Part shown: one piece after another, positions 1 through 64,000 of the stretch | Layout of the letters: every line of letters starts with the position of its first letter | Numbering within the stretch: position 1 is the first letter of the stretch | Made by a program: the position numbers and the translations under genes | NCBI GenBank assembly: GCA_018671245.1 | Contig: JABHIB010000008.1 | Location: 111,756-175,755, forward strand | Direction: 5' to 3' | DNA: 64,000 nt | From: an archaeon | GTDB taxonomy: Archaea > Nanobdellota > Nanobdellia > SCGC-AAA011-G17 > PNOQ01 | Notes under the pieces: generated by a model | Database searches by the model: none | The model's input: only the letters and a program-made list of their open reading frames with translations | What the model was told of the DNA's origin: nothing

Positions 1-165
1 AAAAAGAAACTTTATTTGTAACGTATTCTTTTTTAAATTGGTCATACTCTTTAGAAAACTCAGAACTCGGTTCAAAATTTTCAACCTCTTCATTGATTAC
101 ATTGCTATCAAGTTTAGATTTATACTTATTCAGTATATCTTGGATTTCTTTATCAGATACAGGCA
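1..165 (-). CDS. hypothetical protein, N-terminal fragment (gene continues past window start); 5 bp downstream of secretion ATPase, likely same operon
   Basis: Reverse complement of 1-165 reads MPVSDKEIQDILNKYKSKLDSNVINEEVENFEPSSEFSKEYDQFKKEYVTNKVS... from an ATG at 163-165 with no stop before the window edge. Not in the ORF track because it is truncated. Confidence 0.3.
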
Positions 166-170
166 TTCAT

Positions 171-2483
171 TCACCCCTCAATTTTTGTCTCTTTTTTTAG
201 CCACTCATTCCATTGGAAATAGATTTTATCGCTATCTAATTTTCCAACTTTTCTTAAAACTCTATCGGAAATTTTATGAAATTGATCATTTGAATCAATA
301 ACAAACTCTGCTTCTAACAAACTAGGTCTTCCAATTTTATTTGAATAATCGACCAACCTCTGTTTTATTTTTGCTCTAAGTTCAATATTACTCCAAACCG
401 CATCCCAGTCACCTACCCACTCCCTAACTGTACTAGCTATTCCCTTTATAACTTCAGAATCTCCATTTATTAAATTATCTGTAGGCTCAAGCTGATCACT
501 CTCAACATTATACTTCATTAAATCAACAAAAGCTCCTTCTCTCAGCGGATCTTCTTCCCAATCTTTTCTAACCTCAGTTATACTAAGAACTCTTTTAATC
601 TTATGTAGTCCATCTGGAGATTTTATAGGATTAGCAACAATAATTAAATCTGTTGCCTTAAAACTTGTACGAGGGACACCTAGATCATTAACAACCCTAT
701 CAAAGACAGAATATGGACTTCCACCATGAATAGTTCCTGCAACAACATTTGCCAAAGCACCAACCCTCATAGCCTCATACAATGCAAGGGCTTCCTTACT
801 TCTAACCTCTCCAATTATTAAACTACTATCTCCCAATCTTAAACTAGTTCTTATCCCCTCTTCTGCAGACATTTCAGATCCACCTTCTGATAAAGCTGCC
901 CTAACTTTCAAAGGTTGAATATTATAACCTAATTCTCGCATAGACCTTATTGGTAATTCTAAAGTATCTTCAATTGTAATGATCCTATACTTTCTCATTA
1001 TCTCAACCAAACAAGAACCTAACAATGAAGTCTTTCCACTACTTCTGGTTCCTGCAATTAACATAGTTCTACCTCCATCAATTGCAAAACTCAATAATGC
1101 TGCACCAAGAGAATTGATCATTTTATTATTAATGAACAAAGGGAGAGTCCACGGATGTTCCCTATGTCGCCTAAAGGCATAACCATAACCTAAAGGATTC
1201 AAAGGTTTAGAAATAATTGCCACCCTTGCTTGACCACCAGGAACAAATAACTGAGTATCTAAAACAGGATTAGCTTCATCTAATGGCCTACCACTAATCA
1301 TTCTAAATTTGGTAGCCCAACTCTCACCATCTTCTCGGCTAGGAATTATATTGGTAACACATTCACCATGATCTTGATGCACAATATAAATCGGAGTTTC
1401 TCCAATAGGGCCATTTATTACAATATCTTGAATTTTGCTATCCATCAATAAAATTTCAATTAATCCAAATCCTACAGTATATCTGACCAGAATATTTGCT
1501 AAATCTTCTACTTCATTATAATCTAAATCATAACCTTTGTGTTCAACTAAATCTAATAATAGGTCTCTTCCAACATTATAAAAAGTCTGCCTCATTTTAT
1601 CTGGATCAACAAACTCTTCAGTACGAGGTTTATGTTCTGCCAGTACAGATCTAGCAAGATCTAATAATTCTGATTTATCATTAGATAAATTAAATTCTGG
1701 AGGATTTAAATGATATAGTAATTTTATATCTTTAGGAGTTTCAAAGATAACAACATTACTCTCCTTATCCAAACTATAGGCATCAACTTCAATTCCATCT
1801 AATGGAACATCAGACATTAAACGAGTGAACATAAAATTAGGAGAGATTAATGGTCTGAATACTGATTTGTATAGGGCCCTATCTCCAATTTCATGACCAT
1901 CCACATAAGTTCTTACTGCAGAAATTAATTTAGTCCCATTTAATAAATCAAATATATCAGTCAATATTCCAAGATAAATTGTTTCATCTCTAGCTAACTC
2001 CTTAAAACGAATTTTAGATAATCTAAGTTTTTGCTCTCTTATCAATCGTTTTAATTCGACATATGCACCAATAGGATCACTCTTTATAAGATTAGTCACA
2101 ACATATTGCAAATCAGAAAATCTTGAACTATATGCCTGAACATATTCTAAAGTCAGTCCGCTAGTAGCAAAACTTAAAACTTTTTTTTGCTTTACAATAT
2201 ATACATAGAGATTTGCTATCTCTCTCAAAATCGAAATATGTTCAGAACTGTATTGATAATTCTTTTCTGCAGAAAGGATTATCCTATCTACACTAGGAAC
2301 ACCAATTATCTTGTTTATAACATTCAACATACAGAGATTACTATCTTCAATAGATGGAGGATAGGAGGTCCCAATGCAATTTATTTTCATTACATCAACT
2401 TGACCTTCTTGGATAATCTCATACTCACCCGGTTCAATTTTTTTCTTATATACACCCATATTACCACTCAACGAAAATAACAT
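171..2483 (-). CDS. FlaI/GspE/VirB11-superfamily secretion ATPase (type IV pilus / archaellum-type assembly ATPase) with ~250-aa N-terminal extension
   Basis: Walker A GTRSSGKTS, Asp-box ITIEDTLEL, His-box TIHGGS, and pre-Walker motif VLDTQLFVPGGQARVAII typical of FlaI/TadA ATPases. Walker A sits near residue 485 of 770, so the N-terminal region is much longer than canonical FlaI. Confidence 0.8.
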   Translation of the reverse strand: MLFSLSGNMGVYKKKIEPGEYEIIQEGQVDVMKINCIGTSYPPSIEDSNLCMLNVINKIIGVPSVDRIILSAEKNYQYSSEHISILREIANLYVYIVKQKKVLSFATSGLTLEYVQAYSSRFSDLQYVVTNLIKSDPIGAYVELKRLIREQKLRLSKIRFKELARDETIYLGILTDIFDLLNGTKLISAVRTYVDGHEIGDRALYKSVFRPLISPNFMFTRLMSDVPLDGIEVDAYSLDKESNVVIFETPKDIKLLYHLNPPEFNLSNDKSELLDLARSVLAEHKPRTEEFVDPDKMRQTFYNVGRDLLLDLVEHKGYDLDYNEVEDLANILVRYTVGFGLIEILLMDSKIQDIVINGPIGETPIYIVHQDHGECVTNIIPSREDGESWATKFRMISGRPLDEANPVLDTQLFVPGGQARVAIISKPLNPLGYGYAFRRHREHPWTLPLFINNKMINSLGAALLSFAIDGGRTMLIAGTRSSGKTSLLGSCLVEIMRKYRIITIEDTLELPIRSMRELGYNIQPLKVRAALSEGGSEMSAEEGIRTSLRLGDSSLIIGEVRSKEALALYEAMRVGALANVVAGTIHGGSPYSVFDRVVNDLGVPRTSFKATDLIIVANPIKSPDGLHKIKRVLSITEVRKDWEEDPLREGAFVDLMKYNVESDQLEPTDNLINGDSEVIKGIASTVREWVGDWDAVWSNIELRAKIKQRLVDYSNKIGRPSLLEAEFVIDSNDQFHKISDRVLRKVGKLDSDKIYFQWNEWLKKETKIEG

Positions 2484-2546
2484 AACTTTTATTACTAATT
2501 AAACCTATAACTTCTTAAATTAAAATAGTTTTCGCTTCAATAGAAA

Positions 2547-2966
2547 ATGGATCAACCACAAAATCAACCACAACAACCTCAAAATCCATATAATGCACTT
2601 ATGGAATTAACCAATAGGTTAAGGATTTTAGAGGGACGTTATGGTTCAACAAGAGAAAGAATGTTTGTAATGAATCAAAATATGATAGACCATTATAAAC
2701 GAACAAATGTTGAACTAAAAACTTTGAATGAAGATATAAGAGATATGAAAGAAGACATATTTACTGTAAAAGAAACAGTCAGACATTTAGTACAAGAAAT
2801 GGGAAATTTTGTACGAAAAGAGCAATTGAAAGTTTTAGAAAAATATATTAATCTGTGGGACCCATTTAACTTTGTAACACTAGAAGAAGTTGAAGAACTT
2901 ATTGAAAAAAAGAGGATAAAGAATGTTGAACCAAAAAGAAAACGTAAAAAAAGTTCCAGTAAATGA
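2547..2966 (+). CDS. hypothetical coiled-coil protein (Q/P-rich N-terminus, lysine-rich C-terminus)
   Basis: ORF with N-terminal QPQNQPQQPQNPYN, heptad-like charged middle and C-terminal KRKRKKSSSK. Divergent from the ATPase gene. No recognisable catalytic motif. Confidence 0.35.
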   Translation: MDQPQNQPQQPQNPYNALMELTNRLRILEGRYGSTRERMFVMNQNMIDHYKRTNVELKTLNEDIRDMKEDIFTVKETVRHLVQEMGNFVRKEQLKVLEKYINLWDPFNFVTLEEVEELIEKKRIKNVEPKRKRKKSSSK

Positions 2967-3621
2967 AGTTGCAGAAATGAAAAAATCTGGATTAACAAAC
3001 GAACAGATAATAGGAAGACTAAAAGACAAAGCTTATACTCATGAACAGATTTCTGGAGCAATAGATCAAACAAATATTAAACAGGAAGCAATTTCTACAA
3101 ATCCAGGTATGGGAATACCTTCTCAAACACCTATGGCACCGCCTGAAACAAGAGGAGTCCCATTAGGATTAGCAAGCGCACCAAGTCCAACACCTTCAAC
3201 ACAAGAAGCACCCATTCAACTTCCTCAAGAAAATCTCATGCCTTCCACACAACAAACAATGGCACCTCAAGCTCAACCTATAGAACGAGCTAGTTACGAA
3301 ATGGTTGAAGAAATTGCAGAATCTGTTGTAAAAGAAAAGTGGGACGAACTACTACAAAATATTGGTGATATTCATAAATGGAAAGAAAAAACAAACACTG
3401 ATGTTCATTCTATAAAACAAGAGGTACTAAGAACTCAACAAAGATTCGATAATCTTCAGACTGCAGTTATGGGTAAAGTGAATGAATATGGAGAAGGTAT
3501 AAAAGATGTTGGAGCAGAAATGCAAGCAATAGAAAAAGTATTAGAAAAAATTATTGCACCTATGACAAGAAACATCAAGGAACTTTCAAAAATAACTGAA
3601 GAACTAAAAAAGAAAAAATAA
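2923..3621 (+). CDS. hypothetical coiled-coil protein
   Basis: 232-aa ORF overlapping the previous one by 44 nt in another frame. It has a P/Q/T-rich low-complexity centre and a coiled-coil C-terminus ending KKKK. Confidence 0.35.
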   Translation: MLNQKENVKKVPVNEVAEMKKSGLTNEQIIGRLKDKAYTHEQISGAIDQTNIKQEAISTNPGMGIPSQTPMAPPETRGVPLGLASAPSPTPSTQEAPIQLPQENLMPSTQQTMAPQAQPIERASYEMVEEIAESVVKEKWDELLQNIGDIHKWKEKTNTDVHSIKQEVLRTQQRFDNLQTAVMGKVNEYGEGIKDVGAEMQAIEKVLEKIIAPMTRNIKELSKITEELKKKK

Positions 3622-3624
3622 CTC

Positions 3625-4119
3625 TTAGACATTCTCTGAGATATTTTTTATTAGTAAAGATGCAATTAATAGTATGAAGAATGCACCAATAACTCTTGGA
3701 TGAAAAATTGTTCTAAATACATTACTAGTTCCTTCTGCAGCATAAGGTGTAAAAACTGGGCCGAATACTTTTGTTATACTCACAATTAAAGCAATTATCA
3801 TAACAATAAATATAGTAGTCTGTCCTCCAACTTTAGGCCATACATCTTTCTCATTGACACCAAAAAACATAAACAAGGTAAATAATAACAATAAGAAAAA
3901 CATCAAAAATATATACCAAGGTAAAACTGCTAAAATTAATTCTGTGGAACTACCAGAAAACATAGATATTACTGCAATACATAAACTAACAAGAAAATTA
4001 AATCTACTACTATTTCCAAGAAGTTTAGTCTTTTCGAGAATAGCATATAAGAAAACGAATATTAAAACGAATACGAATAATGGTAAAAAATTATTTAACA
4101 TAAACATATCTGTTGCCAT
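3625..4119 (-). CDS. polytopic membrane protein, member of a tandem three-paralog family
   Basis: Four to five predicted TM helices. Shares the N-terminal motif (F/L)LP(L/F)F(V/L)xxIFxxLxxILEKT with the next two genes. Confidence 0.5.
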   Translation of the reverse strand: MATDMFMLNNFLPLFVFVLIFVFLYAILEKTKLLGNSSRFNFLVSLCIAVISMFSGSSTELILAVLPWYIFLMFFLLLLFTLFMFFGVNEKDVWPKVGGQTTIFIVMIIALIVSITKVFGPVFTPYAAEGTSNVFRTIFHPRVIGAFFILLIASLLIKNISENV

Positions 4120-4200
4120 TTTCTATAATAAAACTATTTTCTTTTCTTTATAATATTATCTAAATTTGAATAATTAACACAACGGCAACTATTAGAATTA

Positions 4201-4752
4201 TTAAAATCCGCTAGTAGAACTCTTCCTAACATAATAGATTAGTCCAACTACAAGTGCTAAACCTGTAAATGCAACATAAGTATCAGTACCAATATAAAAC
4301 CAATTAGAGAAACCAAACATACTTCCATATTGATAAGGTACTAATGACCACATTGCTGCAAGTATTGCAATAATTGCTGCGGCAGTAAGTGGAAGATTTT
4401 GATGAGATCCACTCAATAGTCCAACTGCAAGCATACATACCAAAGCAAGTACCATTACAAGTCCCATTTTAGAAACATAATTATTAATTATTCCAACTAT
4501 CTCAGTATTTGCTATAACTATCAAAGATAATACTAGTGAAAAAACCATATTCATATCAGTTTTAGGATATTTAACCTCAATATGAGCAGGAGGAGGAGTA
4601 GGATTTGGTTGCATCTCAGTCTTTTTAACTCCAAGTATGAATGTTTTCTCAAGAACAGAAAAAATGATAATGAAAATTAATAAGAAAGGTAAAAGGTATT
4701 CGAACATTCCTGAACTTTGTAATTGATAATAAATTTGATGGAAATTAACCAT
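4201..4752 (-). CDS. polytopic membrane protein, paralog
   Basis: MFEYLLPFLLIFIIIFSVLEKT N-terminal motif shared with 4753-5313 and 3625-4119. Five hydrophobic segments. Confidence 0.5.
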   Translation of the reverse strand: MVNFHQIYYQLQSSGMFEYLLPFLLIFIIIFSVLEKTFILGVKKTEMQPNPTPPPAHIEVKYPKTDMNMVFSLVLSLIVIANTEIVGIINNYVSKMGLVMVLALVCMLAVGLLSGSHQNLPLTAAAIIAILAAMWSLVPYQYGSMFGFSNWFYIGTDTYVAFTGLALVVGLIYYVRKSSTSGF

Positions 4753-5313
4753 TTAGCTACCACCTTCTCCAGGACTAGCAGAATCTCTTACAACAAGATA
4801 AATAGTCCCGACAACTATTAATAAAAATACCATAGGGGCTATAACTGATGTACCAATTGCCCCGCCAATCCATGAAAAGAATCTATCAAGTATACTAACA
4901 CCATCAATACCTATAGCACTAGCAAATATGAATACAGTTCCTAGAAACATTAAAAATAAAACAAACATGAACCATTTTTTAGATTTTTCAGCTAAATCAA
5001 ACTCTCCAGTTTTTAAAAACATACCAACAAGTAATAAAAATGAAATTGAAACAACTCCCAAAAGAACTATATTTGGTAAAGCCTCATTAATAACACTAAC
5101 AACTTGATTCGTTGCCACAGTTATCAAAGCCATGACAAGAGCGACAATTGCATTTAGGTTTTTCTTTGTTCCAGAATTTCCCTCTTTTCCAAGAATCATA
5201 GTCTTTTCTAAAACTGCGAAAACAATTGCAAAAACCAGTAAGAACGGAAGTACTACATCAAACATTCCAAAGTCCTTAAGGAATTCAATTGATTGTTGTA
5301 AAGTTGATACCAT
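4753..5313 (-). CDS. polytopic membrane protein, paralog
   Basis: MFDVVLPFLLVFAIVFAVLEKT motif. Five TM segments. Stop/start abuts 4201-4752. Confidence 0.5.
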   Translation of the reverse strand: MVSTLQQSIEFLKDFGMFDVVLPFLLVFAIVFAVLEKTMILGKEGNSGTKKNLNAIVALVMALITVATNQVVSVINEALPNIVLLGVVSISFLLLVGMFLKTGEFDLAEKSKKWFMFVLFLMFLGTVFIFASAIGIDGVSILDRFFSWIGGAIGTSVIAPMVFLLIVVGTIYLVVRDSASPGEGGS

Positions 5314-5357
5314 TGGATAGATAAAGAAATTAAAAGTATTTAAACGTTATGGTTTTC

Positions 5358-5636
5358 CTATACTTCTTCAAGCTGACTTTCTTCTTCATGAACTGGTACT
5401 GCAGCCTTACTAATTATGACTATATCTCCTATCGCCTTAACTAATTGATGAGGTATGATTACTCCTTTAGCTCCACCAAGTATTTTTGAAAGATATGACC
5501 TTTTAGTCGCTTTAACTCTCCATCCAAAAATTTTATTAGTTGTCAAAATAGATTCTTCAATATCTCCGAAATAGTCTCCCGAATCAGTATAAACTTCCAT
5601 ATCATAAATATCATTTATTTGTTTAGTTTTTAACAT
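5358..5636 (-). CDS. PRC-barrel domain protein
   Basis: 92 aa with the pattern GW/V..D..G..lG.v.D...D..tg.i..l.v (KILGGAKGVIIPHQLVKAIGDIVIIS), typical of stand-alone archaeal PRC barrels. Confidence 0.5.
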   Translation of the reverse strand: MLKTKQINDIYDMEVYTDSGDYFGDIEESILTTNKIFGWRVKATKRSYLSKILGGAKGVIIPHQLVKAIGDIVIISKAAVPVHEEESQLEEV

Positions 5637-5699
5637 ATTAACCCCTCCTTCTAGAGTATCAAACAGAAGTCTTTTAAACTTTATATATCTTTCTACTAC

Positions 5700-6374
5700 A
5701 TGTTAAAAATTGAAAATTTATTTTTGATAGGATCCTCACATATAGCAAAAGAGAGTGTGAACGAAGTAAAAACTGCATTTTCGGAAATAGAACCAGACAT
5801 AGTTGCACTTGAACTAGACCAAATAAGATTATACTTAATTCTCAATCCTAAAAAAAGGAAAAACTCATTAAAGGATATAAGGAGTATTGGTCTGACTGGA
5901 TATATCTTCAATATAATCGGTGCAATAACTGAAAAAAAGATGGGAAAACTGGTTGGAATGGAACCAGGTGCAGAAATGAAAGAGGCACTCAAACTAGCAA
6001 AGCAAAATAATACTAAAATAAGTTTAATAGATCAAGATATAAGAATCACACTAAAAAGACTATCAGAAGAACTAACAATTAAAGAAAAAATGAGATTTGC
6101 AATAGATATATTTGGTGTAGGTCTATTCAAAAAACAAATAAAAGAAATAGATCTAACAAAGGTGCCAGATAAAAAATTCATTAAAAAATTAACAAATATT
6201 GTAAAAAAACGATATCCTTCAATATATAAAGTACTTATTAAAGAGAGAGATAAAATACTGGCAAAAAATTTAAATACATTAATTACTAATTATCCAGATA
6301 AGAAGATCTTAGCAATAGTTGGTGCAGGTCATGAAGACAGCATAATAAAATACATAAAAAATGTTAAAAAATAA
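5700..6374 (+). CDS. TraB/PrgY/GumN-family protein
   Basis: N-terminal LIGSSHIAKESVNEV...PDIVALELD and C-terminal LAIVGAGHED match TraB family signatures (GTAHVS...VELD ... VVGAGH). Confidence 0.6.
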   Translation: MLKIENLFLIGSSHIAKESVNEVKTAFSEIEPDIVALELDQIRLYLILNPKKRKNSLKDIRSIGLTGYIFNIIGAITEKKMGKLVGMEPGAEMKEALKLAKQNNTKISLIDQDIRITLKRLSEELTIKEKMRFAIDIFGVGLFKKQIKEIDLTKVPDKKFIKKLTNIVKKRYPSIYKVLIKERDKILAKNLNTLITNYPDKKILAIVGAGHEDSIIKYIKNVKK

Positions 6375-7107
6375 ATTTTTCAAAAAAACTGAAATAAAAC
6401 ACATGTTTATATCAACTTTGATAATTGGATTTATCTTCTCTTATAATAATTTTACAATAGTAAACTGGCTAAGACTAACTATCCTTGCAGCATTAGCCCT
6501 TATCATTGGAGAATCTATAAGAAAAATTATAGCAAAAAGGAAAGGTTGCGAAACAGAATATCAGCTGTGGCAAATTAAAAAATATGGAATTACGAAAAGT
6601 GCCAAATTTCCGATAAAAATATTCAATAAAAGGATAAAATCCCTTTACATAGGAATAGTATTACCCTTAATTACAATATTTCTATCTATAGGTCACATAA
6701 AATTTATGATAACTGGAACTTCGCAAGCAAAAGAAATAATTCTAAAAAGAGTTGGGAAAAAATATGCAAAGATTACAGAATTTGAAACTGCGATAATTGC
6801 ATTGGCAGGCCCCTTGACCTACATATTACTAGCATTAGTCTTCAAGGCCCTTTCACTTCCAGGATTTGAACAATTCATAGAAATGACCTATCTCCTTGCA
6901 CTTTACTCTATGATCCCTCTGTCAAAATTAGATGGTGCAAAAATATTTTTTGGATCACTTCCACTATACATCTTTTCTGCAATATTTATTATAGTTTCAA
7001 CAGTATTAATAAACTCGCCAGATATAACTCTGATGAGCACAATATTTTTGGCATTATTAACTTCGATAACAATTTTTATAGGATATATATACAAAACAAA
7101 TTCTTAA
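6361..7107 (+). CDS. integral membrane protein, overlaps and is probably co-transcribed with the TraB-family gene
   Basis: 248 aa with about 6 hydrophobic helices. No catalytic motif recognised. Confidence 0.35.
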   Translation: MLKNKFFKKTEIKHMFISTLIIGFIFSYNNFTIVNWLRLTILAALALIIGESIRKIIAKRKGCETEYQLWQIKKYGITKSAKFPIKIFNKRIKSLYIGIVLPLITIFLSIGHIKFMITGTSQAKEIILKRVGKKYAKITEFETAIIALAGPLTYILLALVFKALSLPGFEQFIEMTYLLALYSMIPLSKLDGAKIFFGSLPLYIFSAIFIIVSTVLINSPDITLMSTIFLALLTSITIFIGYIYKTNS

Positions 7108-7159
7108 TTTTGTCATACATGGCACAATAATTTATAAAGAAATAATAAATATCAAAGTT

Positions 7160-9361
7160 ATGAATCAACATTCTATAAAAAATTTCGAACCGAGATTATA
7201 CCAAGAAACAATACTGGGAAGTTGTTCAGATAAAAACACATTAGTCGCATTGCCTACAGGAATGGGGAAAACCAAAACTGCAATTTTAGTGGCAATAAAT
7301 AGATTAAACCTCCATAAAGAATCAAATATACTATTCTTAACTCCAACAAAACCCTTGGCAAATCAGATTTATGAAGAGTTTAAAGAATGTACAAATATTG
7401 AAGATATATTTTTATTTACAGGAGCAATTGCTCCACAAAAAAGAGAAGAAATCTCAAAAAAAGCAAAAATAATCATAAGTACTCCGCAAACTATAGAAAA
7501 TGATATAATAAATAATACATTTAATTTTAAGAATACCTCATTATTAGTAATTGATGAAGCTCATAGGGCAGTACAAAATTATTCATATACTTGGTTAGCA
7601 AAAAGATATGTAAGAGAATCAAAAAATACAAGAATTATAGGATTGACTGCATCACCAGGATCAGATTTAGAGAAAATAAAAGAGGTGTGTAAAAACCTAT
7701 TCATAAAAGAAATAGAGGTAAGAACAGAGAATGATCCTGATGTAAAGAAATATATTCAAGAAGTAGATACAGAATGGATAAAAGTTAACCTACCTGAAAA
7801 TTTTAAAGAAATAAAACTATTTTTAGAAAACGCATACACTCAAAGATTGGAAGAATTGAAAAAATTTGGATATATCCGAACTACAACAAAATTATCAAAA
7901 AAAGAATTATTAGGGGTAATGTCTTCATTGCAAGGAGAAATAGCGAGAGGACAAAGAGATTTTGAAGTATTCAAATCAATAAGTTGTTCGGCAGAAGCAA
8001 TAAAAATTGGACATGCTATTGAATTGATAGAAACTCAAGGTGCAGAATCCTTATACACCTATCTCAAATCCATATTTGATGGGACTGGGAAAAACAAAAC
8101 AAAATCTGCAAAAAATCTCACTAAAGATCTGAATATAAAATCTGCATTCATCCTATCTAAAAAGATGTGTGATTCTGGAATAGAACACCCTAAAGAAATA
8201 GAATTGAAAAATATAATAAAAAAAGAATTAAAAGATAATCCTGAAACTAGAATTATAATTTTTAACCAATACAGAGATTCTGCAAAAAAGATTGAAAAGG
8301 AATTAGAAAAAATAGATGGACTAAATCCTAAATTATTTGTTGGCCAACTAAAAAAAAGAGGTACTGGACTAACACAAAAAGAACAAGTAAAAATAATAAA
8401 AGACTTTGAAAATAATATACATAACTGTTTAATCTCAACATCTATAGGTGAAGAAGGTTTGGATATTCCAAAAGTAGAATTAGTAATATTCTATGAACCT
8501 GTCCCTTCTGCAATAAGAAGCATTCAACGTAGAGGACGTACTGCAAGATTAGAAAAAGGTAAAGTCAAAATATTAATAACAAAAAACACAAGAGATGAAG
8601 TGTATCATTGGGCATCAATACACAAAGAAAAAAGAATGTATAAGGCATTAAAAGAATTGAGAGGAAATTTAAATCTTACAGAACAAAAAAAACTAGAACC
8701 TTATACAAAAAAAGAAGATATTAAGATTTATGCAGATTCCCGAGAACAAGGATCTAGTATACTCAAGGAATTATCAGAATTGGGATTAGACCTCACTGTA
8801 AAATCCCTTAAAAGTGCAGATTTCATAGTTTCAAACAGAGTAGGTATAGAAAGAAAAACTTCTGAAGATTTTGTTAATTCAATAATTGATAAAAGATTAT
8901 TATTACAATTAAAAGATTTGAAGGAAAATTTTGAAAGACCAATCTTAATAATTGAAGGAAATGAAGATATATACTCTATAAGAAACATACATCCAAATGC
9001 AATAAGAGGTATGTTAGCAACAATTGCAGTATCCTATAGGATACCTATAATTCACACACAAAATTTTAGAGAAACTGCAGAATTAATAAGAACCATAGCA
9101 AAAAGAGAACAGCAAACTAGTAGTACTTCATTTGGAACTAGAATTGAGAAAAAACCCGTAATGACAAAAGAACAACAAGAGTTTATTGTAGAATCATTGC
9201 CAGGAATCGGACCAATGTTAGCAAAATCAATCCTTAGAAAATTTAAGACTATCAATAAAATAATGAATTCATCTAAAGAAGAATTAGAATCGGTTGAGAA
9301 ATTAGGGCCAAAAAAAGCAAAGAATATACGAGAAATTTTAGATGAGATTTATGAAGATTAA
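7160..9361 (+). CDS. hef: Hef helicase-nuclease (archaeal XPF/FANCM homolog)
   Basis: DEAH helicase motifs LPTGMGKT and VIDEAHRA, a helicase C domain, an ERCC4 nuclease motif (ADSREQGS...SADFIV...ERK) and a C-terminal HhH2 (LPGIGPMLAKSILRKF). Confidence 0.85.
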   Translation: MNQHSIKNFEPRLYQETILGSCSDKNTLVALPTGMGKTKTAILVAINRLNLHKESNILFLTPTKPLANQIYEEFKECTNIEDIFLFTGAIAPQKREEISKKAKIIISTPQTIENDIINNTFNFKNTSLLVIDEAHRAVQNYSYTWLAKRYVRESKNTRIIGLTASPGSDLEKIKEVCKNLFIKEIEVRTENDPDVKKYIQEVDTEWIKVNLPENFKEIKLFLENAYTQRLEELKKFGYIRTTTKLSKKELLGVMSSLQGEIARGQRDFEVFKSISCSAEAIKIGHAIELIETQGAESLYTYLKSIFDGTGKNKTKSAKNLTKDLNIKSAFILSKKMCDSGIEHPKEIELKNIIKKELKDNPETRIIIFNQYRDSAKKIEKELEKIDGLNPKLFVGQLKKRGTGLTQKEQVKIIKDFENNIHNCLISTSIGEEGLDIPKVELVIFYEPVPSAIRSIQRRGRTARLEKGKVKILITKNTRDEVYHWASIHKEKRMYKALKELRGNLNLTEQKKLEPYTKKEDIKIYADSREQGSSILKELSELGLDLTVKSLKSADFIVSNRVGIERKTSEDFVNSIIDKRLLLQLKDLKENFERPILIIEGNEDIYSIRNIHPNAIRGMLATIAVSYRIPIIHTQNFRETAELIRTIAKREQQTSSTSFGTRIEKKPVMTKEQQEFIVESLPGIGPMLAKSILRKFKTINKIMNSSKEELESVEKLGPKKAKNIREILDEIYED

Positions 9362-10569
9362 GAAACTGAAGGGATAGTTATGTCCCCTCCAGGACCAGGC
9401 ATAGAAGAAATACCATTTACCTCATAATTATACGAACTTATTAAATCGCCATCTTCACCATATAATTCAATATCGACAATCTCTCCCTCATTTCCTGGAT
9501 TTTTTATAATATATGTTTCTTTAAAATCAAAAATATGTAAAATTCCAAATTCTTTTGTTTCTGTAAAAAGTTTAGTAGAATCTCCAACTTTAACTCTACT
9601 CTCTCCCTTGCTGCCATTAACAACAAGTTTCAACAAATCACTATCCTCAACAAGACTATTGTCCCCATCAGAAAAACCATAGCTCTCTTCAACACTATCA
9701 ATTGTACAATTCTCACCTTCACAACTAATATCTACAATCAAAACAGATCCTGGTTCAATTGGATTATTTTCCAAGGTAGGACCTGTACTACTTAATAAAA
9801 ATTGTTCCAGAATATATTCATCAAATACACCGTAAGTTTTTCCGCCCCTAATCCAATAATCTCTCATAATTCCTTCTTTTGTAGCTCTAGAATACTGAAA
9901 ATTTGTACAACCTTGTATACAATCTGTACCTTCGACTCCCTCAAACTTAGGACAAAGTTCAAGTTTAGAATCACAGTTAGGTGCATCCCACCAGATTTTT
10001 GAACCTTCTTCAGTATATTCTTCTGCAAAATCTCCAAACGCATGTCCTGCCTCATGAGCTAAAACTAACTTATCATCTGCAGTATTTATTGCCATAACTT
10101 TTTGATAATAACTAGACCTTAGCCAGTATGCCAAAGTTTCTTTCCCTTCAATATCTGTCAAAACGACAAAATAATCATGGGGACAGATTGAAGAAGCCCT
10201 CATGACCTTTCCAGTATTACAAAGAATATATCCTTCATTCCATTCGCAACCGTAATCACCAAAGGTTTCTACTCTGAAAAAATTAAATCGGCCAGTATAA
10301 CTTGAATAAGGTTCTACTGACATTAACGCATCAGACCACACATAAGTATCACTAATGAATTCATCAACAGAATCATAATTTGCACCAAGGAAAACAATAT
10401 CTATAGAGTTATCAGAATCACCATTGTCATTCACAACAACACACCCAGGCATAGGTTCTGTAGGTGCGCGAACAAGGCCCCCCCTGTCCCAAAACATAAA
10501 GAAAGTTAAAGTGAGTATACAAATAACTAAAATGACAAATAACCACATATAGGATTTATGTTTAAACAT
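9358..10569 (-). CDS. membrane-anchored secreted zinc metallopeptidase (HExxH)
   Basis: N-terminal TM/signal anchor and a Cys-rich extracellular region. The only HExxH is LAHEAGHAFGDFAEEY. Confidence 0.5.
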   Translation of the reverse strand: MFKHKSYMWLFVILVICILTLTFFMFWDRGGLVRAPTEPMPGCVVVNDNGDSDNSIDIVFLGANYDSVDEFISDTYVWSDALMSVEPYSSYTGRFNFFRVETFGDYGCEWNEGYILCNTGKVMRASSICPHDYFVVLTDIEGKETLAYWLRSSYYQKVMAINTADDKLVLAHEAGHAFGDFAEEYTEEGSKIWWDAPNCDSKLELCPKFEGVEGTDCIQGCTNFQYSRATKEGIMRDYWIRGGKTYGVFDEYILEQFLLSSTGPTLENNPIEPGSVLIVDISCEGENCTIDSVEESYGFSDGDNSLVEDSDLLKLVVNGSKGESRVKVGDSTKLFTETKEFGILHIFDFKETYIIKNPGNEGEIVDIELYGEDGDLISSYNYEVNGISSMPGPGGDITIPSVS

Positions 10570-10601
10570 AATTCAAAACATAAGATTACACATATATAAA
10601 T

Positions 10602-11129
10602 TTATTTATTAAATTTCTCAATAATAGAATAAATTGGACCATCCTTAGTTAATTTGCTTTCCATTAGTCTGAATTGTTTGATCTCAAATTTGAAGGGCCA
10701 TACATTTACATTTTTCAAAAAATCCATAAACTCTTTTTCTTTTTTAACAAGTTTTACCCTACCCAGAGTTATATGTGATGAAAACTTTTGATCACTATCA
10801 AATAGATCTAACAACTCTTCATCCACTTTTTGTTGTAACCCTACTACTTTGTCCATGGGAGAAATACCACACAATAAACTTTTTGAATTATTAGAAATTT
10901 CGAAACCTGATAAATTTGCACTAAACTGTTCAAAATTTACAGATTTTAATCTATCTTTAATTTTTTTGAGATCTTCGACCTCTACCTCTCCGAGAAATTT
11001 TAAACTTAAATGTAAATTTTTTTTACTAACCCATTTAATTTTAGCAAGATTTGGACTAAAACTTTTTTGTAACTTATATAATTCATCCCTTATCTCTTGA
11101 GGCAAATCTACAGCAACAAACAATCTCAT
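10602..11129 (-). CDS. thpR: RNA 2',3'-cyclic phosphodiesterase / 2'-5' RNA ligase (2H phosphoesterase)
   Basis: Two HxT/S motifs, HLSLKFLG and HITLGRV, in a 175-aa protein starting MRLFVAVDLP. Confidence 0.7.
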   Translation of the reverse strand: MRLFVAVDLPQEIRDELYKLQKSFSPNLAKIKWVSKKNLHLSLKFLGEVEVEDLKKIKDRLKSVNFEQFSANLSGFEISNNSKSLLCGISPMDKVVGLQQKVDEELLDLFDSDQKFSSHITLGRVKLVKKEKEFMDFLKNVNVWPFKFEIKQFRLMESKLTKDGPIYSIIEKFNK

Positions 11130-11227
11130 TTTTTAAATTGATCCCGATACTTACTCTCTCCAAACAAAACCCAGTAAAGTGCAAATAATCCTATAATAGA
11201 CAAAAGGAACAATAAACCGTCACTCAT

Positions 11228-12340
11228 TTAACCTACCATCCCTAAATGTGCACTACTATCATCCATTTGGACTAATTTGTCTACAGCCATTAAAAAATCT
11301 TCTTGTTTTACATATTTTCTCTTTTCTCGAATAGCAAAATAACCTGCCTCAGTACATAAGGATTTAATTTCAGCACCAGAAAAACCCTCTATCATTTTAT
11401 CTATATCTTCATAATATACTTTTTTTAATTTCATATTTTTAGAATGAATATTGAAGATTTCAGATCTTCCAAATTTATCAGGTAATGGAACTTCAATTAA
11501 TCTATCGAATCTTCCAGGTCTCAAAATTGCAGGATCTAAAATATCAAATCTATTTGTTGCACCTATAATCTTAACATCTCCAAGATTATCAAATCCATCT
11601 ATCTCAGCCAATAACTGCATAAGAGTTCTCTGAACCTCTCTTTCTCCAGACATTCCACTATCTAGTCTTTCTGAAGCAATTGCATCTATCTCATCAATAA
11701 AGATGATAGAAGGACTTCTTTCTTTGGCCAACTTAAACATATCTCTAACTAACTTGGCACCATCACCTATAAATTTCTGAACCAGTTCAGACCCTACCAC
11801 TTCAATGAAACTTGAATTAGTACTAGAAGCTATAGCTTTTGCAAGAAGAGTTTTGCCAGTACCACTAGAACCATATAATAATACTCCTTTTGGAGGAACT
11901 ATTCCGATATCATTAAACAATTTTGGATTTTTAAGTGGGAGTTCGACAACCTCTTGTATTTCTCTAATTTGTTCATTCAATCCACCAATCTTACTCCACA
12001 AAATATTAGGACTTTCGATCTTGATAAAATCTTCAACAGCAAAATGTTTAGAACTGCCAACCTTTTCAACTATATTCAAAGTTTTTTGTTCTGCCAACAC
12101 ACTATCTCCAGGTTTAAGAGTTCCCCTAACACTACTAAAAACATTTACTAAAAATTTATTTCCATTAGATAATCTAATTACTACCTTATCCCCCATGATA
12201 TTTACCACATCACAGATTAATAACGGAGGATTTCTGAATTTATTTAACTCAGATCTTAAATGAACAACAGTTTCACGCAACTTATGATTATCGTCAGTCA
12301 AAGAACTATCTAACACCCTCTTTTTTTTAGAAAATTTCAT
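11228..12340 (-). CDS. pan: proteasome-activating nucleotidase (PAN, AAA ATPase)
   Basis: N-terminal coiled coil, an OB segment, Walker A GSSGTGKT, Walker [11 protein letters not shown], and a C-terminal hydrophobic tail. Confidence 0.8.
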   Translation of the reverse strand: MKFSKKKRVLDSSLTDDNHKLRETVVHLRSELNKFRNPPLLICDVVNIMGDKVVIRLSNGNKFLVNVFSSVRGTLKPGDSVLAEQKTLNIVEKVGSSKHFAVEDFIKIESPNILWSKIGGLNEQIREIQEVVELPLKNPKLFNDIGIVPPKGVLLYGSSGTGKTLLAKAIASSTNSSFIEVVGSELVQKFIGDGAKLVRDMFKLAKERSPSIIFIDEIDAIASERLDSGMSGEREVQRTLMQLLAEIDGFDNLGDVKIIGATNRFDILDPAILRPGRFDRLIEVPLPDKFGRSEIFNIHSKNMKLKKVYYEDIDKMIEGFSGAEIKSLCTEAGYFAIREKRKYVKQEDFLMAVDKLVQMDDSSAHLGMVG

Positions 12341-12393
12341 TAGATATGTGAAATTAAAATACTTTATAAATTTTTATCTTCTAACAAAAGTAT

Positions 12394-12741
12394 ATGGAAG
12401 AAAAAACTTTACTTAAACTATCAATAATTTGTACAATTGTAGGCATTTTCTTAATAATGTTTATATCTGAAAGAGTCGATATTTCTGAATCTAATATTTC
12501 AGATATTTCAAAAAAAGATATAGATAAAAAAATAAAAGTTAAGGGAGAAGTTTATTCTGTAACAAACACGCCAGGATTATTAATTCTTGGTTTAAAGGAC
12601 ACTACTGGGAACATTACAATAATTGCATTTAAAGAAGAAGATATAGAATTAAAAAAAGGTAGTATTATAGAGGTTTATGGAACTATAATGGAATATAAAA
12701 ATATGTTAGAGATTGAAGCAGAACTCATAAAATTATTTTAG
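12394..12741 (+). CDS. membrane-anchored OB-fold domain protein
   Basis: One N-terminal TM followed by an OB-like segment (KVKGEVYSV...GNITIIAFKEE...IEVYGTIMEY). Confidence 0.45.
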   Translation: MEEKTLLKLSIICTIVGIFLIMFISERVDISESNISDISKKDIDKKIKVKGEVYSVTNTPGLLILGLKDTTGNITIIAFKEEDIELKKGSIIEVYGTIMEYKNMLEIEAELIKLF

Positions 12742-12750
12742 GCCTTAATA

Positions 12751-13134
12751 TTAAAAAATACCTAAAAACTTTTTATTCTCTACTTTTTTTCTCAACTCAG
12801 TTTCATTCAATAGCTTCTGTTCTAAAACACCAAGACTATCTCTTAAACTTGAAACTGTAGAATCCAATCCTTCAATAGTAGATTCATATTCTTTTAATTT
12901 TATAGAATATTCAATTGAACTTTCTTCAAAATCTTGTTTGAGAATACTATATTCAGCATTACAATCTTTTAATTCAGTTTGTCCTGCAGCATATGACTCC
13001 ATTAATTCCAGATAATCAGAATAAGGTTCAACATTTGCAGAATTATCAAGTTTAGTACCTGCAATAAGAGGTAATGCTATCCCTCCAGCTATAATATAAG
13101 GTATAATTGTTTTTGTTATTGTTTTAAATTTCAT
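12751..13134 (-). CDS. hypothetical signal-anchored coiled-coil protein
   Basis: N-terminal hydrophobic segment followed by an E/L-rich coiled coil. Confidence 0.3.
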   Translation of the reverse strand: MKFKTITKTIIPYIIAGGIALPLIAGTKLDNSANVEPYSDYLELMESYAAGQTELKDCNAEYSILKQDFEESSIEYSIKLKEYESTIEGLDSTVSSLRDSLGVLEQKLLNETELRKKVENKKFLGIF

Positions 13135-13268
13135 TTGTATTTCCCCCGACTCACATCAGTGTTCAGTCAAATCACTACTAAATGGTGATTAAGGTGATAT
13201 ATAAAGCTTATCATTAGATATATTATAGTTCAATTACCTTTTTATTTCCATATATATCTCCAGATTAT

Positions 13269-14474
13269 ATGTTAATAGAAATAATATTAGTAATATTAAT
13301 AGGTATCCTTGCAGGAATATTCACAGGTCTTATTCCCGGGATACATATAAACTTGATTGCCTTATTAATTCTAAGTTCAGCTCCAGCATTACTATCAGTT
13401 ACTTCACCCTTAATGATATCAATTTTTATTATTTCTATGTCAATCACTCATACATTTCTTGACACGATACCCTCAGTGTTTTTAGGAGCTCCAGAATCAA
13501 GCACTGCACTATCTGTACTGCCAGGACACAAATTATTACTTCAAGGAAAAGGTTATGAAGCAGTAATGTTGACATTAATTGGAAGTTTTTTGGCATTAAT
13601 TTTGGCAATATGTTTGGCCCCATTAATATCAATAATCATTTTAACAATATATTCGACTCTAAAAAAATGGATGGCACTAATTCTGATAACTTCATCAGCA
13701 TTCTTGATATTGAAAGAAAGAAAATCAAAAATGTGGGCACTAATCATATTTTTAACATCAGGTGTATTAGGTATAACTACCTTAAATTTTGCAAACTTAA
13801 CAAACCCCTTATTTCCTTTATTATCTGGATTATTTGGAACAAGTACATTAATAATAAGTTTATCTGAAAAAACAAAGATACCTATTCAAAAAATAACCTT
13901 TCCAATCATCAGTAAGAATGAATTATCAAAAGTAATGAGTTGTTCACTGCTTGCAGGAGGATTATGTTCTTTTCTTCCAGGACTAGGGCCTGCACAAGCA
14001 GCAATAATTGGATCATCTTTCTACAAGAAGATAACAGATAGAGGATTTTTAATATTGGTAGGAAGTTTGAATACGTTGAATATGGTACTAAGTTTTTTAG
14101 CACTATACATAATAGATAAAGCGAGAAATGGTGCAGTAATAACAATTTCAAAAATAATGGAGAAGATCACCATAAATGAATTAATCATCTTTTTTGGAGT
14201 CTCACTTGTAGTTGGTAGCATTGCAACAGTATTAACAATAAAGATAGCAAAAATATTTGCAAACATCATGTCAAAAATAAATTATCAAAAATTGATAATT
14301 TCAGTCATCTCACTAATTGTATTGATGGTATTTATTATATCTAGCCAGTTTACTGGATTATTAATACTATTAATTTCTACGTTTACTGGAATGTTACCTG
14401 TTAAATTAGGAATAGGAAGAAATCATTTAATGGGATGTTTATTATTGCCAGTAATTCTTTATTTCATACTCTGA
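13269..14474 (+). CDS. TctA/DUF112-like polytopic membrane protein
   Basis: 401 aa with about 10 TM helices. The N-terminal GILAGIFTGLIPGIH is reminiscent of TctA-family N-termini. Confidence 0.4.
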   Translation: MLIEIILVILIGILAGIFTGLIPGIHINLIALLILSSAPALLSVTSPLMISIFIISMSITHTFLDTIPSVFLGAPESSTALSVLPGHKLLLQGKGYEAVMLTLIGSFLALILAICLAPLISIIILTIYSTLKKWMALILITSSAFLILKERKSKMWALIIFLTSGVLGITTLNFANLTNPLFPLLSGLFGTSTLIISLSEKTKIPIQKITFPIISKNELSKVMSCSLLAGGLCSFLPGLGPAQAAIIGSSFYKKITDRGFLILVGSLNTLNMVLSFLALYIIDKARNGAVITISKIMEKITINELIIFFGVSLVVGSIATVLTIKIAKIFANIMSKINYQKLIISVISLIVLMVFIISSQFTGLLILLISTFTGMLPVKLGIGRNHLMGCLLLPVILYFIL

Positions 14475-14476
14475 TT

Positions 14477-17400
14477 TTAAGTTTCAAACCATGTACTAAG
14501 GCCTTCTTGTTTTTCTGGATCTTTCCCAAAAACACTATCTATTCTATTCTTTGTTAGATTTAATGTTTGTTTTAAATAATCGGGTAAATTATATTTTTCT
14601 GCCAATCCTAAAGAAGGTGCTAAATACTTCTTAACAGAACCTTCCGAAATAGTGAAAATTATTTTACCACCACATTTAGAACATTTTCCAATCAGAGGAG
14701 GTCTCCTATATTTCTCATTGCATCCAACACATCTAAATTTTTGCATAGAAAATTTCCTAAGATTACCCTTTATATCTCTAATAAAATGTTTTTCTATTAC
14801 TAATCCAGCAACATCTGATGCCTTGACAGCTCTTATCTTTTCAGCCAGAAACATCTGACCAAGAACTTTATCTTGCATAGTAGGCAATGATTTGTAAGCA
14901 CTGAAAACCACACCATTATTTATTGAAGAAGTATTATGAGTGTACCAATATTTTTCAAACTGTTTTTCAGTTTCAAGATTATCTGCAAGTTGTTCTATTT
15001 TTATTTCATGTGGCATTTTATAATTCATGCAAGCTTCATAAAACTCAAGCGGATATTCAGAAACCATATCCATATCAAAAACCATATCATCTACTTCAGT
15101 TGGAATTAATTTTGAAGTCAATACTAATGGTGCATCTTGAGTAGAACCTCTTCTTTGAGGTAAAAAATGTTTGGAGAAATTAATTAATCCATCCATCAAC
15201 AGCATTACTCCATTCTCATCGCCATCACAATCTCTTCTTTGAGCACTATGCCATAAAGGATGTGCATAACATCCTAAAGTATTAGAAAACCCAATTATTC
15301 TTCCAACAATTCCTGCAGAAGTATGAGGTGCAAGACTTATAATGAGGTGACCGACTAAGTCTTCTTTAGATTTTAAATTATAGAATTTATCACAATCATA
15401 AAATTTTTCTAACAAATCGTCTATGAAATTAGCAATTCTAAAAAATACAACATCTGCACATTCTTCAGAAGAAACATCACAAGCAGGAAGAATCACATCT
15501 TGAGGTTTTATCTCAATAATCTGTTCATGATCGTTCAATTGATCGCCATATATATCGACATCATAACCTATTTCTTTTAATTTTTCAATACTAGTGCCTA
15601 TCTCTGAAGGTTTGAAATGAGTTATCGGAAGTTCAGTCATATCATATCTGATAGTACCATCCTTATTTACAAATAGATTATGGATGGATCTCAAAATACC
15701 TTTAGTTAAATTCTCAGGAATACAAGTATTAGTCGATAATTCGCGAACACCCTTTACCAAAGAAGGCATAGAATTTAATGATAGTTTTTTTCTAACCTCT
15801 CCATAATATTCGTGTATATTTATTTTCTTTTTTTGATAAGCTTTTAATGGGATTTCATGAGCCTTGCAAAACTCAGAATCATAAAGTTTATCACATTGCC
15901 AACAATAATATTTTTTTTCAGTTTTTGAACCACATTTATGACAATTCAAATAAACAGATTCAGAATTACAAGTAGTACAAAAAAAAGATGGAAATTTAGA
16001 TTTGATACTTCCTATTTCTAAAGCAGACTCAAAACTTTTTAATCTGCCACCTTCTTCTCCGACAGGAAATAATACATGGGGACTTCCAAGCATTTTACGC
16101 ATTTTTGCTTTTTCTGGCCTCCCCATCCTAGCACCTATGATCATACCAGTTTTATCTCTTAATTTAATACTAATGATATTATTTAATATTTCAAGAATAT
16201 TTTTCGTTCCAGAAACTTTTTCAATAAGTTTTTTTAAACTATCTTCATTTTCTTCAAGACCTAAACTAACTAAAAAAGAAACTGCCCAATCTCCTTCAAT
16301 GACTATATGTTCTTTAGTTACATATTTATGAGGAACACCTAAAATTTCTAGTATACCTTTAGCATCAAATTCATCTTCAACATTAAACACAGGAAATATT
16401 ATTTTTTTATCTGCCCTATTAATTACAGATTTTGTAAGCCAATCTAATAAATATAAAAATTGTTTTTGATCTAAATCATTCCAATGAAATGTATATTTTG
16501 GATGAAGAGGTATATTCAAAGTTTTGGATAATTTTATCGCATCAGATGCATCTATTTTAGATTTTATAGGATCATTAAATAATCTTTTTATAAGAGGAAT
16601 ATCTACACCAGATATTTCAGATATCTTTTCGGAACTAATTTCTTTTTTTCGTAATTCTTTTACCCACCATTCCTCACAATATCCTGGAGGGACCAAAGGG
16701 TGTGCCCTATTAAAAAAATCACCATAACTAATTAGGATATCTCCAAGAAAAAGAATTTTATCTATATCTTTTTTAAATTTATCAAAATCTTCAAGAGTTT
16801 CTAAAAAAAGGACCTCCCCACTTTTCAACTTAACAATTGGACCTTCAATACTATCACAAGATCCTAGGGCAGTCCCCTTCCCAGGACGTTCCATCTTTAA
16901 TTGGGTTCCAACACCTATAAAATCATCCAGAACTTTCATAGTCACAGGATGTATTGCTGCAGAACTTAGTCCAGTATTTCTTCCACGACCATATCTTAAT
17001 CTAAATCCACCATACTGTCCAGGATAAGTTAAAACTGGTCTCCCTGCAGCAAGATCTTTAATAAAAGTATAATCTGCAGAAATAATAGAATCTCCTTTAC
17101 TATCTTCTTTTTTACCAGATTTAATCTTTTTTTGTAATTTGACAAATTCATAAATGAACTCCCAGTCATCCATCTCAAAATCTTTACCCCACCTAGAGAG
17201 TTGTGCAGAAACTTTTGCAGCTTTTTGAGCTAAACATTCGCCCATAACCAAACAAAAACCTCCCCTAACTCTATTTGTTTCTATTCTAGGCAAATCCTTA
17301 TAATTTGAAACTTCTATTTCTTCAGTTGGATCCCCATCTATCTGTATAGGTATTTTACTTGCAAAAAACTCAGTTTCTTCGGCAGAAGGAAAATATTGAA

Positions 17401-18028
17401 GATTAGTTACCCTTTCATGATAATCTCTTAATTCTGTAGAAGCCCTTTTTATTTCATTTGCACTAGGATCATAAGTAGAATATCCTAATTTTTTTCGAAT
17501 ATAATCTGCAAGCAGAACACATACAGATGCAGCAGTACCTCCTGCACTCCTAACAGGTCCAGAAAAATGTAAACAAAAATACTCTTTCGAATCATCTTTT
17601 CTTTTATTCAAAGTTAATTCTGTGAATCCCTCTACTGGACTAGCAACAACACCAACAGTAACATAAGCAAAACCGATCCTTATCCCTGTTTCAATAGCTT
17701 TGATTTTATTTTCAAATTTACAAAATTTTTCTTCAGCAACTTCCAAAGAGATAGAAAATGCGACTCTCCAATCCAATTTACCATACTCTTTTTCAAGTTC
17801 GAGTATCCTCTCAGGGATACCCTTATTTATTATTTCAGGAGCAAGAATACTAACTAACTTCTCTACCCTCTCAGCCAGATTCTTAGCAACAGGTATTTCA
17901 ACAATATTAGTTGGATCATATCCTCTTTTTTTTGCTTTTCCAGCAAGATCATATGCATGATGGAGATATTTATCAATATATTCAAAATATTGTTTTATAC
18001 TATCACTTTTTGCAAGTTCATTCCCCAA
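14477..18028 (-). CDS. dp2: DNA polymerase II (PolD) large subunit DP2
   Basis: 1183 aa. The N-terminus (YFEYIDKYL...GYDPTNIVEIPVAKNLAERVE) matches conserved DP2 starts. Internal Cys clusters and a C-terminal zinc finger (CVGCNEKY...CSKCGG) are present. It overlaps DP1 by 11 nt. Confidence 0.9.
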   Translation of the reverse strand: MGNELAKSDSIKQYFEYIDKYLHHAYDLAGKAKKRGYDPTNIVEIPVAKNLAERVEKLVSILAPEIINKGIPERILELEKEYGKLDWRVAFSISLEVAEEKFCKFENKIKAIETGIRIGFAYVTVGVVASPVEGFTELTLNKRKDDSKEYFCLHFSGPVRSAGGTAASVCVLLADYIRKKLGYSTYDPSANEIKRASTELRDYHERVTNLQYFPSAEETEFFASKIPIQIDGDPTEEIEVSNYKDLPRIETNRVRGGFCLVMGECLAQKAAKVSAQLSRWGKDFEMDDWEFIYEFVKLQKKIKSGKKEDSKGDSIISADYTFIKDLAAGRPVLTYPGQYGGFRLRYGRGRNTGLSSAAIHPVTMKVLDDFIGVGTQLKMERPGKGTALGSCDSIEGPIVKLKSGEVLFLETLEDFDKFKKDIDKILFLGDILISYGDFFNRAHPLVPPGYCEEWWVKELRKKEISSEKISEISGVDIPLIKRLFNDPIKSKIDASDAIKLSKTLNIPLHPKYTFHWNDLDQKQFLYLLDWLTKSVINRADKKIIFPVFNVEDEFDAKGILEILGVPHKYVTKEHIVIEGDWAVSFLVSLGLEENEDSLKKLIEKVSGTKNILEILNNIISIKLRDKTGMIIGARMGRPEKAKMRKMLGSPHVLFPVGEEGGRLKSFESALEIGSIKSKFPSFFCTTCNSESVYLNCHKCGSKTEKKYYCWQCDKLYDSEFCKAHEIPLKAYQKKKINIHEYYGEVRKKLSLNSMPSLVKGVRELSTNTCIPENLTKGILRSIHNLFVNKDGTIRYDMTELPITHFKPSEIGTSIEKLKEIGYDVDIYGDQLNDHEQIIEIKPQDVILPACDVSSEECADVVFFRIANFIDDLLEKFYDCDKFYNLKSKEDLVGHLIISLAPHTSAGIVGRIIGFSNTLGCYAHPLWHSAQRRDCDGDENGVMLLMDGLINFSKHFLPQRRGSTQDAPLVLTSKLIPTEVDDMVFDMDMVSEYPLEFYEACMNYKMPHEIKIEQLADNLETEKQFEKYWYTHNTSSINNGVVFSAYKSLPTMQDKVLGQMFLAEKIRAVKASDVAGLVIEKHFIRDIKGNLRKFSMQKFRCVGCNEKYRRPPLIGKCSKCGGKIIFTISEGSVKKYLAPSLGLAEKYNLPDYLKQTLNLTKNRIDSVFGKDPEKQEGLSTWFET

Positions 18029-19511
18029 AATTCATCACCTTTATTTCTCTTGTTTTCAAATTAACCAATTGTACTTTAGAAGGTTCTGGTTTATGACCTA
18101 CTTTTTCTTGAAAAGGAGTTTTAGATTGCCAACAGCTACCACAAATATTAGTAACCTTGCCATATTGATTAATAGCAGGTTTATGGACATGTCCAGCAAG
18201 AAAGAAATCTGGGACTTTAGTTATAGTTAAAAAATCATCATCTGGATCAGGAATAAATAAAGTTGAACCATGAGATGGTGCCAAATGCCTCTTTTGTAAA
18301 AGATATTTCATAACGAGGTCAGGTCGATCATATCCCCCATTATTTCTTATAATTCCAACATTGTTGATATAATAATCAAAACTATATCCATGATATAATA
18401 ATACATCAAAACCTTCAAAACCTTCTGATGCGTGAATATTGACAAAAGAAGGATTTGTAACAGATATAACATTAGGTAATTTTAATATAGTTTTTATGTA
18501 ATCTTTATCCAATATAGGTTGAGGTTCTGCAATCCTAACGGCATCGTGATTTCCAGGACAAATAATAATTTTAACATCTTTTCTTATCATACTTATTAAT
18601 TCTCCAAACTTGTCATATTGTTTGAATATGTCTTTTATATTTAATTCGTCATCTTGATTAGGATATATCCCTACACCATCCACAAGATCTCCGACAACAA
18701 ATAAGTATTTTACCTTTAAAGCAACATTTTTTTGTTCTGAATTACCTACGGTGCCATTAATCCATTTGATAAATTTTAAAAAATCATTTTCTAAAAACAT
18801 AGTAGACCCTACATGAACATCAGAGATTACCGCAAGATATATCTCTTCATCACATTTTTTCAAAACATCATTTTTTGGTACATCTGGAAAGTATAAATCA
18901 TCAGCAAAAACTACTTTATTGCCAGTAGAACCATTTATCCCTATTATTTCATCCAGACATAAATTGTTTGCATCTTCAAATAAAGGAATTTTATCTTTAG
19001 TAATTATTACTTTGATTGATCCTGTAAGGTCTTCAAGAGTTAGTATCATATTTTTATTTTTAGTTATATTTTTACTAGAAACATACCCTATCAAAGAAAC
19101 AGATTCTCTCTGCCTTTTATTTAAAATTTTATGAATAGAAATTGAATTTTCTAAACCTCTTTTAGATTGTAAGATTTTGCTGATTAAATTGAATCTTTTC
19201 TTATAATGTTGAGTAAAATCACTAACTTCTTTCTTTTTTGTAACTTCTGCATATTCTTTAGTGATAACAACAGGATAATCAGAATTATCAATATTTGGAA
19301 TAATAAGATCTTCTTCTTTTTCTAGATATAAAGATTTGTAAATTGAATTATTTAAGATTAATGAATTAGTCGAATATTTAGAAAAATCTTCAAAAAGATT
19401 ATTCAATTCTTCCATATTTTCACTATCTAAATTTTCCGATAAATCAGGATTCAATAAAATTCCTTTTTTCAGAAAAAAGTGAACAGTTTCTGATTTCATA
19501 AATTTAACCAA
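18018..19511 (-). CDS. dp1: DNA polymerase II (PolD) small subunit DP1 (calcineurin-like phosphoesterase)
   Basis: Phosphoesterase motifs ISDVHVGS, GDLVD and GNHD. 497 aa. Overlaps cdc6 by 16 nt. Confidence 0.9.
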   Translation of the reverse strand: MVKFMKSETVHFFLKKGILLNPDLSENLDSENMEELNNLFEDFSKYSTNSLILNNSIYKSLYLEKEEDLIIPNIDNSDYPVVITKEYAEVTKKKEVSDFTQHYKKRFNLISKILQSKRGLENSISIHKILNKRQRESVSLIGYVSSKNITKNKNMILTLEDLTGSIKVIITKDKIPLFEDANNLCLDEIIGINGSTGNKVVFADDLYFPDVPKNDVLKKCDEEIYLAVISDVHVGSTMFLENDFLKFIKWINGTVGNSEQKNVALKVKYLFVVGDLVDGVGIYPNQDDELNIKDIFKQYDKFGELISMIRKDVKIIICPGNHDAVRIAEPQPILDKDYIKTILKLPNVISVTNPSFVNIHASEGFEGFDVLLYHGYSFDYYINNVGIIRNNGGYDRPDLVMKYLLQKRHLAPSHGSTLFIPDPDDDFLTITKVPDFFLAGHVHKPAINQYGKVTNICGSCWQSKTPFQEKVGHKPEPSKVQLVNLKTREIKVMNFGE

Positions 19512-20686
19512 TTTTTTAATTTTTCAATTATATTTGAAATACTAGTAGAAGGGAGATTCATCACAATTTCTTTTTTCCTACCATATCTACCTTTACTAAT
19601 AACCTTTGTTCTTATAATTCCTAACATATCTAATTCTTCAATTAAATCTGATAATCTCCTATGAGTTAGAGGTTTTAATCCACATTTATTACAAATATCT
19701 TGATATTCTTCCGAAACATCACTGGTGTAAAATTTATCACTTTTTTTAAACAAATTAAAAATAGCTAGAAGAGTTATTTGTGATTGTTTTGGTAATGTCT
19801 TTATAGCATCAACAACTATTTCTTTATCTATTTTTTCTTCAGCATCATCAACATGTTTTAATAAAACTTTAGAGGCATCTTCCCTTTCTGCAAGTTCACC
19901 AGAGATTCTTAATAAATCTAAAGCCCTTCTAGCATCTCCATGTTCTCTAGCTGCTAGAGCAGCACATTTCTCAACAACACCATTACCCAGACACCCTTCT
20001 TTAAATGCAAATTTTGATCTTTGTTCTAAAATATCCTTTAATTGAATCGCATTATAGGGTGGAAAGTTCATTTCTTCTTCTGTTAATGAAGATTTAACTC
20101 TAGGATCAAGATCACTAGTAAACCTAAGATCGTTAGAGATACCAACAAAACAAACTTGAGCATTTTCTAATTCCTGATTGATTCTAGTTAGATTATATAA
20201 TAATTCGTCACCTTGTTTTTTCACTATTTGATCAATTTCGTCAAGAAGGAGTATAATTAACCTTTCTTTTGTATCTATCCTATTGAATAATTTTTTATAA
20301 ATCTCATTTCTAGGTAATCCTGTAAATGGAACATCTTCACCCAATTCTCTAGCTAAATGTGCTACCAAACGATATTCTGTATCTGCAACATTTTTTAATT
20401 TACAATTAACATAGAATATATCTAAAGGTACATTTTTAATTTCTGCAACTTTTTTAAGATCTTGGGCTACATTTAATGCAGATAAAGTTTTTCCAGTACC
20501 AGTTTTACCATATAAAAATATATTTGAAGGTTTTTCCAACCTAAGAGCAGGTGCTAATATTCGAGATAATTCTTGTATTTGTTCTTCTCTATGAGGTATA
20601 TTATTAGGAGTATGATTGATTTGTAATATATTCTTTTTGTCAAATAATCTTTCTTTATCAAGATACGATTCAAAATAATTTTTCAT
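19496..20686 (-). CDS. cdc6: Orc1/Cdc6 replication initiator
   Basis: AAA+ Walker A LYGKTGTGKT, Walker B LLLDEID and a C-terminal winged helix. First gene of the cdc6-dp1-dp2 operon. Confidence 0.9.
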   Translation of the reverse strand: MKNYFESYLDKERLFDKKNILQINHTPNNIPHREEQIQELSRILAPALRLEKPSNIFLYGKTGTGKTLSALNVAQDLKKVAEIKNVPLDIFYVNCKLKNVADTEYRLVAHLARELGEDVPFTGLPRNEIYKKLFNRIDTKERLIILLLDEIDQIVKKQGDELLYNLTRINQELENAQVCFVGISNDLRFTSDLDPRVKSSLTEEEMNFPPYNAIQLKDILEQRSKFAFKEGCLGNGVVEKCAALAAREHGDARRALDLLRISGELAEREDASKVLLKHVDDAEEKIDKEIVVDAIKTLPKQSQITLLAIFNLFKKSDKFYTSDVSEEYQDICNKCGLKPLTHRRLSDLIEELDMLGIIRTKVISKGRYGRKKEIVMNLPSTSISNIIEKLKNWLNL

Positions 20687-20771
20687 ATTATATTAACCTC
20701 ATTTTTTATTACACAATCAAACAAGTTATTTAAAGATTATTATAATAAAATATTCACACCAGGACCCTTAT

Positions 20772-20805
20772 TTCCAATGGAATGAATTTTAATTTTGATT
20801 TAGGG
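20772..20805 (+). promoter_or_regulatory. ORB-like element 1 (mini-ORB palindrome TTCCAATGGAA plus downstream G-string)
   Basis: Sequence tttccaatggaatgaattttaattttgatttaggg. Confidence 0.45.
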
Positions 20806-21103
20806 TTTTTCGATTATCAAAAATTAACAAATTTTGTAGAAACTTTAGAATGATAACAAAAAATAAAATAAACTATATTATATATATTATATAATAAAAA
20901 AACTTAAAAAATAAAAAATAAAAAATAAAATCGAATTCTTGATTATTGTTAACCTACAAATACCTCTACTATCAAAATTATAAAATATTATTATTTTATT
21001 AAAATTATAAAATTATAAAATAAAAATATACAAAATAAAGTAAATATAATTGAAAATATTATTAAAACTCAACACGATAGTATACAGATAACAAAAAATA
21101 AAT

Positions 21104-21130
21104 TTCCATAAGAAAAAGGGGTCAGAGGGT
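21104..21130 (+). promoter_or_regulatory. ORB-like element 2 (TTCCA...GAAA...GGGGT...GGGT)
   Basis: Sequence ttccataagaaaaaggggtcagagggt. It is G-rich within an otherwise AT-only tract. Confidence 0.45.
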
Positions 21131-21191
21131 ATAACAAAATAAATAAAATTCAATAAATAATTTTATATACTAGTATAATCAAATTAATCAT

Positions 21192-21500
21192 ATGAATCTA
21201 ACATTATTATTAATATCTTTACTAGCTACAATATTTGTTTTTGAATTTACAAAACATTTCATAACAAAAACTATGTTTAAAGTAGTTTTAATAACAGTAT
21301 TAGTATCGATAGTATTTTTTATTATGATAGAAGGATTATCTGATGATGATGAATTCAAAAATAGTAATGCTATTCTTAAAACAGGATCAGTAATAGTTGA
21401 TACTGTAAAAGATCAAGAAGTAATGGAAGATTTTTCAATAAAAGAGTTCTGGCCTATAAAGAAAATAAAAAATTTTTTCATTAATGAAGAAGAATGGTAA
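21192..21500 (+). CDS. small membrane protein; stop codon TAA lies inside the 9-bp direct repeat flanking the transposon
   Basis: 102 aa with 2 TM helices and an acidic C-terminus. The stop is at 21498-21500. Confidence 0.3.
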   Translation: MNLTLLLISLLATIFVFEFTKHFITKTMFKVVLITVLVSIVFFIMIEGLSDDDEFKNSNAILKTGSVIVDTVKDQEVMEDFSIKEFWPIKKIKNFFINEEEW

Positions 21501-21505
21501 TGTAG
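21497..21505. repeat. 9-bp direct repeat GTAATGTAG (left copy; putative target-site duplication)
   Basis: Identical 9-mer at 29229-29237. Each copy abuts the outer end of a terminal inverted repeat. Confidence 0.6.
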
Positions 21506-21530
21506 TTCATTGGTGCATTAAAGGTTGGTA
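21506..21530. repeat. left terminal inverted repeat TTCATTGGTGCATTAAAGGTTGGTA
   Basis: The reverse complement of 29204-29228 is TTCATTGGTGCATAAACGGTTGGTA, identical at 23 of 25 positions. Confidence 0.6.
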
Positions 21531-21582
21531 GAATAAATTGAGTTAATATAATCTATTCTTTGCTTATTTTTTATTGAAGAAA

Positions 21583-21792
21583 CTATGTCTTTCTTCCTTT
21601 AACTATTTTAATCTTATTCTTCAAACTAAGAATCTCTTTTTCTTTTCTAATTTTAACTCTAACCTTTTCTTTATCTTTCATAAGTTTTGCTTTTTCTTTC
21701 TCTAAATAATTCTCTGCCCTCTCAAGTTTTACTAAATCTTTCTCTAACTTTTTCAATTTGGGACTAGATAATTCCCTTTTTTCTGTTTTCAT
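21583..21792 (-). CDS. small lysine-rich coiled-coil protein (transposon cargo)
   Basis: 69 aa, all K/E/L heptads. Last gene of the cargo operon. Confidence 0.3.
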   Translation of the reverse strand: MKTEKRELSSPKLKKLEKDLVKLERAENYLEKEKAKLMKDKEKVRVKIRKEKEILSLKNKIKIVKGRKT

Positions 21793-21833
21793 CCTCTTTT
21801 TATATTTTTACAATGAATTCCTTACTTATATAC

Positions 21834-23216
21834 TTAACTCTCCAACTTTTCTAAAATATTCTCATCAACAATCACAATATGTCCAATGCTTTTAACATTC
21901 TTGTATTTAACAATAATTCCCTTAGTTTTAAGATTTTGTTTTTTATCTAATCTAATTCTTAAACTATCAATCTTATTTTCTCCCAAGAGAACTTCATCAA
22001 CCTTTCCAATATAATTCCCTTCCCCACAATAAACTTCCCTTTTAATCAAACCTTTGATGCTATTCTTAGGATGTTTATTTATTCTATTAATTTCAATTTT
22101 TTCTATAATCTTTTTTTTATAAACAAAAGCCATTAATCCAAACAATCCGATTATTAGAAGAAATCCGAGAACATTCCAATTGTTATTAACTATACTTGAG
22201 CCACCAACAACAAAACCAGTCATAGTATTTCTTCCGATAAACAAAATTCCTACTAACATAAATCCAACAAGAATTATTAAGAAAGTTTTACCCTTAATTC
22301 TTTTCAAATTTTTCTTAATCTTGCTTTTGTATTCCTTATGTGTCTTTGGCTTTCCTACTTTTTTCTTTATTATTTTAAATTTAGATTTAAATAATCTAAT
22401 GATTAGCAAAATCAATAATACTGCAACTACACCTATAATTCCATAAACCAAATACATCCAATTAAAATTTTTTACAGGGAGTAAAGCACATTCTTCTTGA
22501 GATAAAACTTCAAAGGTTTCTCCTGCAACAGCAGTTTTATTCCCACTATAAGCAATTTCAGCATATAACCTGTATGTTCCTTGAGAAGCTGAATCTGGAA
22601 CTTTTAGTTCTATGTTGAAGCTTGTTTCTTTTTCAACAGCTCTTGTGTCCTTGTATTCAGTAATTAATTTATTATTTTTATCAATAATCCAATAAGTCAT
22701 AAAAGCATCAAGAAGTTCTACTTTAGCATAATTTTCCAATTTTACATTTGCTTTAATCTTTTTTCCAGAACAAATCTCTTTATATCCATCTTCTAAATTT
22801 AAATAAATATCAAATAAAGGTTCTGATGGGCCAAGATATTCACAAATTTGTGTTTGATTTGGCATTCCTTTTGTTCCAGTGCAATCTCCTTTATTTGCAC
22901 AAATTCTTTCTTGTATCCCTGATTCTGGGCAGATAGATGGAAACCACTCTGTACATTGCCAGTCATAAGTACACTTGCTTCCTCCAGAACTTCCTCCTCC
23001 AGGATTTGGAGTTGTGGGACAAGCTCCGCAATCTCCTGGGCAAGTTGAACAGCTTTCTCCATTATTGCAAATTCCATCTCCGCAATATAAAGACGGTGTT
23101 GAAATTTCAGAGTAATTTCCAGAACCATAAATCCCTTCTCCATAGTTACCTGCAGAAACTAATGGAATTAGAACTAATATTAATGCAAAAAAAATAAGTT
23201 TTTTTTTGATTATCAT
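21834..23216 (-). CDS. signal-peptide, Cys-rich extracellular domain, TM, C-terminal PRC-barrel-like protein
   Basis: Signal peptide MIIKKKLIFFALILVLIPLVSA and Cys cluster CGDGICNNGESCSTCPGDCGACP. TM helices near residues 255-275 and 300-360. The C-terminal 70 aa (YCGEGNYIGKVDEVLLGENKIDSLRIRL...IVIVDENIL) resemble a PRC barrel. Confidence 0.45.
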   Translation of the reverse strand: MIIKKKLIFFALILVLIPLVSAGNYGEGIYGSGNYSEISTPSLYCGDGICNNGESCSTCPGDCGACPTTPNPGGGSSGGSKCTYDWQCTEWFPSICPESGIQERICANKGDCTGTKGMPNQTQICEYLGPSEPLFDIYLNLEDGYKEICSGKKIKANVKLENYAKVELLDAFMTYWIIDKNNKLITEYKDTRAVEKETSFNIELKVPDSASQGTYRLYAEIAYSGNKTAVAGETFEVLSQEECALLPVKNFNWMYLVYGIIGVVAVLLILLIIRLFKSKFKIIKKKVGKPKTHKEYKSKIKKNLKRIKGKTFLIILVGFMLVGILFIGRNTMTGFVVGGSSIVNNNWNVLGFLLIIGLFGLMAFVYKKKIIEKIEINRINKHPKNSIKGLIKREVYCGEGNYIGKVDEVLLGENKIDSLRIRLDKKQNLKTKGIIVKYKNVKSIGHIVIVDENILEKLES

Positions 23217-25642
23217 CTTATACTCCCTCCTGGATTAATTACAAATTTACATCCATCTTCTTTATAAATTTCCCAATGAGAACTAGTAAAACTCATATTC
23301 GCATTCCAAGTTAGAGTTCCAGAACCAGTAATTGTAATATTATTTGGGACTATAAAATTAGTATCCCAAACACAATTATCAGAACATGTAATTGCCCAGT
23401 TTCCAGAATCTGGGGCTGTGCAAGTATTGAGAGCTATTGTGATTTTTCTTGTCTTAGTAATATTTAAATTTCCCCCGGTATCAATTGCATAAGCAGTATA
23501 ATTATAATTTCCAAGATTTAAATCTGTGAAATTGTTATGTAAATTATATAATCCATTATCATAAGAGGCGTTGATCTCTTCTGGACTTAATGCTCTTGAA
23601 TATATTTTGACTTCATCAATATCTCCCTTAAATAAATAACCTGCACTATTTCCTGATGCTCCTATTCTTGTAACTGCAGCACCCTTGGTTGCGGTTAATG
23701 CCTTAAAATTAGCAGAAGTTAAAGGATAATCCATTATTTCTACACCATTTACATAAACTGTTGCGGTTGTTCCATCCCAAGAGTTAACAACATGATACCA
23801 TGTATCTAATTCTGCAACAATACTTGTACCTCCAGATTGATAAGTCGGTCCACTAGCACCTGCACCTATTGTTGCAGTTATGTGGTGTGAAGTTGCTTCT
23901 AACCCAATAAAAAAAACAGAACTACCAACACTGGTTCCATCATTTCTATGAAGTGGGGTTCGCCATCCACTAGGTAAGTCTGCTGTTCGTCTTATCCAAG
24001 CTTCAACAGTCATAGCATCATAATTTCCATCAGCAGTACTTCCAAGATTAATATAATCGTCTACCCCATCGAATTCCAAAGAATATCCATATTTTCCAGT
24101 TACTAAACTTTCTTCTCCAAAATCCGCCCCAGTAAAAATTCCAAAATTATCATAACTTGAATTATCATAAACACCTGATGCATTTGTATTTTCAAAATTC
24201 CAATATCCTAACAAAGAATAATTCCAATCAAAAAATGCTGAAGTATCTAATCCGTCTGTTATTGTTGTATTTAAATAAACAAAATTTTCACTTTTTGTAT
24301 CTCCATCTGTAGGTGTGGGAGGTTCCCAAATTACTACTGGAGGATCTTGATCCACAATTGTTAAATCACTTGAATTTCCCCATTCACTATATGCTCCATC
24401 ATATAATCTCATACCACATTTCCAGACATCCCCTGAACTAGTATTTCCAGAATCTAAAACTGCATTAAATTCATAATTATTAGGATAACTTTCATTATAA
24501 TCAACAGTTAAATTCAAAACACCATCTTTATACCATCTTACTGTAACATTCATAGCATCTTCATCAATATCTAAGAGTGTATCATAACAATTTAAATCTT
24601 GATTATTTAAATTACTTCCATCAGTTGAATTAATTTCAGGAGTTGGTGTCTCTGGAGGGCCACTTACAGCAACAGTAACATTTCTTGAATCTATATTTAA
24701 ATTACCTTCTTCATCCAGAACATAAGCAGAATAATTATAAATTCCATTTTCAAGAGAAGAAAAATTATGATAAAGTCTATTTGCAGTATTATTATATAAT
24801 GCACCAATTTCTTCTGCACTTAATGCACGTTCCACAATCAATACTTCATCTACCTTACCTTTATATTGATAATTAGCACCATTACTGGATGCACCAATTC
24901 TTGTGGGAGTTGTTAAAGTATTATATGTTGCTAAAGCATATTCTTTGTTATATTCACCATTTAGATAAACTACAACATCAGTCCCATTCCAAACAGCAGC
25001 TATGTGCCACCATTCCCCATAAGTTGCAAGTTGTGTAGTTCTTCCTGCATACCAACCACCAGGGGCACCTGAATTAGCTCCAATAGTAGCAGTTAATAAA
25101 TTATCATTACTAACACCTAACCAATATGAACTTGAACCAATCGTTGTCGAAGTTGCATGATGTAAAGCACATTCATAAGAAGGGCCATCAGCAGTTTTGT
25201 AAAGCCAAGAAGCAATCGTAAGTTCGGTAGGATTACTAACAACAACATTATCTGTTTTAATATAGTCATTCACTCCATCAAATTCTAAAGCATTTCCATA
25301 TTTTCCGGTGGTTATATTTGAAGTAGTTGGTCCTCTTCCACCAAAAGTCATGAAGTTATCATAACTTGAATTATCAAAAACTCCTGTTGAATTTGTATTT
25401 TCAAAATTCCAATATCCTAACAAAGAATAATCCCAGTCAAAAAAAGCAGAAGTTTCATTATCATCGGTTATAGTTGTATTAAGATAAACCCAAGCATTTT
25501 CAGTTATATCTCCATCTGGAGGGGTTGGGGGTTCCCAAGTTATAGTTGGAGTATCAGCACTAACTAAAGCCAGAGAAAAACTAAATAATAAAAATATAAA
25601 AAAGGTTAAAATTATCTTTTTTTTTAATAATCTTTGTTTCAT
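23213..25642 (-). CDS. secreted protein with two tandem LamG/ConA-like lectin-type domains (internal duplication)
   Basis: Signal peptide. Two about 400-aa repeats each begin (T/V)(I/V)TWEPPTPxDGD...YLNTTITD...SAFFDW(D/N)YSLLGYWNFENTN. They contain LEFDGV(N/D)DYI...WYHxxxxWNGT...VYxNGE blocks characteristic of the LamG/pentraxin fold. Many N-x-S/T sequons. Confidence 0.6.
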   Translation of the reverse strand: MKQRLLKKKIILTFFIFLLFSFSLALVSADTPTITWEPPTPPDGDITENAWVYLNTTITDDNETSAFFDWDYSLLGYWNFENTNSTGVFDNSSYDNFMTFGGRGPTTSNITTGKYGNALEFDGVNDYIKTDNVVVSNPTELTIASWLYKTADGPSYECALHHATSTTIGSSSYWLGVSNDNLLTATIGANSGAPGGWYAGRTTQLATYGEWWHIAAVWNGTDVVVYLNGEYNKEYALATYNTLTTPTRIGASSNGANYQYKGKVDEVLIVERALSAEEIGALYNNTANRLYHNFSSLENGIYNYSAYVLDEEGNLNIDSRNVTVAVSGPPETPTPEINSTDGSNLNNQDLNCYDTLLDIDEDAMNVTVRWYKDGVLNLTVDYNESYPNNYEFNAVLDSGNTSSGDVWKCGMRLYDGAYSEWGNSSDLTIVDQDPPVVIWEPPTPTDGDTKSENFVYLNTTITDGLDTSAFFDWNYSLLGYWNFENTNASGVYDNSSYDNFGIFTGADFGEESLVTGKYGYSLEFDGVDDYINLGSTADGNYDAMTVEAWIRRTADLPSGWRTPLHRNDGTSVGSSVFFIGLEATSHHITATIGAGASGPTYQSGGTSIVAELDTWYHVVNSWDGTTATVYVNGVEIMDYPLTSANFKALTATKGAAVTRIGASGNSAGYLFKGDIDEVKIYSRALSPEEINASYDNGLYNLHNNFTDLNLGNYNYTAYAIDTGGNLNITKTRKITIALNTCTAPDSGNWAITCSDNCVWDTNFIVPNNITITGSGTLTWNANMSFTSSHWEIYKEDGCKFVINPGGSIR

Positions 25643-25643
25643 T

Positions 25644-27554
25644 TTAACTCTGGATTATTATTCCACTCCCATTATGATACATTTTAGCTGAGCAGTCTGC
25701 GGTGAAACAAAAAGTATCTGTTGTTGTAATATTTCCAGTTGCATTAATATCCCCCGCAACATCTAAATTTCCAGTCATAGCATCTCCACTAACATTAACA
25801 AATGCATTATCAGCATCACTTGCGGTTATGGCATTTTCCACACACCCAGTTATTTCAGAACACTCATCTTGTCCTGCAAGAGCACTATCGATTTCTGATT
25901 CTGTATAAAATAAACTTGTTAACCAACTCACCAAAATACTCAAAGTTCCATCATTATTCTCCATTTGAGTTTCATTAATAGTATTCAGGTTATCCCAATA
26001 ATCTGATGAATTAACATTTAAATCAGATTCCTCACCATCATCTATCCAATCATCTTGATTAATATCCATATAAAGTGTATCAGCTAATGATTGATTCCAA
26101 CTTGAGTTATCTCCTGTAACACTTATGCTTGCATACAAAGTGTCAGCATAAGTTTTGTTCCAATCATCTCCATAATTCACCGGAGCATAATTGTCATCAA
26201 GCAAAGTTGTCAAATCTGATTCTTCATCATAAAATATTGTTCTTGCATAACTTTCATTCCAGGATGAATTATCTCCTGCAACTCCAGAAATCTGATTATC
26301 AACATAATCTTTCATTGAATCATTAAAGATAACATCTTGTGTATCTGCATAAGCATTAGCTGGAATTGTTTGGTTGTAAGCCCAAGTGTCATAAGTTGCA
26401 TTGTATGTTGAAAGCCAGCTAGCTTCTTGTGAAGTTATATAATCAAACACAGGTGTAGATTGATTGTAATCCCATTCAATTCCTGCATAAAGTGTATCAG
26501 CTAATGATTGATTCCAACTTGAGTTATCTCCTGTAACACTTATGCTTGCATACAAAGTGTCAGCATAAGTTTTGTTCCAATCATCTCCATAATTCACCGG
26601 AGCATATAAAGTGTCTGTCAAAGATTGATTAAAAGAGGAGTTTCCTCCAGAAATTCCATCAATCCTTGTGCTCAAAGAAGAATTAACTGAATTAATTAAA
26701 TCTGTTTCATTATAATTATCTGCTATATTATCAATTGTATTATTTAACTTAGTTTCATTAAAGTAAATGGTGGTGGTATCATTATATAAATAATTTCCAT
26801 CTGCTGTTTTTTGTGTGTCTATTCCTCCCCCCCAACGAGAATCCCCTGTGTTGTTAAATATCTCATCCCATATTGTTGGAATTTCTGGTTTGTTTGTCAA
26901 GTCATTATAATCTTTATCCCATGCAGAATAAATAGGATCAGATTCACTTGTTAAATAACTCTGCAAATCACTTATCTGCGATTCTTCAATTGTAACATTG
27001 CTCCAGTCATCTGAATAAACTTTTGAAGCATAAATATTAGTAACATACAAATTCGCCCATTTTAACAATGAACTTCCTAAATTAAATAAATTATTAATCT
27101 CTGGAAGAAAAGAGCCATTTAAATATTGATTAGTTACAGTCGCATTAAGATAGCTTCCGATTAAAGATAAATTACCATTGATTATTACATTTCCATCAAT
27201 TGTTCCCCCTTCATCTTTGTCAAGATAATTAGCATCATTTGTGAACTTGCTGATTGTAACTTCTGTTAGATCTATCTTGCTTGAATTAATAGAATCATCA
27301 GCTAAATCTTCGGCACTAAGAGTTCCATCTAAAATATGGGAAGTATTTATGGAGGAAGAATAAATATTTGTCCCGTTCACCATTGTTTCATTTAATTTAA
27401 CTCCATCACTACCTGCAATTTTTGATAAAAAATCATTAAGGACCGTTCCCCAATCATTTTCATCTCCTCCTATAGTTGGAAGACGAGATGCGGATACCAA
27501 ACTCATCATCAATAAAATAAATATTCCAATTAAAAATAATTTACTTGCCCTCAT
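25644..27554 (-). CDS. secreted sequon-rich surface (S-layer-like) protein with internal near-identical repeat
   Basis: Signal peptide MRASKLFLIGIFILLMMSLVSA and more than 30 N-x-S/T sequons. The peptide block LTDTLYAPVNYGDDWNKTYADTLYASISVTGDNSSWNQSLADTLY occurs twice, encoded by about 120-bp identical DNA copies at 26068-26188 and 26486-26606. Confidence 0.5.
   Translation of the reverse strand: MRASKLFLIGIFILLMMSLVSASRLPTIGGDENDWGTVLNDFLSKIAGSDGVKLNETMVNGTNIYSSSINTSHILDGTLSAEDLADDSINSSKIDLTEVTISKFTNDANYLDKDEGGTIDGNVIINGNLSLIGSYLNATVTNQYLNGSFLPEINNLFNLGSSLLKWANLYVTNIYASKVYSDDWSNVTIEESQISDLQSYLTSESDPIYSAWDKDYNDLTNKPEIPTIWDEIFNNTGDSRWGGGIDTQKTADGNYLYNDTTTIYFNETKLNNTIDNIADNYNETDLINSVNSSLSTRIDGISGGNSSFNQSLTDTLYAPVNYGDDWNKTYADTLYASISVTGDNSSWNQSLADTLYAGIEWDYNQSTPVFDYITSQEASWLSTYNATYDTWAYNQTIPANAYADTQDVIFNDSMKDYVDNQISGVAGDNSSWNESYARTIFYDEESDLTTLLDDNYAPVNYGDDWNKTYADTLYASISVTGDNSSWNQSLADTLYMDINQDDWIDDGEESDLNVNSSDYWDNLNTINETQMENNDGTLSILVSWLTSLFYTESEIDSALAGQDECSEITGCVENAITASDADNAFVNVSGDAMTGNLDVAGDINATGNITTTDTFCFTADCSAKMYHNGSGIIIQS
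26068..26606. repeat. two about 120-bp identical direct repeats (period about 418 bp) inside the surface-protein gene
   Basis: cataaagtgtatcagctaatgattgattccaacttgagttatctcctgtaacacttatgcttgcatacaaagtgtcagcataagttttgttccaatcatctccataattcaccggagcata is present at both positions. Confidence 0.7.
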
Positions 27555-27723
27555 TTTTACTTCCCTCTTTTTTTACTGCAAGCCAATTCATCACAATAGC
27601 ACGAACAATCTCCGCATCACTCTCACCAAAGATATCTTGATATTCTCTCATAATTTCCATTTGTTTTTTAGTGAATGTTACCTGAACTTTTACAACTTCT
27701 TTCTTCTCTATCTTAGTTCCCAT
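27541..27723 (-). CDS. small ribbon-helix-helix-like protein, first gene overlapping the cargo operon
   Basis: 60 aa. A beta-strand segment VKVQVTFTKKQ is followed by two helices (MEIMREYQDIF, AEIVRAIVMNWL), the CopG/Arc-type arrangement. Its stop overlaps the start of 25644-27554 by 14 nt. Confidence 0.35.
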   Translation of the reverse strand: MGTKIEKKEVVKVQVTFTKKQMEIMREYQDIFGESDAEIVRAIVMNWLAVKKEGSKNEGK

Positions 27724-27897
27724 ACATAGAGGAATGTTTTAAGAGTATTTAAAGATTTCTATTATAATCTAATTAGAATGTTATTAGAATATATTAAGAT
27801 GTCTCAGAAATTTGACTGGCTCCGAAATCTGCTCCGCTTGATTTCTCCGCTAAAAAATCTATTAATGTAAAAAGAATTCTTAAGTTGGAGGTCAATT

Positions 27898-28038
27898 ATT
27901 ACTTCTTCTTGGGTTTATTCCAGTATGGGCTTTTACACTTAGGGCAAATAATTGGCTTTTCCTTTTTATTTCTTGGTGCCCATTCATGTCCACATCTCTC
28001 ACATTTGTAACCCTTAATCTTAATTGTTATTTCTGCCA
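27898..28038 (-). CDS. unannotated 46-aa zinc-ribbon protein with lysine tail
   Basis: Reverse complement reads MAEITIKIKGYKCERCGHEWAPRNKKEKPIICPKCKSPYWNKPKKK. The CxxC...CPxC pattern is the same as in the C-terminus of 38142-38543. Below the ORF-track length cutoff. Confidence 0.35.
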
Positions 28039-28213
28039 TAATTAGAATTAGGATAATGTATATATAAATCTTACCTTTTAGGGTATTACCTATATAGTAA
28101 TAACTTTATAGCCGAAACATTTAAATAGTTTACTTACCTTAATAAGTTATACCTAATTAGGTAAATATAAAGAGGGCTCCGAAGAGCCCTAGATTCCATC
28201 CAACGCAAATCAA

Positions 28214-29140
28214 ATGAAATCTAACAATGTAAAAAAGAGCAAGTATAAAAAACTTTCTTGTCCTAATTGCAAATCAAAAAATATAATCAAATGGACAAAA
28301 AGAAAAACAGAAAATAGAGGATTAATTCAGAGATATAAATGCAATGATTGTGATAAAACATTTACAATAAATGATGGTTTCTTTAGAATGAGAAATCATC
28401 CCAAAAAAATAACTTGTGCTTTAGATTTATTTTATAGAGGAGTTTCAACAAGAAAAGTTCAAGAACATTTTAAGGCATTTTATCCTCATAATGCAGATCA
28501 TACTTCTGTTTTAAGATGGCTTAGAAAATATTCAATAATGATTTCAAAATTCACAGATAATCTTTATCTTAATATCGGACAAGAAATTCAAATTGATGAG
28601 ATGGAATATCACAGAAGGAAATTCTATAATAAAAAGGGTGTAGATAAAAATTGGTTCATTGATTGTATTGATAGTAGAACAAGATTTATGATTTCTTCTG
28701 AATATGTTAAAGCAAGAGAACAAAAAGAACTAAAATTTGTTTTATCAAAAGCAAAACAAAAAACAGGGGAGCAAGTTAAGATTGTAACTTCTGATGGACT
28801 TCTTGCTTATCCAAATGCTATTAAGAAAGTTTATGGATTTTCAAATAAAACTCATAAACTTAATGTTTATCATAATCAGGTTAATGCTTCAAAAGGTGAA
28901 GGGTTTAACATCATGATTGAAAGATTGCACAATTCAATAAGAGAAAGAACTAAAACTTTTAGAGGTTTTCATGGTTCTGTTGAAAGTGCAAATGCAATAA
29001 TGAAGGGTTATGAAATATTCTATAACTTCATAAGAAAACATCAGTCAATCAAAAGATGTCCTTATGAACTTGCTATCCCAAAATTGAAACTTAATTCTGA
29101 AAATAAATGGATGGAGTTGATTAAAATGGCAAACGAATAA
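28214..29140 (+). CDS. IS6-family transposase (DDE) with N-terminal zinc-ribbon extension
   Basis: N-terminal CPNCKS...CNDCDK zinc ribbon. HTH block GVSTRKVQEHF...DHTSVLRWLRKY aligns with IS26 TnpA (GISYRELQEML...DHSTIYRWVQRY). DDE blocks IQIDEMEY...W.IDSRTR, VTSDGLLAYPNAI and IERLHNSIRERTK match IS26 HMDETYV, TDKAPAY and IECDHGKLKR. Confidence 0.85.
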   Translation: MKSNNVKKSKYKKLSCPNCKSKNIIKWTKRKTENRGLIQRYKCNDCDKTFTINDGFFRMRNHPKKITCALDLFYRGVSTRKVQEHFKAFYPHNADHTSVLRWLRKYSIMISKFTDNLYLNIGQEIQIDEMEYHRRKFYNKKGVDKNWFIDCIDSRTRFMISSEYVKAREQKELKFVLSKAKQKTGEQVKIVTSDGLLAYPNAIKKVYGFSNKTHKLNVYHNQVNASKGEGFNIMIERLHNSIRERTKTFRGFHGSVESANAIMKGYEIFYNFIRKHQSIKRCPYELAIPKLKLNSENKWMELIKMANE

Positions 29141-29203
29141 TAAAATAAAAAACCCACAATGGAAACTTCGGTTAAAATTTCAAAGATGGAATTATATTGA
29201 AAT

Positions 29204-29228
29204 TACCAACCGTTTATGCACCAATGAA
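29204..29228. repeat. right terminal inverted repeat TACCAACCGTTTATGCACCAATGAA
   Basis: Reverse-complementary to 21506-21530 (23/25). Followed by the 9-bp direct repeat at 29229-29237. Confidence 0.6.
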
Positions 29229-29237
29229 GTAATGTAG
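29229..29237. repeat. 9-bp direct repeat GTAATGTAG (right copy)
   Basis: Exact copy of 21497-21505. Confidence 0.6.
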
Positions 29238-29274
29238 AAAGTTTTATATAATCTATCTCATTTATTAATTTAAA

Positions 29275-29553
29275 TTGGAGGAATCCACAATGGCTAATGA
29301 AGATAAAAAATATTCAAAACAAATTTTAGGTAAGGTAATTGTCAGTAAAGCTGGAAAGAGGTTTGGAGAAGTAGGAAATATAGTTTTTGAAACTAGAACT
29401 GGAGAATTAATCCAATTAGTATTGAAAAACCCTACAGGATTTACTGAAGGAATGGATTTAGATCGAGATAAAGATAATAATCTTTTAGTACCTTACAGTG
29501 CAGTAATAGCAATAGGTGATTTTGTTGTTGTTGCAGAAGAGGACATAATATAA
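29275..29553 (+). CDS. PRC-barrel domain protein
   Basis: 92 aa (ILGKVIVSKAGKRFGEVGNIVFETRTGELIQLVLKN...VVVAEEDI), same fold pattern as 5358-5636. Confidence 0.5.
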   Translation: MEESTMANEDKKYSKQILGKVIVSKAGKRFGEVGNIVFETRTGELIQLVLKNPTGFTEGMDLDRDKDNNLLVPYSAVIAIGDFVVVAEEDII

Positions 29554-29588
29554 ATATAATTTCTTATTTTTTCTTTTTCTAATTAAAT

Positions 29589-31439
29589 ATGGCTATAAAT
29601 TATAAAACTACCAAGGATATAAAAGTTCCAAAAAAGCTCATCAATCAAGTAATTGGGCAAGAAAATGCTATAAAAATAATAAAAAGAGTAGCAAAACAAA
29701 GAAGGCATCTTCTATTAATAGGTGAACCTGGAACTGGAAAAAGTATGATAGGTCAAGCTTTAGCAAATTTATTACCTAATGAAAATTTACAAGATGTTAT
29801 AACTATACATAATTCTGAAGAAGAAAATTTACCTCTTATCAAATCTTTTCCTAAGGGTATGGGGAAAGATTTCGTTTTCAAATCAAGATTGAATTCAAAA
29901 GGAAAATTCAAAGGACAGACCATTTTTCTTTTTTTTATGATTATTTTTGCCAGCCTAATGCCTTGGTGGATAAGAAGGCAATATGGTGATATAATTGCAG
30001 CAGCATCTCTAATAAGTAGTATGATGTTCATAATGATTTTAATTTTACTAGTTAATTTAGGTAAAAGGACAAAGATTAGGGAAAATCCCTTACCAAAATT
30101 AATAATGGGATATCATTCTTCAAAAAAAGCACCGTTCATAGATGCAACTGGTGCACATTCTGGTGCACTATTGGGTGATGTATTGCATGACCCCTTTCAA
30201 AGCGGCGGACTTGGAACTCCTCCTCATGAAAGAGTAATTCCAGGTATGATTCATAGGGCAAATAAAGGTGTATTATTCATAGATGAAGTATCGACACTTA
30301 AACCAGAAACTCAACAAGAATTATTAACTTCATTACAAGAAAAAAAATACTCCATTACTGGACAATCTGAAAAATCTGCAGGTGCAATGGTAAGGACAGA
30401 ACCTGTTCCTTGTGATTTTATATTAGTTGCTGCAGGAAATACTGAAACTGTGAAAAATATGCACCCTGCACTAAGATCTAGGATAAGAGGTTATGGATAT
30501 GAAATCTATATGAATAATAATATGGAAGATAATGAAGAAAATAGGGACAAACTTGTTTATTTTGTAGCACAAGAAGTAATTAATGATAAGAAAATACCTC
30601 ATTTTACAAAAGAGTCAGTCGAGATGATAATAAATGAAGCTAGAAAAAAATCGGGAAAGGCAAATCGATTAACCTTACACTTAAGGGAATTGGGTGGACT
30701 AATAAGGGCTGCAGGAGATGTAGCAAAAGAAAAGAACTCAGAATATGTTGAACCTATCCATATCGATCTGGCAAAAGAATACTCTAGAACTTTAGAGCAA
30801 CAGATGGCAGATAAATATATCAAAACTAAAAAAGAATATGATGTCATAATAACTGAAGGTACAAAAATTGGAAGAGTCAATGGTATGGCAGTTATAGGAT
30901 CAAATAATGCATTTTCTGGTATTATTTTACCTATAGAGTCTGAAGTAACTCCTGGTGGAAAAAAAACAGAATTTATAGCAACAGGAAATTTAGGAGATAT
31001 AGCAAAAGAGGCAATAAAAAATGTATCTGCAACTATTATGAAATATTTTGGAGAAGATATAAAAGAAAAACACGACATATATGTGCAATTTCTTCAGACC
31101 CATGAAGGTGTAGAGGGAGATTCTGCATCTATAGCTGTAGCAACAGCAATTATTTCAGCACTTAAAAAAATACCAATAAAACAAAACACTGCAATGACTG
31201 GATCTCTTTCTGTAAGGGGTGATGTTTTGGCAGTAGGTGGAGTAAATTCTAAAGTGGAGGCTGCAATTGATGCAGGTATAAAAAACATAATAGTACCTAA
31301 AGCAAATGAGAAAGATATATTAATACCAAAAAACAAAATGAAAGGTATAACTATAATTCCTGTTAAAGATATAAATGATGTATTAAAAGAGGCTTTAGAT
31401 TGGAAAGGAAAAACAAACATATTGAAGAAGTTAAAATAA
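29589..31439 (+). CDS. lonB: archaeal membrane-bound Lon protease (LonB)
   Basis: AAA+ Walker [10 protein letters not shown] two-helix TM insertion ([16 protein letters not shown]...[12 protein letters not shown]) interrupts the ATPase domain. C-terminal Lon protease domain with catalytic Ser block [16 protein letters not shown] and a Lys-containing partner region. Confidence 0.85.
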
Positions 31440-31589
31440 GAAAAGCAAAAGTAACAGATATTTCTAAAATGAACGAGATTTATGTTGAATGTATATTCGA
31501 TGAATTAAAGTTACAATTTCCAAAAACAACAAATTTAAGCTTAATAAGAAAATTAAATAAATATAAAAAAATAGGCAAAAAACACTAAA

Positions 31590-33281
31590 ATGAACTTCGA
31601 AAAAGAAATTAAAAAATTATTACTAAAGGAATTCAATCTGAAAGATGTTCAACTAAGTGTTCCTCCAAACCAAGATATGGGAGATTATTCATTTCCATGT
31701 TTTTCACTCTCAAAGAAATTAAAAAAATCTCCAAATGAAATAGCTATAGAGTTTCAAAATAAATTAAAGACTACCAAAAATATAAAACAAATTAAAGCTA
31801 TAGGACCTTATCTAAATTTTTATGTAAATAATTCATTACTGGCAGAAGAAGTATTAATCGAAATACACAAACAAAAGAAAAAATATGGCAGTTCTCATTC
31901 TGGAAAAGGAAAAAAGGCACTAATTGAACATACTAGTATAAATCCCAATGCTTCACCCCATGTAGGAAGGGCAAGAAATGCAATAATTGGAGATAGTATA
32001 ACTAGGATCTTAAAATTTGAGGATTACAAAACAAAATCTCATTATTATGTAAATGATATCGGGAAACAAATTTCTATGTTATCTATTGCTTCAGAAGGGA
32101 AAAAAATAACTTTTGAAAATTTATTGGATATGTATGTGGATTTTAACAAAAAATTAAAAGATAATCCTGATCTAGAAAAAGAAATACTTGCAAATTTAAA
32201 AAAATTGGAAGATGGTGATAAAAAAATAAAGAAAGGGTTTAAACAAATTGTAGATGTATGTATAAGGGGACAATCAAGACTCTTTTCAGAATTAGGAATA
32301 ACTTATGATGCATTTGATTATGAATCTCAATATCTATGGAATAATAAAACAAAAGATATACTAAACAAATTAAAGAAAACAAAAAAGTTATTCGTAGATG
32401 AACATGGCAGACAAGTTTTAGATCTAAAAGGATACAATCTACCTATGAAAGTGCCAGTATACGTTTTAACCAGAGGGGATGGAACTTCTCTATATTCATT
32501 AAGGGATTTAGCATATACTATAGATAAATTAAAGAAAACCAGAAAAAATAATTTTGTGGTTTTGGGCGAAGATCATAAGTTATATTTCAATCAAATGAAA
32601 ACAACTCTTTCATTATTGAATTTACCTTCTCCAAAAATGATACCTTATTCATTTGTATTACTAAAAGGAGAAGACACGATAGGAAAGATGGCAACCAGAA
32701 AAGGTACAGTAGTTTTATTATCTGATTTAATGAGGGAAGCCAAAGAAAAGGCAATTAAGGCAATAAAAGAAAAAAGAGGAGATAATTACTCAAAGAAAAA
32801 AATAGAACAGTTATCGAAAGATATAGCCTATGGTGCGATAAAATTTTCAATGCTCAAGGTATCAAATGAAAAAAATGTTATATTCGATTGGAATTCTGCA
32901 TTAAATTTTGAAGGGGAATCTGCACCTTATCTGCAATACACTCATGCAAGAGCGAGTAGTATATTAAGAAAGGCAAATAAAAGAATTAATACAAAAAATA
33001 TCTCATTCGAATTTAAAACAGAAGAAGAGAATAAATTAATAAAATCTCTAAAACAGTTTAAAGAGATAGTAAAGAAATCAATAGATGAACAAAAACCAAA
33101 TTATATTGCAAATTATTTAGTTTCACTGTCTCAAGAGTTCAATGAATTCTATCATAAACATCAAGTTATTGTGGAAGATGCAAAAATAATGGAACAAAGA
33201 ATAATTTTAGTTGATTCAGTTAGACAAGTTTTAGAAAATGGACTAAATCTTTTAGGAATAAACGCCCCTTGCGAGATGTAG
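31590..33281 (+). CDS. argS: arginyl-tRNA synthetase
   Basis: Class I signature NPNASPHVGRARNAIIGD (HIGH-type) and a C-terminal DALR-like anticodon-binding domain. 563 aa. Confidence 0.85.
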   Translation: MNFEKEIKKLLLKEFNLKDVQLSVPPNQDMGDYSFPCFSLSKKLKKSPNEIAIEFQNKLKTTKNIKQIKAIGPYLNFYVNNSLLAEEVLIEIHKQKKKYGSSHSGKGKKALIEHTSINPNASPHVGRARNAIIGDSITRILKFEDYKTKSHYYVNDIGKQISMLSIASEGKKITFENLLDMYVDFNKKLKDNPDLEKEILANLKKLEDGDKKIKKGFKQIVDVCIRGQSRLFSELGITYDAFDYESQYLWNNKTKDILNKLKKTKKLFVDEHGRQVLDLKGYNLPMKVPVYVLTRGDGTSLYSLRDLAYTIDKLKKTRKNNFVVLGEDHKLYFNQMKTTLSLLNLPSPKMIPYSFVLLKGEDTIGKMATRKGTVVLLSDLMREAKEKAIKAIKEKRGDNYSKKKIEQLSKDIAYGAIKFSMLKVSNEKNVIFDWNSALNFEGESAPYLQYTHARASSILRKANKRINTKNISFEFKTEEENKLIKSLKQFKEIVKKSIDEQKPNYIANYLVSLSQEFNEFYHKHQVIVEDAKIMEQRIILVDSVRQVLENGLNLLGINAPCEM

Positions 33282-33327
33282 AAAGTTTTATAAACAATTC
33301 ATAAAGTCTATTTATAGGTGAACAAAT

Positions 33328-33741
33328 ATGCCAATTATAGGATTTAATTTCGATAGAATAATAGTAGAAAGATTAGACAAGATAAAAAAAGGAATGAAGA
33401 TAAAAAGTGACCTATCTATAAAAAGTCTAGAAAAAGAAGAACTAGACGTAGGTACTGCTGGAAATGTTATTAAAGTGAATTTTGATTTTTCAGTATCTTA
33501 CGATCCAAATATGGGTAACATCTCATTACAAGGCCATGTATTATTTATGGAAGATCAAGCTAAAATAGATATGATCTTAAATGAATGGGAAAAATCCAAA
33601 GGATTGGAAAAAGAAATAGCTCCAATCTTGTTAAATACTATTTTAGCTAGATGTAATATCAAAGCATTAGCAATGACGCAAGAAGTAAATCTTCCGCCTC
33701 ATATAAGGTTGCCAATGGTAAAACCTGGAACTAAAAAATAG
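33328..33741 (+). CDS. hypothetical protein
   Basis: 137-aa ORF with no motif recognised. Confidence 0.3.
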   Translation: MPIIGFNFDRIIVERLDKIKKGMKIKSDLSIKSLEKEELDVGTAGNVIKVNFDFSVSYDPNMGNISLQGHVLFMEDQAKIDMILNEWEKSKGLEKEIAPILLNTILARCNIKALAMTQEVNLPPHIRLPMVKPGTKK

Positions 33742-34041
33742 TTAAAAAAAATCTTTTAAATTTTTTCTTTCTTTTTCTCTTTTTGTCGCTTCTTCCCAAT
33801 CACATCTCTCGCTTCTCATAATCTCGACAATCTTAATTTCTTTATTCATATTACTATCTTTGATTAATTCATTTATATATATTTTTTAGTTCCATTATAT
33901 TGTTTGGCACATATAGTTTATATCCCGATACTACACAAAAGTTAACAATTGAATTCGTCTAAATATCTAGGATAAAAAATTATTATACTTGTGACAAAAA
34001 ACAAAAATATTTAAATAACAAATCTAAAATATAATGAGGAG

Positions 34042-34230
34042 GTGGGAGATTTGCCAAAAAAGAAAGTTAACCAAGGTTATGCAAAATTTTTAATATTTCT
34101 CGGAGGAGTGATATCTATACTATTTGCTTATTTATTATGGTATGAGATAATAACTCTTGCACAAGTATTTGCAATATTGTTTTTCATTGCAGGTATCGGA
34201 AAAGTATTATTTAGTTTAATCAGTAAATAG
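34042..34230 (+). CDS. small two-TM membrane protein (true start may be TTG at 34051 behind GGAGGTGGG Shine-Dalgarno)
   Basis: AGGAGG at 34036-34041. The hydrophobic 60-aa product ends 5 bp before the left 26-bp direct repeat. Confidence 0.3.
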   Translation: MGDLPKKKVNQGYAKFLIFLGGVISILFAYLLWYEIITLAQVFAILFFIAGIGKVLFSLISK

Positions 34231-34234
34231 AAAA

Positions 34235-34260
34235 ACGTTTAACCGAACAAGTCGTATACA
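34235..34260 (+). repeat. left copy of imperfect 26-bp direct repeat CGTTTAACCGAACAAGTCGTATACAC (candidate att site)
   Basis: Matches 38732-38760 (CGTTTAACCGAAAAAGTCATAGATATACA): 12/12, then 1 mismatch, 5/5, 1 mismatch, TA, 2-nt indel, TACA. Both copies are intergenic. Confidence 0.4.
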
Positions 34261-34278
34261 CGCAGGATAATAAAGAAT

Positions 34279-34557
34279 ATGCCTATAATTAGTGATAAAA
34301 ACAAACAGAAGATAAAGGAACAGATCTTATTAGTCCTGTATGAAAACAATTTAAGACCCTTATTTACCTCATCCATAGCAAGTGAATTAGCAAGGGATGA
34401 GGAGTTTATTTTATATCTATTAAATGATCTAAATTCTGGAGGATTTGTTAAGAAAATAACCAAAAACTCCGACGGTAAAATCTATTTAGCGAGAAAGAGG
34501 TGGCTCCTTCATCCGAAAGTATATAAGGAATATAATAGGCTGTCAGAGATCAATTAA
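34279..34557 (+). CDS. small winged-helix DNA-binding protein
   Basis: 92 aa. Helix-turn-helix pattern ...EQILLVLYENNLRPLFTSSIASELARDEEFILYLLNDLNSGGFVKK. Confidence 0.35.
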   Translation: MPIISDKNKQKIKEQILLVLYENNLRPLFTSSIASELARDEEFILYLLNDLNSGGFVKKITKNSDGKIYLARKRWLLHPKVYKEYNRLSEIN

Positions 34558-34576
34558 TCTAGTTTATTCATTCGTT

Positions 34577-34646
34577 ATTCACTCATTAAGCACTTACTAA
34601 TCACTCATTAACCCTCATTATTCACTCATTAAGCACTTACTAATCA
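34577..34646 (+). repeat. two copies of 26-bp direct repeat TTCACTCATTAAGCACTTACTAATCA separated by 18 bp, within a CACTCATT-motif-rich tract (34565-34775)
   Basis: Exact copies at 34577-34602 and 34621-34646. Additional CTCATT(A/C) half-sites extend to 34770. Lies upstream of the wHTH paralog gene at 34816. Confidence 0.6.
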
Positions 34647-34815
34647 ATATATATCATATTATCTGTATTATATCTACATATTATGCCATAAAATCCTATA
34701 TTTTCCTGTAAAAACTCACTATTTACTAGTATTTTTTACTAATCCCTCATTCACTAAACACTCACTATACAAAATAAGCATACAGTTTTATAAATATTAG
34801 TCTATTTCTCAAATT

Positions 34816-35427
34816 ATGTCTGAAAAAAACATAAAAAAGTCATTTTCAAAGGTCAAGGCAGATGTATCCTTGCTTTCTACTAAGATTTTGTCTATGGAAT
34901 CCAAATTAGATCGAATTCTTACTATAATTAATGAAAAAGAGTCAAAAAATGAAGAAATTAAGGCTTTTAAGGTGCCTTTTACCCGAATTTGTGCTAATTC
35001 CACTGGAAATAAGGGGGTTCAATCAATCAATCAATCACTAAACAATCATTCAACAGTCAATCATTCATTAAGCGATCAATCACTAAATATTCAATCTTTA
35101 AGAAAAGATATAGAATCTAGATTTGTAACTTTAACAAATAAGGAGTTTTTAGTATTTTTAACAGTATATCAGCTAGAGGAAGACCTTGAAAGAGGAATAA
35201 CTTACTATGATCTGTCTTCTAAGATTGGTCTCACTGCAGGATGTATAAGGGGGTATGTGAGTGCAATACTGCGCAAAGGATTACCTTTAATTAAGAGAAA
35301 AATTAACAATAGAACCATAACCTTACACATAGAATCTGAGTTTAGGAAGTTAGATGCAAAAGAAACTCTCACTACACTCTTTTATCACAATGATCCTAAC
35401 CAAAAGAGGCTTATTTCTCGAGATTAA
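34816..35427 (+). CDS. coiled-coil / repeat / C-terminal winged-HTH protein (paralog A)
   Basis: N-terminal coiled coil. A middle block (VQSINQSLNNHSTVNHSLSDQSLNIQSL) is encoded by CAATCA-type microsatellite DNA at 35020-35100. The C-terminal HTH LTNKEFLVFLTVYQLEEDLERGITYYDLSSKIGLTAGCIRGYVSAILRKGLPLI aligns with the C-terminus of 35488-36042. Confidence 0.45.
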   Translation: MSEKNIKKSFSKVKADVSLLSTKILSMESKLDRILTIINEKESKNEEIKAFKVPFTRICANSTGNKGVQSINQSLNNHSTVNHSLSDQSLNIQSLRKDIESRFVTLTNKEFLVFLTVYQLEEDLERGITYYDLSSKIGLTAGCIRGYVSAILRKGLPLIKRKINNRTITLHIESEFRKLDAKETLTTLFYHNDPNQKRLISRD

Positions 35428-35487
35428 TCGCTCACTTTCGCGATAAAACTCACCAATCTAGTTAATATAACTAATATTTTACAATAA

Positions 35488-36042
35488 TTAACTCTCACTA
35501 GTCTTCAAAATACTATTTCTCACACTATCTTCCACAAAAAATACCTTTCTTCTACTCTTCACACTAACTCTCTCTTTGATCTCAAATCCTGCCCTTTTTA
35601 TGTCATTTATGTGTCTTCTAACTGTAACTATATTTATCTTCAATTTGTTAGAAATATTGTTATAACTTAGGGGTTCTTCTGAATAAACTAATAATCCTAC
35701 CACTTGTTTTTGTGCAGGTGTTAGTTCATCTATCTTTTGAACGTTCATGATTGGTTGAACTGAACGATTGAACGATTGAACGCGTTCAATTTTTGAATGA
35801 TTCTCTTCGATAGGTATATGATTCTGTTCAATCAATTTACTTTCAAGTATCTTCAATCTATGGTCAAGTTCATTCAATCTTTTGTTGTGGTTGTCTTTAT
35901 GGTCATCAAGATGTTCAATCCATTTCCCGACTTTTTCCATATCTGTTTTAACTCTCGAAAAAGAACTATCTAAAACTGTATGAATCTCAGAAAACCTTTC
36001 TTCAACTACCTCTTTTTTTTTAAAAAAATTAATCAAACTCAT
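35488..36042 (-). CDS. coiled-coil / repeat / C-terminal winged-HTH protein (paralog B, convergent)
   Basis: Same three-part architecture. The repeat peptide VQSFNRSVQPIMNVQ is encoded by GAACGATTGAAC repeats at 35750-35800. The C-terminal HTH reads LTPAQKQVVGLLVYSEEPLSYNNISNKLKINIVTVRRHINDIKRAGFEI. Confidence 0.45.
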   Translation of the reverse strand: MSLINFFKKKEVVEERFSEIHTVLDSSFSRVKTDMEKVGKWIEHLDDHKDNHNKRLNELDHRLKILESKLIEQNHIPIEENHSKIERVQSFNRSVQPIMNVQKIDELTPAQKQVVGLLVYSEEPLSYNNISNKLKINIVTVRRHINDIKRAGFEIKERVSVKSRRKVFFVEDSVRNSILKTSES

Positions 36043-36240
36043 AATAAATTAATGGAAGTATTCCTTCTTAAATCTTTTGTTTATATTTCTGGTTTCAAAT
36101 GTTCAAAATTTGAATGTTAATAATTTGATCAATAATAAAATTGAAGATAGAAACTGGCAAAATCTTTAAAAAATATTATATAGCAAATTTTATATACTAA
36201 CAAATTCAAATTTAAACCTATAAAATTAAGGGGTGGTAAA

Positions 36241-36471
36241 ATGCCAACAAAGAAGAAAAAATTAGTAAAAAAATTAGTAAAAAAATTAGAAAGAGATGAT
36301 GAAATGAAATACAACGTTTTTTGCATAAGGCATCCAGTGAATATGGTATTACACATCATGGGACTGATAATCTTCATTTACTCATTATGGTTCCATAAAC
36401 TTCAATGGGTTCCTGTAGGTATGATTCCTATATTAGTGGGACATATATATCAATATAAAAAATGGCAATAA
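36241..36471 (+). CDS. small membrane protein with lysine-rich N-terminus
   Basis: 76 aa beginning MPTKKKKLVKKLVKKLERDD, followed by two TM helices. Confidence 0.3.
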   Translation: MPTKKKKLVKKLVKKLERDDEMKYNVFCIRHPVNMVLHIMGLIIFIYSLWFHKLQWVPVGMIPILVGHIYQYKKWQ

Positions 36472-37179
36472 AAAAAAGAGTGCTTGAATGGAAATGGGTA
36501 AAGAAAAATTTCTGGAATGTAGTCATGGTGATTATCCTTTGGCAGATAATGGTCTATGCAATATATTCTATTTTGAGATTATTCATTAATCTACCTCCAC
36601 TAGCATAAAATTAAAGATATAATCGAAAACTTATATGTTATTGATAGTTAGTATATTCGTTGTAAAATTTTACAATATAATATATGTTAAAAACATTTAA
36701 GCATTGATTAAAAATATTTCAAACAACCTATTTTTATTTTTTTTATTGATCATTTACTTGAACAGCCACTACTAACTGTTCACAACCTCTATGATTTTCA
36801 GAAATAGAAATTCTTTTCAAATCTTACAATATTATATGATTCAAATCTTACCATAATTTTTTCTAAAAATATTTATAAATAAAATATTTTATCTTTGGAT
36901 AGATATCCCAAACAACTATAGTTATTCAGAGCAGGTTGTCTAAATTCAAAGTAAGAATCATAAGCTATCTTTTATTTCTAAAATAAATCAAAATATATTC
37001 AAAAATATAAATAAAATTCTAATTTTAATAAAAATTTACAAAAAATAAGATTTATACTCAAATTATCCATAAACACCATACTTCTACCAATTCTATGGCG
37101 GAAATAGGCCATAATCACAATGTTTATAAAGAATTATTGCGTTTTTTAGGAATCTTGGAAAGAAAATAAGAGGCAATAA

Positions 37180-37794
37180 ATGATACAAAAAAAACTAAAA
37201 CCAAAAAAAACTTACAACATCTACTATCTTTCCATGGATGAATTAAATAAATTAATTGAGTCAACAAAATCCTTGAGAGATCAAATAGTTCTAAAGATTC
37301 TGGCAAGAACAGGTATGAGGAGATTCGAATTATGCAACTTAAGGGTCATGGATGTAGATTTTACTAAGAGGAGAATATTCATTCCAAAGGCGAAAGGTGG
37401 CAAATTTAGAACAGTTCCTGTAGATCGAGACACATTACAATCAATTAAATTTTACATAGGTTCAAGGCAGAATGGTAAGCTTATACAGAGTAACAAAAAA
37501 GATAATGATGGGATAGACGAAAGTAGGATCAATGCAATAGTAAAAAATACTGCGATAAGGGCCGAAATTCCCCATCCTGACCCTACAAAAAGGAATATGA
37601 ACCCTCATATACTAAGACACAGTTTTATACGTCATATGCTAAAGATTGGAGTTCCACCAAATTATGTACAACAGTTAGCAGGCCATTCAGACATCAGAAC
37701 AACATTACAAATGTATGGTATTCCTAGTTTTACAGATGTTCAAGAAAAGTACGATGAGATCTCAAACACATTTTATGGTGATAAAAATATTTAA
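37180..37794 (+). CDS. tyrosine recombinase / integrase, catalytic domain only (204 aa)
   Basis: Catalytic blocks are ARTGMRRFELCNL (Arg I), HILRHSFIRHML (H-x-x-R) and GHSDIRTTLQMYG (nucleophile Tyr). There is no N-terminal core-binding domain. A 25-codon out-of-frame ORF (MAEIGHNHNVYKELLRFLGILERK, starting at 37095) lies just upstream. Confidence 0.75.
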   Translation: MIQKKLKPKKTYNIYYLSMDELNKLIESTKSLRDQIVLKILARTGMRRFELCNLRVMDVDFTKRRIFIPKAKGGKFRTVPVDRDTLQSIKFYIGSRQNGKLIQSNKKDNDGIDESRINAIVKNTAIRAEIPHPDPTKRNMNPHILRHSFIRHMLKIGVPPNYVQQLAGHSDIRTTLQMYGIPSFTDVQEKYDEISNTFYGDKNI

Positions 37795-37982
37795 GCAAAA
37801 CCTATAATATTTGACCATTAAAACTTATAAGAATTGATTAAAACTTTTATCCAAATAAACAATTAAAATATTTAAGCAAAACCTAAAAATAACAGCGTTT
37901 TCAAATCCTCGTCGGAAAAACAACATTTATATACTAGTAAATCTAAAAATAGTTATTATAAAACTTAAAAAAGGAGGTGCAA

Positions 37983-38120
37983 AATGGGAAAAATTATTGT
38001 AAAAAACGTCATTGAAAGAAAGCCTGGTTTCTTATACTACGTTGATGGAAAAGGGAACGTTTGTGAGGCAAAAATGGCTAGAGGCGGAAAGAAAAAGAAG
38101 AAAAAAGCCAAGAAAAAATA
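37983..38120 (+). CDS. unannotated 45-aa basic protein behind a strong Shine-Dalgarno (AAGGAGGTG)
   Basis: MGKIIVKNVIERKPGFLYYVDGKGNVCEAKMARGGKKKKKKAKKK. The SD ends 4 nt before the ATG. SH3-like beta-rich pattern with a poly-Lys tail. Confidence 0.35.
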
Positions 38121-38141
38121 GGCCATTTTTATTTTTTTATT

Positions 38142-38543
38142 TTATATTTTGAAAAACTTAGTGAGTTCTCTATTTGTTTGTTTTGGGGTAGATTGTAATT
38201 TTCTCCAACCAATTAATTCTAATTTAGACTTATTTCCACAGTTTGGACATTTTGTAGGAGACTCTATACCTGATGTATTAGACATCCATTCCCAATTACA
38301 GGAATGACATAGCATAATATACATAATCTTTTCACCTTTTTTCAGGTTATTTGGTAGATCATAGCCTTTTTGGAACTTTTTTACTATCACAAGGAAAAGA
38401 ATGATGAAAAGTGAGAGTATAATTGAAATAAAAAATAAATCTGATACAATTTTCTTAATTAGGAAGAAAGAGTAGATTAAAATGAGCCCAAAAAAATAGA
38501 TAATAGTTGAACGTAATGAAATCTTTTTAATAAGTGAGTTCAT
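38142..38543 (-). CDS. two-TM membrane protein with C-terminal zinc ribbon
   Basis: N-terminal TM helices. C-terminal CHSCNWEWMS...PTKCPNCGNKSK is homologous in pattern to the 46-aa zinc ribbon at 27898-28038 (CERCGHEWAP...PIICPKCKSP). Confidence 0.4.
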   Translation of the reverse strand: MNSLIKKISLRSTIIYFFGLILIYSFFLIKKIVSDLFFISIILSLFIILFLVIVKKFQKGYDLPNNLKKGEKIMYIMLCHSCNWEWMSNTSGIESPTKCPNCGNKSKLELIGWRKLQSTPKQTNRELTKFFKI

Positions 38544-38731
38544 AGATATAGGGGAAGTAGAAAAAATATATAAAATTACCTATTTAAGTTTGAGAGTTAA
38601 TACTCTCCAATATATACACATTAAACAAGATCTAACAAAACTATCTTCTATCTAATTATGGGATCAAATAAATCGCTACTTTACTCAAAACTGCATATAT
38701 CTACTTGTTTGTTGCCAAATAGTGAGCTAAG

Positions 38732-38760
38732 CGTTTAACCGAAAAAGTCATAGATATACA
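38732..38760 (+). repeat. right copy of imperfect direct repeat CGTTTAACCGAAAAAGTCATAGATATACA (candidate att site)
   Basis: See 34235-34260. Confidence 0.4.
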
Positions 38761-38797
38761 ATATGCTGTTCAAGTAGACTATATAATTAAAAATAAA

Positions 38798-38826
38798 AAG
38801 AAATTTCACTAAAATAAATTAGTGAA
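38798..38826 (-). terminator. hairpin (9-bp stem TTTCACTAA/TTAGTGAAA, AATAAA loop) immediately 3' of the PAC2-family gene
   Basis: Inverted repeat atttcactaaaataaattagtgaaag, 4 bp beyond the stop at 38831. It sits in an AT-rich context. Confidence 0.3.
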
Positions 38827-38830
38827 AGCT

Positions 38831-39535
38831 TTAACCTAAATAACTAGTCTCTTTTTTTGTTTTCAAATCACTAACATTTTTGGTATTTTTCAAAAGTGAC
38901 TTTATCTTATCTTCAACCTCTTCGGCTTGTTTGAGTAGAGGTTTATAATCAACTTTCAAATCAAGATATTTGTCTAATACCTTTACAACATTAGCAGCAG
39001 CCCTACTATCTGGTAATTTAGATTTAGTTTCAGCGAAGATACAGGATATAGGTACATCCTTCATTCTCAAAATTAGTGCTGCAGTTATTCCTACCACAAT
39101 GCCTTCTTCTAAAGGTGGAATTTCAAGATTCTCAAACTTTTTCCAATTCTTAGGACTGTAAAAATATACTCCATCTTTGTCATTTTTCCCTAATAATCCC
39201 ACTCCTTCTAAGCTAACTATTTCTCTCGCATTAATTTGTTTAGCAAGGTCTCCTATAGCCGAGGCGAGCTTCCACTCTATACCTTTAACTTCTGTGATCG
39301 CATGAACTATAATTAGATTATATTTTTTAGAATAAAATAATCCTATAGGTTCTATAATGTCTTTCCCATGTACTGCTACTACTGGATCCATTTCACTTAA
39401 CCAGATCGATCCAATTCTTTCAGCATTAAGGTGATCTATTAAAAATTCAGTAGTGATTGTTCCAACAAGTCCAAAACCAGGAAATCCCTCGATGATAGTT
39501 GCATTCTTGGGCCTCTTTTTCAATTCAATTTCCAT
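38831..39535 (-). CDS. PAC2-family proteasome assembly chaperone (COG1938, ATP-grasp-like)
   Basis: N-terminal IIEGFPGFGLVGTITTEFLIDHL matches the PAC2 signature (GFPGvGlVG). 234 aa. Confidence 0.55.
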   Translation of the reverse strand: MEIELKKRPKNATIIEGFPGFGLVGTITTEFLIDHLNAERIGSIWLSEMDPVVAVHGKDIIEPIGLFYSKKYNLIIVHAITEVKGIEWKLASAIGDLAKQINAREIVSLEGVGLLGKNDKDGVYFYSPKNWKKFENLEIPPLEEGIVVGITAALILRMKDVPISCIFAETKSKLPDSRAAANVVKVLDKYLDLKVDYKPLLKQAEEVEDKIKSLLKNTKNVSDLKTKKETSYLG

Positions 39536-39624
39536 TTTAACAAATCTTAGTTACTTTAATTTAAATAATTTTCTATAATTAAAATAAGAAATTATATAAA
39601 TGAGAAATTTCAAATATAGAATTA

Positions 39625-40419
39625 ATGGTTGACATAAAACTTCTTAATTTCATAAAGGATGGGTTGAACAAAGGTTACAATCATGATGAGTTAAGAGATA
39701 TTCTAAAGAAGAATAATTGGGAAGATTCAGAAATTCAAGAAGCTTTAGAAACAATTAAAAAACCAACAGAAGCTCATGCTAAACCTATTCCTATTCAATC
39801 AAAACCAAAGAGGGATGTTCTTACAAAATTCATAAAAGTTTCATTAGCAAAAGGTGCAAGAGAGCATGAGATTAGATTGGCATTACTATCAAAAGGTTGG
39901 CCTGTAGAAAAGATTAACAGATCTTTTGATAAATTAAACAAATATAAATCAACTAAACCCATTTTGAAAAAACAAGAGTATGTTGGTTATGGGGCTCCTA
40001 ATGAAGGGGCAAAAAAAGAGCCAGCTTCTACTGAAGCGTCTCCTAAGGAAGAAGTAAAGAATAAAGAGCCTTCAAAAATCAATTCAAAATCAATTTTATT
40101 ATACATTCTAAGTTTCATACTAGTTGCAGGAGTGATACTAGGAACTATGATGGTATTTTATTTCATGTGGGGTGTAAATCAATTTGATGGTACCTGTCCT
40201 GACATAGGTATCTGTCAAGAGATGAAAGACTCCGCAATAGAATATGCGTCTGGCAATTTATTAGTCTCTCTTATTATTAGTTTAGTGCTTGCTTTTGCAG
40301 TAGTACTAACTCATGCATTTGTACCAAATAAAGAGATACTATTGTGGATAGTAAATCTAATCTATCTATCATTTGTTTTATTTATAGCTTATCTCTGGAT
40401 AAAGTTCGTAACAGCATAA
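39625..40419 (+). CDS. hypothetical protein with duplicated small helical N-terminal domain and C-terminal TM region
   Basis: Two about 45-aa repeats (GYNHDELRDILKKNNWEDSEIQEAL / GAREHEIRLALLSKGWPVEKINRSF). K/E linker and three C-terminal TM helices. Confidence 0.3.
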   Translation: MVDIKLLNFIKDGLNKGYNHDELRDILKKNNWEDSEIQEALETIKKPTEAHAKPIPIQSKPKRDVLTKFIKVSLAKGAREHEIRLALLSKGWPVEKINRSFDKLNKYKSTKPILKKQEYVGYGAPNEGAKKEPASTEASPKEEVKNKEPSKINSKSILLYILSFILVAGVILGTMMVFYFMWGVNQFDGTCPDIGICQEMKDSAIEYASGNLLVSLIISLVLAFAVVLTHAFVPNKEILLWIVNLIYLSFVLFIAYLWIKFVTA

Positions 40420-40470
40420 ACAAAAGATTTTTAAGTTTAAGATTAGCAATTCTATTCCTATTTTAAATGT

Positions 40471-40545
40471 GGGCTCATAACTCAGCCTGGTCAGAGTGCT
40501 TGGCTCTTAACCATGAAGTCGCGGGTTCAAATCCCGTTGGGCCCA
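40471..40545 (+). tRNA. tRNA, probably tRNA-Lys (anticodon CUU); no encoded CCA
   Basis: GGGCTCA acceptor pairs with TGGGCCC. D-stem ACTC/GAGT. Anticodon arm CTTGG-CTCTTAA-CCATG (one U-U mismatch). T-arm GCGGG-TTCAAAT-CCCGT. Discriminator A. Confidence 0.6.
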
Positions 40546-40624
40546 TTTTCTTTTTATCGAGAATAGGAATATTTAAATAAGACCATATCAACAATCTATA
40601 TTATATTAAAAGGGTGAATAAAAA

Positions 40625-43600
40625 ATGGTGAAAAAAATAAAATTTTCTTTAACTATGTTGCTAGCATTTATCGTTATTTTTTCTGCAATCAATTCTGATA
40701 CTGTAGAAGCTAGACCTGTTACAAAAGAGTGGACAAATGTATATTGTGGAAAAGAAAGTTGCGGTTTCGATAGTTGCGAATCTAATGAGATGTGTCAAAT
40801 AAGACAGCGAGAGCTCTTTCCAAATATCTTTCCGGTAATTCACCCTTCCGGAGAGGGACCTCTGAAAGCTCCAATAAATTCACCAATTAAAATAAGAAGT
40901 GTTGCAGAAACACCTTCAATTTCACCAACCTCAGAATTTAGAAAAGATGAAACTCGAAGTTTTTTTGAAAAAACTAAACAGTGGTTATCTATTCAATCAA
41001 GATGTACTCCTTCTAATTTATGTGTTAATTCCTGTGATGATGGGATAGATAATGATGGAGATAGAAATTTTGATTCAAAAACAATACAAAATTTTGCAGC
41101 AGAAGGAATTTCAGTTAGTAGACAAGAATCTGCATGTGATTCAAAAGTTCAAGATCAAAGAACAGGTGAAAGTAATTGCATGCTTTATTTCACTGAGAAT
41201 ATGAATAATCCGAACTTCATAGCAGAAGGTATTGGGCTATGTAATACAGAAAGTACAAGTGGATTGAAAGCAATATTGAGACCTTATACAGAAAATTGTG
41301 ATCCAAATTTTAACAGAGTATCAATTTCAAATCTCGAACATATGGTTGATGGTGCAGTATTAGATAACAATGAACTTTGTGGATCATATTTTGATTGGTG
41401 CTGTGTTGACCTTGGAAGCGATGTCTATGATCCCAGTGGCACATTAGGTAGTGTAAATAATTTCAGATATCTTGGAGACGGACTTTGCCAAGGATGGTTA
41501 GATGATGAAGACCCTATGCAAGTTTGTAGGGGAGAGTATAATGCTAATCCTAGTACTAACTGTACACTCGACGTTGATGGTGGTTGGACAATATGGAACT
41601 CAGAACTATACTATAATTCTCTTTGGACAGATTCCTCAGGGACACCTCAATCTGACTGTCTTTTGACTGAAGTTGATTGTGATTGGACTGTATGGCCATT
41701 TGGTGCAGCAGAAAACTGTGAATCTGGAGATACTGCAGAAATTCCTGAAGTGGGTTTGGTAGTAATTGATTGGGAAGAAGGGTCAACCTGTTCATATGGT
41801 CAACACACAAGACAGTGTTCATCAGGTAGTTATACTTGGAGTGAATGGGGTACTTGTGATGGTGCTGTTCCTGGAGAGTATGCCCAAGAACTATCTTGTA
41901 ATGATGGCGAAGATAATGATTGTGATGGATTAATTGATAGTTACGATGATGATTGTGGAATCTGTACAGTAGGAGCTGCAATAACTCAATCTTGTGGATA
42001 TAATGCTATAGGGATTTGTACTATCGGAACAGAAAATGCAGACTGTGAGTATAATGCTGGAACAGGATTATGGGAATTCAATGATTGGCACAGTTGCGAT
42101 GCAATAATGCCAACTACAGAAGATTGTAATGATGCGAGTTTATTAGATGAAGATTGTGATGGGACTTCAAATAGTGGAGATACTGAATGTGGAACCTGTA
42201 CAGAAGGGGATGCAATAACTCAATCTTGTGGATATAATGCTATAGGGATTTGTACTATCGGAACAGAAAATGCAGACTGTGAGTATAGTGGTGGGCAATG
42301 GAACTTTGGAGATTGGCACAGTTGCGATGCAATAATGCCAACTACAGAAGATTGTAATGATGGTGAAGATAATGATTGTGATGGATTCATAGATAGTGAT
42401 GAATTAAATAATCCTGATGAGACTAATGAATGTGGTGAATGTATAAGCTCTTCTCAAGACACACAAGCATGTGGTTATGATTATAATGGGGAATCTGGAG
42501 GAATAAATTATGGAATAGGTGAATGTACTGAAGGTACAACTTACTCTGATTGTGAATTTGTTGCAAATCTTTGGCAATGGTCAGAATTTCATAATGGTTT
42601 AGGTATATCTGATAATCCTACAACTTTATTAGTAAATGAAGGTTGTGGGGGATCATATTTGGGACCAGAAGAAGAATACTGTGATGACGGTTTAGATCAA
42701 AACTGTAATGAAGAAGCAGATGAAGGATGTTATGATTCTTTTAGAACATTCTTTGTTACAAATCCTTTAGATTTCCAGAACTATGATCTAGCTGAAGAAA
42801 GTTCAATAGCTTTTGATTCAACTATGGTAAATGAAGATGGTACAGGTTCTGCAATAATGGTTTACAGATCAGGAACAATAAATAAGGCCTTAAATTTTGC
42901 AAAATATGTTGGTCCTGCTGCTGCAACTTATGAGATGCCTGGTTCTGGAAGTTGTGGATATAATGAATTTGGTCAAAGGTTAGGTACATTTGAATGTTCA
43001 ATAGTGGATGGATCGGATGATACTGATGGGGATGAAAATTCAATTGTTATAGATACAACTGGAAAGATACATGTTACATACACTCATAAATCAACAGGAA
43101 ATATAGGTATAAAATATGCCTCCTCTATCGATGATGGACAAACTTGGACAATATCTGTTGTAGATCCTTCAGTGATGGGAACAGATTATGCCTATCCTGA
43201 GATATTTTTAGTTGGAAACATACCTCATATGATTTATACTAGAGTTTCTAAAAACACTCCTGTACCATTTGGAGAAACAGATGAAGTTTATCACGCTTGG
43301 TTAGAGGGTACTACTTGGAATAAGGAAACTATTGCAAGTGCGCCAACTTATTATGGTATGTATCCTGGTGACATGTATAGGTCCTCAGTAGATTATGATT
43401 CGACAACAGATACAATTCATGTGATCTATAAATCTCATGAATGCACCCTACCAAACTGTCCAAGGAATATATTCTACACACAAAAAGTAGGAGCTGGAAC
43501 TTGGAGCAATCCTCAGAATATCCTAACAGTCAATGACGAAATATATAGGACCAGATTATCAATAAAAGTTGGAGGGGACGGAAACCTACACATAGTACAC

Positions 43601-43975
43601 CCTCATAAAGATGTATCTGGAGATATAAGGTCTCTAAAATATGCAACCTCTACAAACGGTGGTACTTCTTGGACATACGAAGATTTGAGTACTTGTGCAG
43701 CTTACAACCCTCAATTAACTATAACTGTGGAAGGGTTACCAAGATTAACGGCATGGTCTTGGGCATGTGGTGGAGATGACTATGATCAATGGTTCTTTTA
43801 CTATCTTTCAGAATCTGGATGGAATTCAGAGAGAGTAGAAGAAGGAACAAACACTGCATTATTTAATGGAGAAACTGGATCAATAACAATTGATAATACA
43901 AATAAGGTCCATACAAGTTATTTGTTTACTTCCAATGTTGGTGTAGATACCTTAAGATATGCACATATATTATAG
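40625..43975 (+). CDS. giant secreted cysteine-rich repeat protein with C-terminal BNR/Asp-box beta-propeller
   Basis: Sec signal MVKKIKFSLTMLLAFIVIFSAINSDTVEA. Repeated CxDGxDNDCDG(L/F)ID motifs (CNDGEDNDCDGLIDSYDDDC, CNDGEDNDCDGFIDSDE, CDDGIDNDGD). Asp-box motifs SIDDGQTW and STNGGTSW. Blade-like strands IHVTYTH, IHVIYKSH and LHIVHPH in the last 350 aa. Confidence 0.6.
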   Translation: MVKKIKFSLTMLLAFIVIFSAINSDTVEARPVTKEWTNVYCGKESCGFDSCESNEMCQIRQRELFPNIFPVIHPSGEGPLKAPINSPIKIRSVAETPSISPTSEFRKDETRSFFEKTKQWLSIQSRCTPSNLCVNSCDDGIDNDGDRNFDSKTIQNFAAEGISVSRQESACDSKVQDQRTGESNCMLYFTENMNNPNFIAEGIGLCNTESTSGLKAILRPYTENCDPNFNRVSISNLEHMVDGAVLDNNELCGSYFDWCCVDLGSDVYDPSGTLGSVNNFRYLGDGLCQGWLDDEDPMQVCRGEYNANPSTNCTLDVDGGWTIWNSELYYNSLWTDSSGTPQSDCLLTEVDCDWTVWPFGAAENCESGDTAEIPEVGLVVIDWEEGSTCSYGQHTRQCSSGSYTWSEWGTCDGAVPGEYAQELSCNDGEDNDCDGLIDSYDDDCGICTVGAAITQSCGYNAIGICTIGTENADCEYNAGTGLWEFNDWHSCDAIMPTTEDCNDASLLDEDCDGTSNSGDTECGTCTEGDAITQSCGYNAIGICTIGTENADCEYSGGQWNFGDWHSCDAIMPTTEDCNDGEDNDCDGFIDSDELNNPDETNECGECISSSQDTQACGYDYNGESGGINYGIGECTEGTTYSDCEFVANLWQWSEFHNGLGISDNPTTLLVNEGCGGSYLGPEEEYCDDGLDQNCNEEADEGCYDSFRTFFVTNPLDFQNYDLAEESSIAFDSTMVNEDGTGSAIMVYRSGTINKALNFAKYVGPAAATYEMPGSGSCGYNEFGQRLGTFECSIVDGSDDTDGDENSIVIDTTGKIHVTYTHKSTGNIGIKYASSIDDGQTWTISVVDPSVMGTDYAYPEIFLVGNIPHMIYTRVSKNTPVPFGETDEVYHAWLEGTTWNKETIASAPTYYGMYPGDMYRSSVDYDSTTDTIHVIYKSHECTLPNCPRNIFYTQKVGAGTWSNPQNILTVNDEIYRTRLSIKVGGDGNLHIVHPHKDVSGDIRSLKYATSTNGGTSWTYEDLSTCAAYNPQLTITVEGLPRLTAWSWACGGDDYDQWFFYYLSESGWNSERVEEGTNTALFNGETGSITIDNTNKVHTSYLFTSNVGVDTLRYAHIL
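41963..42430 (+). repeat. tandem 234-bp (78-aa) duplication inside the giant secreted-protein gene with about 120 bp of 100% identity
   Basis: gcaataactcaatcttgtggatataatgctatagggatttgtactatcggaacagaaaatgcagactgtgagtata and agttgcgatgcaataatgccaactacagaagattgtaatgatg are identical between copies starting at 41963 and 42197. Confidence 0.7.
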
Positions 43976-44005
43976 GATCTAACCACTTTTTATTTATTAT
44001 AGGAT

Positions 44006-45394
44006 ATGAATATGAAACATGAAAATATCAAAAAATACCTTTTCATAAGCTCACTAATAATCATGTTACTTCTTTTAAATTTTAATTCTATCCATTTTTC
44101 TAAAACTAGGGATATGAGTGAGCCTGTTTGGATAGAACAAGGTTGCGGACTAACTGTTTGCGGAATGAATTCTTGTGGGCATGATGAAATGTGCCAATCA
44201 TCAATCTCAGAAAAAATTCCTGACTATCAAATCTATCTTCCTCCTCAAATCCCTCTCTCTCCATTGAAAGTAGAAAAAGTTTCGACTAGTAAAATTGTTC
44301 CAGATTATTTAGAGCCAAGATCTTTTTTTGTTGATAGAAAATATAGGTGTCATCAAACTCTTGATTGTATAGATACTTGCAATGATGAGGTAGATAATGA
44401 TGCAGATGCAATGGAAGATTCTTCGGATCCCAGCTGTTCAGGTACAAAAGGTTCGGATAGGACTGCTCCTAGAGCTTGTCGAACTCTCTTCGACGGCAGA
44501 ATTTCAGATCCAGACTTCATAGCAGAAGGTTCTGGTCAATGTCTTGATGATTTTAATCAAGAATCCTGTTTAGCACTAAATATTGGGAATGAAAAATGGA
44601 CAGATATAATAAATTTGGAGTATTTGCATGCGGGTGGAGCATTAAATAATAATGGTCTTTGTAATAGTTGGTTCACAAGTTGCTGTGTACAAATAAAAGA
44701 TGAAGGTGGTCAACCTACTCCTATATATAATCCTACAGGAACTATATACAGTGAAGCGGATGAAAATTATATTGATCATTTCAAATACTGTGGAGACAGT
44801 TATTGTCAAGGGTGGAATGCAGTTCAAACAATAAAGCTTCCTGACTGGTTTATTGAATCTGGAACTATTTTTATGGGCGAAACTTTTAATTCGTGTCACT
44901 GGACTAATATTGCAGGAACTCCTGATGATTCTTCTGATGATTTTGTTGAATCTGATTGCAACATAGAACCCTATAGTTGCACTGTAACTGATAATCCTGA
45001 AGGGATGCTACAATACTTTCCTCCAATAGGGAATCTATATCTAAGCAATATTACAAATGCTCATGTAGCGACTTCAGCAGGAAGTTATGATTACAGAGTC
45101 TATTGTTCTTATGCATACTATTTCATGTCTTCTTCTCAGGAATTTGATTTTTTAAGAATAGAATCGACTGGAGAAAATGCCCATATCGAGTCTACAGATC
45201 ATTCAAGTTATGGATATACAGATTACAAAATAAACACAGAAGGGGATTGTTTTGTTTATGATCAACCAGGTGATTGCCCTGCAGATACGGAAACTCAATC
45301 ATTCTGCGTGATCGCACTATCTGATGTAACAAATGCCCATGTGGCAGATTGTTCAGAAGAAACATATGACTATAAATTATGTTGTAACTATTAA
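44006..45394 (+). CDS. secreted cysteine-rich protein, paralog of the N-terminal module of 40625-43975
   Basis: Sec signal. Shares ordered motifs CG..CG...SCG.DEMCQ, RSFF, C..C(N/D)D..DND.D and FIAEG.G.C with the preceding gene. The C-terminus has three TNAH(V/I) repeats. Confidence 0.5.
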   Translation: MNMKHENIKKYLFISSLIIMLLLLNFNSIHFSKTRDMSEPVWIEQGCGLTVCGMNSCGHDEMCQSSISEKIPDYQIYLPPQIPLSPLKVEKVSTSKIVPDYLEPRSFFVDRKYRCHQTLDCIDTCNDEVDNDADAMEDSSDPSCSGTKGSDRTAPRACRTLFDGRISDPDFIAEGSGQCLDDFNQESCLALNIGNEKWTDIINLEYLHAGGALNNNGLCNSWFTSCCVQIKDEGGQPTPIYNPTGTIYSEADENYIDHFKYCGDSYCQGWNAVQTIKLPDWFIESGTIFMGETFNSCHWTNIAGTPDDSSDDFVESDCNIEPYSCTVTDNPEGMLQYFPPIGNLYLSNITNAHVATSAGSYDYRVYCSYAYYFMSSSQEFDFLRIESTGENAHIESTDHSSYGYTDYKINTEGDCFVYDQPGDCPADTETQSFCVIALSDVTNAHVADCSEETYDYKLCCNY

Positions 45395-45440
45395 TATTCA
45401 TTAGAAAATTATTTAAACAAAAGAAACGAATTTAGAAACA

Positions 45441-46622
45441 ATGAAAAAAAGAGGTATATCTCCACTAATAGCTACAGTTCTGATAGTCGGGTTTACTATA
45501 CTCCTAGCAGTAATAATTATTTCTTTTATAGGTTCTGAAGCAGATTCACAAATTAATCAAACTCAAACCACCATAAATATTCATACCACTAATTTAGATT
45601 TTGATTTTGAATGTACAAATATAATCAATGTAACAAGTGGTGAAAATAATACAGAACTCTTAGTAATAAATGATTATAATGGTAATTTGGATTCAGTTGT
45701 TATATTATTTGGAGATGGATCAATATATCATAATGCTGTTAACCTCTCTGCCTTTGAAAATAAATTAATAAATTATACAAACATTTCTAGCTCAGAAATT
45801 GAGATTATTCCTCAAGTTATTATTGATGGAGTTTTACAAGGTTTAGAGTGGGAAGCGAAAACAAAAACTTGTTCAGAGAGTATTCTACTCTCTACTCCAA
45901 AATGTAATGATACTATAGATAATGATGATGATGGATATGGCGATGAGGATGATCCTGACTGTTTAGATCCTCTAACTGGAGTATATAATTCTAGTTTAGA
46001 TAATGAGTGGATAACAAGGTCATGTGATAGCTGTGCTGATTGTGAAAGTGATATGAAAACTCCATCACTTTGGTCAAGTTATGATACTAATGAAGTAGTT
46101 TTGATGAATGATGATTCAGTTGAGAATGCTTGTATTACTCTAACTATAAATGAAAGTAATTCTGTAATAAATTGTAATGGAAAAACTATCTCTGATGGGA
46201 CAGTAGGACTAAATCTATTAGGAACTACAAATGTAACTGTAAAGAATTGTTCAATCAATGATTTTGAAAGTGGCGCTATAATGGTGACTGGCGCAATAGA
46301 TACTACACTAGAGGATATAATAATAATTGACAATATTGCAGGGTTAACTTCTCAGATTCTAGTATCTAATAATCCTGGCGGATATTTAAAATTAAATAAT
46401 ATTGAATCCCTAAACTCTTACCCTATATTAATTTGGTTTAGTTCTCTCGGATCAATAACTAATCTAGAACTAACAAATGTGAACTCCTGTACTGCTACAT
46501 ACTCTGATTTATTATGCTCTAGTCCTATAGATCCAACTATCTTAACTGCTGATACATCAAACTATTTTGCAGACATAGGTACTTGCGGACTTACAGCAGG
46601 CGAACATTATACTACATGCTAA
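45441..46622 (+). CDS. class III (type IV pilin-like) signal peptide protein with parallel beta-helix-like domain
   Basis: MKKRGISPLIATVLIVGFTILLAVIII is the archaeal prepilin-type N-terminus (KRG|ISPLIATVLL), processed by PibD/FlaK-type peptidases. The C-terminal NCNGKTISDG...VKNCSINDFESGAIMVTGAIDTTLEDIIIIDN resembles right-handed beta-helix repeats. Confidence 0.65.
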   Translation: MKKRGISPLIATVLIVGFTILLAVIIISFIGSEADSQINQTQTTINIHTTNLDFDFECTNIINVTSGENNTELLVINDYNGNLDSVVILFGDGSIYHNAVNLSAFENKLINYTNISSSEIEIIPQVIIDGVLQGLEWEAKTKTCSESILLSTPKCNDTIDNDDDGYGDEDDPDCLDPLTGVYNSSLDNEWITRSCDSCADCESDMKTPSLWSSYDTNEVVLMNDDSVENACITLTINESNSVINCNGKTISDGTVGLNLLGTTNVTVKNCSINDFESGAIMVTGAIDTTLEDIIIIDNIAGLTSQILVSNNPGGYLKLNNIESLNSYPILIWFSSLGSITNLELTNVNSCTATYSDLLCSSPIDPTILTADTSNYFADIGTCGLTAGEHYTTC

Positions 46623-46663
46623 TCTTAATAATATAAATAAAAAATTTCTAAAAAGAATTAAAA

Positions 46664-46945
46664 TTATAACTTATCTCTTATACGTTCTATATGTCCTGCA
46701 ATTTCTTCACCAGAGTCAGTCAACTTAATTGTTTTGATTCTACCTTCCTTAACGAAAGATACAAGTTTATTCTTTTCCATCTCTTGAAGAATCTTAACAG
46801 CATGGGAGTAAGTACAATCTACTTCCTTAGCAATTACAGATCCATAACGATTTCGATTACTAGTTTTCAAAGCTAGCAGTATCATTGCTGGCTTTTTCCT
46901 AAAAAATACTTCAAAAATTTCTTTCTTTTTCATTAATAATCCCAC
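46664..46945 (-). CDS. small winged-helix transcriptional regulator
   Basis: 93 aa. HTH YGSVIAKEVDCTYSHAVKILQEMEKNKLVSF plus a wing. Confidence 0.4.
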   Translation of the reverse strand: MGLLMKKKEIFEVFFRKKPAMILLALKTSNRNRYGSVIAKEVDCTYSHAVKILQEMEKNKLVSFVKEGRIKTIKLTDSGEEIAGHIERIRDKL

Positions 46946-47077
46946 CTATGATAGTAACAGTCACAAATATATTTTAAAGGTTTACCTTTTTGAAAATACC
47001 TTTTGCAGTATATACTTTTAATCATCTAAAAGGGGTATAACAAAAGCTTTATATAACTATTTTTTTATGCATAAATT

Positions 47078-48346
47078 ATGCTTGACATAAATACTATAAG
47101 ATCTAGTCCAGACATAGTAAAAGACTCGCTAAAAAAGAGAGGACAGGAAGAAAAAATAGAGTGGGTCGATTTAGTTCTAAAGAATGATAAAAAATGGAGA
47201 CAATTAAAACAAAAAGCAGATCGTCTTCGAGAAAAAAGGAATAAAGTTGCAGAATCAATTAACAAATTAAAGAAACAAAAGAAATCTGCAGAAGAAGCAA
47301 TAAAAGAAGCTAGAGAACTTCCTCCTAAAATAACAGAGATAGAAAATGAGATGGATGAAATAAAAAGTGAACTAACTTCTTATCTATACAGGATACCAAA
47401 TATTCTTCATGAGTCAGTTCCTATAGGGAAAGATGGGGAAGAAAATGTCCCTTTTAGATTCCATAAAGAACCAAAGGTGCCAAATTTCGAGTTAAAACCT
47501 CACGGCCAATTAGCAGAAGAAAGGGGCTTAGCAGATTTCAAAAAGGCCTCAAAAGTTGCAGGTGCAGGATTCAATTACCTAAAAGGAGATTTAGCACTAT
47601 TAGATTTAGCACTACAAAAGTTTGCAATAGACGAACTAATAAAAAAAGGATACAAATTAATCACGCCACCCCTTATGTTAAATAAAGAATCATATGAAGG
47701 CACTACAGATTTAGCAGATTTTGAAAAAGTAATGTATAAAATAGATAAAGAAGAATTATATTTAATAGCAACATCAGAACATCCACTACTTGCATTACAT
47801 TCTAATGAAGTGATCGATGAAAAAGATTTACCTCTTAAATATATTAGCCTATCTCAATGTTTCAGAAAAGAAATAGGTAGTAGAGGAGTAGATACAAAAG
47901 GTTTATTCAGAATGCATCAATTCAATAAAGTTGAGCAAGTAATAATATGTAAACCTGAAGATTCTTTGAAATATCATGAAGAGTTAGAAAAGAATTCAGA
48001 AGAATTATACAAAAAGATGGGAATCCCATTCAGAGTAGTAAATGTTTGTACTGGAGATATGGGCATAGTTGCTGCAAAGAAATACGATATAGAGGCATGG
48101 TATCCAAGAGAAGAAAAATATGGGGAAGTAGGTTCCTGTTCAAACTGTACAGATTATCAAGCAGTAAGAGGGAATATAAAATACCAAGATGGTCAAGATA
48201 GAAAATATGTACACACATTAAATAATACTGCAATTGCAACATCCAGAGCAATGAGAGCAATTTTGGAGAATTTCCAAAATCAAGATGGATCAATTTCAGT
48301 ACCTAAACCATTAAGAAAATATATGGGAAAGAAAAAGAAAATATGA
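47078..48346 (+). CDS. serS: seryl-tRNA synthetase
   Basis: N-terminal MLDINTIRSSPDIVKDSLKKRG and coiled-coil arm. Class II motifs FRKEIGSRGVDTKGLFRMHQFNKVEQ and GAGFNYLKGD. Confidence 0.85.
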   Translation: MLDINTIRSSPDIVKDSLKKRGQEEKIEWVDLVLKNDKKWRQLKQKADRLREKRNKVAESINKLKKQKKSAEEAIKEARELPPKITEIENEMDEIKSELTSYLYRIPNILHESVPIGKDGEENVPFRFHKEPKVPNFELKPHGQLAEERGLADFKKASKVAGAGFNYLKGDLALLDLALQKFAIDELIKKGYKLITPPLMLNKESYEGTTDLADFEKVMYKIDKEELYLIATSEHPLLALHSNEVIDEKDLPLKYISLSQCFRKEIGSRGVDTKGLFRMHQFNKVEQVIICKPEDSLKYHEELEKNSEELYKKMGIPFRVVNVCTGDMGIVAAKKYDIEAWYPREEKYGEVGSCSNCTDYQAVRGNIKYQDGQDRKYVHTLNNTAIATSRAMRAILENFQNQDGSISVPKPLRKYMGKKKKI

Positions 48347-48359
48347 GGGGAAATTAAGA

Positions 48360-48611
48360 ATGGATGAAACAAAAGAACAAAACTTGTATGGGGAAAAAGG
48401 GAGAGAAGAAGCTGGAGATGGTGATGAAATTAATGAAGCTGAAGAAGGTTTCATGAAAGGTTATGATGAGGAATCAAATCCTTCAGAATGTGCTAACTGT
48501 CACACTATTTTGGAAGATGAGTTCGTAGAAGAAGATTTCGAAGGTTCGACCTATCGATTCTGTTCCGAAGAATGTGCAAGAAAGTTTGAGATTAAAAAAG
48601 AGCACATTTAA
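48360..48611 (+). CDS. small acidic protein with C-terminal CxxC...FCSxxC (TRASH/zinc-ribbon-like) motif
   Basis: CANCHTIL...YRFCSEECARKF. Confidence 0.3.
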   Translation: MDETKEQNLYGEKGREEAGDGDEINEAEEGFMKGYDEESNPSECANCHTILEDEFVEEDFEGSTYRFCSEECARKFEIKKEHI

Positions 48612-48662
48612 TTTTTTTATTTCCAAAACATTTTTAAAACTAGTTTCCAAGAGTTTCTTTTA

Positions 48663-50822
48663 ATGGTAGAGCTAATCATCACTGAGAAACCTGCACAAGC
48701 ACAAAAAATAGCAACAGCTTTAGCAGATACAAAAGCAATAAAAACTACGAAGAATAAAGTTAGTTATTACGAATTAAAACATAAAGGTAAGAACATTCTT
48801 GTTGGCTGTGCAGTAGGTCATTTATTTGGTTTGGCAAAATCTAAAAATGCAAAGAAAGGTTATCCTACATTCGATATCGAGTGGAAACCAAAATATGAAA
48901 TCGACAAAGGTGCAGATTATACAAGGAAATATGTTAAAGTTCTAGAACAATTATCAAAAAAGGCCGATAAATTTATTGTAGCTACAGACTATGATGTAGA
49001 AGGTTCAGTCATAGGGTATAATATACTAAAATATATTTGCAAGCAAAAGGATGGGAAAAGGATGAAGTTCTCCACTCTAACTAAAGATGAATTAATAGAG
49101 TCCTACAAAAAAGCAACCAAACATTTGGACTTCCCTCAAATTCATGCAGGTCAAACTAGACATACATTAGATTGGTTTTACGGAATCAACATAAGTAATG
49201 CACTAATGACTTCTATAAAAAATGCAACAAAAAGATTTAGATTGATGTCTACGGGCCGTGTTCAGGGGCCGACACTAAAAATCATAGTAAAGAGAGAAGC
49301 AGAGATAAGCAAATTCAAACCCAAGAAATATTGGGAGATCCATTTAGAAGGTAAACTAAACAAAACAAAAATTTCTGCAAAACACAAAAAAGGAAAGTTC
49401 ACAAAAGAGGCAGAAGCAAAAAAGGCTTTAAAGAATACAAAAGGAAAAAAGGCAATAGTAGAAAGTATAAAATCTAGTGAAAGATTAATACAACCACCAA
49501 TTCCTTTTGATCTAACTTCATTACAGATTGAAGCATATGGAAAGATAAACATCACACCTAAAGAAACTTCAAAGATTGCTCAGGATTTATACACTTCTGG
49601 ATTAATATCATATCCTAGAACAAGCTCACAAAAATTGCCAACTTCAATAGGTTATAAAAAAATTCTAAAAAAACTTTCAAAGAAAAAAGCATTCACAAAA
49701 CATTGTGAAGATCTTTTAAAAAAGAAACAGCTTATACCAAATGAGGGAAAGAAAGAAGATTCTGCACACCCTGCCATCTATCCTACAGGTGATCTAGCAA
49801 ATCTTTCGGGAAAATCTCTAAAATTATATTCCTTAATCACTAGAAGATTTCTATCAGTATTCGGAGATCCTGCAAAGAAAGAGATTACAACTGTCACAAT
49901 AGATGTAAATGATGAAAAATTCAAACTATCTGGTTCAAGAATACTGGAGCAAGGATGGTATGAACTATATGGTGAGTTCTCGAAATCAAAAGAACAACTT
50001 CTTCCTAAAATAGAAAAAGATGATGAAATAAAACCAAAAACTATCAAATCAGAAGAAAAGGAAACCTTGCCTCCGAAAAGATATACTCAGGCATCAATAA
50101 TCAAAGAGATGGAAAATTTAGGTTTAGGAACAAAAGCTACTAGGGCTATGATGGTTGACGCATTATATCAAAGAAAATACATTGACGGAACAAAGCTAGA
50201 AGCAACACCATTAGGAATAACTCTAATTCACACTCTAGAAAAATACTCTCCAGAAATAATTGACGAACATCTAACAAGAGAGATAGAAGATGATATGCAG
50301 GCAATAAGGGAAAAGAAAAATACTAGAGACAAAGTAATAGCTAAAACCAAGAAATCACTAATAAAAATTCTAAAGAACTTTAAAGATCATGAAATGAAAG
50401 TTGGGAAGGCGCTCTCAAAATCTACAGAAGGAGAAGATATAATTGGAGACTGTCCAAAGTGTAAAAAGGGGAAGTTAAGATTACGGTTTGGGAGATTTGG
50501 TCCATTTATCGCATGTGATAGGTACAAGGAAGGTTGTAAAAATACTTTCGGAGTCCCAAGAGGAAATTTAGTTAAGAAAACTGACAAAATTTGTGAAGAG
50601 TGCAAACATCCAAAAATATTACTAATAAGAAAAGGTAAGAGGCCACAAGAACTTTGCATAAATAAAGAATGCCCTACCAAAAAACCTTCTGTAAACCTAG
50701 AAGGTGAAAAATGTCCTAAGTGCGAAGACGGTAAATTAATCCTCAAAAAAGGGATTTATGGATCTTTCTTTGCATGCGAAAATTATCCTAAGTGCAAACA
50801 TATAGCAAATCAAGAAAAATAA
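48663..50822 (+). CDS. topA: type IA DNA topoisomerase with C-terminal zinc ribbons
   Basis: Toprim start MVELIITEKPAQAQKIATAL. Active-site block LISYPRTSSQKL. Three C-terminal Cys4 ribbons (CPKCKKG...CDRYKEGC; CEECKHP...; CPKCEDG...CENYPKC). Confidence 0.85.
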   Translation: MVELIITEKPAQAQKIATALADTKAIKTTKNKVSYYELKHKGKNILVGCAVGHLFGLAKSKNAKKGYPTFDIEWKPKYEIDKGADYTRKYVKVLEQLSKKADKFIVATDYDVEGSVIGYNILKYICKQKDGKRMKFSTLTKDELIESYKKATKHLDFPQIHAGQTRHTLDWFYGINISNALMTSIKNATKRFRLMSTGRVQGPTLKIIVKREAEISKFKPKKYWEIHLEGKLNKTKISAKHKKGKFTKEAEAKKALKNTKGKKAIVESIKSSERLIQPPIPFDLTSLQIEAYGKINITPKETSKIAQDLYTSGLISYPRTSSQKLPTSIGYKKILKKLSKKKAFTKHCEDLLKKKQLIPNEGKKEDSAHPAIYPTGDLANLSGKSLKLYSLITRRFLSVFGDPAKKEITTVTIDVNDEKFKLSGSRILEQGWYELYGEFSKSKEQLLPKIEKDDEIKPKTIKSEEKETLPPKRYTQASIIKEMENLGLGTKATRAMMVDALYQRKYIDGTKLEATPLGITLIHTLEKYSPEIIDEHLTREIEDDMQAIREKKNTRDKVIAKTKKSLIKILKNFKDHEMKVGKALSKSTEGEDIIGDCPKCKKGKLRLRFGRFGPFIACDRYKEGCKNTFGVPRGNLVKKTDKICEECKHPKILLIRKGKRPQELCINKECPTKKPSVNLEGEKCPKCEDGKLILKKGIYGSFFACENYPKCKHIANQEK

Positions 50823-51962
50823 TTATTTCTCTATTTTAGGAATTATCAAAGACTCAATAATTGCATCAAGAAGAGTTTCATTCCCGTCTTGATACTCAAA
50901 TGGACCTAAGGGTATACTAGCACCAGCTTCATCATATCTTCCTCCACCACCAAATTTTCCTGCGATAGTTTGAGCGTTTAATTTACTAGCCTCTCTAGCT
51001 TTTATGGAAATTGCAATCCTATCTTCAATTATAGCAAAAGCTATTCCTGCCTCAACACCCTCTTCAGCCATTAACTCTCTAGCAAGAACTGATATAGTGT
51101 CTCTATTACTCTCAAGAAGATGGCCTGCACAACTTATACTATACACTCCAATCCTCTTTCTATTAGATAGTCCTCTCCCTATACCTGATTGCATCTCTCC
51201 AGAACGAGAAGGCCTCATAATTTCGTCCAGAGTATTTCTATTAACACAACTATGGATTTTTGCAAGAGCAAGATAATCTTTAGTTGTGGCCTTTTTCAAA
51301 TTATTAGTATCAATTAAGATTCCATGCTTCAAAGCAGTTGCAAGAATCTCATCGCTAGGTTCATCCTTATCAAAATTTAAACCATATGCCTCAAGATATT
51401 CTATAGTCATTGTAGAAGTAGATCCAACCTCATTAGAAGGTCTAACATCAGCAAAATCATAATTAGAAAAATCCTCTTCTAGACTAGGATCAAAATGATG
51501 ATCTATAGCAAAGTTAACTTTTTTATTATCTGGTATAGTCAAGTGCCTACCTTTTATTGAAGCATCAAGAACAAATATTTTCTTATAATCATCAAACTTC
51601 ACACTATCAAACGGAATTATTCTAGATTCATAAACCGAATCTAATTTCTTAAGAAGTGAAACATTCTCATGATGGCTAATCGCTCCACTATAGAATATAT
51701 CTGATTCAATACCAAATCTCTCTTTCAATATTTTTTCTTTCCATACATAAGAGCTAGCAATCGCATCCCCACAAGGATAGTCATGTGCACCAATTAAGAT
51801 TTTACCATTAAATTTACTAAGAATTCCTTCTAATTTTGTAGTCTTCTCAGAATCAAAAAATAATTCCTTCTTTTCTTCTTCTATATTAATATTCATTTTT
51901 GGTTTTCCCTTCTTTCTTAAACCTACAAACTCTCCAATTTTATCGCCAAATCGATCATACAT
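50823..51962 (-). CDS. DHH/DHHA1 phosphoesterase (NrnA-like; RecJ/GAN-type cannot be excluded)
   Basis: Motif I GAHDYPCGDAIASS, DHH motif AIDHHFD, DHHA1 GGGRYDEAGAS. 379 aa. Confidence 0.7.
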   Translation of the reverse strand: MYDRFGDKIGEFVGLRKKGKPKMNINIEEEKKELFFDSEKTTKLEGILSKFNGKILIGAHDYPCGDAIASSYVWKEKILKERFGIESDIFYSGAISHHENVSLLKKLDSVYESRIIPFDSVKFDDYKKIFVLDASIKGRHLTIPDNKKVNFAIDHHFDPSLEEDFSNYDFADVRPSNEVGSTSTMTIEYLEAYGLNFDKDEPSDEILATALKHGILIDTNNLKKATTKDYLALAKIHSCVNRNTLDEIMRPSRSGEMQSGIGRGLSNRKRIGVYSISCAGHLLESNRDTISVLARELMAEEGVEAGIAFAIIEDRIAISIKAREASKLNAQTIAGKFGGGGRYDEAGASIPLGPFEYQDGNETLLDAIIESLIIPKIEK

Positions 51963-51999
51963 CTTACTTTTAGAACAAGAAAAAGAATTATAAAGCTTT

Positions 52000-52665
52000 T
52001 CAAATATGGGATTCTATACCTTTTTCAACTATTTTATAGGAAAAGTTCCCTTCTTTCGCAGGTTTGAGACGTTTTAGAGTAATATGTTTAGTTTCAGAGA
52101 CATCTAATCTAATTATATTATTAGACCAATGATTTACTATCTCTCCTCCAGCCATCTGGATTATCCCACTTTTAAAATTTTCAAAAACATCATTCGTAAT
52201 GATTACAGGAACTCTTTCAGAAATCTCTTTCAAAACTCTAAGCTGACTATTCATCATTTTTCTAGCTAGATCAGATTTACTACTTGATAAAGTTCTATAA
52301 TAAAAATTAAAACCATCTACAACAATCAAAGAAAACTTCTTTTTTTCAATAATTCTCAATAAGTCTTTGACTTTTTTTTGTTGATGAGTGAAACTCTTAA
52401 TTTTCAAAACAAAAAGATTATCTAAATGGTTTTGTAAACTCTCTCCATTAATCTGTTCTAATCTAGAGAGATTGAAATCATTCTTAACATCAAAAAAGAA
52501 TACATTCTTTTCATCCTTTAACTGTTTTAGAACAGCCATTAGGCTCAAACAGCTTTTTCCAGAGGTGGGAAGTCCATATATTGAGCTAATGCCTGAGTAT
52601 CCACCTTCAAGAAATTCATCAAGTTTAGAGTTACCACTTCTTATTTTCATAAATTCATAAAACAA
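52000..52665 (-). CDS. radB: RadB-like RecA-superfamily ATPase
   Basis: LDEFLEGGYSGISSIYGLPTSGKS Walker A in RadB context. 221 aa, the size typical of RadB rather than RadA. Confidence 0.55.
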   Translation of the reverse strand: MFYEFMKIRSGNSKLDEFLEGGYSGISSIYGLPTSGKSCLSLMAVLKQLKDEKNVFFFDVKNDFNLSRLEQINGESLQNHLDNLFVLKIKSFTHQQKKVKDLLRIIEKKKFSLIVVDGFNFYYRTLSSSKSDLARKMMNSQLRVLKEISERVPVIITNDVFENFKSGIIQMAGGEIVNHWSNNIIRLDVSETKHITLKRLKPAKEGNFSYKIVEKGIESHI

Positions 52666-52731
52666 CCAAAATTTAAAAGATTATTGAATAATCTAAAATT
52701 ATAAAAACTATAAGCAACTCCTACTTTTAAA

Positions 52732-53040
52732 ATGGGAAAGGCAGTAAGAGAAATGTTAGAACACGACAGAAGATTAACAGACATTCTAAATTCTGAAATA
52801 AGACATGAGATTCCAGGGATTCAAACAATATCCAAAGAGACCCAGTTTTGGAGAGAAGGCAAATTAGTAGCAGAACCAGATGGATTAATCTGGGACGGTA
52901 ACACCCTATATATCTTGGAGTACAAATGTAGTGAGAAAGGGTTAAGAAAGGCACAAAGGCAAGTAGAAACCGCTCACGATTATATTAAGAATGACTTGGG
53001 AATATTCGTTCCTTGCGAATACCTAATCAAATACGGCTAA
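52732..53040 (+). CDS. small PD-(D/E)xK nuclease-fold protein (possibly Hjc-like)
   Basis: AEPDGLIWDGNTLYILEYK supplies a literal P-D...E-x-K. N-terminal Glu residues as in Hjc. 102 aa. Confidence 0.3.
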   Translation: MGKAVREMLEHDRRLTDILNSEIRHEIPGIQTISKETQFWREGKLVAEPDGLIWDGNTLYILEYKCSEKGLRKAQRQVETAHDYIKNDLGIFVPCEYLIKYG

Positions 53041-53089
53041 GATTATAGAAACTTTTATATATCTTCTGTATATACACGATGTATATACA

Positions 53090-53449
53090 ATGAAAACTAT
53101 ATCACATGCAAAAGTTCTATGTCCAGAATGTGACAAAGAAACAGTAAAGAGGTTTGAAGTAAGGCAGGGGTTCAAATTAAACTTTTTTGAATGCCCTAAT
53201 TGTTCTGAGAGATTTTATGATTCTTCAGAGATTAAGGAATTTGAAGAGTTTAAAAAATTAAGAGAAAGAAGATTTGATGTAAAACTTCGAATGGTGGGTA
53301 ATTCATTTTCAGTAACTATACCTAGAGAGATAATTGAATTTGAAGAAAAATTTGCACAGATGGAAAAAGAAATGGACACTATGATGAGGTTAAGTTTAGA
53401 TGAGCCTGGTAAAATAAGATTGAGGTTTAGAAGATTATTGGAGAAATAA
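53090..53449 (+). CDS. zinc-ribbon / AbrB-SpoVT swapped-hairpin fusion protein
   Basis: CPECDKE...CPNCSERF followed by LRMVGNSFSVTIPREIIEFEE (SpoVT/AbrB-type VGNSlavTIPkei). Its stop overlaps the cdc48 start. Confidence 0.45.
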   Translation: MKTISHAKVLCPECDKETVKRFEVRQGFKLNFFECPNCSERFYDSSEIKEFEEFKKLRERRFDVKLRMVGNSFSVTIPREIIEFEEKFAQMEKEMDTMMRLSLDEPGKIRLRFRRLLEK

Positions 53450-53450
53450 A

Positions 53451-55739
53451 ATGGCGAAAGAAAAAATATCAAAATTAAGAGTAATGGAAGCACTACAAGA
53501 AGAAGCTTACAAAGGAATTGTTAGAGTAGATTCATCAATGATGAAACAGGTAGGAGTAAGACCTGGTGATGTCATAGAAATAATAGGTAAGAAAAAAACT
53601 GTAGGTATTGTAGACAGGGCATACCCTTCAGATGTCGGTGAGGCAATAATTCGAATGGATGGTATCCTTAGAAGAAATGCTGGAACAGGTATCGGAGAAT
53701 TAGTCCATATAGTTAAGGCAGAAATAAAAGAAGCTAAAAAAATCACGATAGCTCCTGCACAACAAGGACTTATGGTTCAAGCAGATCCAAATATGTTCAA
53801 ACAGAGCTTACTGGGTAGGGCAATAATCAAAGGAGATATAATATCCTTAGGTGGGGCAAAAAGAAGGAGAACAACTTTCTCTGGCAGTCCTTTCGAAGAC
53901 ATTTTTGATTCTGTATTCCAAGGTATGATGCTTGGTAACTTAGGAAGTTTAAAATTTGTAGTTGCAGAAACAAATCCAAATGGTCCAGTAATAATAACAG
54001 AAAATACAGAACTTAAATTGAGCCAAAAAGCTATAGAAGTTTCTGAAGATGGAAGTTCATTAGTCCCGGATGTAACTTATGAAGATATCGGAGGTCTATC
54101 TGAAGAGATAAAGAAAGTGAGAGAGTTAGTAGAATTACCTATGAAACATCCAGAACTTTTTGAGAGATTAGGTATAAATCCTCCAGCAGGTGTTTTAATG
54201 CACGGTCCTCCTGGAACTGGTAAAACTCTTCTAGCAAGAGCTGTTGCAAACGAATCTGAAGCAAATTTTGTTGTAATAAATGGTCCAGAAATAATGAATA
54301 AATTCTATGGTGAGTCAGAGAAGAAAATAAGAAAGATTTTCGAAGACGCTGCAGAAAAAGAACCTTCAATAATTTTTATTGATGAAATTGATGCTATTGC
54401 TCCAAAACGAGAAGACACTAAGGGAGAGGTAGAGAGAAGAGTTGTAGCACAACTTCTAGCAATGATGGATGGATTGAATAAGAGGGGAAAAGTTGTAGTA
54501 ATTGGTGCAACAAACCGTCCAAATGCAATTGATCCTGCACTAAGAAGGCCTGGAAGATTTGACAGAGAATTAGTATTTGGAGTTCCAGATGCAAAAGGTA
54601 GATTGGAAGTACTAAAAATCCACACAAGAAATATGCCAATTACAAAATCTGTAGATCTAGAAGAATTAGCAAGATCAACCCACGGATTTGTTGGGGCAGA
54701 TCTAGAATCTTTAGCAAAAGAGGCTGCAATGAATGTATTAAGAAGAAATATTCAAGATTTCAATTTAGAAGAGGGCAAGGAGATCCCTCGTGAGGTTTTG
54801 GAAAAACTAAAGATTACTGGGGAAGATTTCAAAGAAGCAATAAAGGTAGTCAGACCTTCGGCAATGAGAGAAGTCTTAATTGAAACACCTAATATTAAAT
54901 GGGAAGATATAGGTGGCCTAGAAAAAATAAAGGCCGAATTAAAAGAAACTGTAGAATGGCCAATAAAACACGCGAGTTCATTTGAAAGATTAGGAATCAA
55001 ACCTCCAAAGGGTATATTAATTTATGGACCTCCTGGAACAGGTAAAACTCTTCTAGCAAAAGCTGTTGCAAATGAAGCAGAAGCTAATTTTATCTCAATA
55101 AAAGGTCCAGAATTAATATCTATGTGGGCAGGAGAATCTGAAAAAGGAATCAGAAAAATATTCGAAAAAGCCAGACAGGCTTCTCCTACAGTTGTATTCT
55201 TTGATGAGATAGATTCAATTGCAGGCAGAAGAGGAAATGAATCAGGTTCTAAAGTAACAGAAAGAATGGTCAATCAATTACTGTCTGAAATGGACGGTTT
55301 AGAAGAAATGAATGATGTTGTAGTAATAGCGGCAACAAATAGGCCTGATATTTTGGATCCTGCACTACTGAGACCTGGAAGATTTGATAGGATAGTTATG
55401 GCCCAGATACCTGATGAAAAAGCTAGAGAAGAGATTTTTAAAGTTCACACAGGAACTATGCCTCTTTCAGAAGATGTAGATATTAAAACACTTGCAGCAG
55501 AAACAAAAGGATATACTGGTTCAGATATAGAATCTATTTGTAGGGAAGCAGGAATGTTAACTCTAAGGGAAGATCTTTTTGCAAAAGAAATCTCTATGAA
55601 AAAATTTAATGAAGCCTTGAAAAAAGTAAATCCTTCCATAACTGAAAGAGATATAAAAACTTATGAGGAAATAGAGAGTAATTATCTAAGAACTGCAAGA
55701 GGTGCAGCAATTAGAGATGCCCAACAATATATGGGTTAA
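53451..55739 (+). CDS. cdc48: CDC48/VCP-type AAA ATPase (two AAA domains)
   Basis: N-domain, two Walker A GPPGTGKT and two Walker [11 protein letters not shown] / [10 protein letters not shown]. 762 aa. Confidence 0.9.
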
Positions 55740-56641
55740 ATCTCTATTTTTTTTATTTCTTCTATTTTTTTTGTTTTATTTATTTCCTCTCTTAATCTTG
55801 CACTATTTTTTAGACCTTTAGTAAATTGCACCACATGATTCTTAATATAACTAAATTTAATATCGTATTTCTTAGCCAATTTTAAGTATTCAGAAACAAT
55901 TTCCACTTTATTGGATTCATCATAACTTCCTTTCTTAAAATAATCAACACACTGCCTGAAAATATATGGATTCTTGATAGCCTCTCTGCCAATCATAACA
56001 TAATCACAACCACTCTCTGTGATCATTCTATCTACATCCTTAGGAGAACTAATATCTCCATTACCTATCACAGGTATATTAACTGCGTCCTTAACTTTTT
56101 TAATCAAATCCCAATCAGAATCTCCACTTCTAACCTGGGATCTAGTTCTGGCATGAATGGTTATCATACTAGCGCCCTCTTCCTCAATTATCTTAGCAAT
56201 TTCAACAGCATTGATATTATTTTTATCCCAACCCGATCGAATCTTGATAGAGACAGGTTTCTTACTATTTTTGACCAATGTCCTAACAATTTCTCTAACT
56301 TTTTCAGGATCTTTCAATAGGGCAGAACCTGCACCAGCATCTACAATTTTGCTCATCGGACAACCCATATTAAAATCTATAATGTCCACTTTATCTTGAA
56401 CAACTTTGACAGCCTTTTTTATCTCATCAATTTTAGTTCCGAATAATTGGATTGCAATAGGTTTCTCACACTTCTGAATATCAAATAGCTTCAAAGTATT
56501 CGCATTTCCTCTAATTAATGCTGCACATGAAATCATCTCAGTATAAGTTAAACCAGCACCATAATTTGAACAGAGAATTCTAAATGCCGAATCATTTATT
56601 TCAGCCATTGGTGCAAGAAAAACTTTAGTTTTAAACTTCAT
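55736..56641 (-). CDS. dus: tRNA-dihydrouridine synthase
   Basis: LAPMAEINDSAFR, catalytic FNMGCP and a TIM-barrel length of 301 aa. Confidence 0.75.
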   Translation of the reverse strand: MKFKTKVFLAPMAEINDSAFRILCSNYGAGLTYTEMISCAALIRGNANTLKLFDIQKCEKPIAIQLFGTKIDEIKKAVKVVQDKVDIIDFNMGCPMSKIVDAGAGSALLKDPEKVREIVRTLVKNSKKPVSIKIRSGWDKNNINAVEIAKIIEEEGASMITIHARTRSQVRSGDSDWDLIKKVKDAVNIPVIGNGDISSPKDVDRMITESGCDYVMIGREAIKNPYIFRQCVDYFKKGSYDESNKVEIVSEYLKLAKKYDIKFSYIKNHVVQFTKGLKNSARLREEINKTKKIEEIKKIEI

Positions 56642-57540
56642 TTTGTAGTAACGCTCTCGCCAACAATCAAACTATGTTCTGTTTGGGCAACCATTCCTCT
56701 TTTCCTTTCAACTAATCTAGGATATTGGTAAATCGCACCAGCCCTCTCAAGAAGGGTAAAAGCCATATTTACTCCTCTGAATTTTTTTGTAAGCCATCTC
56801 TTAGCAAAGGGAAGGCCATTATATTCAGTTTCAATATATGTAAGTATCTTTCTAGAATTCATATCTCTAACAGGTTTTTTACCTTTAAATAAATAAATTT
56901 CTGAACCTGCTCCTTCAACAACAGTCCCTTCTCCGTCAGTTGCAAAAGGTTCAATTGCAATATGTTCTCCAGCTTTTAGTTTTGTAGTATCACCATTATT
57001 AAAATTAGGTATTGAAGGTGAAGTGTGTACAGAATATGGTGCCAATCCATGACCTCCAAGATTTTTAATAGGACTAAATCCTGCAGCTCGAATTGTTTTA
57101 CTAATTGCATCACCTATCTCTCTAACTTCTACTCCAGGTTTAGCTAATTCAATTGCTGCAGCCAAAGCATCTTCTGAGGCCTTAACCAATTCACTATTAT
57201 TTCCAAGATCAATAGTGCAGGCAGTATCACCAATAGCACCATTAACATGGACTCCTACATCTAACTTAATCAGATCGCCTTCTTTAAATTCAGTTTCATC
57301 ACCAACTGTTGCATTATAATGTGCTGCAGTACTATTAATTGAAAGTTGCGCAGGGAATGCAGGTTTTCCACCAAGTTCAAAGATTTTATCTTCAATTTTT
57401 TCAGTAACTTCTAATAGGTTAGCTCCAACTACCACTAGACTTCTCCCATACTCTCTAGCCCCTTTAGCTATCTCTCCTGCTTTAATCCAGTCATTCATAT
57501 ATCTTTCAGGAGAGTAAACCTTTAAAAATATAACTACCAA
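56638..57540 (-). CDS. map: methionine aminopeptidase, archaeal type 2
   Basis: Metal ligands in DLIKLDVGVHVNGAIGDTA, GHGLAPYSVHTSP and the EPF block. 300 aa. Confidence 0.8.
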   Translation of the reverse strand: MVVIFLKVYSPERYMNDWIKAGEIAKGAREYGRSLVVVGANLLEVTEKIEDKIFELGGKPAFPAQLSINSTAAHYNATVGDETEFKEGDLIKLDVGVHVNGAIGDTACTIDLGNNSELVKASEDALAAAIELAKPGVEVREIGDAISKTIRAAGFSPIKNLGGHGLAPYSVHTSPSIPNFNNGDTTKLKAGEHIAIEPFATDGEGTVVEGAGSEIYLFKGKKPVRDMNSRKILTYIETEYNGLPFAKRWLTKKFRGVNMAFTLLERAGAIYQYPRLVERKRGMVAQTEHSLIVGESVTTK

Positions 57541-57549
57541 AAGAATACT

Positions 57550-59859
57550 ATGAAAGGTTTCATAATATATCCTGGTTCTAGAGTTATTGAAGGGGTGCCA
57601 TGTGTTTTGTTATACGGTCGTTTAGAAAATGGTCAATCCTTTCTAACTATAAATAAGTTTAAACCATATTTCTTCATAGAGTCTAAAAATCTTAAAAAAG
57701 CGAAAAAATTAGGAGATTTTGAAGTAGAAGAAACAGATCTAACAAACTTCAAAAAAGAAAAAGTAACAAAATTAATTTTAAATCATCCAAAAGATATCTC
57801 TGAATTAAAATCAATATTAGAATCTGAGAAAATAATTACTTATGAAGCAGATATAAGGTATCCTATAAAATTTTTGATAGATAACAAAATTCAAGGTTCT
57901 TTAGAAATTGATGGAGATTATGAAACTTCGGATACAATAGATAGAATCTACAAAAATCCAGATATTTCTAAAACTGAATATGTGCCAAAGAATCTAAAGA
58001 TACTCTCTTTTGATATAGAAACGGACAAAAAAGCAAAAACATTATACTGTATCTCTTCTTACTCAAAAGATCATAAAAAATCTTTCATAATCTCAAAAAA
58101 TAAAGTTGAAGGTGCAGAAATATTCAAGGATGAAGAAGATTTATTAGAAGCATTCCAACAAGATATAATAGATTTTGATCCAGATATAATTACTGGATGG
58201 AATGTAGTAGATTTTGATTTTAAATTTTTAAGAGACAAATTTAAGAAATACAATATTCCCTTTATCTTAGGGAGAGATAATTCTATTTCAAAATTAAGAT
58301 TAGAATCAAGTTTTTTTAGAACAAGTAAGGCAGAAATAGCAGGAAGAGTTGTTTTAGATGGCCTTGACCTAACAAGATCATCATTTGTAAAATTAGAAAA
58401 CTATAAACTAGATACTGCTGCAAAAACTCTTTTAGGAAAAGGCAAGTTAATAGATTCGACAGGAAAACAAAAGTATCAAGAAATAGATAGGTTGTTCAAA
58501 GAAGATAAAAAGAATTTAATAAAGTATAATCTACTTGATTCAGAATTAGCATATAGGGTAATCACGGAGGCAGATTTAGTTGATTTAGCAATCCAACGTT
58601 CTATTTTAACTGGAATGTCTTTAGAGAGAGTAAATGCATCTATAGCCTCACTAGACTTCTTATACTTACAGAGAGCAAGAGATAAAAAATTAGTTTGTCC
58701 TACTTCGGCGAATGGAGAGAGGGGAGAAAGAATAAAGGGAGGTTATGTAATGGAATCACTTCCCGGAATTTATGATAACATAATTGTACTGGATTTCAAA
58801 TCTCTATATCCTTCAATTGTTAAAACATTCAATATAGATCCATCTAGCTATCATGAGAAAGAGCAAAAGGGAGATATAGAATCTCCAAATAAAGCACATT
58901 TTGCAAATGAAGATGGAATCCTACCAAATATAATTCAAGAGTTGTGGATAGAAAGAGAAAAATCGAGAAAAAGCAAAAACGAACTATCTAGATATGCAAT
59001 AAAGATTTTAATGAATAGTTTTTTTGGAGTTTTAGCAAATCCTTCCTGTAGGTTTTATAATATTAATTTAGCAAATGCAATAACCAACTTTGGTCAAGAT
59101 TTGATAAAGAAGACTGCAGAACAAATAGAAGAGAGAGGATACAAGGTAATTTATTCAGATACAGATTCAGTATTCATAGATACAAAATTAGATTCTTACA
59201 AACAATCAGAAAAAATAGGAAAAGAATTAGAAAGATCTGTCAATGAGTTTCATGATAAACGAATAAAAAGAAAATACAAGCGTGAGAGCTCACTAGAATT
59301 AGAATATGAAAAATGTTATTCGAGATTCCTTATGCCAAAATTAAGAGGGAAGGAAACAGGAGCAAAAAAGAGGTATGCTGGCCTAATCATAAAAGATGGA
59401 AAAGAAGAGGTACAATTTGTAGGATTAGAAACTGTGAGGAGCGATTGGACGAATGCTGCAAAGAACTTCCAAAAAAAACTATATGATAAAATCTTTCATA
59501 AAGAAGATCCTACTCCCTTCATAAAAAAGTATGTCGAAGAAATACTATCTGGAAATCAAGATAAAAATCTAGTCTACAGAAAATCGATAAGAAAGGATTT
59601 GAAAGAATATACCAAAATTACTCCTCAACACATAAGGGCGGCAAGAAAATTGAAAAAGTTAGAATCTAATATAATAGAGTATTACATAACTACAGATGGG
59701 CCAGAACCTATACAAATTTTAAAACACGATATTGATTATGATCACTACATTAAGAAACAAATAAAACCTATTGCTGACTCAATTCTACAATTCTTTGATA
59801 TAGATTTTGAAGAAATAATAAGTGGGAATAAACAAACTACATTATTTGGGTTTTCATAA
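57550..59859 (+). CDS. polB: family B DNA polymerase
   Basis: Exo I LSFDIETD, Exo II ITGWNVVDFDFKFL, motif A LDFKSLYPSI, motif C YSDTDSVF and KKRYAG. Confidence 0.85.
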   Translation: MKGFIIYPGSRVIEGVPCVLLYGRLENGQSFLTINKFKPYFFIESKNLKKAKKLGDFEVEETDLTNFKKEKVTKLILNHPKDISELKSILESEKIITYEADIRYPIKFLIDNKIQGSLEIDGDYETSDTIDRIYKNPDISKTEYVPKNLKILSFDIETDKKAKTLYCISSYSKDHKKSFIISKNKVEGAEIFKDEEDLLEAFQQDIIDFDPDIITGWNVVDFDFKFLRDKFKKYNIPFILGRDNSISKLRLESSFFRTSKAEIAGRVVLDGLDLTRSSFVKLENYKLDTAAKTLLGKGKLIDSTGKQKYQEIDRLFKEDKKNLIKYNLLDSELAYRVITEADLVDLAIQRSILTGMSLERVNASIASLDFLYLQRARDKKLVCPTSANGERGERIKGGYVMESLPGIYDNIIVLDFKSLYPSIVKTFNIDPSSYHEKEQKGDIESPNKAHFANEDGILPNIIQELWIEREKSRKSKNELSRYAIKILMNSFFGVLANPSCRFYNINLANAITNFGQDLIKKTAEQIEERGYKVIYSDTDSVFIDTKLDSYKQSEKIGKELERSVNEFHDKRIKRKYKRESSLELEYEKCYSRFLMPKLRGKETGAKKRYAGLIIKDGKEEVQFVGLETVRSDWTNAAKNFQKKLYDKIFHKEDPTPFIKKYVEEILSGNQDKNLVYRKSIRKDLKEYTKITPQHIRAARKLKKLESNIIEYYITTDGPEPIQILKHDIDYDHYIKKQIKPIADSILQFFDIDFEEIISGNKQTTLFGFS

Positions 59860-59890
59860 CTTTTATATAATTTGAATATTAATCCTTTTT

Positions 59891-60889
59891 ATGGGAGTAG
59901 CAATTTCAGAATTAATAAAAAAGGATGAGATTTCTTTTGATCAGTTAAAGGGAAAAAAACTATCAGTAGATGCATCCAATGTAATCTATCAATTTCTAGC
60001 ATCAATCAGACAGATGGATGGAACTCCTCTAATGGATTCTAATAATAATGTGACTTCTCATATAATGGGCCTTTCAACAAGGATACCTAACCTGATGGAG
60101 AAAGGAATAAAATTATGTTTCGTTTTTGATGGCGAACCTCCCGAATTAAAGGCTGCAGAAAGTAAAAGAAGGAGAGATCTAAAAGCTGTTGCTGCAGAAA
60201 AATTAGAGAAGGCAAAAAAAGAGAAAGATATAGAAGCTATGTCAAAATATAGCAGACAAACAATCAAATTAACTAAAGACATTAAAGATGAATCAATGGA
60301 GTTCATAAGGGCTCTAGGTTTACCAGTCATTCAAGCACCTTCAGAGGCAGAAGCACAAGCAGCATATATGGCAGAAAAAGGAGATGTTTGGGGAACTCTG
60401 TCTCAAGATGTGGATGCATTACTCTATTCAACTCCAAGATTGATAAGGAATTTAACAGTTTCACAAAAACGAAAAGTTCGTGGAAATTATATCAAAGTAC
60501 TTCCAGAAATAATCAACCTAAAAGATACTCTTGATAGTTTAGGAATAAATAATGAACAGCTATTAACTCTATCAATATTAGTTGGAACAGATTATAATAT
60601 CGGAGGGGTAAAGGGTATAGGTCCAAAAACTGGACTAAAATTAGTAAAAGAACATAAAACTATAGAAAAAGTCTTTGAGAACGTAAATGCAGATTTTGAT
60701 TGGAAAGATATATACAATACTTTCAAAGAGATGAAAATAAAAAAAGATTATAAGATAGAATGGAAATCTCCGGATCAAAATAAGATCAGAGAAATCCTAT
60801 CAAAACATGATTTTTCTGAAGAGAGAATAAATAGATTATTAGAAAAATTAAAACCAAAAAAACAAAAGAATTTAGACAATTGGTTCTAA
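59891..60889 (+). CDS. fen: flap endonuclease FEN-1
   Basis: N-terminal MGVAISELI...LSVDASNVIYQFL. Internal nuclease domain, H3TH GIGPKTGLKLV. C-terminal PIP-like QKNLDNWF. Confidence 0.9.
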   Translation: MGVAISELIKKDEISFDQLKGKKLSVDASNVIYQFLASIRQMDGTPLMDSNNNVTSHIMGLSTRIPNLMEKGIKLCFVFDGEPPELKAAESKRRRDLKAVAAEKLEKAKKEKDIEAMSKYSRQTIKLTKDIKDESMEFIRALGLPVIQAPSEAEAQAAYMAEKGDVWGTLSQDVDALLYSTPRLIRNLTVSQKRKVRGNYIKVLPEIINLKDTLDSLGINNEQLLTLSILVGTDYNIGGVKGIGPKTGLKLVKEHKTIEKVFENVNADFDWKDIYNTFKEMKIKKDYKIEWKSPDQNKIREILSKHDFSEERINRLLEKLKPKKQKNLDNWF

Positions 60890-62290
60890 TGCTTTATCTC
60901 TTATTACAAGTAAAAATTCTTTATAGCTTCTAGCATTTTTAATAATATTATCCCATTCATCCATACTAACTTCATAAGGTTTTTTGGCGTTTAGGAAACT
61001 TACTATCTGATCTATATTACTTAGGTACGCATTAAAATCATCACCATATCCTAAGTTAGATACGGCCTTAACTAGTTTATTATCTATACCTTTCCTAATA
61101 TCTTTTATGTAATTTTTAGCTTTTTTTGGATGTTTTGCCAGGTTTACATTAAACAAAGGATTGATCTTTTTAATTTTTTCATCTAGTAATTTCACAACAA
61201 TCTCATTTTCCTTTCTTCGTTTTTCTTTTACAGATTCAGCACTAGATTTTTCTCTTTCTTTATCTCTTTCAAATCCTATCTTTCTTCGTTTTTCTTCCTC
61301 TTGGATCTCTTCATACTCTGCATCCTCTATCTCTTCCTTTTTTCCTGCAGCAATTTGTTTTCTATCTTCGCCCTCTCGAACTACTGATTCTTGTTCTTCT
61401 GCTTTAGCTTCTTCATAATCATGAGCTATGTTTGCAAATAATTTTGCCATGAATTTTTTATTTCTCTTCCATTTTTTAAGTGCCTCATTAACTTGAGAAA
61501 GCGCGTCACCTTTCTCTCCAGCACGCAAATGAACTCCTGCAAGTTGAAGTTTTTCACGAATATAATTAAGAATATCTTTCATCTTTCTAGATTCTCTAGA
61601 ATGAGTAGCTCTCCTAAGTTTTTTAACATCTCTAAAACTTTTATCTATTAAATTATAAATCGAATCTAAATCGTCTGTAACGTTTGCGACATCTGTTCTA
61701 TCCAATCTATCTCTATCATCTCTCTTTTTATCTTCTCTAATCTTTTTGATATCTCTTTTAGCATTGATTAGTTCTCTCTTTATTTTTTTCCACAGCTTAT
61801 TTTCTTTTCGTCTAAGTTTACCAACTCTCTTAAATATGCTCCCTAGGTCTCTTCGTTCACTTCCAAGCTCTGAGGCAGTGTCTGAAATATTTCCCTTAAG
61901 TTCTGCATATCCTGCAAAAAGGACTGCAATTATTGCAAAGAATATTAGGGTCCATCCTCCAACATTTAAAACTGTCCAAGTGAATGCAGTAGTTATAGGT
62001 GATGAAGTTACAACAATAAGACTAAATACAATGGAGAATAAGTTTGCAATTTTTTCTTGATCATTAAAAAATGGAACCTTTGTAGTTGCCAAAAATATAA
62101 TACAAAATACAATCAAGAAACTCAACATAATCACCCAGAATTCTCCCTTAAGATTGTAAAGCTCTAATTCATAAGTTAATACATCATTAAGCGAAGTACT
62201 ACTCTGTGCCCTAGCAGCCGCAATTTTAACCATACTAAATAACATTAATAGTAACATAAACAGTTTATTTTTCATTTTTATTGCCTCCAA
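60872..62290 (-). CDS. hypothetical membrane protein with long charged coiled-coil domain
   Basis: Signal peptide, three TM helices, then about 300 aa of K/R/E/D-rich coiled coil. Confidence 0.3.
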   Translation of the reverse strand: MEAIKMKNKLFMLLLMLFSMVKIAAARAQSSTSLNDVLTYELELYNLKGEFWVIMLSFLIVFCIIFLATTKVPFFNDQEKIANLFSIVFSLIVVTSSPITTAFTWTVLNVGGWTLIFFAIIAVLFAGYAELKGNISDTASELGSERRDLGSIFKRVGKLRRKENKLWKKIKRELINAKRDIKKIREDKKRDDRDRLDRTDVANVTDDLDSIYNLIDKSFRDVKKLRRATHSRESRKMKDILNYIREKLQLAGVHLRAGEKGDALSQVNEALKKWKRNKKFMAKLFANIAHDYEEAKAEEQESVVREGEDRKQIAAGKKEEIEDAEYEEIQEEEKRRKIGFERDKEREKSSAESVKEKRRKENEIVVKLLDEKIKKINPLFNVNLAKHPKKAKNYIKDIRKGIDNKLVKAVSNLGYGDDFNAYLSNIDQIVSFLNAKKPYEVSMDEWDNIIKNARSYKEFLLVIRDKALEPIV

Positions 62291-62670
62291 GCACCAACAA
62301 ATAAGTATGCTGCATAAATTATCAGAATTATTTGAAGTATTATTTCATTTAATGAGAAAGAAAATGGTACCCAACTAGCGCCAATATACATGGAAAATAA
62401 ATATACACCAATTGCAGCAAACAATAATCCGATAACTATTTTTCCTATTTTACCAGAATTATCTATAGATTCCATTGTGAATGATTCTATAAAAATTATA
62501 ATCCCTGCTATTGCAATAAATGCTCTAAGTAACATTCCACCAACTTCAAACTCGAATGGAAATTTATTAAAGAAAGGCATCAAACTAATATATAAAAATA
62601 TTAATCCTCCAAAAAAATACAACCAACTACCATGTGTATTATCCCAATCACCCTTTTTATTCAATAACAT
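62278..62670 (-). CDS. small four-TM membrane protein
   Basis: 130 aa, hydrophobic, overlapping the previous gene. Confidence 0.3.
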   Translation of the reverse strand: MLLNKKGDWDNTHGSWLYFFGGLIFLYISLMPFFNKFPFEFEVGGMLLRAFIAIAGIIIFIESFTMESIDNSGKIGKIVIGLLFAAIGVYLFSMYIGASWVPFSFSLNEIILQIILIIYAAYLFVGAWRQ

Positions 62671-62927
62671 TAATCATATTAACCAAATAATAATATTTAA
62701 ACCTATCGGAACCCTTTTCCTCCAGAAAGATTTAAATACAAACAAAATCAATAAAGATTATGAAAAAATTACTAAAATCAAAAGGGAAAGCACCATCTTG
62801 GATGGTAAATCTATTATGGTTCATTGGCGGTGCAATTTTGATGGCTCTGATTCTTATAGGTTCACTTAATTGGGGATTAGATAGTATTATAGTACTTTCT
62901 CCGCCATCCTAATTTCAAATAAATAAA

Positions 62928-63719
62928 ATGTGGAAAAAAAATTCTAGTTTAACCAGAGGGGATATTAAAAAAATTCCTAAATCGTTTGATGTAGTTGGAG
63001 ACATAATAATTTTTTCAGAATTTCCAGAATATCTAGAAAAAAAAGAAAAGTTAGTTGGAAGATATCTAATAAACATGTTTAAGAATATAAAAACTGTAAC
63101 AAAAAAAACAAAATTTTATTCTGGAAAATATAGGACTCCAAAACTTAAAGTGCTTGCAGGAGATAAAAGTAAAGAAACTGTCCACAAAGAAAATGGAGTT
63201 TTACTAAAAGTAAATCCTGAGAAGGCCTACTTCTCTCCAAGACAGGGTTCAGAAAGATTAAGAGTTGCAAAATTGATAAAAAAAGGAGAATCTGTATTAA
63301 CCATGTTCTCAGGGATTGCACCGTTCCCATTAACCATTTCAAGACATTCTGAAGCAAAGGAGATTTACGGAGTAGAAATAAATCCTAAGGCTCATGATTA
63401 TGCTGAAGAGAATATCAAACTAAATAAGATAAAAAATATAAAATTATTCAAGGGAGATGTGGCAAAAGTTCTTCCAACTATCAATAAAAAATTCGATAGG
63501 ATCCTAATGCCCTTACCAAAATCTTCGGAAGAATTTTTAGATTTAGCATTATCAAAATTAAAATTAAATGGGACAATATACCTTTACCTATTTGAAAAAG
63601 AAGAGAATCTAAGCGAATTAAAAAAGAAATATTCTAAAAAATTCAAGATAAACTCAATAAAAGCGGGATCTCCCTCGCCTGGTACATATAGATACTGTTT
63701 AGAAATGAAAAAATTATAA
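62928..63719 (+). CDS. Trm5/Taw2 (Met-10+)-family tRNA methyltransferase
   Basis: LTMFSGIAPFP (SAM motif I), EINPKAHDYAEENIKLNK (NPxA...LN) and DRILMPLP match Trm5/TYW2 blocks. A length of 263 aa favours Taw2/Trm5b. Confidence 0.65.
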   Translation: MWKKNSSLTRGDIKKIPKSFDVVGDIIIFSEFPEYLEKKEKLVGRYLINMFKNIKTVTKKTKFYSGKYRTPKLKVLAGDKSKETVHKENGVLLKVNPEKAYFSPRQGSERLRVAKLIKKGESVLTMFSGIAPFPLTISRHSEAKEIYGVEINPKAHDYAEENIKLNKIKNIKLFKGDVAKVLPTINKKFDRILMPLPKSSEEFLDLALSKLKLNGTIYLYLFEKEENLSELKKKYSKKFKINSIKAGSPSPGTYRYCLEMKKL

Positions 63720-64000
63720 TCCTAAATCTAAAAGCCCTTTCTTCTTCAGAGGAACTGCAATAGGAGCTTCTCCACCATGCCATGTTGTTCTAGGTCGCAT
63801 TTGCATAGGATAAATTCTTTCAGAATTGTCATCTAATATTATTGCACTACCTTTTAATCTTGGAAGATTATTAATATATTTTTGAATATCTGAAAGCAAG
63901 TAGGTCTGCATCATGTCATTTAAGGCATCAACATCTTTTTTAGCAGTAATTCTATGGCTCAGAACTATATCTGACTGGGTAATAACATCTTTATGGATCT
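63714..64000 (-). CDS. hypothetical protein, C-terminal fragment (open to window end)
   Basis: The reading frame stays open from the window edge (IHKDVITQSDIVLSHRITAKKDVDALNDMMQTYLL...RPRTTWHGGEAPIAVPLKKKGLLDLGL). The ORF track shows only the Met-initiated part. Confidence 0.3.
   Translation of the reverse strand, partial: IHKDVITQSDIVLSHRITAKKDVDALNDMMQTYLLSDIQKYINNLPRLKGSAIILDDNSERIYPMQMRPRTTWHGGEAPIAVPLKKKGLLDLGL

Follow-up and report, generated by a model that had tools for sequence, protein, structure and literature searches.

A predicted oriC1-type replication origin with an inverted pair of origin recognition boxes beside the cdc6 and PolD genes of a DPANN archaeon

Introduction

Among the archaeal origins of replication that have been described, the oriC1 loci of Sulfolobus and Aeropyrum offer a close comparison for the locus considered here. 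These place inverted origin recognition boxes (ORBs) around an AT-rich DUE beside the orc1-1 gene, and each ORB takes one Orc1-1 in a defined polarity (PMC12141716). In its published minimal form the pattern reads ORB(-)/DUE/ORB(+), with the initiator gene alongside. A second useful comparison is the oriC of Pyrococcus and the Thermococcales, where the gene order is oriC-cdc6-dp1-dp2 and a pair of long ORBs makes up an inverted repeat. ORB1 and ORB2 of P. furiosus are bound by Cdc6 in gel-shift assays, and Pyrococcus has numerous 13-nt mini-ORBs besides, together with a further cluster of Cdc6-bound ORBs that lies outside oriC, inside dp1 (PMC1904270).

Here, we describe a locus that shares features with both and comes from a DPANN archaeon, placed with the Woesearchaeota/Nanoarchaeota by its closest Cdc6 homologues and related loci. 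The sequence analyzed is a stretch of 64 kb, referred to below as the window, which is also found in the NCBI metagenome-assembled genome GCA_018696235.1. DPANN archaea are, to our knowledge, uncultivated, with replication origins known by prediction alone. An initial annotation of the window had proposed a candidate oriC with ORB-like elements upstream of a cdc6-dp1-dp2 operon and had suggested that its architecture would be atypical. Comparison with related genomes favors the first of these proposals and not the second.

Materials and Methods

As a comparison set, 80 related Woesearchaeota/Nanoarchaeota cdc6 loci were fetched. Unbiased k-mer enrichment was carried out on the cdc6-upstream spacers of 75 relatives, measured against the rest of each locus, and a 30-nt position weight matrix (PWM) was refined on 202 sites taken from relatives only. 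Counts of layout refer to the 58 relatives whose loci reach 900 nt or more upstream of cdc6. The search for origins and ORBs covered the 64 kb of the genome that make up the window.

Results

Gene neighborhood and initiator

The initiator gene, a cdc6/orc1 of the Orc1-1 type encoding 396 aa, occupies 19496..20686 on the minus strand (Pfam Cdc6_C, Cdc6_lid, and AAA). It is followed on the same strand by the PolD small subunit DP1 at 18018..19499 (Metallophos and DNA_pol_E_B) and the large subunit DP2 at 14477..18028 (PolC_DP2 N-terminal, central, and catalytic domains), and these Pfam matches bear out the identities first given to all three genes. In 78 of 79 relatives the gene immediately after cdc6 is DP1, and DP2 is found downstream in 70 of 72. 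This is the gene order of Pyrococcus and the Thermococcales, and the presence of PolD genes after cdc6 sets the window apart from Sulfolobus and Aeropyrum; we know of no PolD in Crenarchaeota.

Two overlaps had been reported within this group of genes. The 11-nt overlap of DP1 and DP2 stands, with DP2 starting at a TTG at 18028 that has a GGTGA Shine-Dalgarno sequence before it, but the 16-nt overlap of cdc6 and DP1 was counted from an upstream TTG. At this junction, as read from the sequence, the DP1 ATG at 19499 and the cdc6 stop codon together form an ATGA overlap, and the resulting 493-aa DP1 product is the gene-caller output on identical contigs; the overlap is most likely 4 nt. Upstream of cdc6 itself there is a Shine-Dalgarno sequence, GAGGT, at 20696-20700 and a putative TATA box at 20727..20734, which precedes the ATG by 41-48 nt and reads TTTAAATA on the cdc6 (minus) strand. 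The 95% relative has the block AATCTTTAAATAAC in identical form.

Transcription of cdc6, DP1, and DP2 leaves the spacer on one side, and that of a divergent open reading frame leaves it on the other. The latter, at 21192..21500 on the plus strand, forms the far-side boundary of the predicted origin and encodes a hydrophobic product of 102 aa with no Pfam match; an orthologous ORF of 102/103 aa is called in the same place in relatives. Beyond it, the ancestral order continues with PRC-barrel, LonB, and ArgRS genes, which adjoin it directly in those relatives that are free of the insertion discussed below.

Among solved structures, the window Cdc6 is most like S. solfataricus Cdc6-1 (2QBY_A, 2.6e-100) and A. 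pernix ORC1 (2V1U, 1.4e-96). Both alignments are full-length, running from end to end, and both of these structures are of Orc1 proteins crystallized on ORB DNA; the Cdc6-3 and ORC2 paralogues match far more weakly. The motifs that contact DNA have been kept, namely PFTGL in the ISM, RR in the HTH, and GRYG in the wing, and the winged helix is present as the Pfam Cdc6_C domain.

Two origin recognition boxes and their orientation

A single motif, roughly TTTCCAnnnGAAAtnAAGG(G/T)GTG, dominated the k-mer enrichment of the relatives' spacers, in which TCCATAGGAA occurs 23 times against 0.1 expected. When the matrix built from relatives was run over the 64 kb window, exactly three sites exceeded 8 bits, at 25.0, 23.8, and 22.9 bits, and the next-best, non-ORB match reached 7.9. 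The first two of these lie upstream of cdc6 and include the motifs that had been singled out as ORB-like, TTCCAATGGAA at 20772-20782 and TTCCATAAGAAAAAGGGGTCAGAGGGT at 21104-21130; both motifs are present there, and the scores uphold the likeness.

The proximal ORB, ATTCCATTGGAAATAAGGGTCCTGGTGTGA, occupies 20754..20783 on the minus strand, with its 5' end 97 nt upstream of the cdc6 ATG (23.8 bits), and the distal ORB, TTTCCATAAGAAAAAGGGGTCAGAGGGTAT, occupies 21103..21132 on the plus strand, with its 5' end 417 nt upstream (25.0 bits, of which 16.0 from the core and 9.0 from the tail). Each box consists of a 13-nt dyad, TTCCAnnnGAAAt, with a G-rich tail GG(G/T)GT... 3-4 nt later, and each agrees with the consensus at 10 of 10 high-information positions. 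The dyad core of the proximal box lies at 20770-20782 and its tail is directed toward cdc6; that of the distal box is directed away from it. With the minus-strand box on the left and the plus-strand box on the right, the two form an inverted pair with outward tails.

Known ORBs provide an external check on the matrix. On it, ORB1 of P. furiosus reaches 21.0 bits and ORB2 19.9, nearly all from the 13-nt dyad core, which is nearly identical to that of the window (17.5 and 16.8 bits for the two cores); these high scores argue that the window motifs genuinely belong to the general archaeal class of origin recognition boxes. The P. furiosus tails contribute only 3.1-3.5 bits, because the G-string of Pyrococcus (TTCCAGTGGAAATGAAACTCTGGGGGG) stands about 11 nt past the dyad, compared with 3-4 nt here. 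In crenarchaeal ORBs the G-rich tail follows the dyad by only a few nucleotides, like that of the window's clade, and in Sulfolobus and Aeropyrum, as in the window, an ORB is made up of a dyad plus an asymmetric G-rich element. No crenarchaeal ORB sequence for direct comparison was found in the literature examined.

The initial annotation had read both elements in the same orientation, counting a GGG at 20803 as part of the proximal one. What speaks for such a reading is that the proximal core TTCCAATGGAA is palindromic and can be read on either strand. Scored on the plus strand, however, the site falls to -7.0 bits (core 8.0, tail -15.0), compared with 23.8 on the minus strand (core 16.8, tail 7.0), where the core continues as ...GGAAATAAGGGTCCTGGTGTG and carries the G-rich tail AAGGGTCCTGGTGTG. 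This minus-strand tail is much like the proximal tails of relatives L005, L007, and L008 and is conserved in L084, L087, and L096. The GGG is unrelated, standing 20 nt from the core in a clade where the spacing is 3-4 nt. A palindromic core had been read on the wrong strand and joined to an unrelated GGG, and the same-orientation architecture therefore falls; an atypical origin with two ORBs facing the same way is, in our judgment, very improbable. With each box on its correct strand, the supposed atypical architecture becomes the textbook arrangement ORB(-)/DUE/ORB(+), and the layout of the pair, with the initiator gene adjoining, is that of the published minimal pattern.

Conservation of the layout

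An outward-facing inverted pair of ORBs, at matching positions and spacing, is found in 54 of the 58 relatives. The proximal box has a median position of -102 in relatives (-97 in the window) and the distal box one of -400 (-417), and the median spacing is 296 nt (IQR 206-330), compared with about 320 nt here. Both boxes are conserved in L084, L087, and L096. In two of these, L087 (71% Cdc6 identity) and L096 (75%), the spacer has largely diverged and the boxes are retained as footprints.

These observations bear on whether the motifs could have arisen by chance in an ordinary AT-rich divergent promoter region of a genome with 30% GC. The genome is indeed AT-rich (69% on average), and core-only matches are scattered over the window at 12 against 4.5 expected. 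Chance would still have to account for two full ORBs of at least 23.8 bits within 350 nt, when the control DNA of relatives holds no match of at least 20 bits over 789,254 positions, for the conservation of box position and orientation across the clade, and for boxes that persist as footprints in diverged relatives. We give this explanation practically no credence.

The number of boxes does vary. L096 carries one additional proximal ORB, and 20 of the 58 relatives have an additional ORB-like site over the cdc6 TATA box or leader. Neither the second proximal ORB nor the promoter-overlapping ORB of many relatives is present in the window; the counterpart of the extra L096 box is degenerate here, and the window thus carries the minimal two-box version. 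By comparison, Sulfolobus has three ORBs and Aeropyrum four.

It is important to consider whether such boxes might be Orc1 sites that act mainly as operators, autoregulating cdc6-polD and the divergent gene, with replication starting elsewhere or independently of an origin. About 20 nt separate the end of the proximal ORB from the putative cdc6 TATA box downstream, and the promoter-overlapping sites of those 20 relatives would suit an operator. Origin-independent replication is documented in Thermococcus kodakarensis (PMC5663688), and Orc1 paralogues are able to regulate transcription (PMC9738581). A pure operator role nevertheless leaves unexplained why an inverted pair, about 300 nt apart, should be conserved around the most AT-rich DNA of the region in 54 of 58 genomes, and the promoter-overlapping site is wholly missing from the window. 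Regulation and origin function are, moreover, compatible with one another. We regard operators acting mainly in place of an origin as unlikely, and prefer the origin reading for the pair.

The AT-rich spacer

The intergenic region directly upstream of cdc6, at 20687-21191, is 505 nt long and 83.8% AT. Its middle part, 20880-21090, had been described as almost pure A+T; it is very AT-rich, but 88.2% falls short of that description. Between the two ORBs lies a spacer of 319 nt (20784..21102), the presumed duplex unwinding element, in which AT content reaches its highest values of the entire 64 kb over 100, 200, and 300 nt alike (0.95, 0.91, and 0.877, the mean being 0.69). These maxima are more than 4 SD over the window mean. 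Similarly, the spacers of relatives are 81% AT compared with 64% for their loci. Please note that AT-richness alone has little weight where the genome is 69% AT. An AT-rich DUE flanked by inverted ORBs next to the initiator gene is also what Sulfolobus and Aeropyrum display (ORB2-DUE-ORB3), although the window spacer, at about 320 nt, is longer than theirs.

A 22-nt TA-step block, TATATTATATATATTATATAAT, identical in the 95% relative, lies within the spacer at 20874..20895, some 90 nt away from the proximal ORB. Words of the ATATAATATAT type occur in 16-19 of 53 relatives' spacers compared with about 1-2 expected, ATATAATATAT itself in 16 of 53 against 0.8. Spacers of a sister lineage carry a palindrome, TTTCTATATAGAAA, in mid-spacer. 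Nothing corresponding to the Sulfolobus ucm motif was identified in the window, whose lineage has the TA-step block instead.

The spacer holds no PWM match above 0 bits other than the two ORBs, and the window thus differs from Pyrococcus in having no mini-ORBs there. It also differs in having no ORB cluster in dp1. A Pyrococcus-like cluster was looked for in that gene and not found, the best dp1 match in the window scan being 7.9 bits, within shuffle noise. A sub-threshold match recurs inside DP1 of six relatives, with coding constraint as its probable driver.

Two further features of the spacer were considered and set aside. A 16-nt direct repeat, GATAACAAAAAATAAA, occurs at 20852 and 21087; repeats of at least 16 nt arise in 1.3% of Markov resamples, and it is absent as a conserved element in the 71% relative. 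As it is only mildly unusual and lacks conservation in that relative, it was not assigned a role. A non-coding RNA was dropped from consideration in the absence of any Rfam family match to the spacer.

Strand skew and a nearby insertion

Just past the divergent 102-aa ORF, beside the predicted origin, sits a strain-specific insertion of 7.7 kb (21506..29228). It holds four large minus-strand ORFs and an IS240-type transposase, the latter recognized by a Pfam match. L084, L085, and L087 lack the insertion and are colinear with the window on both of its flanks. The insertion is separate from the origin and displaces the skew minimum.

A skew inflection near 20.7-21.2 kb had been expected of an origin at this place. 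The cumulative G-C minimum lies in fact at 28288 in the raw sequence, because of the insertion, and moves to 21271 when the 7.7 kb are excised, a shift that we do not count as independent support for the origin. Coding strands are G-rich throughout the window, and the cumulative curve therefore mostly tracks the direction of the genes. Gene orientation diverges from the spacer, with 69% of coding bp co-directional to the left and 76% to the right. Third codon positions show no clear-cut change of polarity at 21 kb, and coding-strand GC3 skew is higher in minus-strand genes on both sides of the spacer. We rejected skew as a decisive origin test for this locus, whether raw, insertion-excised, or at third positions, as G-richness of the coding strands dominates here.

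A third box

No better ORB cluster was found elsewhere in the window. The only other full ORB, ATTCCACTGGAAATAAGGGGGTTCAATCAA at 34997..35026 on the plus strand (22.9 bits), is a lone box inside an ORF of 203 aa at 34816-35427 that encodes a coiled-coil/HTH protein, and the PWM scan of the window revealed no inverted partner for it. L096 has an ORB of 26.4 bits at the same codons of a host protein that is 56% identical. Where the two proteins have identical residues, the codons are identical in 9 of 9 cases inside the ORB compared with 66 of 111 outside it (p=0.012). These comparisons give the third ORB the appearance of an isolated Orc1 site that has been conserved; with the insertion discounted, it stands about 6 kb away from the predicted origin.

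A second origin at this site was considered and rejected: there is neither an inverted partner nor an AT-rich spacer at the usual distance. The surrounding region contains small ORFs, repeats with a period of about 11 nt, and a short tyrosine recombinase. It might be taken, from the recombinase, the HTH ORFs, and the repeats, for a recently integrated mobile element with an origin of its own, and this was not supported. The chromosomal context of the block is always the same, its gene order is common to L096, and the viral contig collection holds no relatives of it.

Discussion

Motif matrix, clade-wide layout, and initiator agree on the candidate oriC with ORBs upstream of cdc6-dp1-dp2, and this proposal has all the support that sequence comparison can give. 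We consider it very probable that the 505 nt at 20687-21191 are an oriC1-type archaeal chromosomal replication origin that belongs to the adjacent Orc1-1-type initiator gene. The genome may hold further origins beyond the 64 kb analyzed.

To what is observed of the locus (its anatomy, the statistical significance and orientation of its boxes, the clade-wide conservation of its layout, and the identity of its initiator) we would add a mechanism drawn by analogy from the Sulfolobus, Aeropyrum, and Pyrococcus systems, from which Orc1 binding, MCM loading, the site of melting, and firing in vivo are inferred. One Orc1 monomer would occupy each box with a fixed polarity, placing its winged helix on the dyad and its AAA+ ISM on the G-rich tail. 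Two ATP-bound Orc1 molecules would then bring MCM to the AT-rich 319 nt that separate the boxes. Melting would probably begin at the TA-step block (20874-20895) or close to it, and bidirectional replication would follow. It should be remembered that T. kodakarensis can dispense with both Cdc6 and an oriC comparable to this one (PMC5663688), and therefore a well-formed origin need not be the origin in use.

The third ORB invites comparison with Cdc6-bound ORBs that have been described outside the origin proper. Lying a few kb from the predicted origin, it resembles the Pyrococcus dp1 cluster, and also the downstream ORB cluster of Haloarcula hispanica that has been proposed to regulate oriC2 negatively. 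It differs from both in being single and inside an unrelated HTH-protein gene. One possibility, which we offer as speculative and rather doubtful, is that it is a distal Orc1-binding site controlling the nearby origin, through datA-like initiator titration or negative regulation, or else that it couples Orc1 occupancy to its host HTH-protein gene. As part of the same speculation, the mid-spacer elements, that is, the TA-step block and the TTTCTATATAGAAA palindrome, might be DPANN counterparts of ucm bound by an accessory protein.

Conclusions

By all of these comparisons, the region appears to be a canonical oriC1-type origin, newly described for its lineage and of a kind that is well known, and the accepted model of archaeal initiation is unchanged by it. 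Together with 80 relatives, the locus gives a clade-specific ORB consensus, TTTCCAnnnGAAAtnAAGG(G/T)GTG, and a highly regular two-box architecture. It is our hope that these will prove useful for anchoring genome coordinates, for interpreting growth estimates based on read depth, and for marking a recurrent assembly breakpoint.

A third origin recognition box within coding sequence

A lone full origin recognition box (ORB, a 13-nt dyad core with a G-rich tail) lies at 34997-35026 (+), within an ORF encoding a 203-aa coiled-coil/HTH protein and, with the insertion described below discounted, some 6.2-6.5 kb from the candidate origin upstream of cdc6. It is kept at identical codon positions (13495-13524, +) in L096, a relative with 75% Cdc6 identity, in host proteins that are just 56% identical. 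Between the window and L096, all of the synonymous sites in this ORB are conserved (9/9, vs. 66/111 outside it; p=0.012). It lacks an inverted partner.

The surrounding region contains a paralogous pair of coiled-coil/HTH ORFs that face each other, at 34816-35427 (+) and 35488-36042 (-). Arrays of short repeats with a period of ~11 nt, of the CACTCATTAAG / CACTTACTAAT type, are also found here, one upstream of the 203-aa ORF (34561-34646) and another directly 3' of the third ORB (35025-35100). A short tyrosine recombinase of 204 aa, comprising the catalytic Phage_integrase domain only, is encoded at 37180-37794 (+). Since it occupies the same chromosomal position in L096, it is less likely to be a prophage integrase than an Xer-like recombinase resident in the chromosome.

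Elements between the origin ORBs

Within the origin spacer of the window, an exact 16-nt direct repeat, GATAACAAAAAATAAA, occurs at 20852-20867 and 21087-21102, the second copy adjoining the distal ORB. When the spacer is resampled with a Markov model, 1.3% of the resamples contain a repeat of this length. The one in the window is kept in the 95% relative (L084) and not in the relative with 71% Cdc6 identity.

Some related origins carry another element: of 53 inter-ORB spacers, 13 have the perfect palindrome TTTCTATATAGAAA near their middle, against 0.1 expected (L030, L032, L037, L041, L045, L048, L064, L067, L068, L071, L072, L073, and L083), and recalls the essential ucm motif in the DUE of Sulfolobus. 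The palindrome is missing from the window, whose lineage carries a TA-step block instead.

Insertion and assembly breaks beside the origin

A strain-specific insertion of 7.7 kb (21506-29228), not present in the 95% and 71% relatives, immediately adjoins the origin. It encodes an 809-aa LamG-domain protein, ORFs of 460 and 636 aa, and an IS240-type transposase (28214-29140), and it contains both an exact 120-nt repeat (26070-26189 and 26487-26606) and a 304-nt repeat of 76% identity (24048-24346 and 25257-25555).

Among the 80 related contigs (L004-L083), 21 terminate <700 nt upstream of cdc6, in or just past the origin spacer, vs. one that terminates equally close downstream. Assemblies tend to break at the origin, which is very AT-rich and bears TA repeats.

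Additional ORB-like sites and ORB number

A perfect 13-nt dyad core, TTCCATTGGAAAT, without the G-rich tail (17.7 bits, core only), is located at 208-220 (+) within a 770-aa ORF (171-2483); it is similar to the scattered, unbound lone mini-ORBs reported in Pyrococcus. A recurrent sub-threshold match, ATTCAATAAGAAATCAAGGTGG (11-14.5 bits), falls at a homologous DP1 coding position in six relatives (L011, L024, L028, L029, L059, and L071; between ~+2350 and +2476, counted from the start of cdc6), has no equivalent in the window, and may just reflect a conserved peptide.

The window also lacks an additional opposite-strand ORB-like site that 20 of 58 relatives carry between -18 and -51 from the start of cdc6, the tail of which merges into the cdc6 TATA box (…GAAACAAAGGTTTATAAATA…; for example, L036, L049, L055, L057, and L071). 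In the genomes that have it, this arrangement suggests autoregulation of cdc6 by Orc1.

L084 has a mini-ORB core, TCCAGATGAA, beside its distal ORB (~2590-2615, ~25 nt inside), which is mutated away in the window, and in L096 the proximal ORB is accompanied by another full one (26.0 bits), the window counterpart of which is degenerate (~20826-20850). The number of ORBs is thus variable among close relatives.

Follow-up and report, generated by a model that had tools for sequence, protein, structure and literature searches.

The window, that is, the whole stretch of 64,000 nucleotides of archaeal DNA analysed here, raises the question of what exactly moves at this locus: a short insertion sequence lying beside resident genes for surface proteins or a much longer unit that takes these genes with it. 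The preliminary description favoured the latter on the basis of the ends, and these could be re-read in the sequence. The left terminal inverted repeat (IRL, TTCATTGGTGCATTAAAGGTTGGTA) lies on the plus strand at 21506-21530 and the right one (IRR, TACCAACCGTTTATGCACCAATGAA) on the minus strand at 29204-29228; they are reverse-complementary at 23 of 25 positions, and outside both of them lies a perfect 9-bp target-site duplication (TSD, GTAATGTAG), the copies of which occupy 21497-21505 and 29229-29237. The layout is hence TSD-TIR...TIR-TSD around an element of 7,723 bp (21506-29228). Neither sequence is a generic motif: with up to three mismatches allowed, the 25-mer has just these two sites in the 64-kb window (and no match in 100 shuffled sequences), while the 9-mer occurs twice across the window, as the two TSD copies.

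The evidence that the unit moved comes from relatives. In one of these (contigs L072 and L073, with flanks 88-91% identical), the site is empty, and a single GTAATGTAG connects position 21505 to position 29238. Thus, positions 1-948 of L072 align to 20558-21505 of the window and positions 940-3022 to 29229-31311, and the 9 nt by which these blocks overlap are the lone GTAATGTAG. Both contigs have the 102-aa gene of the left flank (protein 90% identical), with the PRC gene immediately behind it. In the window, this host gene (21192-21500, plus strand), the product of which has two N-terminal hydrophobic segments, has its TAA stop (21498-21500) within the left TSD copy, so that the flanking reading frame is intact, as had been noted; the insertion point is the spacer between this gene and the PRC-barrel/LonB operon. 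In another genome, L002, the whole 7.7-kb unit lies elsewhere, within a 9-bp TSD of its own, AACTAACAG, and with neighbours unrelated to those of the window (HhH-GPD and a 101-aa gene on one side, RFC on the other). The blastn similarity between the window and L002 starts and stops exactly at the TIRs; L003 provides a third right-hand context, and homology to it too stops at IRR. The region was not found without TIRs and TSD in these relatives, the site being either empty or, in L002, occupied by a unit with a new duplication. All of the contigs read with identical flank proteins (24/24 and 23/23) hold the element, which is therefore fixed in this population. The empty site and the second insertion site support the conclusion that what moves is one transposon comprising all of the 7.7-kb segment, which carries a surface-protein operon and was inserted as a unit.

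An integrated virus, plasmid or island that entered via a site-specific recombinase, with the repeats as att-like sites, is scarcely credible: the LamG protein does match a PHROG "virion structural protein" via its LamG domain, and a tyrosine-recombinase gene does lie 8 kb away (37180-37794), but the element has no integrase, capsid, terminase or replication genes, it encodes a DDE transposase whose catalytic triad is invariant, and its direct repeat is different at each site (GTAATGTAG, AACTAACAG and 30 others), which indicates target duplication rather than att recombination. As classes, a tyrosine- or serine-recombinase integrative element was rejected because there is neither a recombinase among the reading frames of the element nor a constant att core, and a provirus was rejected because the PHROGs matches are confined to transposase models and the LamG domain, with no hallmark genes. 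Only slightly less improbable is a 1.4-kb IS beside host surface genes, in which case the distant left repeat would be a solo relic and the 7.7 kb a chance or composite arrangement. Elements of the IS6 type are indeed short and mobilise genes as pseudo-compound transposons, and the core of the present element alone measures 1.4 kb. However, the perfect duplication lies outside the outer repeats, the empty site is joined precisely, and the entire unit recurs in L002. Moreover, the 25-nt repeat has no internal copy, the best match inside the element being 16/25 as against 15-18 in shuffled sequence; this is the chance level, and the transposase therefore lacks a proximal left repeat, as first reported. 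A second transposase copy is likewise absent from the 64-kb window, where neither an intermediate of transposition nor an excision product nor another copy of the element was seen.

The transposon is built from 25-nt TIRs, a transposition core of 1.4 kb at the right, and a passenger operon between IRL and this core; the core consists of a zinc-ribbon gene divergent from the gene of a zinc-finger/HTH/DDE transposase distantly resembling those of IS6. DNA in common with relatives that have other cargo begins at 27806-27821 and extends to IRR, which gives a core of about 1.4 kb. Its left edge (27806-27898) is a non-coding tail 3' of the zinc-ribbon gene and contains the motif CTCCG three times. 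The zinc-ribbon protein itself (46 aa, KCxRCxHEW...CPKCKSPYWNKP) is encoded on the minus strand at 27899-28039; its gene was detected in 18 of 28 family elements and, being undetected in the other 10, may be non-essential. The preliminary description had counted this gene as the first of a minus-strand cargo operon; the gene order holds, but the gene belongs to the conserved core. The divergent promoter region (28040-28213) contains, on the minus strand, TTTATATA (28068-28061) 29 nt ahead of the zinc-ribbon ATG and, 5' of the transposase gene, GAAACA-TTTAAAT (28114-28126), of which the TTTAAATAG part is unchanged in nine relatives, as well as a stem-loop in the transposase leader (28173-28190).

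The transposase (308 aa, 28214-29140, plus strand) is encoded by one uninterrupted reading frame without a frameshift. It has an N-terminal CxxC...CxxC zinc ribbon (C16, C19, C43, C46), an HTH region and a DDE domain (D128, D194, E236, with R243 at +7), and all eight of these residues are invariant across the transposase family. It matches Pfam PF13610 (DDE_Tnp_IS240) with 32.7 bits against a cutoff of 27, as do 22 of 22 family members. Its top-scoring IS model is the NCBIfam model for IS6 (NF033587), which is covered from position 3 to 202 of 202 and which gives 65.4 bits, short of its cutoff of 125. The N-terminal zinc domain passes the IS1/IS1595 model NF050000 (33.2 bits, cutoff 28), PF03811 is matched by 2 of 22 family members, and the NCBIfam IS1595 transposase model is not matched by the window transposase. 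The NCBI label is "IS1/IS6 family transposase".

The genes of the element encode, in order, proteins of 69, 460, 809, 636, 60 and 46 aa on the minus strand and then the transposase on the plus strand. The passenger operon comprises the first five of these. It starts with a 60-aa protein named by NCBI as a CopG family (ribbon-helix-helix) regulator (27541-27723), the gene of which is confined to elements with the surface-protein type of cargo. Next come three proteins, secreted or membrane-bound, with many glycosylation sites: a secreted protein of 636 aa (25644-27554) with 34 N-glycosylation sequons; a secreted protein of 809 aa (23213-25642) with two LamG (Laminin_G_3) domains and 26 sequons; and a protein of 460 aa (21834-23216) with a signal peptide, a Cys-rich ectodomain (15 Cys), three hydrophobic segments and a C-terminal PRC-barrel. 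The last gene (21583-21792) encodes a small lysine-rich protein (69 aa, 30% K) without a family match. The 636-aa gene contains a perfect internal direct repeat of 120 nt (26070-26189 and 26487-26606), and length variants of its product, from 497 to 636 aa, occur in the population; in the stretch that encodes the N-terminal part of the 809-aa protein (24863-25360), the DNA is not similar to that of the L002 copy. Since these cargo proteins are secreted, sequon-rich and different between copies, it is plausible, judging from their sequences, that the element may be a vehicle for surface-antigen variation.

The element is not alone. Relatives of the transposase are encoded at 57 GTDB loci, and an unbiased search of these loci for a perfect 9-bp direct repeat with at least 17/25 matches between inverted repeats bounded 24 elements; two further elements have 8/9 duplications, and metagenomes yielded six further bounded elements. 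Perfect 9-bp duplications were found in 32 TIR-bounded elements, which makes the 9-bp TSD a rule of the family and agrees with the whole 7.7 kb being the mobile unit. The hosts are Woese-, Pace- and Nanoarchaeota genomes and metagenomes, and the elements range from 1.7 to 7.7 kb; their ends, core and duplication are shared and their passengers differ. As judged by Pfam, restriction-modification systems or DNA methyltransferases are the commonest cargo, in about half of the elements. Other cargoes include a six-gene operon with a Liv-type ABC transporter (five genes) and a TrmB regulator, a trypsin-like protease, a PMT-like glycosyltransferase, an aaRS-like gene with chorismate mutase, Fic, a PD-(D/E)XK nuclease and AAA ATPases; copies with different cargo, as the preliminary description proposed to look for, therefore exist. 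All of the intact elements found bear cargo, of one to six genes, and in some this is a complete restriction-modification system. Cargo-free copies may be present but lost in the assemblies, in which many relatives lie at contig ends. These findings support the existence of a previously undescribed family with varied passengers in small-genome (DPANN) archaea. The original idea of an unusual, probably undescribed unit transposon thus survives as to the 9-bp TSD with passengers, but this is a widespread family rather than a one-off, and its usual cargo is restriction-modification.

The family also has a preferred place of insertion. In the window, the right TSD copy is followed by a promoter (29238-29249, plus strand) with an A-rich BRE-like AAAGT (29238-29242) and a TATA box, TTTATAT (29243-29249), which begins 6 nt past the TSD; this promoter, which is also present in the empty site, drives the PRC-barrel gene (from TTG 29275 or ATG 29290 to 29553) and then LonB. 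The motif TWTWWAW begins 6 nt past the TSD on one flank at 24 of 28 sites (it is absent from this offset at the other four), as compared with 3.6% of intergenic positions of the same loci (P = 4e-31). In front of the window's own genes this motif, preceded by A-rich sequence, is most frequent at 27-32 nt before the ATG. Between the end of the TSD and the archaeal TATA box downstream of it there are therefore exactly 5 nt, and both orientations occur. This register was replicated with 86 independent one-sided metagenome junctions, where 26 are at the TATA offset (background 0.9%, P = 1e-32) and none of the 24 remaining offsets in the scan (0-24) has more than four. Insertion 5 nt before the TATA box spares the gene upstream as well as the promoter downstream. 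These data support, as a new observation, insertion of the family at a fixed distance upstream of promoters.

This proximity is a correlation drawn from insertions that survived, and selection against disruptive insertions could explain part of it. One possibility is therefore that the element is a unit transposon whose fixed distance from the TATA box reflects purifying selection in compact genomes and not the choice of a target. Intergenic spacers are short in these genomes, and the TSD overlaps the upstream stop codon in both the window and L002, which would leave few harmless positions. However, even a spacer of zero length permits some ten registers that spare the stop and the promoter, because 9 bp are duplicated. 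Moreover, 17 of the 28 sites are in non-coding spacers (15 of these being 97-929 bp long) and have the same register; at many sites, in spacers of 100-900 bp, other neutral positions were available; the offsets form a single sharp spike; and the 3.6% background counts intergenic positions alone. An explanation by selection is accordingly unlikely.

The segment 21506-29228 is thus very probably an autonomous DDE transposon with the build of a transporter IS, from a family that inserts in a TATA register. The 9-bp duplication implies that the target is cut with a stagger of 9 nt and that the gaps are then repaired; the visible products are simple insertions only, and movement may be either cut-and-paste or replicative, the latter through a cointegrate and recombination as in IS26. 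The position would be selected by the transposase, possibly with the help of the small zinc-ribbon protein, and recognition may be of the bare BRE/TATA sequence or of a promoter that TBP/TFB have bound and bent. A serious competitor, to which we would give a little under an even chance, is that the transposase directly recognises an AAANN-TTTAWAA-AC motif, without TBP/TFB or the zinc-ribbon protein. This motif partly resembles the inner ends of the element (CAACC-TTTAAT): the inner TIR, read outward, is similar to the flank consensus, and some insertion sequences, such as IS30, prefer targets similar to their own ends. The flank consensus also reaches past the TATA box (...TTTATAAACC/ACT). However, the TATA-like part of the TIR varies among family variants (...GCTTATG, ...CTCTAA), and the flank consensus is the general promoter consensus of the host, so that direct recognition and TBP/TFB models are inseparable in silico.

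Selection of such a position by the transposon has a functional analogy, and only a functional one, in the yeast retrotransposons. Ty3 and Ty1 integrate beside Pol III genes via TFIIIB or Pol III, and Tf1 integrates at Pol II promoters; here too, a transcription-initiation element lies a short and constant distance downstream of the insertion, which avoids coding sequence. The enzymes and element classes are, however, unrelated, and a contact with TBP/TFB is here a possibility by analogy. IS1 also makes a 9-bp target duplication, and the N-terminal zinc ribbon of the window transposase is InsA-like. Membership in IS1 was nevertheless ruled out: the transposase scores 36.8 bits with the NCBIfam IS1 transposase model, the cutoff of which is 100, no part of it other than the N-terminal zinc domain passes its model, the reading frame is uninterrupted in contrast to the frameshifted InsA/InsB of IS1, and the catalytic domain is closer to IS6 (65 bits) than to IS1 (37 bits).

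The likeness to IS6 is with its "long" zinc-finger clade (clade h of Varani et al. 2021; clades VII-VIII of Harmer & Hall 2019). The closest annotated relatives are clostridial zinc-finger "IS6 family" transposases, such as WP_013721013.1 from the Clostridium botulinum plasmid p3BKT015925 (27% identity over residues 16-299), which has in common with the window transposase an N-terminal CxxC zinc finger, an HTH, a DDE domain and a basic residue at E+7. The catalytic hallmarks of IS6 (an HTH with an IS240-type DDE domain and K/R at E+7) are thus present. The 1.4-kb core also agrees in size, since the zinc-finger clades measure 1.2-1.5 kb and the seven longest members in the IS6 review 1230-1460 bp, clade h being the longer, zinc-finger one (Varani et al. 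2021). IS6 elements typically have, however, 8-bp direct target repeats, ends of about 14 bp starting with GG, and a length of 0.7-0.9 kb with one reading frame, whereas the present family has 9-bp duplications, a 1.4-kb core with two genes, and 25-nt ends that start with T[TAG]C[AT]TTG (TTCATTG, TACATTG or TGCATTG), although archaeal and long IS6 clades often deviate from the GG rule. It also has the additional conserved zinc-ribbon gene and DPANN archaeal hosts. The transposase, which was at first called clearly IS6-family, is thus IS6-like in sequence, as the PF13610 match indicates, but with the NF033587 cutoff missed and the TSD and TIR rules broken, its assignment to the IS6 family itself is weak. 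Moreover, IS6 passengers usually lie between two directly repeated IS copies, as a pseudo-compound transposon, whereas those of the present family lie within a single TIR pair. Such an arrangement is that of a transporter IS (tIS), which is known for the IS1595 and IS66 families and of which ISDsp3 is the sole one listed for IS6. Like these, the element has one transposase, a pair of TIRs that encloses both it and the passengers, and a TSD outside, and the passengers differ between relatives. It is therefore of the tIS type, in a family distinguished by cargo in every intact element found.

The element of 7,723 bp is bounded by two 25-nt terminal inverted repeats (TIRs), each bordered on its outer side by the same 9-mer. 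Read directly from the window, GTAATGTAG occupies 21497-21505 and is followed at once by the left TIR (IRL), TTCATTGGTGCATTAAAGGTTGGTA, at 21506-21530; the right TIR (IRR), TACCAACCGTTTATGCACCAATGAA, lies at 29204-29228, and the second copy of GTAATGTAG at 29229-29237. The two 25-mers agree as reverse complements at 23 of 25 positions, and the ends, the identical outer 9-mers and the open reading frames listed in the preliminary description are all as reported there. No third copy of the 25-mer with up to 3 mismatches is present in the 64-kb window (100 shuffles also gave 0), nor is any copy of GTAATGTAG outside these two sites. Between the ends, the best match to the TIR is 16/25, the level of shuffled sequence; the transposase thus lacks a separate left end close to it, which agrees with the earlier failure to see a second inverted repeat near it. 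The base composition of the element shows no clear anomaly relative to its flanks.

That the whole 7.7 kb is mobile had been proposed from these ends, and three independent lines of evidence show that it moved as a single piece. The first is an empty site. The 102-aa protein encoded on the left flank (21192-21500) has a sole homologue in an index of 5.8 billion proteins, 90% identical and found on L072 and L073, a pair of short contigs derived from other samples. In both, the PRC-barrel gene comes immediately after the 102-aa gene, with LonB next, and a single 9-mer stands at the junction, which reads ...GATGATTG-GTAATGTAG-AAAGTTTTATATAAT... Positions 1-948 of L072 align with 20558-21505 of the window at 88.9% identity, and positions 940-3022 align with 29229-31311 at 91.2%; the overlap of the two alignments is exactly GTAATGTAG. 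JGI metagenomes scanned for exact matches to the empty site as reconstructed, AAGAATGGTAATGTAGAAAGTTTTAT, gave none; the true empty site carries SNPs just to the left of the target. The second line is the same unit at another site: contig L002 encodes an identical transposase protein among other neighbours (HhH-GPD and a 101-aa gene on one side, RFC subunits on the other), with the same TIRs around the same seven genes and with different perfect 9-mer flanks, AACTAACAG. In blastn, its similarity to the window begins at 21504 and stops at 29228, which are the TIR boundaries. The third is contig L003, where the right-hand context is different again and adjoins RpS19e. The sequences that flank the insertions in L002 and L003 are absent from the 64-kb window, which thus offers no empty site for either. 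The copies in the window and in L002 are 96.9% identical over 3.9 kb (the core and adjacent cargo) a higher figure than the 89-91% between the flanks in the window and the empty-site relative, which indicates that the element moved after those lineages split. All of the contigs read that encode identical 102-aa or PRC flank proteins hold the element, giving filled sites only, and the insertion looks fixed in the window's own population.

Comparison with four relatives carrying other cargo (L013, L017, L019, and L046) delimits the core. Similarity to the window at the DNA level begins at 27806-27821 and extends to IRR, while on the left the TIR alone is held in common; these limits leave a core of about 1.42 kb with two genes. 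One is the 308-aa transposase gene (28214-29140, + strand), and the other, on the opposite strand (27899-28039), encodes a 46-aa zinc-ribbon protein, KCxRCxHEW...CPKCKSPYWNKP. A hidden Markov model of this protein detected the small gene in 18 of the 28 elements; it invariably lies immediately upstream of the transposase gene and diverges from it. In some members (L024, L048, and L067), it sits against IRL, and the cargo is instead on the downstream side of the transposase gene. A TTTATATA box precedes the zinc-ribbon ATG by 29 nt, and a GAAACA-TTTAAAT motif, whose TTTAAATAG portion is invariant in nine relatives, lies ahead of the transposase gene. The transposase leader also contains a GC-rich stem-loop, GGGCUC-CGAA-GAGCCC (z = -3.4), to which the single-sequence fold adds one G-C pair at the base, so that it spans 28173-28190. 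Relatives have a hairpin at the same position but with other stems (GGGC/GCCC, GGUGGUG/CACCACC, GGGUG/CACCC), and this hairpin may be a regulatory structure. RNAalifold returned no consensus structure for the leaders as aligned by MAFFT, because the stems are out of register in that alignment; an Rfam search found no family, with one sub-threshold snoRNA match. Three CTCCG motifs, 12-15 nt apart, are found at 27811-27850, beyond the 3' end of the zinc-ribbon gene, where the core has a conserved non-coding tail, and CTCCG is also present in the leader hairpin.

Transposase relatives were sought in one genome per GTDB species and were found at 57 loci (53-96% identity). Their hosts are nearly all metagenome-assembled genomes (MAGs) labelled Woesearchaeota, Pacearchaeota, Nanoarchaeota, or Nanoarchaeia, with a few labelled just "archaeon"; the outlier is one weak match (E 6e-4) in a Cardiobacteriales MAG. 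Elements in these loci were bounded in two ways, by a fuzzy TIR search and by an unbiased search that required just a perfect 9-bp direct repeat and inverted repeats agreeing at 17/25 positions or more on either side of the transposase gene. The latter bounded 24 elements, with 2 more that have 8/9 duplications. A scan of JGI metagenomes with the TIR pattern matched at least 119 stretches and added at least 6 further bounded elements. Overall, perfect 9-bp duplications flank at least 32 elements, and every 9-mer is different. The alignment of the 25-nt ends across the family maps their invariant positions. Lengths range from 1.7 to 7.7 kb, and no intact cargo-free element was seen among the bounded ones; many relatives lie at contig ends, so a bare, multi-copy insertion sequence (IS) could be lost in assembly. 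Non-autonomous derivatives occur. One, at 250-2041 of L176 (also in L188), is 1,792 bp long, has TIRs and a perfect target-site duplication, ATTTTTACG, and contains a 483-aa ATPase gene with a mere 63-aa transposase remnant; another, the 973 bp at 1703-2675 of L130, is bounded by TIRs and lacks a transposase; it has two small ORFs, and its flanks do not match. In several cases, one MAG holds two different members (L036 and L067 on contig JAJRTJ010000003.1; L020 and L038; L037 and L039), so family elements are able to coexist within one genome.

The preliminary description had anticipated other copies with different cargo, and the passengers are indeed varied. Pfam searches were made on 28 elements (that of the window, that of L002, and 26 from GTDB loci). 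About half carry type II restriction-modification (R-M) systems or DNA methyltransferases, including MjaI-like and R.Pab1-like endonucleases and N4/N6, C5, Dam, and Eco57I-like methylases. Others carry a complete Liv-type ABC transporter with a TrmB regulator, a trypsin-like protease, a PMT/Alg9-like glycosyltransferase, a class-I aaRS-like gene with chorismate mutase, or Fic/DOC, a PD-(D/E)XK nuclease, and AAA ATPases. The surface operon is the cargo in the window, L002, and L015; L003 bears it too and falls outside the set since its left end is missing. Cargo is exchangeable between family members.

In the window, the first gene of the cargo operon is CopG-like (the NCBI name) and lies outside the common core. 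The 636-, 809-, and 460-aa products each start with a signal-peptide-like hydrophobic segment. N-glycosylation sequons number 34 in the 636-aa protein, 26 in the 809-aa protein, which also contains two LamG domains, and 3 in the 460-aa protein. The last has 15 Cys and, besides the initial segment, three hydrophobic ones, and it ends in a PRC barrel. These features are soundly read as a cell-surface module that is probably glycosylated. A search with PHROGs found no viral hallmark in the element. The largest difference between copies is in the N-terminal part of the LamG protein, where 24863-25360 has no detectable DNA similarity to L002, the element being otherwise 90-97% identical; this part of the double-LamG gene is a mosaic or hypervariable segment. 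The gene for the sequon-rich 636-aa protein contains a perfect 120-nt direct repeat (26070-26189 and 26487-26606) with a spacing of 417 bp, or 139 codons. Length variants of 497, 606, 614, 621, 630, 632, and 636 aa exist in the population, and the shortest differs from the 636-aa form by exactly 139 aa. This correspondence suggests that the length of the protein varies via the repeat. For the proposal that the element is a vehicle for surface-antigen variation, the signal-peptide-like segments, the sequons, and the copy-to-copy variation stand, and a role of the cargo in surface variation or host contact is plausible. Paralogues of the cargo are absent from the rest of the window, except for the small PRC-barrel gene at 5358-5636, one of two small stand-alone host PRC-barrel genes there (the other is at 29275-29553); its product is 36% identical over 70 aa to the PRC barrel of the 460-aa protein.

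When the reconstructed targets of the 28 elements were aligned, one flank nearly always read NNNNN-TTTWWAW, starting exactly 6 nt past the duplication, and often aaaNN-TTTATAA-AC(C/T). At that offset, YTTWWWW is found in 24/28 targets versus 2.9% of all positions in the same loci (P = 3e-33), TTTWWAW in 22/28 versus 0.9% of all positions (P = 6e-40), and TWTWWAW in 24/28 versus 3.6% of non-coding positions (P = 4e-31). The motif is on the IRR side at 16 sites and on the IRL side alone at 8, so orientation is not fixed. The result was replicated with independent one-sided junctions of JGI metagenomes: among the matches listed, 26 of 86 unique junctions have the motif at that offset and 4 at most at any other offset scanned (0-24), against a background of 0.9% (P = 1e-32). 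In the 49 long ORFs of the window itself, the same motif is most frequent at 27-32 nt ahead of the ATG and is preceded by an A-rich stretch. This geometry is as expected for the BRE/TATA promoters of leaderless or short-leader archaeal genes and identifies the target motif as the host promoter. Many insertion sites have an ATG 35-36 nt past the duplication. In the window, the promoter AAAGT-TTTATAT (29238-29249) is intact ahead of the PRC gene (TTG 29275 or ATG 29290), and the empty site has it in the same form.

A rival explanation would be that insertions occur anywhere and that selection removes the harmful ones. Because 9 bp are duplicated, about 10 registers would spare both neighbours, even with a zero-length spacer, and 17/28 sites are in non-coding spacers, 15 of which measure 97-929 bp. 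Selection alone thus fails to explain a spike at a single offset, and this spike is taken as target choice, which would be exerted by the transposition machinery itself.

One TIR pair, one DDE transposase gene, whole-unit mobility, exchangeable cargo, and a promoter-proximal register are established, and the 9-bp duplication implies 9-nt staggered cuts. In the mechanism that we propose, the transposase would bind the 25-nt ends and capture a target at the upstream edge of the BRE; the ends would be joined 9 nt apart, and repair would then duplicate the 9 bp. Capture could be based on the direct readout of the BRE/TATA sequence. Another possibility is the recognition of bent DNA bound by TBP/TFB, for which the 46-aa zinc-ribbon protein is a candidate adaptor. 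The donor copy may be retained, by a cointegrate route like that of IS26, or excised. In a more specific and rather speculative version, which we consider unlikely on balance, the transpososome would read the pre-initiation complex via the transposase zinc finger or the 46-aa partner, docking on the TBP/TFB-bound, bent promoter and integrating at the upstream BRE edge. If this were true, it would be the first prokaryotic counterpart of Ty3-like tethered integration and a natural "safe-harbour" vehicle spreading defence, transport, and cell-surface genes among DPANN archaea.

Other features of the ends and of the neighbourhood may be mentioned here. Read outward, the inner part of the TIRs at 21506-21530 and 29204-29228 (CAACC-TTTAAT-G or AACCG-TTTATG-C) resembles the BRE/TATA-like target motif and could be an outward promoter or a TBP site; the resemblance is missing in some TIR variants of the family. 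An AT-rich spacer of 505 bp (20687-21191, GC about 0.23) lies beside orc1/cdc6 (19496-20686), with genes for PolD subunits upstream and 36-nt inverted-repeat arms at 20674-20709 and 21028-21063. It is probably a replication origin, and the transposon is some 300 bp from it. About 8 kb to the right of the element, amid small unannotated ORFs, a tyrosine recombinase gene of the Phage_integrase family (37180-37794; L001 18967-19581) may mark another integrated element.

DPANN archaea are host-dependent organisms with tiny genomes and no genetic tools, and gene exchange among them is poorly understood. The complete anatomy is now defined for a transposon family that moves whole operons between their lineages, with R-M systems, a nutrient transporter, and a glycosylated surface-protein module that is likely to be important for host contact among its cargo. 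The register beside TATA boxes points to a target selection undescribed for archaeal or bacterial IS in searchable papers, and it accounts for how a compact genome can take up 7.7 kb of inserted DNA without harm. With its two small genes and 25-nt ends, the compact core is a candidate from which to build a transposon vector for DPANN or other archaea. The family is also relevant to the question whether IS6 should include the archaeal and "long" IS6 elements at all.

The transposase itself had been called clearly IS6-family. In an alignment of 22 family members, mean column identity is 70%, and the zinc-ribbon residues C16, C19, C43, and C46 are invariant, as are D128, D194, E236, and R243, giving a D-65-D-41-E catalytic spacing with a basic residue at +7. 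The window protein passes the Pfam model DDE_Tnp_IS240 (32.7 versus 27), which matches 22/22 members. The best NCBIfam model is IS6, covered from end to end at 65 bits, under its 125-bit cutoff; IS1, IS256, and IS481 come next, with 34-37 bits. The zinc domain at the N-terminus scores above the cutoff of the IS1/IS1595 model. NCBI labels the protein "IS1/IS6 family transposase", and the other genes of the element are hypothetical proteins in GenBank. Among plasmid records, the best annotated relatives are clostridial zinc-finger "IS6 family" transposases (27% identity, residues 16-299), and no inverted repeats like the family ends are evident around the clostridial relative. Compared with 1.84 billion cluster representatives, the transposase matches 104 clusters at E <= 1e-30, a mere handful with more than 50% identity, and a PDB sequence search returned no solved relative. 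Neither the family, nor cargo transposons in DPANN archaea, nor TATA-proximal targeting by archaeal IS is described in the literature searched, which lies outside ISfinder and subscription journals.

The published definition of IS6 comprises an 8-bp duplication, 14-bp ends starting with GG, and a length of 0.7-0.9 kb, with passengers between two IS copies and one known transporter IS (tIS), which has one passenger; one source restricts tIS to IS1595 and IS66; in another, one IS6 example is listed. The earlier assignment stands for the catalytic domain, which is that of IS6, but not for the NCBIfam score, the duplication length, the ends, or the mode of gene carriage. The carriage of passengers inside the ends of an IS is of a known kind, that of the tIS. 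To the classification of IS, the family adds a group in which IS6-like catalysis is combined with an IS1-like zinc domain and a 9-bp duplication.

Follow-up and report, generated by a model that had tools for sequence, protein, structure and literature searches.

An operon for probable surface proteins, sequon-dense and in part of LamG type, as the cargo of a transposon in a DPANN archaeon

Insertion sequences of the IS1 family have inverted repeats of about 23 bp and give rise to 9-bp target duplications. ISfinder also includes long IS1-group elements with passenger genes, termed transporter IS (tIS), of which the archaeal ISMhu11 group is an example. Members of the IS6 family measure 0.7-0.9 kb, and at most 1.76 kb, with inverted repeats of about 14 bp and 8-bp duplications; some of their transposases possess an N-terminal zinc finger, their cargo moves between two direct IS copies, in the form of pseudo-compound transposons, and only one passenger-carrying member is known (PMC7986276). 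In the searchable literature, no description was found of the cargo transposon family of Pacearchaeota and Woesearchaeota reported here.

Among DPANN archaea, secreted LamG/ConA-like jelly-roll proteins of the arCOG07813 type, described in Mia14, Undinarchaeota and Nanohaloarchaeota, have been reported as expanded and proposed to function in host attachment (PMC5498576, PMC7414124, PMC11310336). Some of those in Mia14 are located on genomic islands (PMC5498576, PMC7414124), and LamG proteins have also been reported on DPANN viruses (PMC11310336).

The window analysed here, a stretch of 64,000 nt, originates from a low-GC DPANN archaeon of the Pacearchaeota/Woesearchaeota type, a tiny symbiont. 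In this window, two genes for probable surface proteins of 636 and 809 aa are passengers of a 7.7-kb transposon, which combines the general features of a DDE transposon, namely inverted repeats, a target duplication, an internal transposase and occurrence at multiple loci. Its ends and transposition genes are the following:

21506-29228: whole element, 7,723 bp, ending in inverted repeats of 25 nt and flanked by a 9-bp target duplication
21497..21505: target-site duplication, left copy, GTAATGTAG, overlapping the stop codon of a flanking 102-aa ORF
29229..29237: target-site duplication, right copy, GTAATGTAG, the identical 9 nt directly outside the terminal repeat
21506..21530: terminal inverted repeat at the cargo end, TTCATTGGTGCATTAAAGGTTGGTA, 23/25 nt complementary to 29204-29228
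29204..29228: terminal inverted repeat at the transposase end, pairing with 21506-21530
28214..29140, plus strand: 308-aa DDE transposase with N-terminal zinc ribbon, IS1/IS6-like (Pfam, NCBIfam)
27899..28039, minus strand: 46-aa zinc-ribbon protein, divergent from the transposase, with a weak precomputed Pfam match (Zn_ribbon_8)

As computed, the inverted repeat extends over 28 nt (21503-21530 with 29204-29231, 3 mismatches), the outermost 3 nt on each side falling within the target duplication; zero matches are expected in shuffles, and the consensus terminal repeat across the transposon family is TaCATTGGTGcaTtAaaGGTTGGTA. Near-identical copies of the element were found in three genomic contexts, which are the window, contig L014 and one other that adjoins the genes for the ribosomal proteins S19e and L31e. 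Between the window and L014, DNA homology spans exactly from repeat to repeat, ending at 21506, and the target duplication is GTAATGTAG in the former and CTGTTAGTT in the latter. The inverted repeats, the duplications and the copies in three contexts thus bear out the preliminary description, which had called these genes transposon cargo. No empty target site was found, the insertion being present in 24/24 contigs read, so that we infer mobility in this population from the other copies of the element, which appears to have moved recently.

The transposase has profile matches in both insertion sequence families introduced above. Its best profile matches are to the DDE domain of the IS240/IS6 type (Pfam DDE_Tnp_IS240, 32.7 bits, cut-off 27), and its N-terminal zinc-binding domain is of the IS1/IS1595 type, above the curated cut-off (NCBIfam NF050000, 33.2 bits, cut-off 28). 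The scores against the equivalog profiles lie under the cut-off of 125 for IS6 (65.4 bits) and far under that of 100 for IS1 (36.8 bits). Its homologues make up at least 1494 clusters at 90%, and some members of this transposase family have been named 'IS1/IS6 family transposase' by NCBI.

We identified 24 complete elements of the family, all of which hold 1 to about 7 extra ORFs inside their own ends together with a single transposase. Perfect 9-bp duplications surround 19 of the 24, the chance of a 9/9 match being about 4e-6 per element. Unlike IS6, the family thus combines repeats of 25 nt and duplications of 9 bp with one transposase and 1-6 passengers between its ends, and an assignment to IS6 by element features was rejected on the duplications (9 bp, n=19), the 25-nt repeats and the length of 2.4-8.7 kb. 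The presence of non-transposition genes between the ends of a single-transposase element corresponds to a tIS, and the 9-bp duplication and repeats of about 23-25 nt agree with IS1, where IS1 and tIS are taken by their general description. The family differs from IS1, so described, in that the transposase is a single unframeshifted ORF, in that a conserved 46-aa zinc-ribbon gene is added and in that multi-gene operons of up to 7.5 kb are borne. Homologues of this small protein (54-100% identity) were present in 8/12 sister elements examined, regardless of cargo, and it is probably a component of the transposition module. The cargo itself includes restriction-modification systems, an ABC transporter, aminoacyl-tRNA synthetases and a NUDIX protein in sister elements, relatives with the same ends holding quite different cargo, and the hosts of all family elements are Pacearchaeota, Woesearchaeota or Nanoarchaeota MAGs.

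In the window, the cargo is a five-gene operon on the minus strand, whose start and stop codons overlap or abut and which encodes, in order:

27541..27723, minus strand: 60-aa protein, operon gene 1, overlapping the start of the 636-aa gene
25644..27554, minus strand: 636-aa repeat protein, secreted, acidic and dense in sequons, from a DPANN-specific family
23213..25642, minus strand: 809-aa secreted double-LamG protein in the variable adhesin slot (Pfam Laminin_G_3)
21834..23216, minus strand: 460-aa membrane protein, Pfam PRC at residues 390-452
21583..21792, minus strand: 69-aa Lys/Glu-rich protein, last operon gene, 72-100% conserved in L014, L018 and L025

The 460-aa protein, the start of whose gene overlaps the stop of the 809-aa gene, comprises a signal peptide, a Cys-rich and beta-sandwich ectodomain, hydrophobic segments and a C-terminal PRC barrel. 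A homologue of 355 aa, with 53% identity, takes the same operon position in L153, a locus that keeps the order of a 636-like protein, a LamG protein, a 460-like protein and a small protein, and in which no transposase gene or terminal repeat was found. The middle slot of the operon is occupied by three different proteins across sister elements, the 809-aa protein being replaced by unrelated ones such as a Gly-rich 1000-aa protein or a DUF2341+LamG protein. A C-terminal domain is clearly common to two of the three (51% identity), and the third matches it weakly (19%).

The 809-aa protein had been described as a tandem of two LamG modules, and both Pfam profiles and structural matches uphold this. 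It matches Laminin_G_3 (PF13385) with E=6.6e-46 and 156.6 bits (cut-off 27.6), and its halves do so separately (E=1e-22 and 2e-26; modules 81.2 and 93.2 bits). An all-beta AlphaFold2 model (pLDDT 82.7) retrieved AbnA domain 4 with Foldseek (target TM 0.79, rmsd 3.2 Å), as well as a trans-sialidase lectin domain, laminin LG and neurexin LNS. By its profiles and this confident model, the protein consists of two LamG modules with a beta-sandwich jelly-roll fold like that of LamG/ConA-like lectins. The attribution of a LamG-like nature to both proteins therefore holds for the 809-aa protein, but not for the 636-aa protein, for which LamG identity was rejected as neither profile nor PDB searches returned a match. 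Features within the two genes are as follows, nucleotide positions being those of the window:

24806..25279, minus strand: LamG domain 1, aa 122-279 (Pfam), the core of which (about aa 113-264) is a replaceable cassette
23570..24070, minus strand: LamG domain 2, aa 525-691 (Pfam), core aa 516-675
24129..24280, no strand given: intragenic repeat, module-2 copy, partner of 25338-25489
25338..25489, no strand given: intragenic repeat, module-1 copy, partner of 24129-24280
26070..26189: 120-nt exact repeat, the copy for aa 456-495, which lies downstream when read along the gene
26487..26606: 120-nt exact repeat, the copy for aa 317-356, which lies upstream
23267..26070, no strand given: hypervariable block, comprising the entire 809-aa gene and the C-terminal 142 aa of the 636-aa protein

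The similarity between the two halves of the 809-aa gene, noticed before, is confirmed, albeit at a lower identity than the 85-90% first given; the halves align in register with an offset of 1209-1233 nt. The best block (24129-24280 versus 25338-25489) is 82% identical over 152 nt and is lengthened by BLAST to 205 nt at 83%, three further blocks reach 78-81%, and the longest exact run is 41 nt (24182-24222 = 25391-25431). The repeat encodes a conserved ...TSAFFDW.YSLLGYWNFENTN... stretch leading into each LamG domain. Both modules are present in all orthologues down to 52% identity, with no single-module variants among them, and codon identity at conserved residues of the halves is that expected from codon usage (91 observed versus 92.8 expected). 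The duplication is thus ancient. A recent duplication was ruled out on these grounds, and the codon test gave no excess of synonymous identity between the halves and no sign of recent gene conversion. Like the DPANN proteins introduced above, this is a secreted LamG jelly-roll; unlike them, it has a tandem two-module build with exchangeable cores, and its gene travels on a defined transposon, within a fixed operon that also encodes a repeat protein and a membrane protein with a PRC barrel.

For the 636-aa protein, 303 homologues were found with listed lengths of 360 to about 1100 aa, and every one with a named source comes from a DPANN archaeon. Sequence and family-profile searches gave no Pfam, PHROG, NCBIfam or PDB match, no consistent Pfam family emerged among 59 relatives, and the monomer structure model (pLDDT 49) was unusable. 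Within the family, a conserved N-terminal part of about 290 aa is followed by a middle of short modules, varying in number and order, and by alternative C-termini. Two exact repeat blocks in the gene had been noted earlier, and these exist, but they measure 120 nt and lie 417 nt apart, not 121 and 418; the blocks are 100% identical, and their flanks are at the random level of identity (26-37%).

Both proteins begin with signal-peptide-like N-termini, comprising a basic n-region, a hydrophobic core and a VSA-type cleavage motif, and both are dense in sequons. The 809-aa protein has 26 (z=3.5 versus shuffles, 3.2 per 100 aa) and the 636-aa protein 34 (z=6.2, 5.35 per 100 aa), far above the cytoplasmic proteins of the window with 0.1-1.2, or about 0.5, per 100 aa. 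Sequons are also preferentially kept. In orthologues of the 809-aa protein, 65-92% are conserved, compared with 38-56% of other Asn residues at an overall identity of 55-74%, and in the N-terminal 300 aa of relatives of the 636-aa protein the values are 79-100% and 48-67%. In both proteins, sequons are therefore in excess beyond composition and under purifying selection. These patterns support the preliminary description as regards Sec signals, sequon density and sequon conservation, and fit the N-glycosylation that it predicted to be heavy; both proteins are probably secreted and N-glycosylated. The window ORFs scanned did not include a gene for the oligosaccharyltransferase AglB. Almost no sequons occur in two further secreted proteins encoded in the window, so that dense glycosylation is not a general rule for the exported proteins of this organism. 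Within the 809-aa protein, sequons are unevenly placed, with one in LamG domain 1 and none in the core of domain 2 (aa 516-675).

The comparison of the window with L014 locates the variation of the operon precisely. There are 741 differences in 23267-26070, none in 26071-29228 and four in 21506-23266, and the first difference, at 26070, coincides with the edge of the 120-nt repeat copy at 26070-26189. A block of 2.8 kb has thus been replaced between otherwise identical copies of the transposon. Variation on a smaller scale concerns the LamG cores. Core 1 shares 91% and 77% identity with its counterparts in P0121 and P0123 but only 24-27% with those in P0122 and P0124, despite flanks of 71-80% identity in the latter two, and LamG domain 1 of the window could not be aligned with that of L014. 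The type of core 2 is common to P0121 and P0122 and differs in P0123, P0124 and P0125, and the identity matrix distinguishes at least six core types, which behave as exchangeable cassettes. The repeats had been thought to provide for recombinational variation. The variation is real, but it arises mostly via cassette exchange, with one edge at the 120-nt repeat, and the internal repeat of the 809-aa gene shows neither recent gene conversion nor single-module variants.

We consider it probable that the adhesin operon is a passenger of an autonomous DDE transposon, that it encodes an exported, glycosylated complex and that its diversity arises by block exchange. The 636-, 809- and 460-aa proteins would be exported by Sec and N-glycosylated at conserved scaffold sequons. 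The 460-aa protein is the proposed membrane anchor of the complex; it would span the membrane, expose its PRC barrel to the cytoplasm and hold the two anchorless proteins, and the conserved C-terminal domain of about 70 aa in the middle-slot protein is a candidate docking piece, gene order and conservation being the basis of both proposals. The nearly sequon-free, hypervariable LamG cores could form ligand-binding surfaces for a host cell or matrix. Homologous recombination, anchored in conserved framework sequences that include the 120-nt repeat, would then exchange either single LamG cores or the entire adhesin block, made up of the 809-aa gene and the C-terminus of the 636-aa protein, and transposition would disperse the operon.

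A viral origin of the module has also to be weighed, in which the 636-aa and LamG proteins would be a receptor-binding fibre set that DPANN archaea took over from their head-tail viruses or exchanged with them, and the cell-borne proteins may then serve as a decoy or in superinfection exclusion and not as the cell's own adhesin. Three IMG/VR contigs code for proteins related to the 636-aa repeat region, and the two examined for viral genes both have major-head-protein matches. On L156, one of the two, there are a portal gene and a head-tail adaptor gene as well, and the repeat protein is encoded directly after the latter, in the fibre position. In the viral proteins, the repeat modules share at most 73% identity over 106 aa with those of the 636-aa protein. 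The PHROG hit of the LamG part (E=7e-27) bears the annotation virion structural protein, LamG proteins are, as noted, reported on DPANN viruses, and the shuffled modules, conserved N-terminus and alternative C-termini of the 636-aa family are reminiscent of tail fibres and receptor-binding proteins, as is the location of related genes beside head-tail adaptor genes. The 636-aa protein is however unlike tail fibres in its Sec signal peptide and its cellular operon, and no tail-fibre profile in PHROG or Pfam matches it. Moreover, the element in the window is devoid of capsid, portal, terminase and integrase genes, the N-terminal part of about 290 aa is missing from both viral proteins for which the N-terminus was available, and the same operon exists in an ordinary chromosomal context with its membrane protein partner. 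Taken together, we regard a viral derivation as unlikely.

Structural glycoproteins of the S-layer type that came to lie on a transposon by chance, with repeats and variability due to relaxed constraint or immune-like virus evasion in place of ligand binding, would account for the acidic, Lys/Arg-poor, Asn/Ser/Thr-rich and sequon-dense composition, which is typical of archaeal surface glycoproteins, and for the fact that an S-layer domain-containing protein (4qvs, E=1e-6) ranks first among the PDB sequences matched by the 809-aa protein. This is decidedly improbable, as an essential wall component is not expected as transposon cargo at different loci or to be substituted by the unrelated proteins of the sister elements, and as the selective lack of sequons and the hypervariability of the LamG cores fit binding surfaces. 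The repeats themselves, finally, might be products of metagenome assembly and no biological substrate of recombination. A 497-aa form of the 636-aa protein, equivalent to a precise repeat-to-repeat deletion and otherwise 100% identical, occurs only in two SPAdes contigs of 3-4x coverage (L010 and L013), where it may be either a true recombinant or an assembly collapse, the two being indistinguishable, and contig L012 begins inside the repeat. The two-copy form, however, recurs in at least 18 independent contigs from several assemblers, including MEGAHIT contigs built with k=141, longer than the 120-nt repeat, and in the diverged copies L014 and L164, which argues against an artefact and confirms the repeats in independent assemblies. 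Relatives at 83-87% identity are also naturally shorter in the repeat region, with one block copy in P0003 and none in P0006, and we give an assembly origin only a very slight chance.

With the adhesin genes on a recently active transposon and their putative binding parts swapped, host-attachment genes would be both mobile and fast-changing. Somewhat more tentatively, and with a little less than even confidence, we suggest that an undescribed, abundant and DPANN-specific group of cargo DDE transposons shuttles adhesin, restriction-modification, transporter and aminoacyl-tRNA synthetase genes, and that the receptor-binding block is recombining and includes virus-fibre modules. If this is true, elements of the family move such operons between the reduced genomes of Pacearchaeota and Woesearchaeota, and the host range of a symbiont could be reprogrammed by a mobile, recombining locus, as its receptor-binding block is exchanged as a cassette on a mobile element. 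As a minor observation, the 60-aa protein encoded by the first gene of the operon is conserved at 86-100% in L014, L018 and L025 and, by eye, looks like a ribbon-helix-helix DNA-binding protein.

Little is known of how DPANN archaea recognise their hosts, the cells to which they live attached; the usual attachment candidates, by annotation only, are LamG proteins. To our knowledge, transposons that combine a single transposase with cargo genes have rarely been documented in archaea. The window DNA is archaeal and low in GC (about 30%), its genes include Orc1/Cdc6, PolD, LonB, a family-B DNA polymerase, Cdc48 and archaeal pilin genes, and genes related to those of the window occur in MAGs of Pacearchaeota, Woesearchaeota and Nanoarchaeota. 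Contigs identical to the window originate from marine oxygen-minimum-zone metagenomes, e.g., Saanich Inlet. Within this DNA, comparison of separate copies shows what is, as judged from its sequence, an autonomous transposon carrying a surface-protein operon as cargo.

Features of the transposon and its cargo operon
21506-21530 and 29204-29228: 25-nt inverted repeat, enclosing the operon, the zinc-ribbon gene and the transposase gene
21583-21792, minus strand: 69-aa ORF of the cargo operon
21834-23216, minus strand: 460-aa ORF of the cargo operon (PRC-barrel membrane protein)
23213-25642, minus strand: 809-aa ORF of the cargo operon (double-LamG protein)
25644-27554, minus strand: 636-aa ORF of the cargo operon (repeat protein)
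27541-27723, minus strand: 60-aa ORF of the cargo operon
27899-28039: 46-aa zinc-ribbon gene, inside the element
28214-29140: 308-aa DDE transposase gene, inside the element

The element is directly flanked on both sides by GTAATGTAG. In L014, a contig with a further near-identical copy, the element has RFC genes on one side and an HhH-GPD gene on the other; homology to the window DNA begins exactly at one terminal repeat and ends exactly at the other, and the duplication beside the element is CTGTTAGTT. In a third contig, L164, the transposase end adjoins the genes of the ribosomal proteins S19e and L31e. An ordinary 1.2-kb IS located beside unrelated genes was ruled out, since the homology with other copies covers the full 7.7 kb, and it is also counted against by the lack of a second inverted repeat near the transposase start. 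The search for an empty target site via the flanking 102-aa gene yielded none, the insertion being present in 24/24 contigs read.

Scans with the transposase retrieved 190 relatives from metagenomes; in species-representative genomes they retrieved 57 loci, all in Pacearchaeota, Woesearchaeota or Nanoarchaeota MAGs except for one marginal match in a bacterial MAG (E=6e-4). The family comprises at least 1,494 clusters at 90%. The 24 complete elements among the loci compared measure 2.4-8.7 kb and have the common end consensus TaCATTGGTGcaTtAaaGGTTGGTA; perfect 9-bp duplications flank 19 of them, a few being the same element fetched twice. The surface operon is the cargo in the window, in L014 and in the sister elements L018 and L025, while other sister elements carry restriction-modification systems (MjaI-type, EcoRI-type, Dcm-type and type IIG), a Liv-type ABC transporter, a NUDIX protein or three Trp/Tyr-type aminoacyl-tRNA synthetase paralogues. 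In the last of these (L023, 104-7990), the synthetases are of class I and are accompanied by a glycosyl transferase family 3 protein and, by eye, by alcohol-dehydrogenase-like and HAD-like genes; this element has no target duplication, perhaps owing to recombination between copies.

By profile, the transposase appears IS6-like or IS1-like, as only the Pfam IS240 DDE domain and the IS1/IS1595 zinc domain score above cut-off, and some family members bear the NCBI label 'IS1/IS6 family transposase'. IS6 is defined by an 8-bp duplication, repeats of about 14 bp and a length of <1.8 kb, with cargo confined to the space between two IS copies (PMC7986276); the window element departs from these defining features. 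The most fitting description is a tIS-like element, a single-transposase transposon that carries passengers, from an uncharacterised group. No description of the family was found in the searchable, largely open-access literature on DPANN and archaeal passenger-gene transposons. Both the cargo-transposon family and the sharply bounded exchange of an adhesin cassette, described below, appear to be hitherto undescribed variants of system types already known.

Several further features accompany the transposition genes. The zinc-ribbon gene (CxxC...CxxC), which is divergent from the transposase, is 54-100% conserved in 8/12 sister elements examined, irrespective of cargo, and its product probably belongs to the transposition module as a second component. 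The divergent intergenic region between these two genes holds, 25 nt ahead of the transposase start codon, a perfect GC-rich hairpin (GGGCTC-CGAA-GAGCCC, 28174-28189), a possible regulatory or binding site. On L014, a 100-kb DPANN contig, a conjugation-like cluster (16000-22397) with NikA-like, N6/N4 DNA methylase, TrbC/T4SS pilin and TraC/VirB4-like ATPase genes lies 2-8 kb from the second transposon copy.

The five ORFs of the cargo operon abut or overlap. The 460-aa protein consists of a signal peptide, a Cys-rich ectodomain, hydrophobic segments and a C-terminal PRC barrel. Because the operon is conserved, including at L153, a related locus with neither transposase gene nor terminal repeat, this protein is proposed to anchor the 636-aa and 809-aa proteins, which are themselves anchorless. 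Relative to its 355-aa homologue at that locus (L153, 13433-14500), its TM and linker segment is apparently duplicated, as residues 346-458 and 250-316 both align to one and the same part of the homologue.

The 809-aa protein contains two separately scored Laminin_G_3 domains (aa 122-279, E=1e-22; aa 525-691, E=2e-26), and a confident AlphaFold2 model (pLDDT 82.7) shows an all-beta structure, with LamG/ConA-like lectin domains as its PDB matches. It is thus a new member of the DPANN LamG surface proteins, a kind already known. Its C-terminal end is formed by a domain of ~70 aa containing Cys and Trp, which is clearly common to the protein in the same slot of L025 (51% identity) and gives a weak pattern match only with the L018 and L153 proteins. 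The half-to-half repeat of the gene proposed in the preliminary description is present, and the halves are in register, 1209-1233 nt apart, but the 85-90% identity claimed for it was too high: the best block covers 152 nt at 82%, BLAST extends it to 205 nt at 83%, three further, shorter blocks reach 78-81%, and the longest exact run common to both halves is 41 nt. Recent gene conversion or a young duplication was rejected, as 91 identical residues of the two modules share a codon where 92.8 are expected from codon usage. Since codon identity is at expectation and both modules are kept in all orthologues down to 52% identity, the sequences indicate that the duplication is old, the 82% DNA identity reflecting AT-biased codons together with conserved residues, for example those of the ...LLGYWNFENTN... 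strand at the start of each LamG domain. At least six types of LamG core, mutually just 19-44% identical, are assorted among the orthologues independently of their flanks (44-81% identical). In the orthologue P0125, the two modules are 63-81% identical, indicating concerted evolution.

A LamG-like nature had also been claimed for the 636-aa protein, which was not borne out: neither the protein alone nor its family profile matches anything in Pfam, NCBIfam, PHROGs or PDB sequences. Scattered and inconsistent Pfam matches among 59 family members (Tudor_RapA, BclA_C) were dismissed as noise, and an AlphaFold2 monomer model built with 59 relatives was unsuccessful (pLDDT 49). The protein falls within a new repeat family with 303 members detected, and all of those named by a source are from DPANN archaea. 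The close relatives compared (441-784 aa) conserve the N-terminal ~290 aa, followed by a middle of short modules, e.g., GDNSSWN.S.ADTLYA and APVNYGDDWNKTYADTLY, whose number and order vary, and by alternative C-terminal forms.

The two identical DNA blocks reported for the 636-aa gene do exist, although they measure 120 nt (26070-26189 and 26487-26606; 100% identical) and lie 417 nt apart, rather than 121 and 418; in their flanks, identity is at random level. The repeat is real, because the two-copy form recurs in at least 18 contigs from different assemblers, including MEGAHIT at k=141, a k-mer longer than the repeat itself. A 497-aa form, an exact repeat-to-repeat deletion, occurs in two otherwise identical contigs and may be an assembly collapse, as both were assembled with SPAdes at 3-4x coverage. 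In diverged relatives (83-87% identity), the repeat region is naturally shorter, with one block copy in P0003 and none in P0006.

The comparison of the window with L014 shows how the cargo differs between copies. From 29228 to 26071, there are 0 differences over 3,158 nt; from 26070 to 23267, there are 741 over 2,804 nt; and from 23266 to 21506, there are again only 4 over 1,761 nt. The divergent block comprises the last 142 aa of the 636-aa protein and the entire 809-aa gene, of which LamG core 1 is unalignable. Upstream, the block starts where the downstream 120-nt repeat copy ends, and its other edge lies at the last codons of the 809-aa gene. On the aligned DNA, such a pattern can only arise by recombinational replacement of the block, which is why the cargo is considered to vary by recombination, with conserved framework sequence as the putative anchors. 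This comes near to the earlier proposal that the repeats serve as recombination substrates, but the mechanism in the LamG gene differs.

The N-termini of the 636-, 809- and 460-aa proteins have a basic n-region, a hydrophobic core and a VSA motif, and the three proteins would be exported by Sec and N-glycosylated. Sequons number 5.35 per 100 aa in the 636-aa protein (z = 6.2 vs. shuffles) and 3.2 in the 809-aa protein (z = 3.5), as against 0.1-1.2 in cytoplasmic proteins of the window. Among five 809-aa orthologues of 55-74% overall identity, column-wise retention is 65-92% for sequons, compared to 38-56% for other Asn, and the 636-aa family follows the same trend. The sequons of the 809-aa protein are placed on the scaffold, with one in LamG core 1 and none in core 2, a distribution that fits an N-glycosylated scaffold with bare binding cores. 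No AglB gene is present in the window. Two other signal-peptide proteins (40625-43975, 1116 aa; 44006-45394, 462 aa), both with zero Pfam matches, are the opposite of the 636- and 809-aa proteins, with 1 sequon each where shuffles predict 13.9 and 4.4. The 462-aa gene is followed by an archaeal pilin-like protein (45441-46622; Pilin_N match, 11 sequons), and the region 40625-46622 is locally GC-richer (0.35-0.376 vs. about 0.30).

Modules of the 636-aa type recur in large proteins of IMG/VR virus contigs, where identity reaches 73% over 106 aa. Both contigs examined have major-head-protein matches, and one additionally encodes a portal and a head-tail adaptor, the adaptor gene being immediately followed by that of the repeat protein. 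This suggests, and does not prove, a fibre-like, receptor-binding character of the modules. The proteins on these head-tail virus contigs (L155, 4707-8741; L156, 7644-9254) are very large, sequon-dense and in fibre position, and they combine modules of the 636-aa type with a second repeat, FGYYNSSDF.I.DYFTK, which is absent from the 636-aa protein of the window. This combination suggests that DPANN cells and their viruses may draw on a shared module pool.

The LamG cores would bind host-surface ligands, as has been proposed in general for DPANN LamG proteins (PMC5498576, PMC7414124). The virus link could also be read as a virus-derived fibre module put to a use other than attachment, the secreted, sequon-rich proteins as general envelope glycoproteins, and the repeats as an assembly artefact. 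None of these accounts for the observations taken together as well as does an adhesin operon carried as transposon cargo.

It is mainly the transposon setting of this putative adhesin operon that makes the finding more interesting than an ordinary repeat-containing surface protein. The locus combines a conserved three-part surface operon, a cassette-variable putative binding module, transposon mobility and a link to virus fibre-like proteins, and thus offers testable candidate determinants of host attachment together with a possible mechanism for the spread and change of attachment specificity. A large family with defence, transport and translation cargo would, moreover, be a significant route of gene flow in supposedly streamlined genomes. 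Elsewhere in the window (171-2483 and 3625-5313), a T2SSE-type (type II/IV secretion ATPase) gene and, close by, three small proteins whose N-terminal segments are hydrophobic may represent an archaeal type IV pilus locus unrelated to the transposon.
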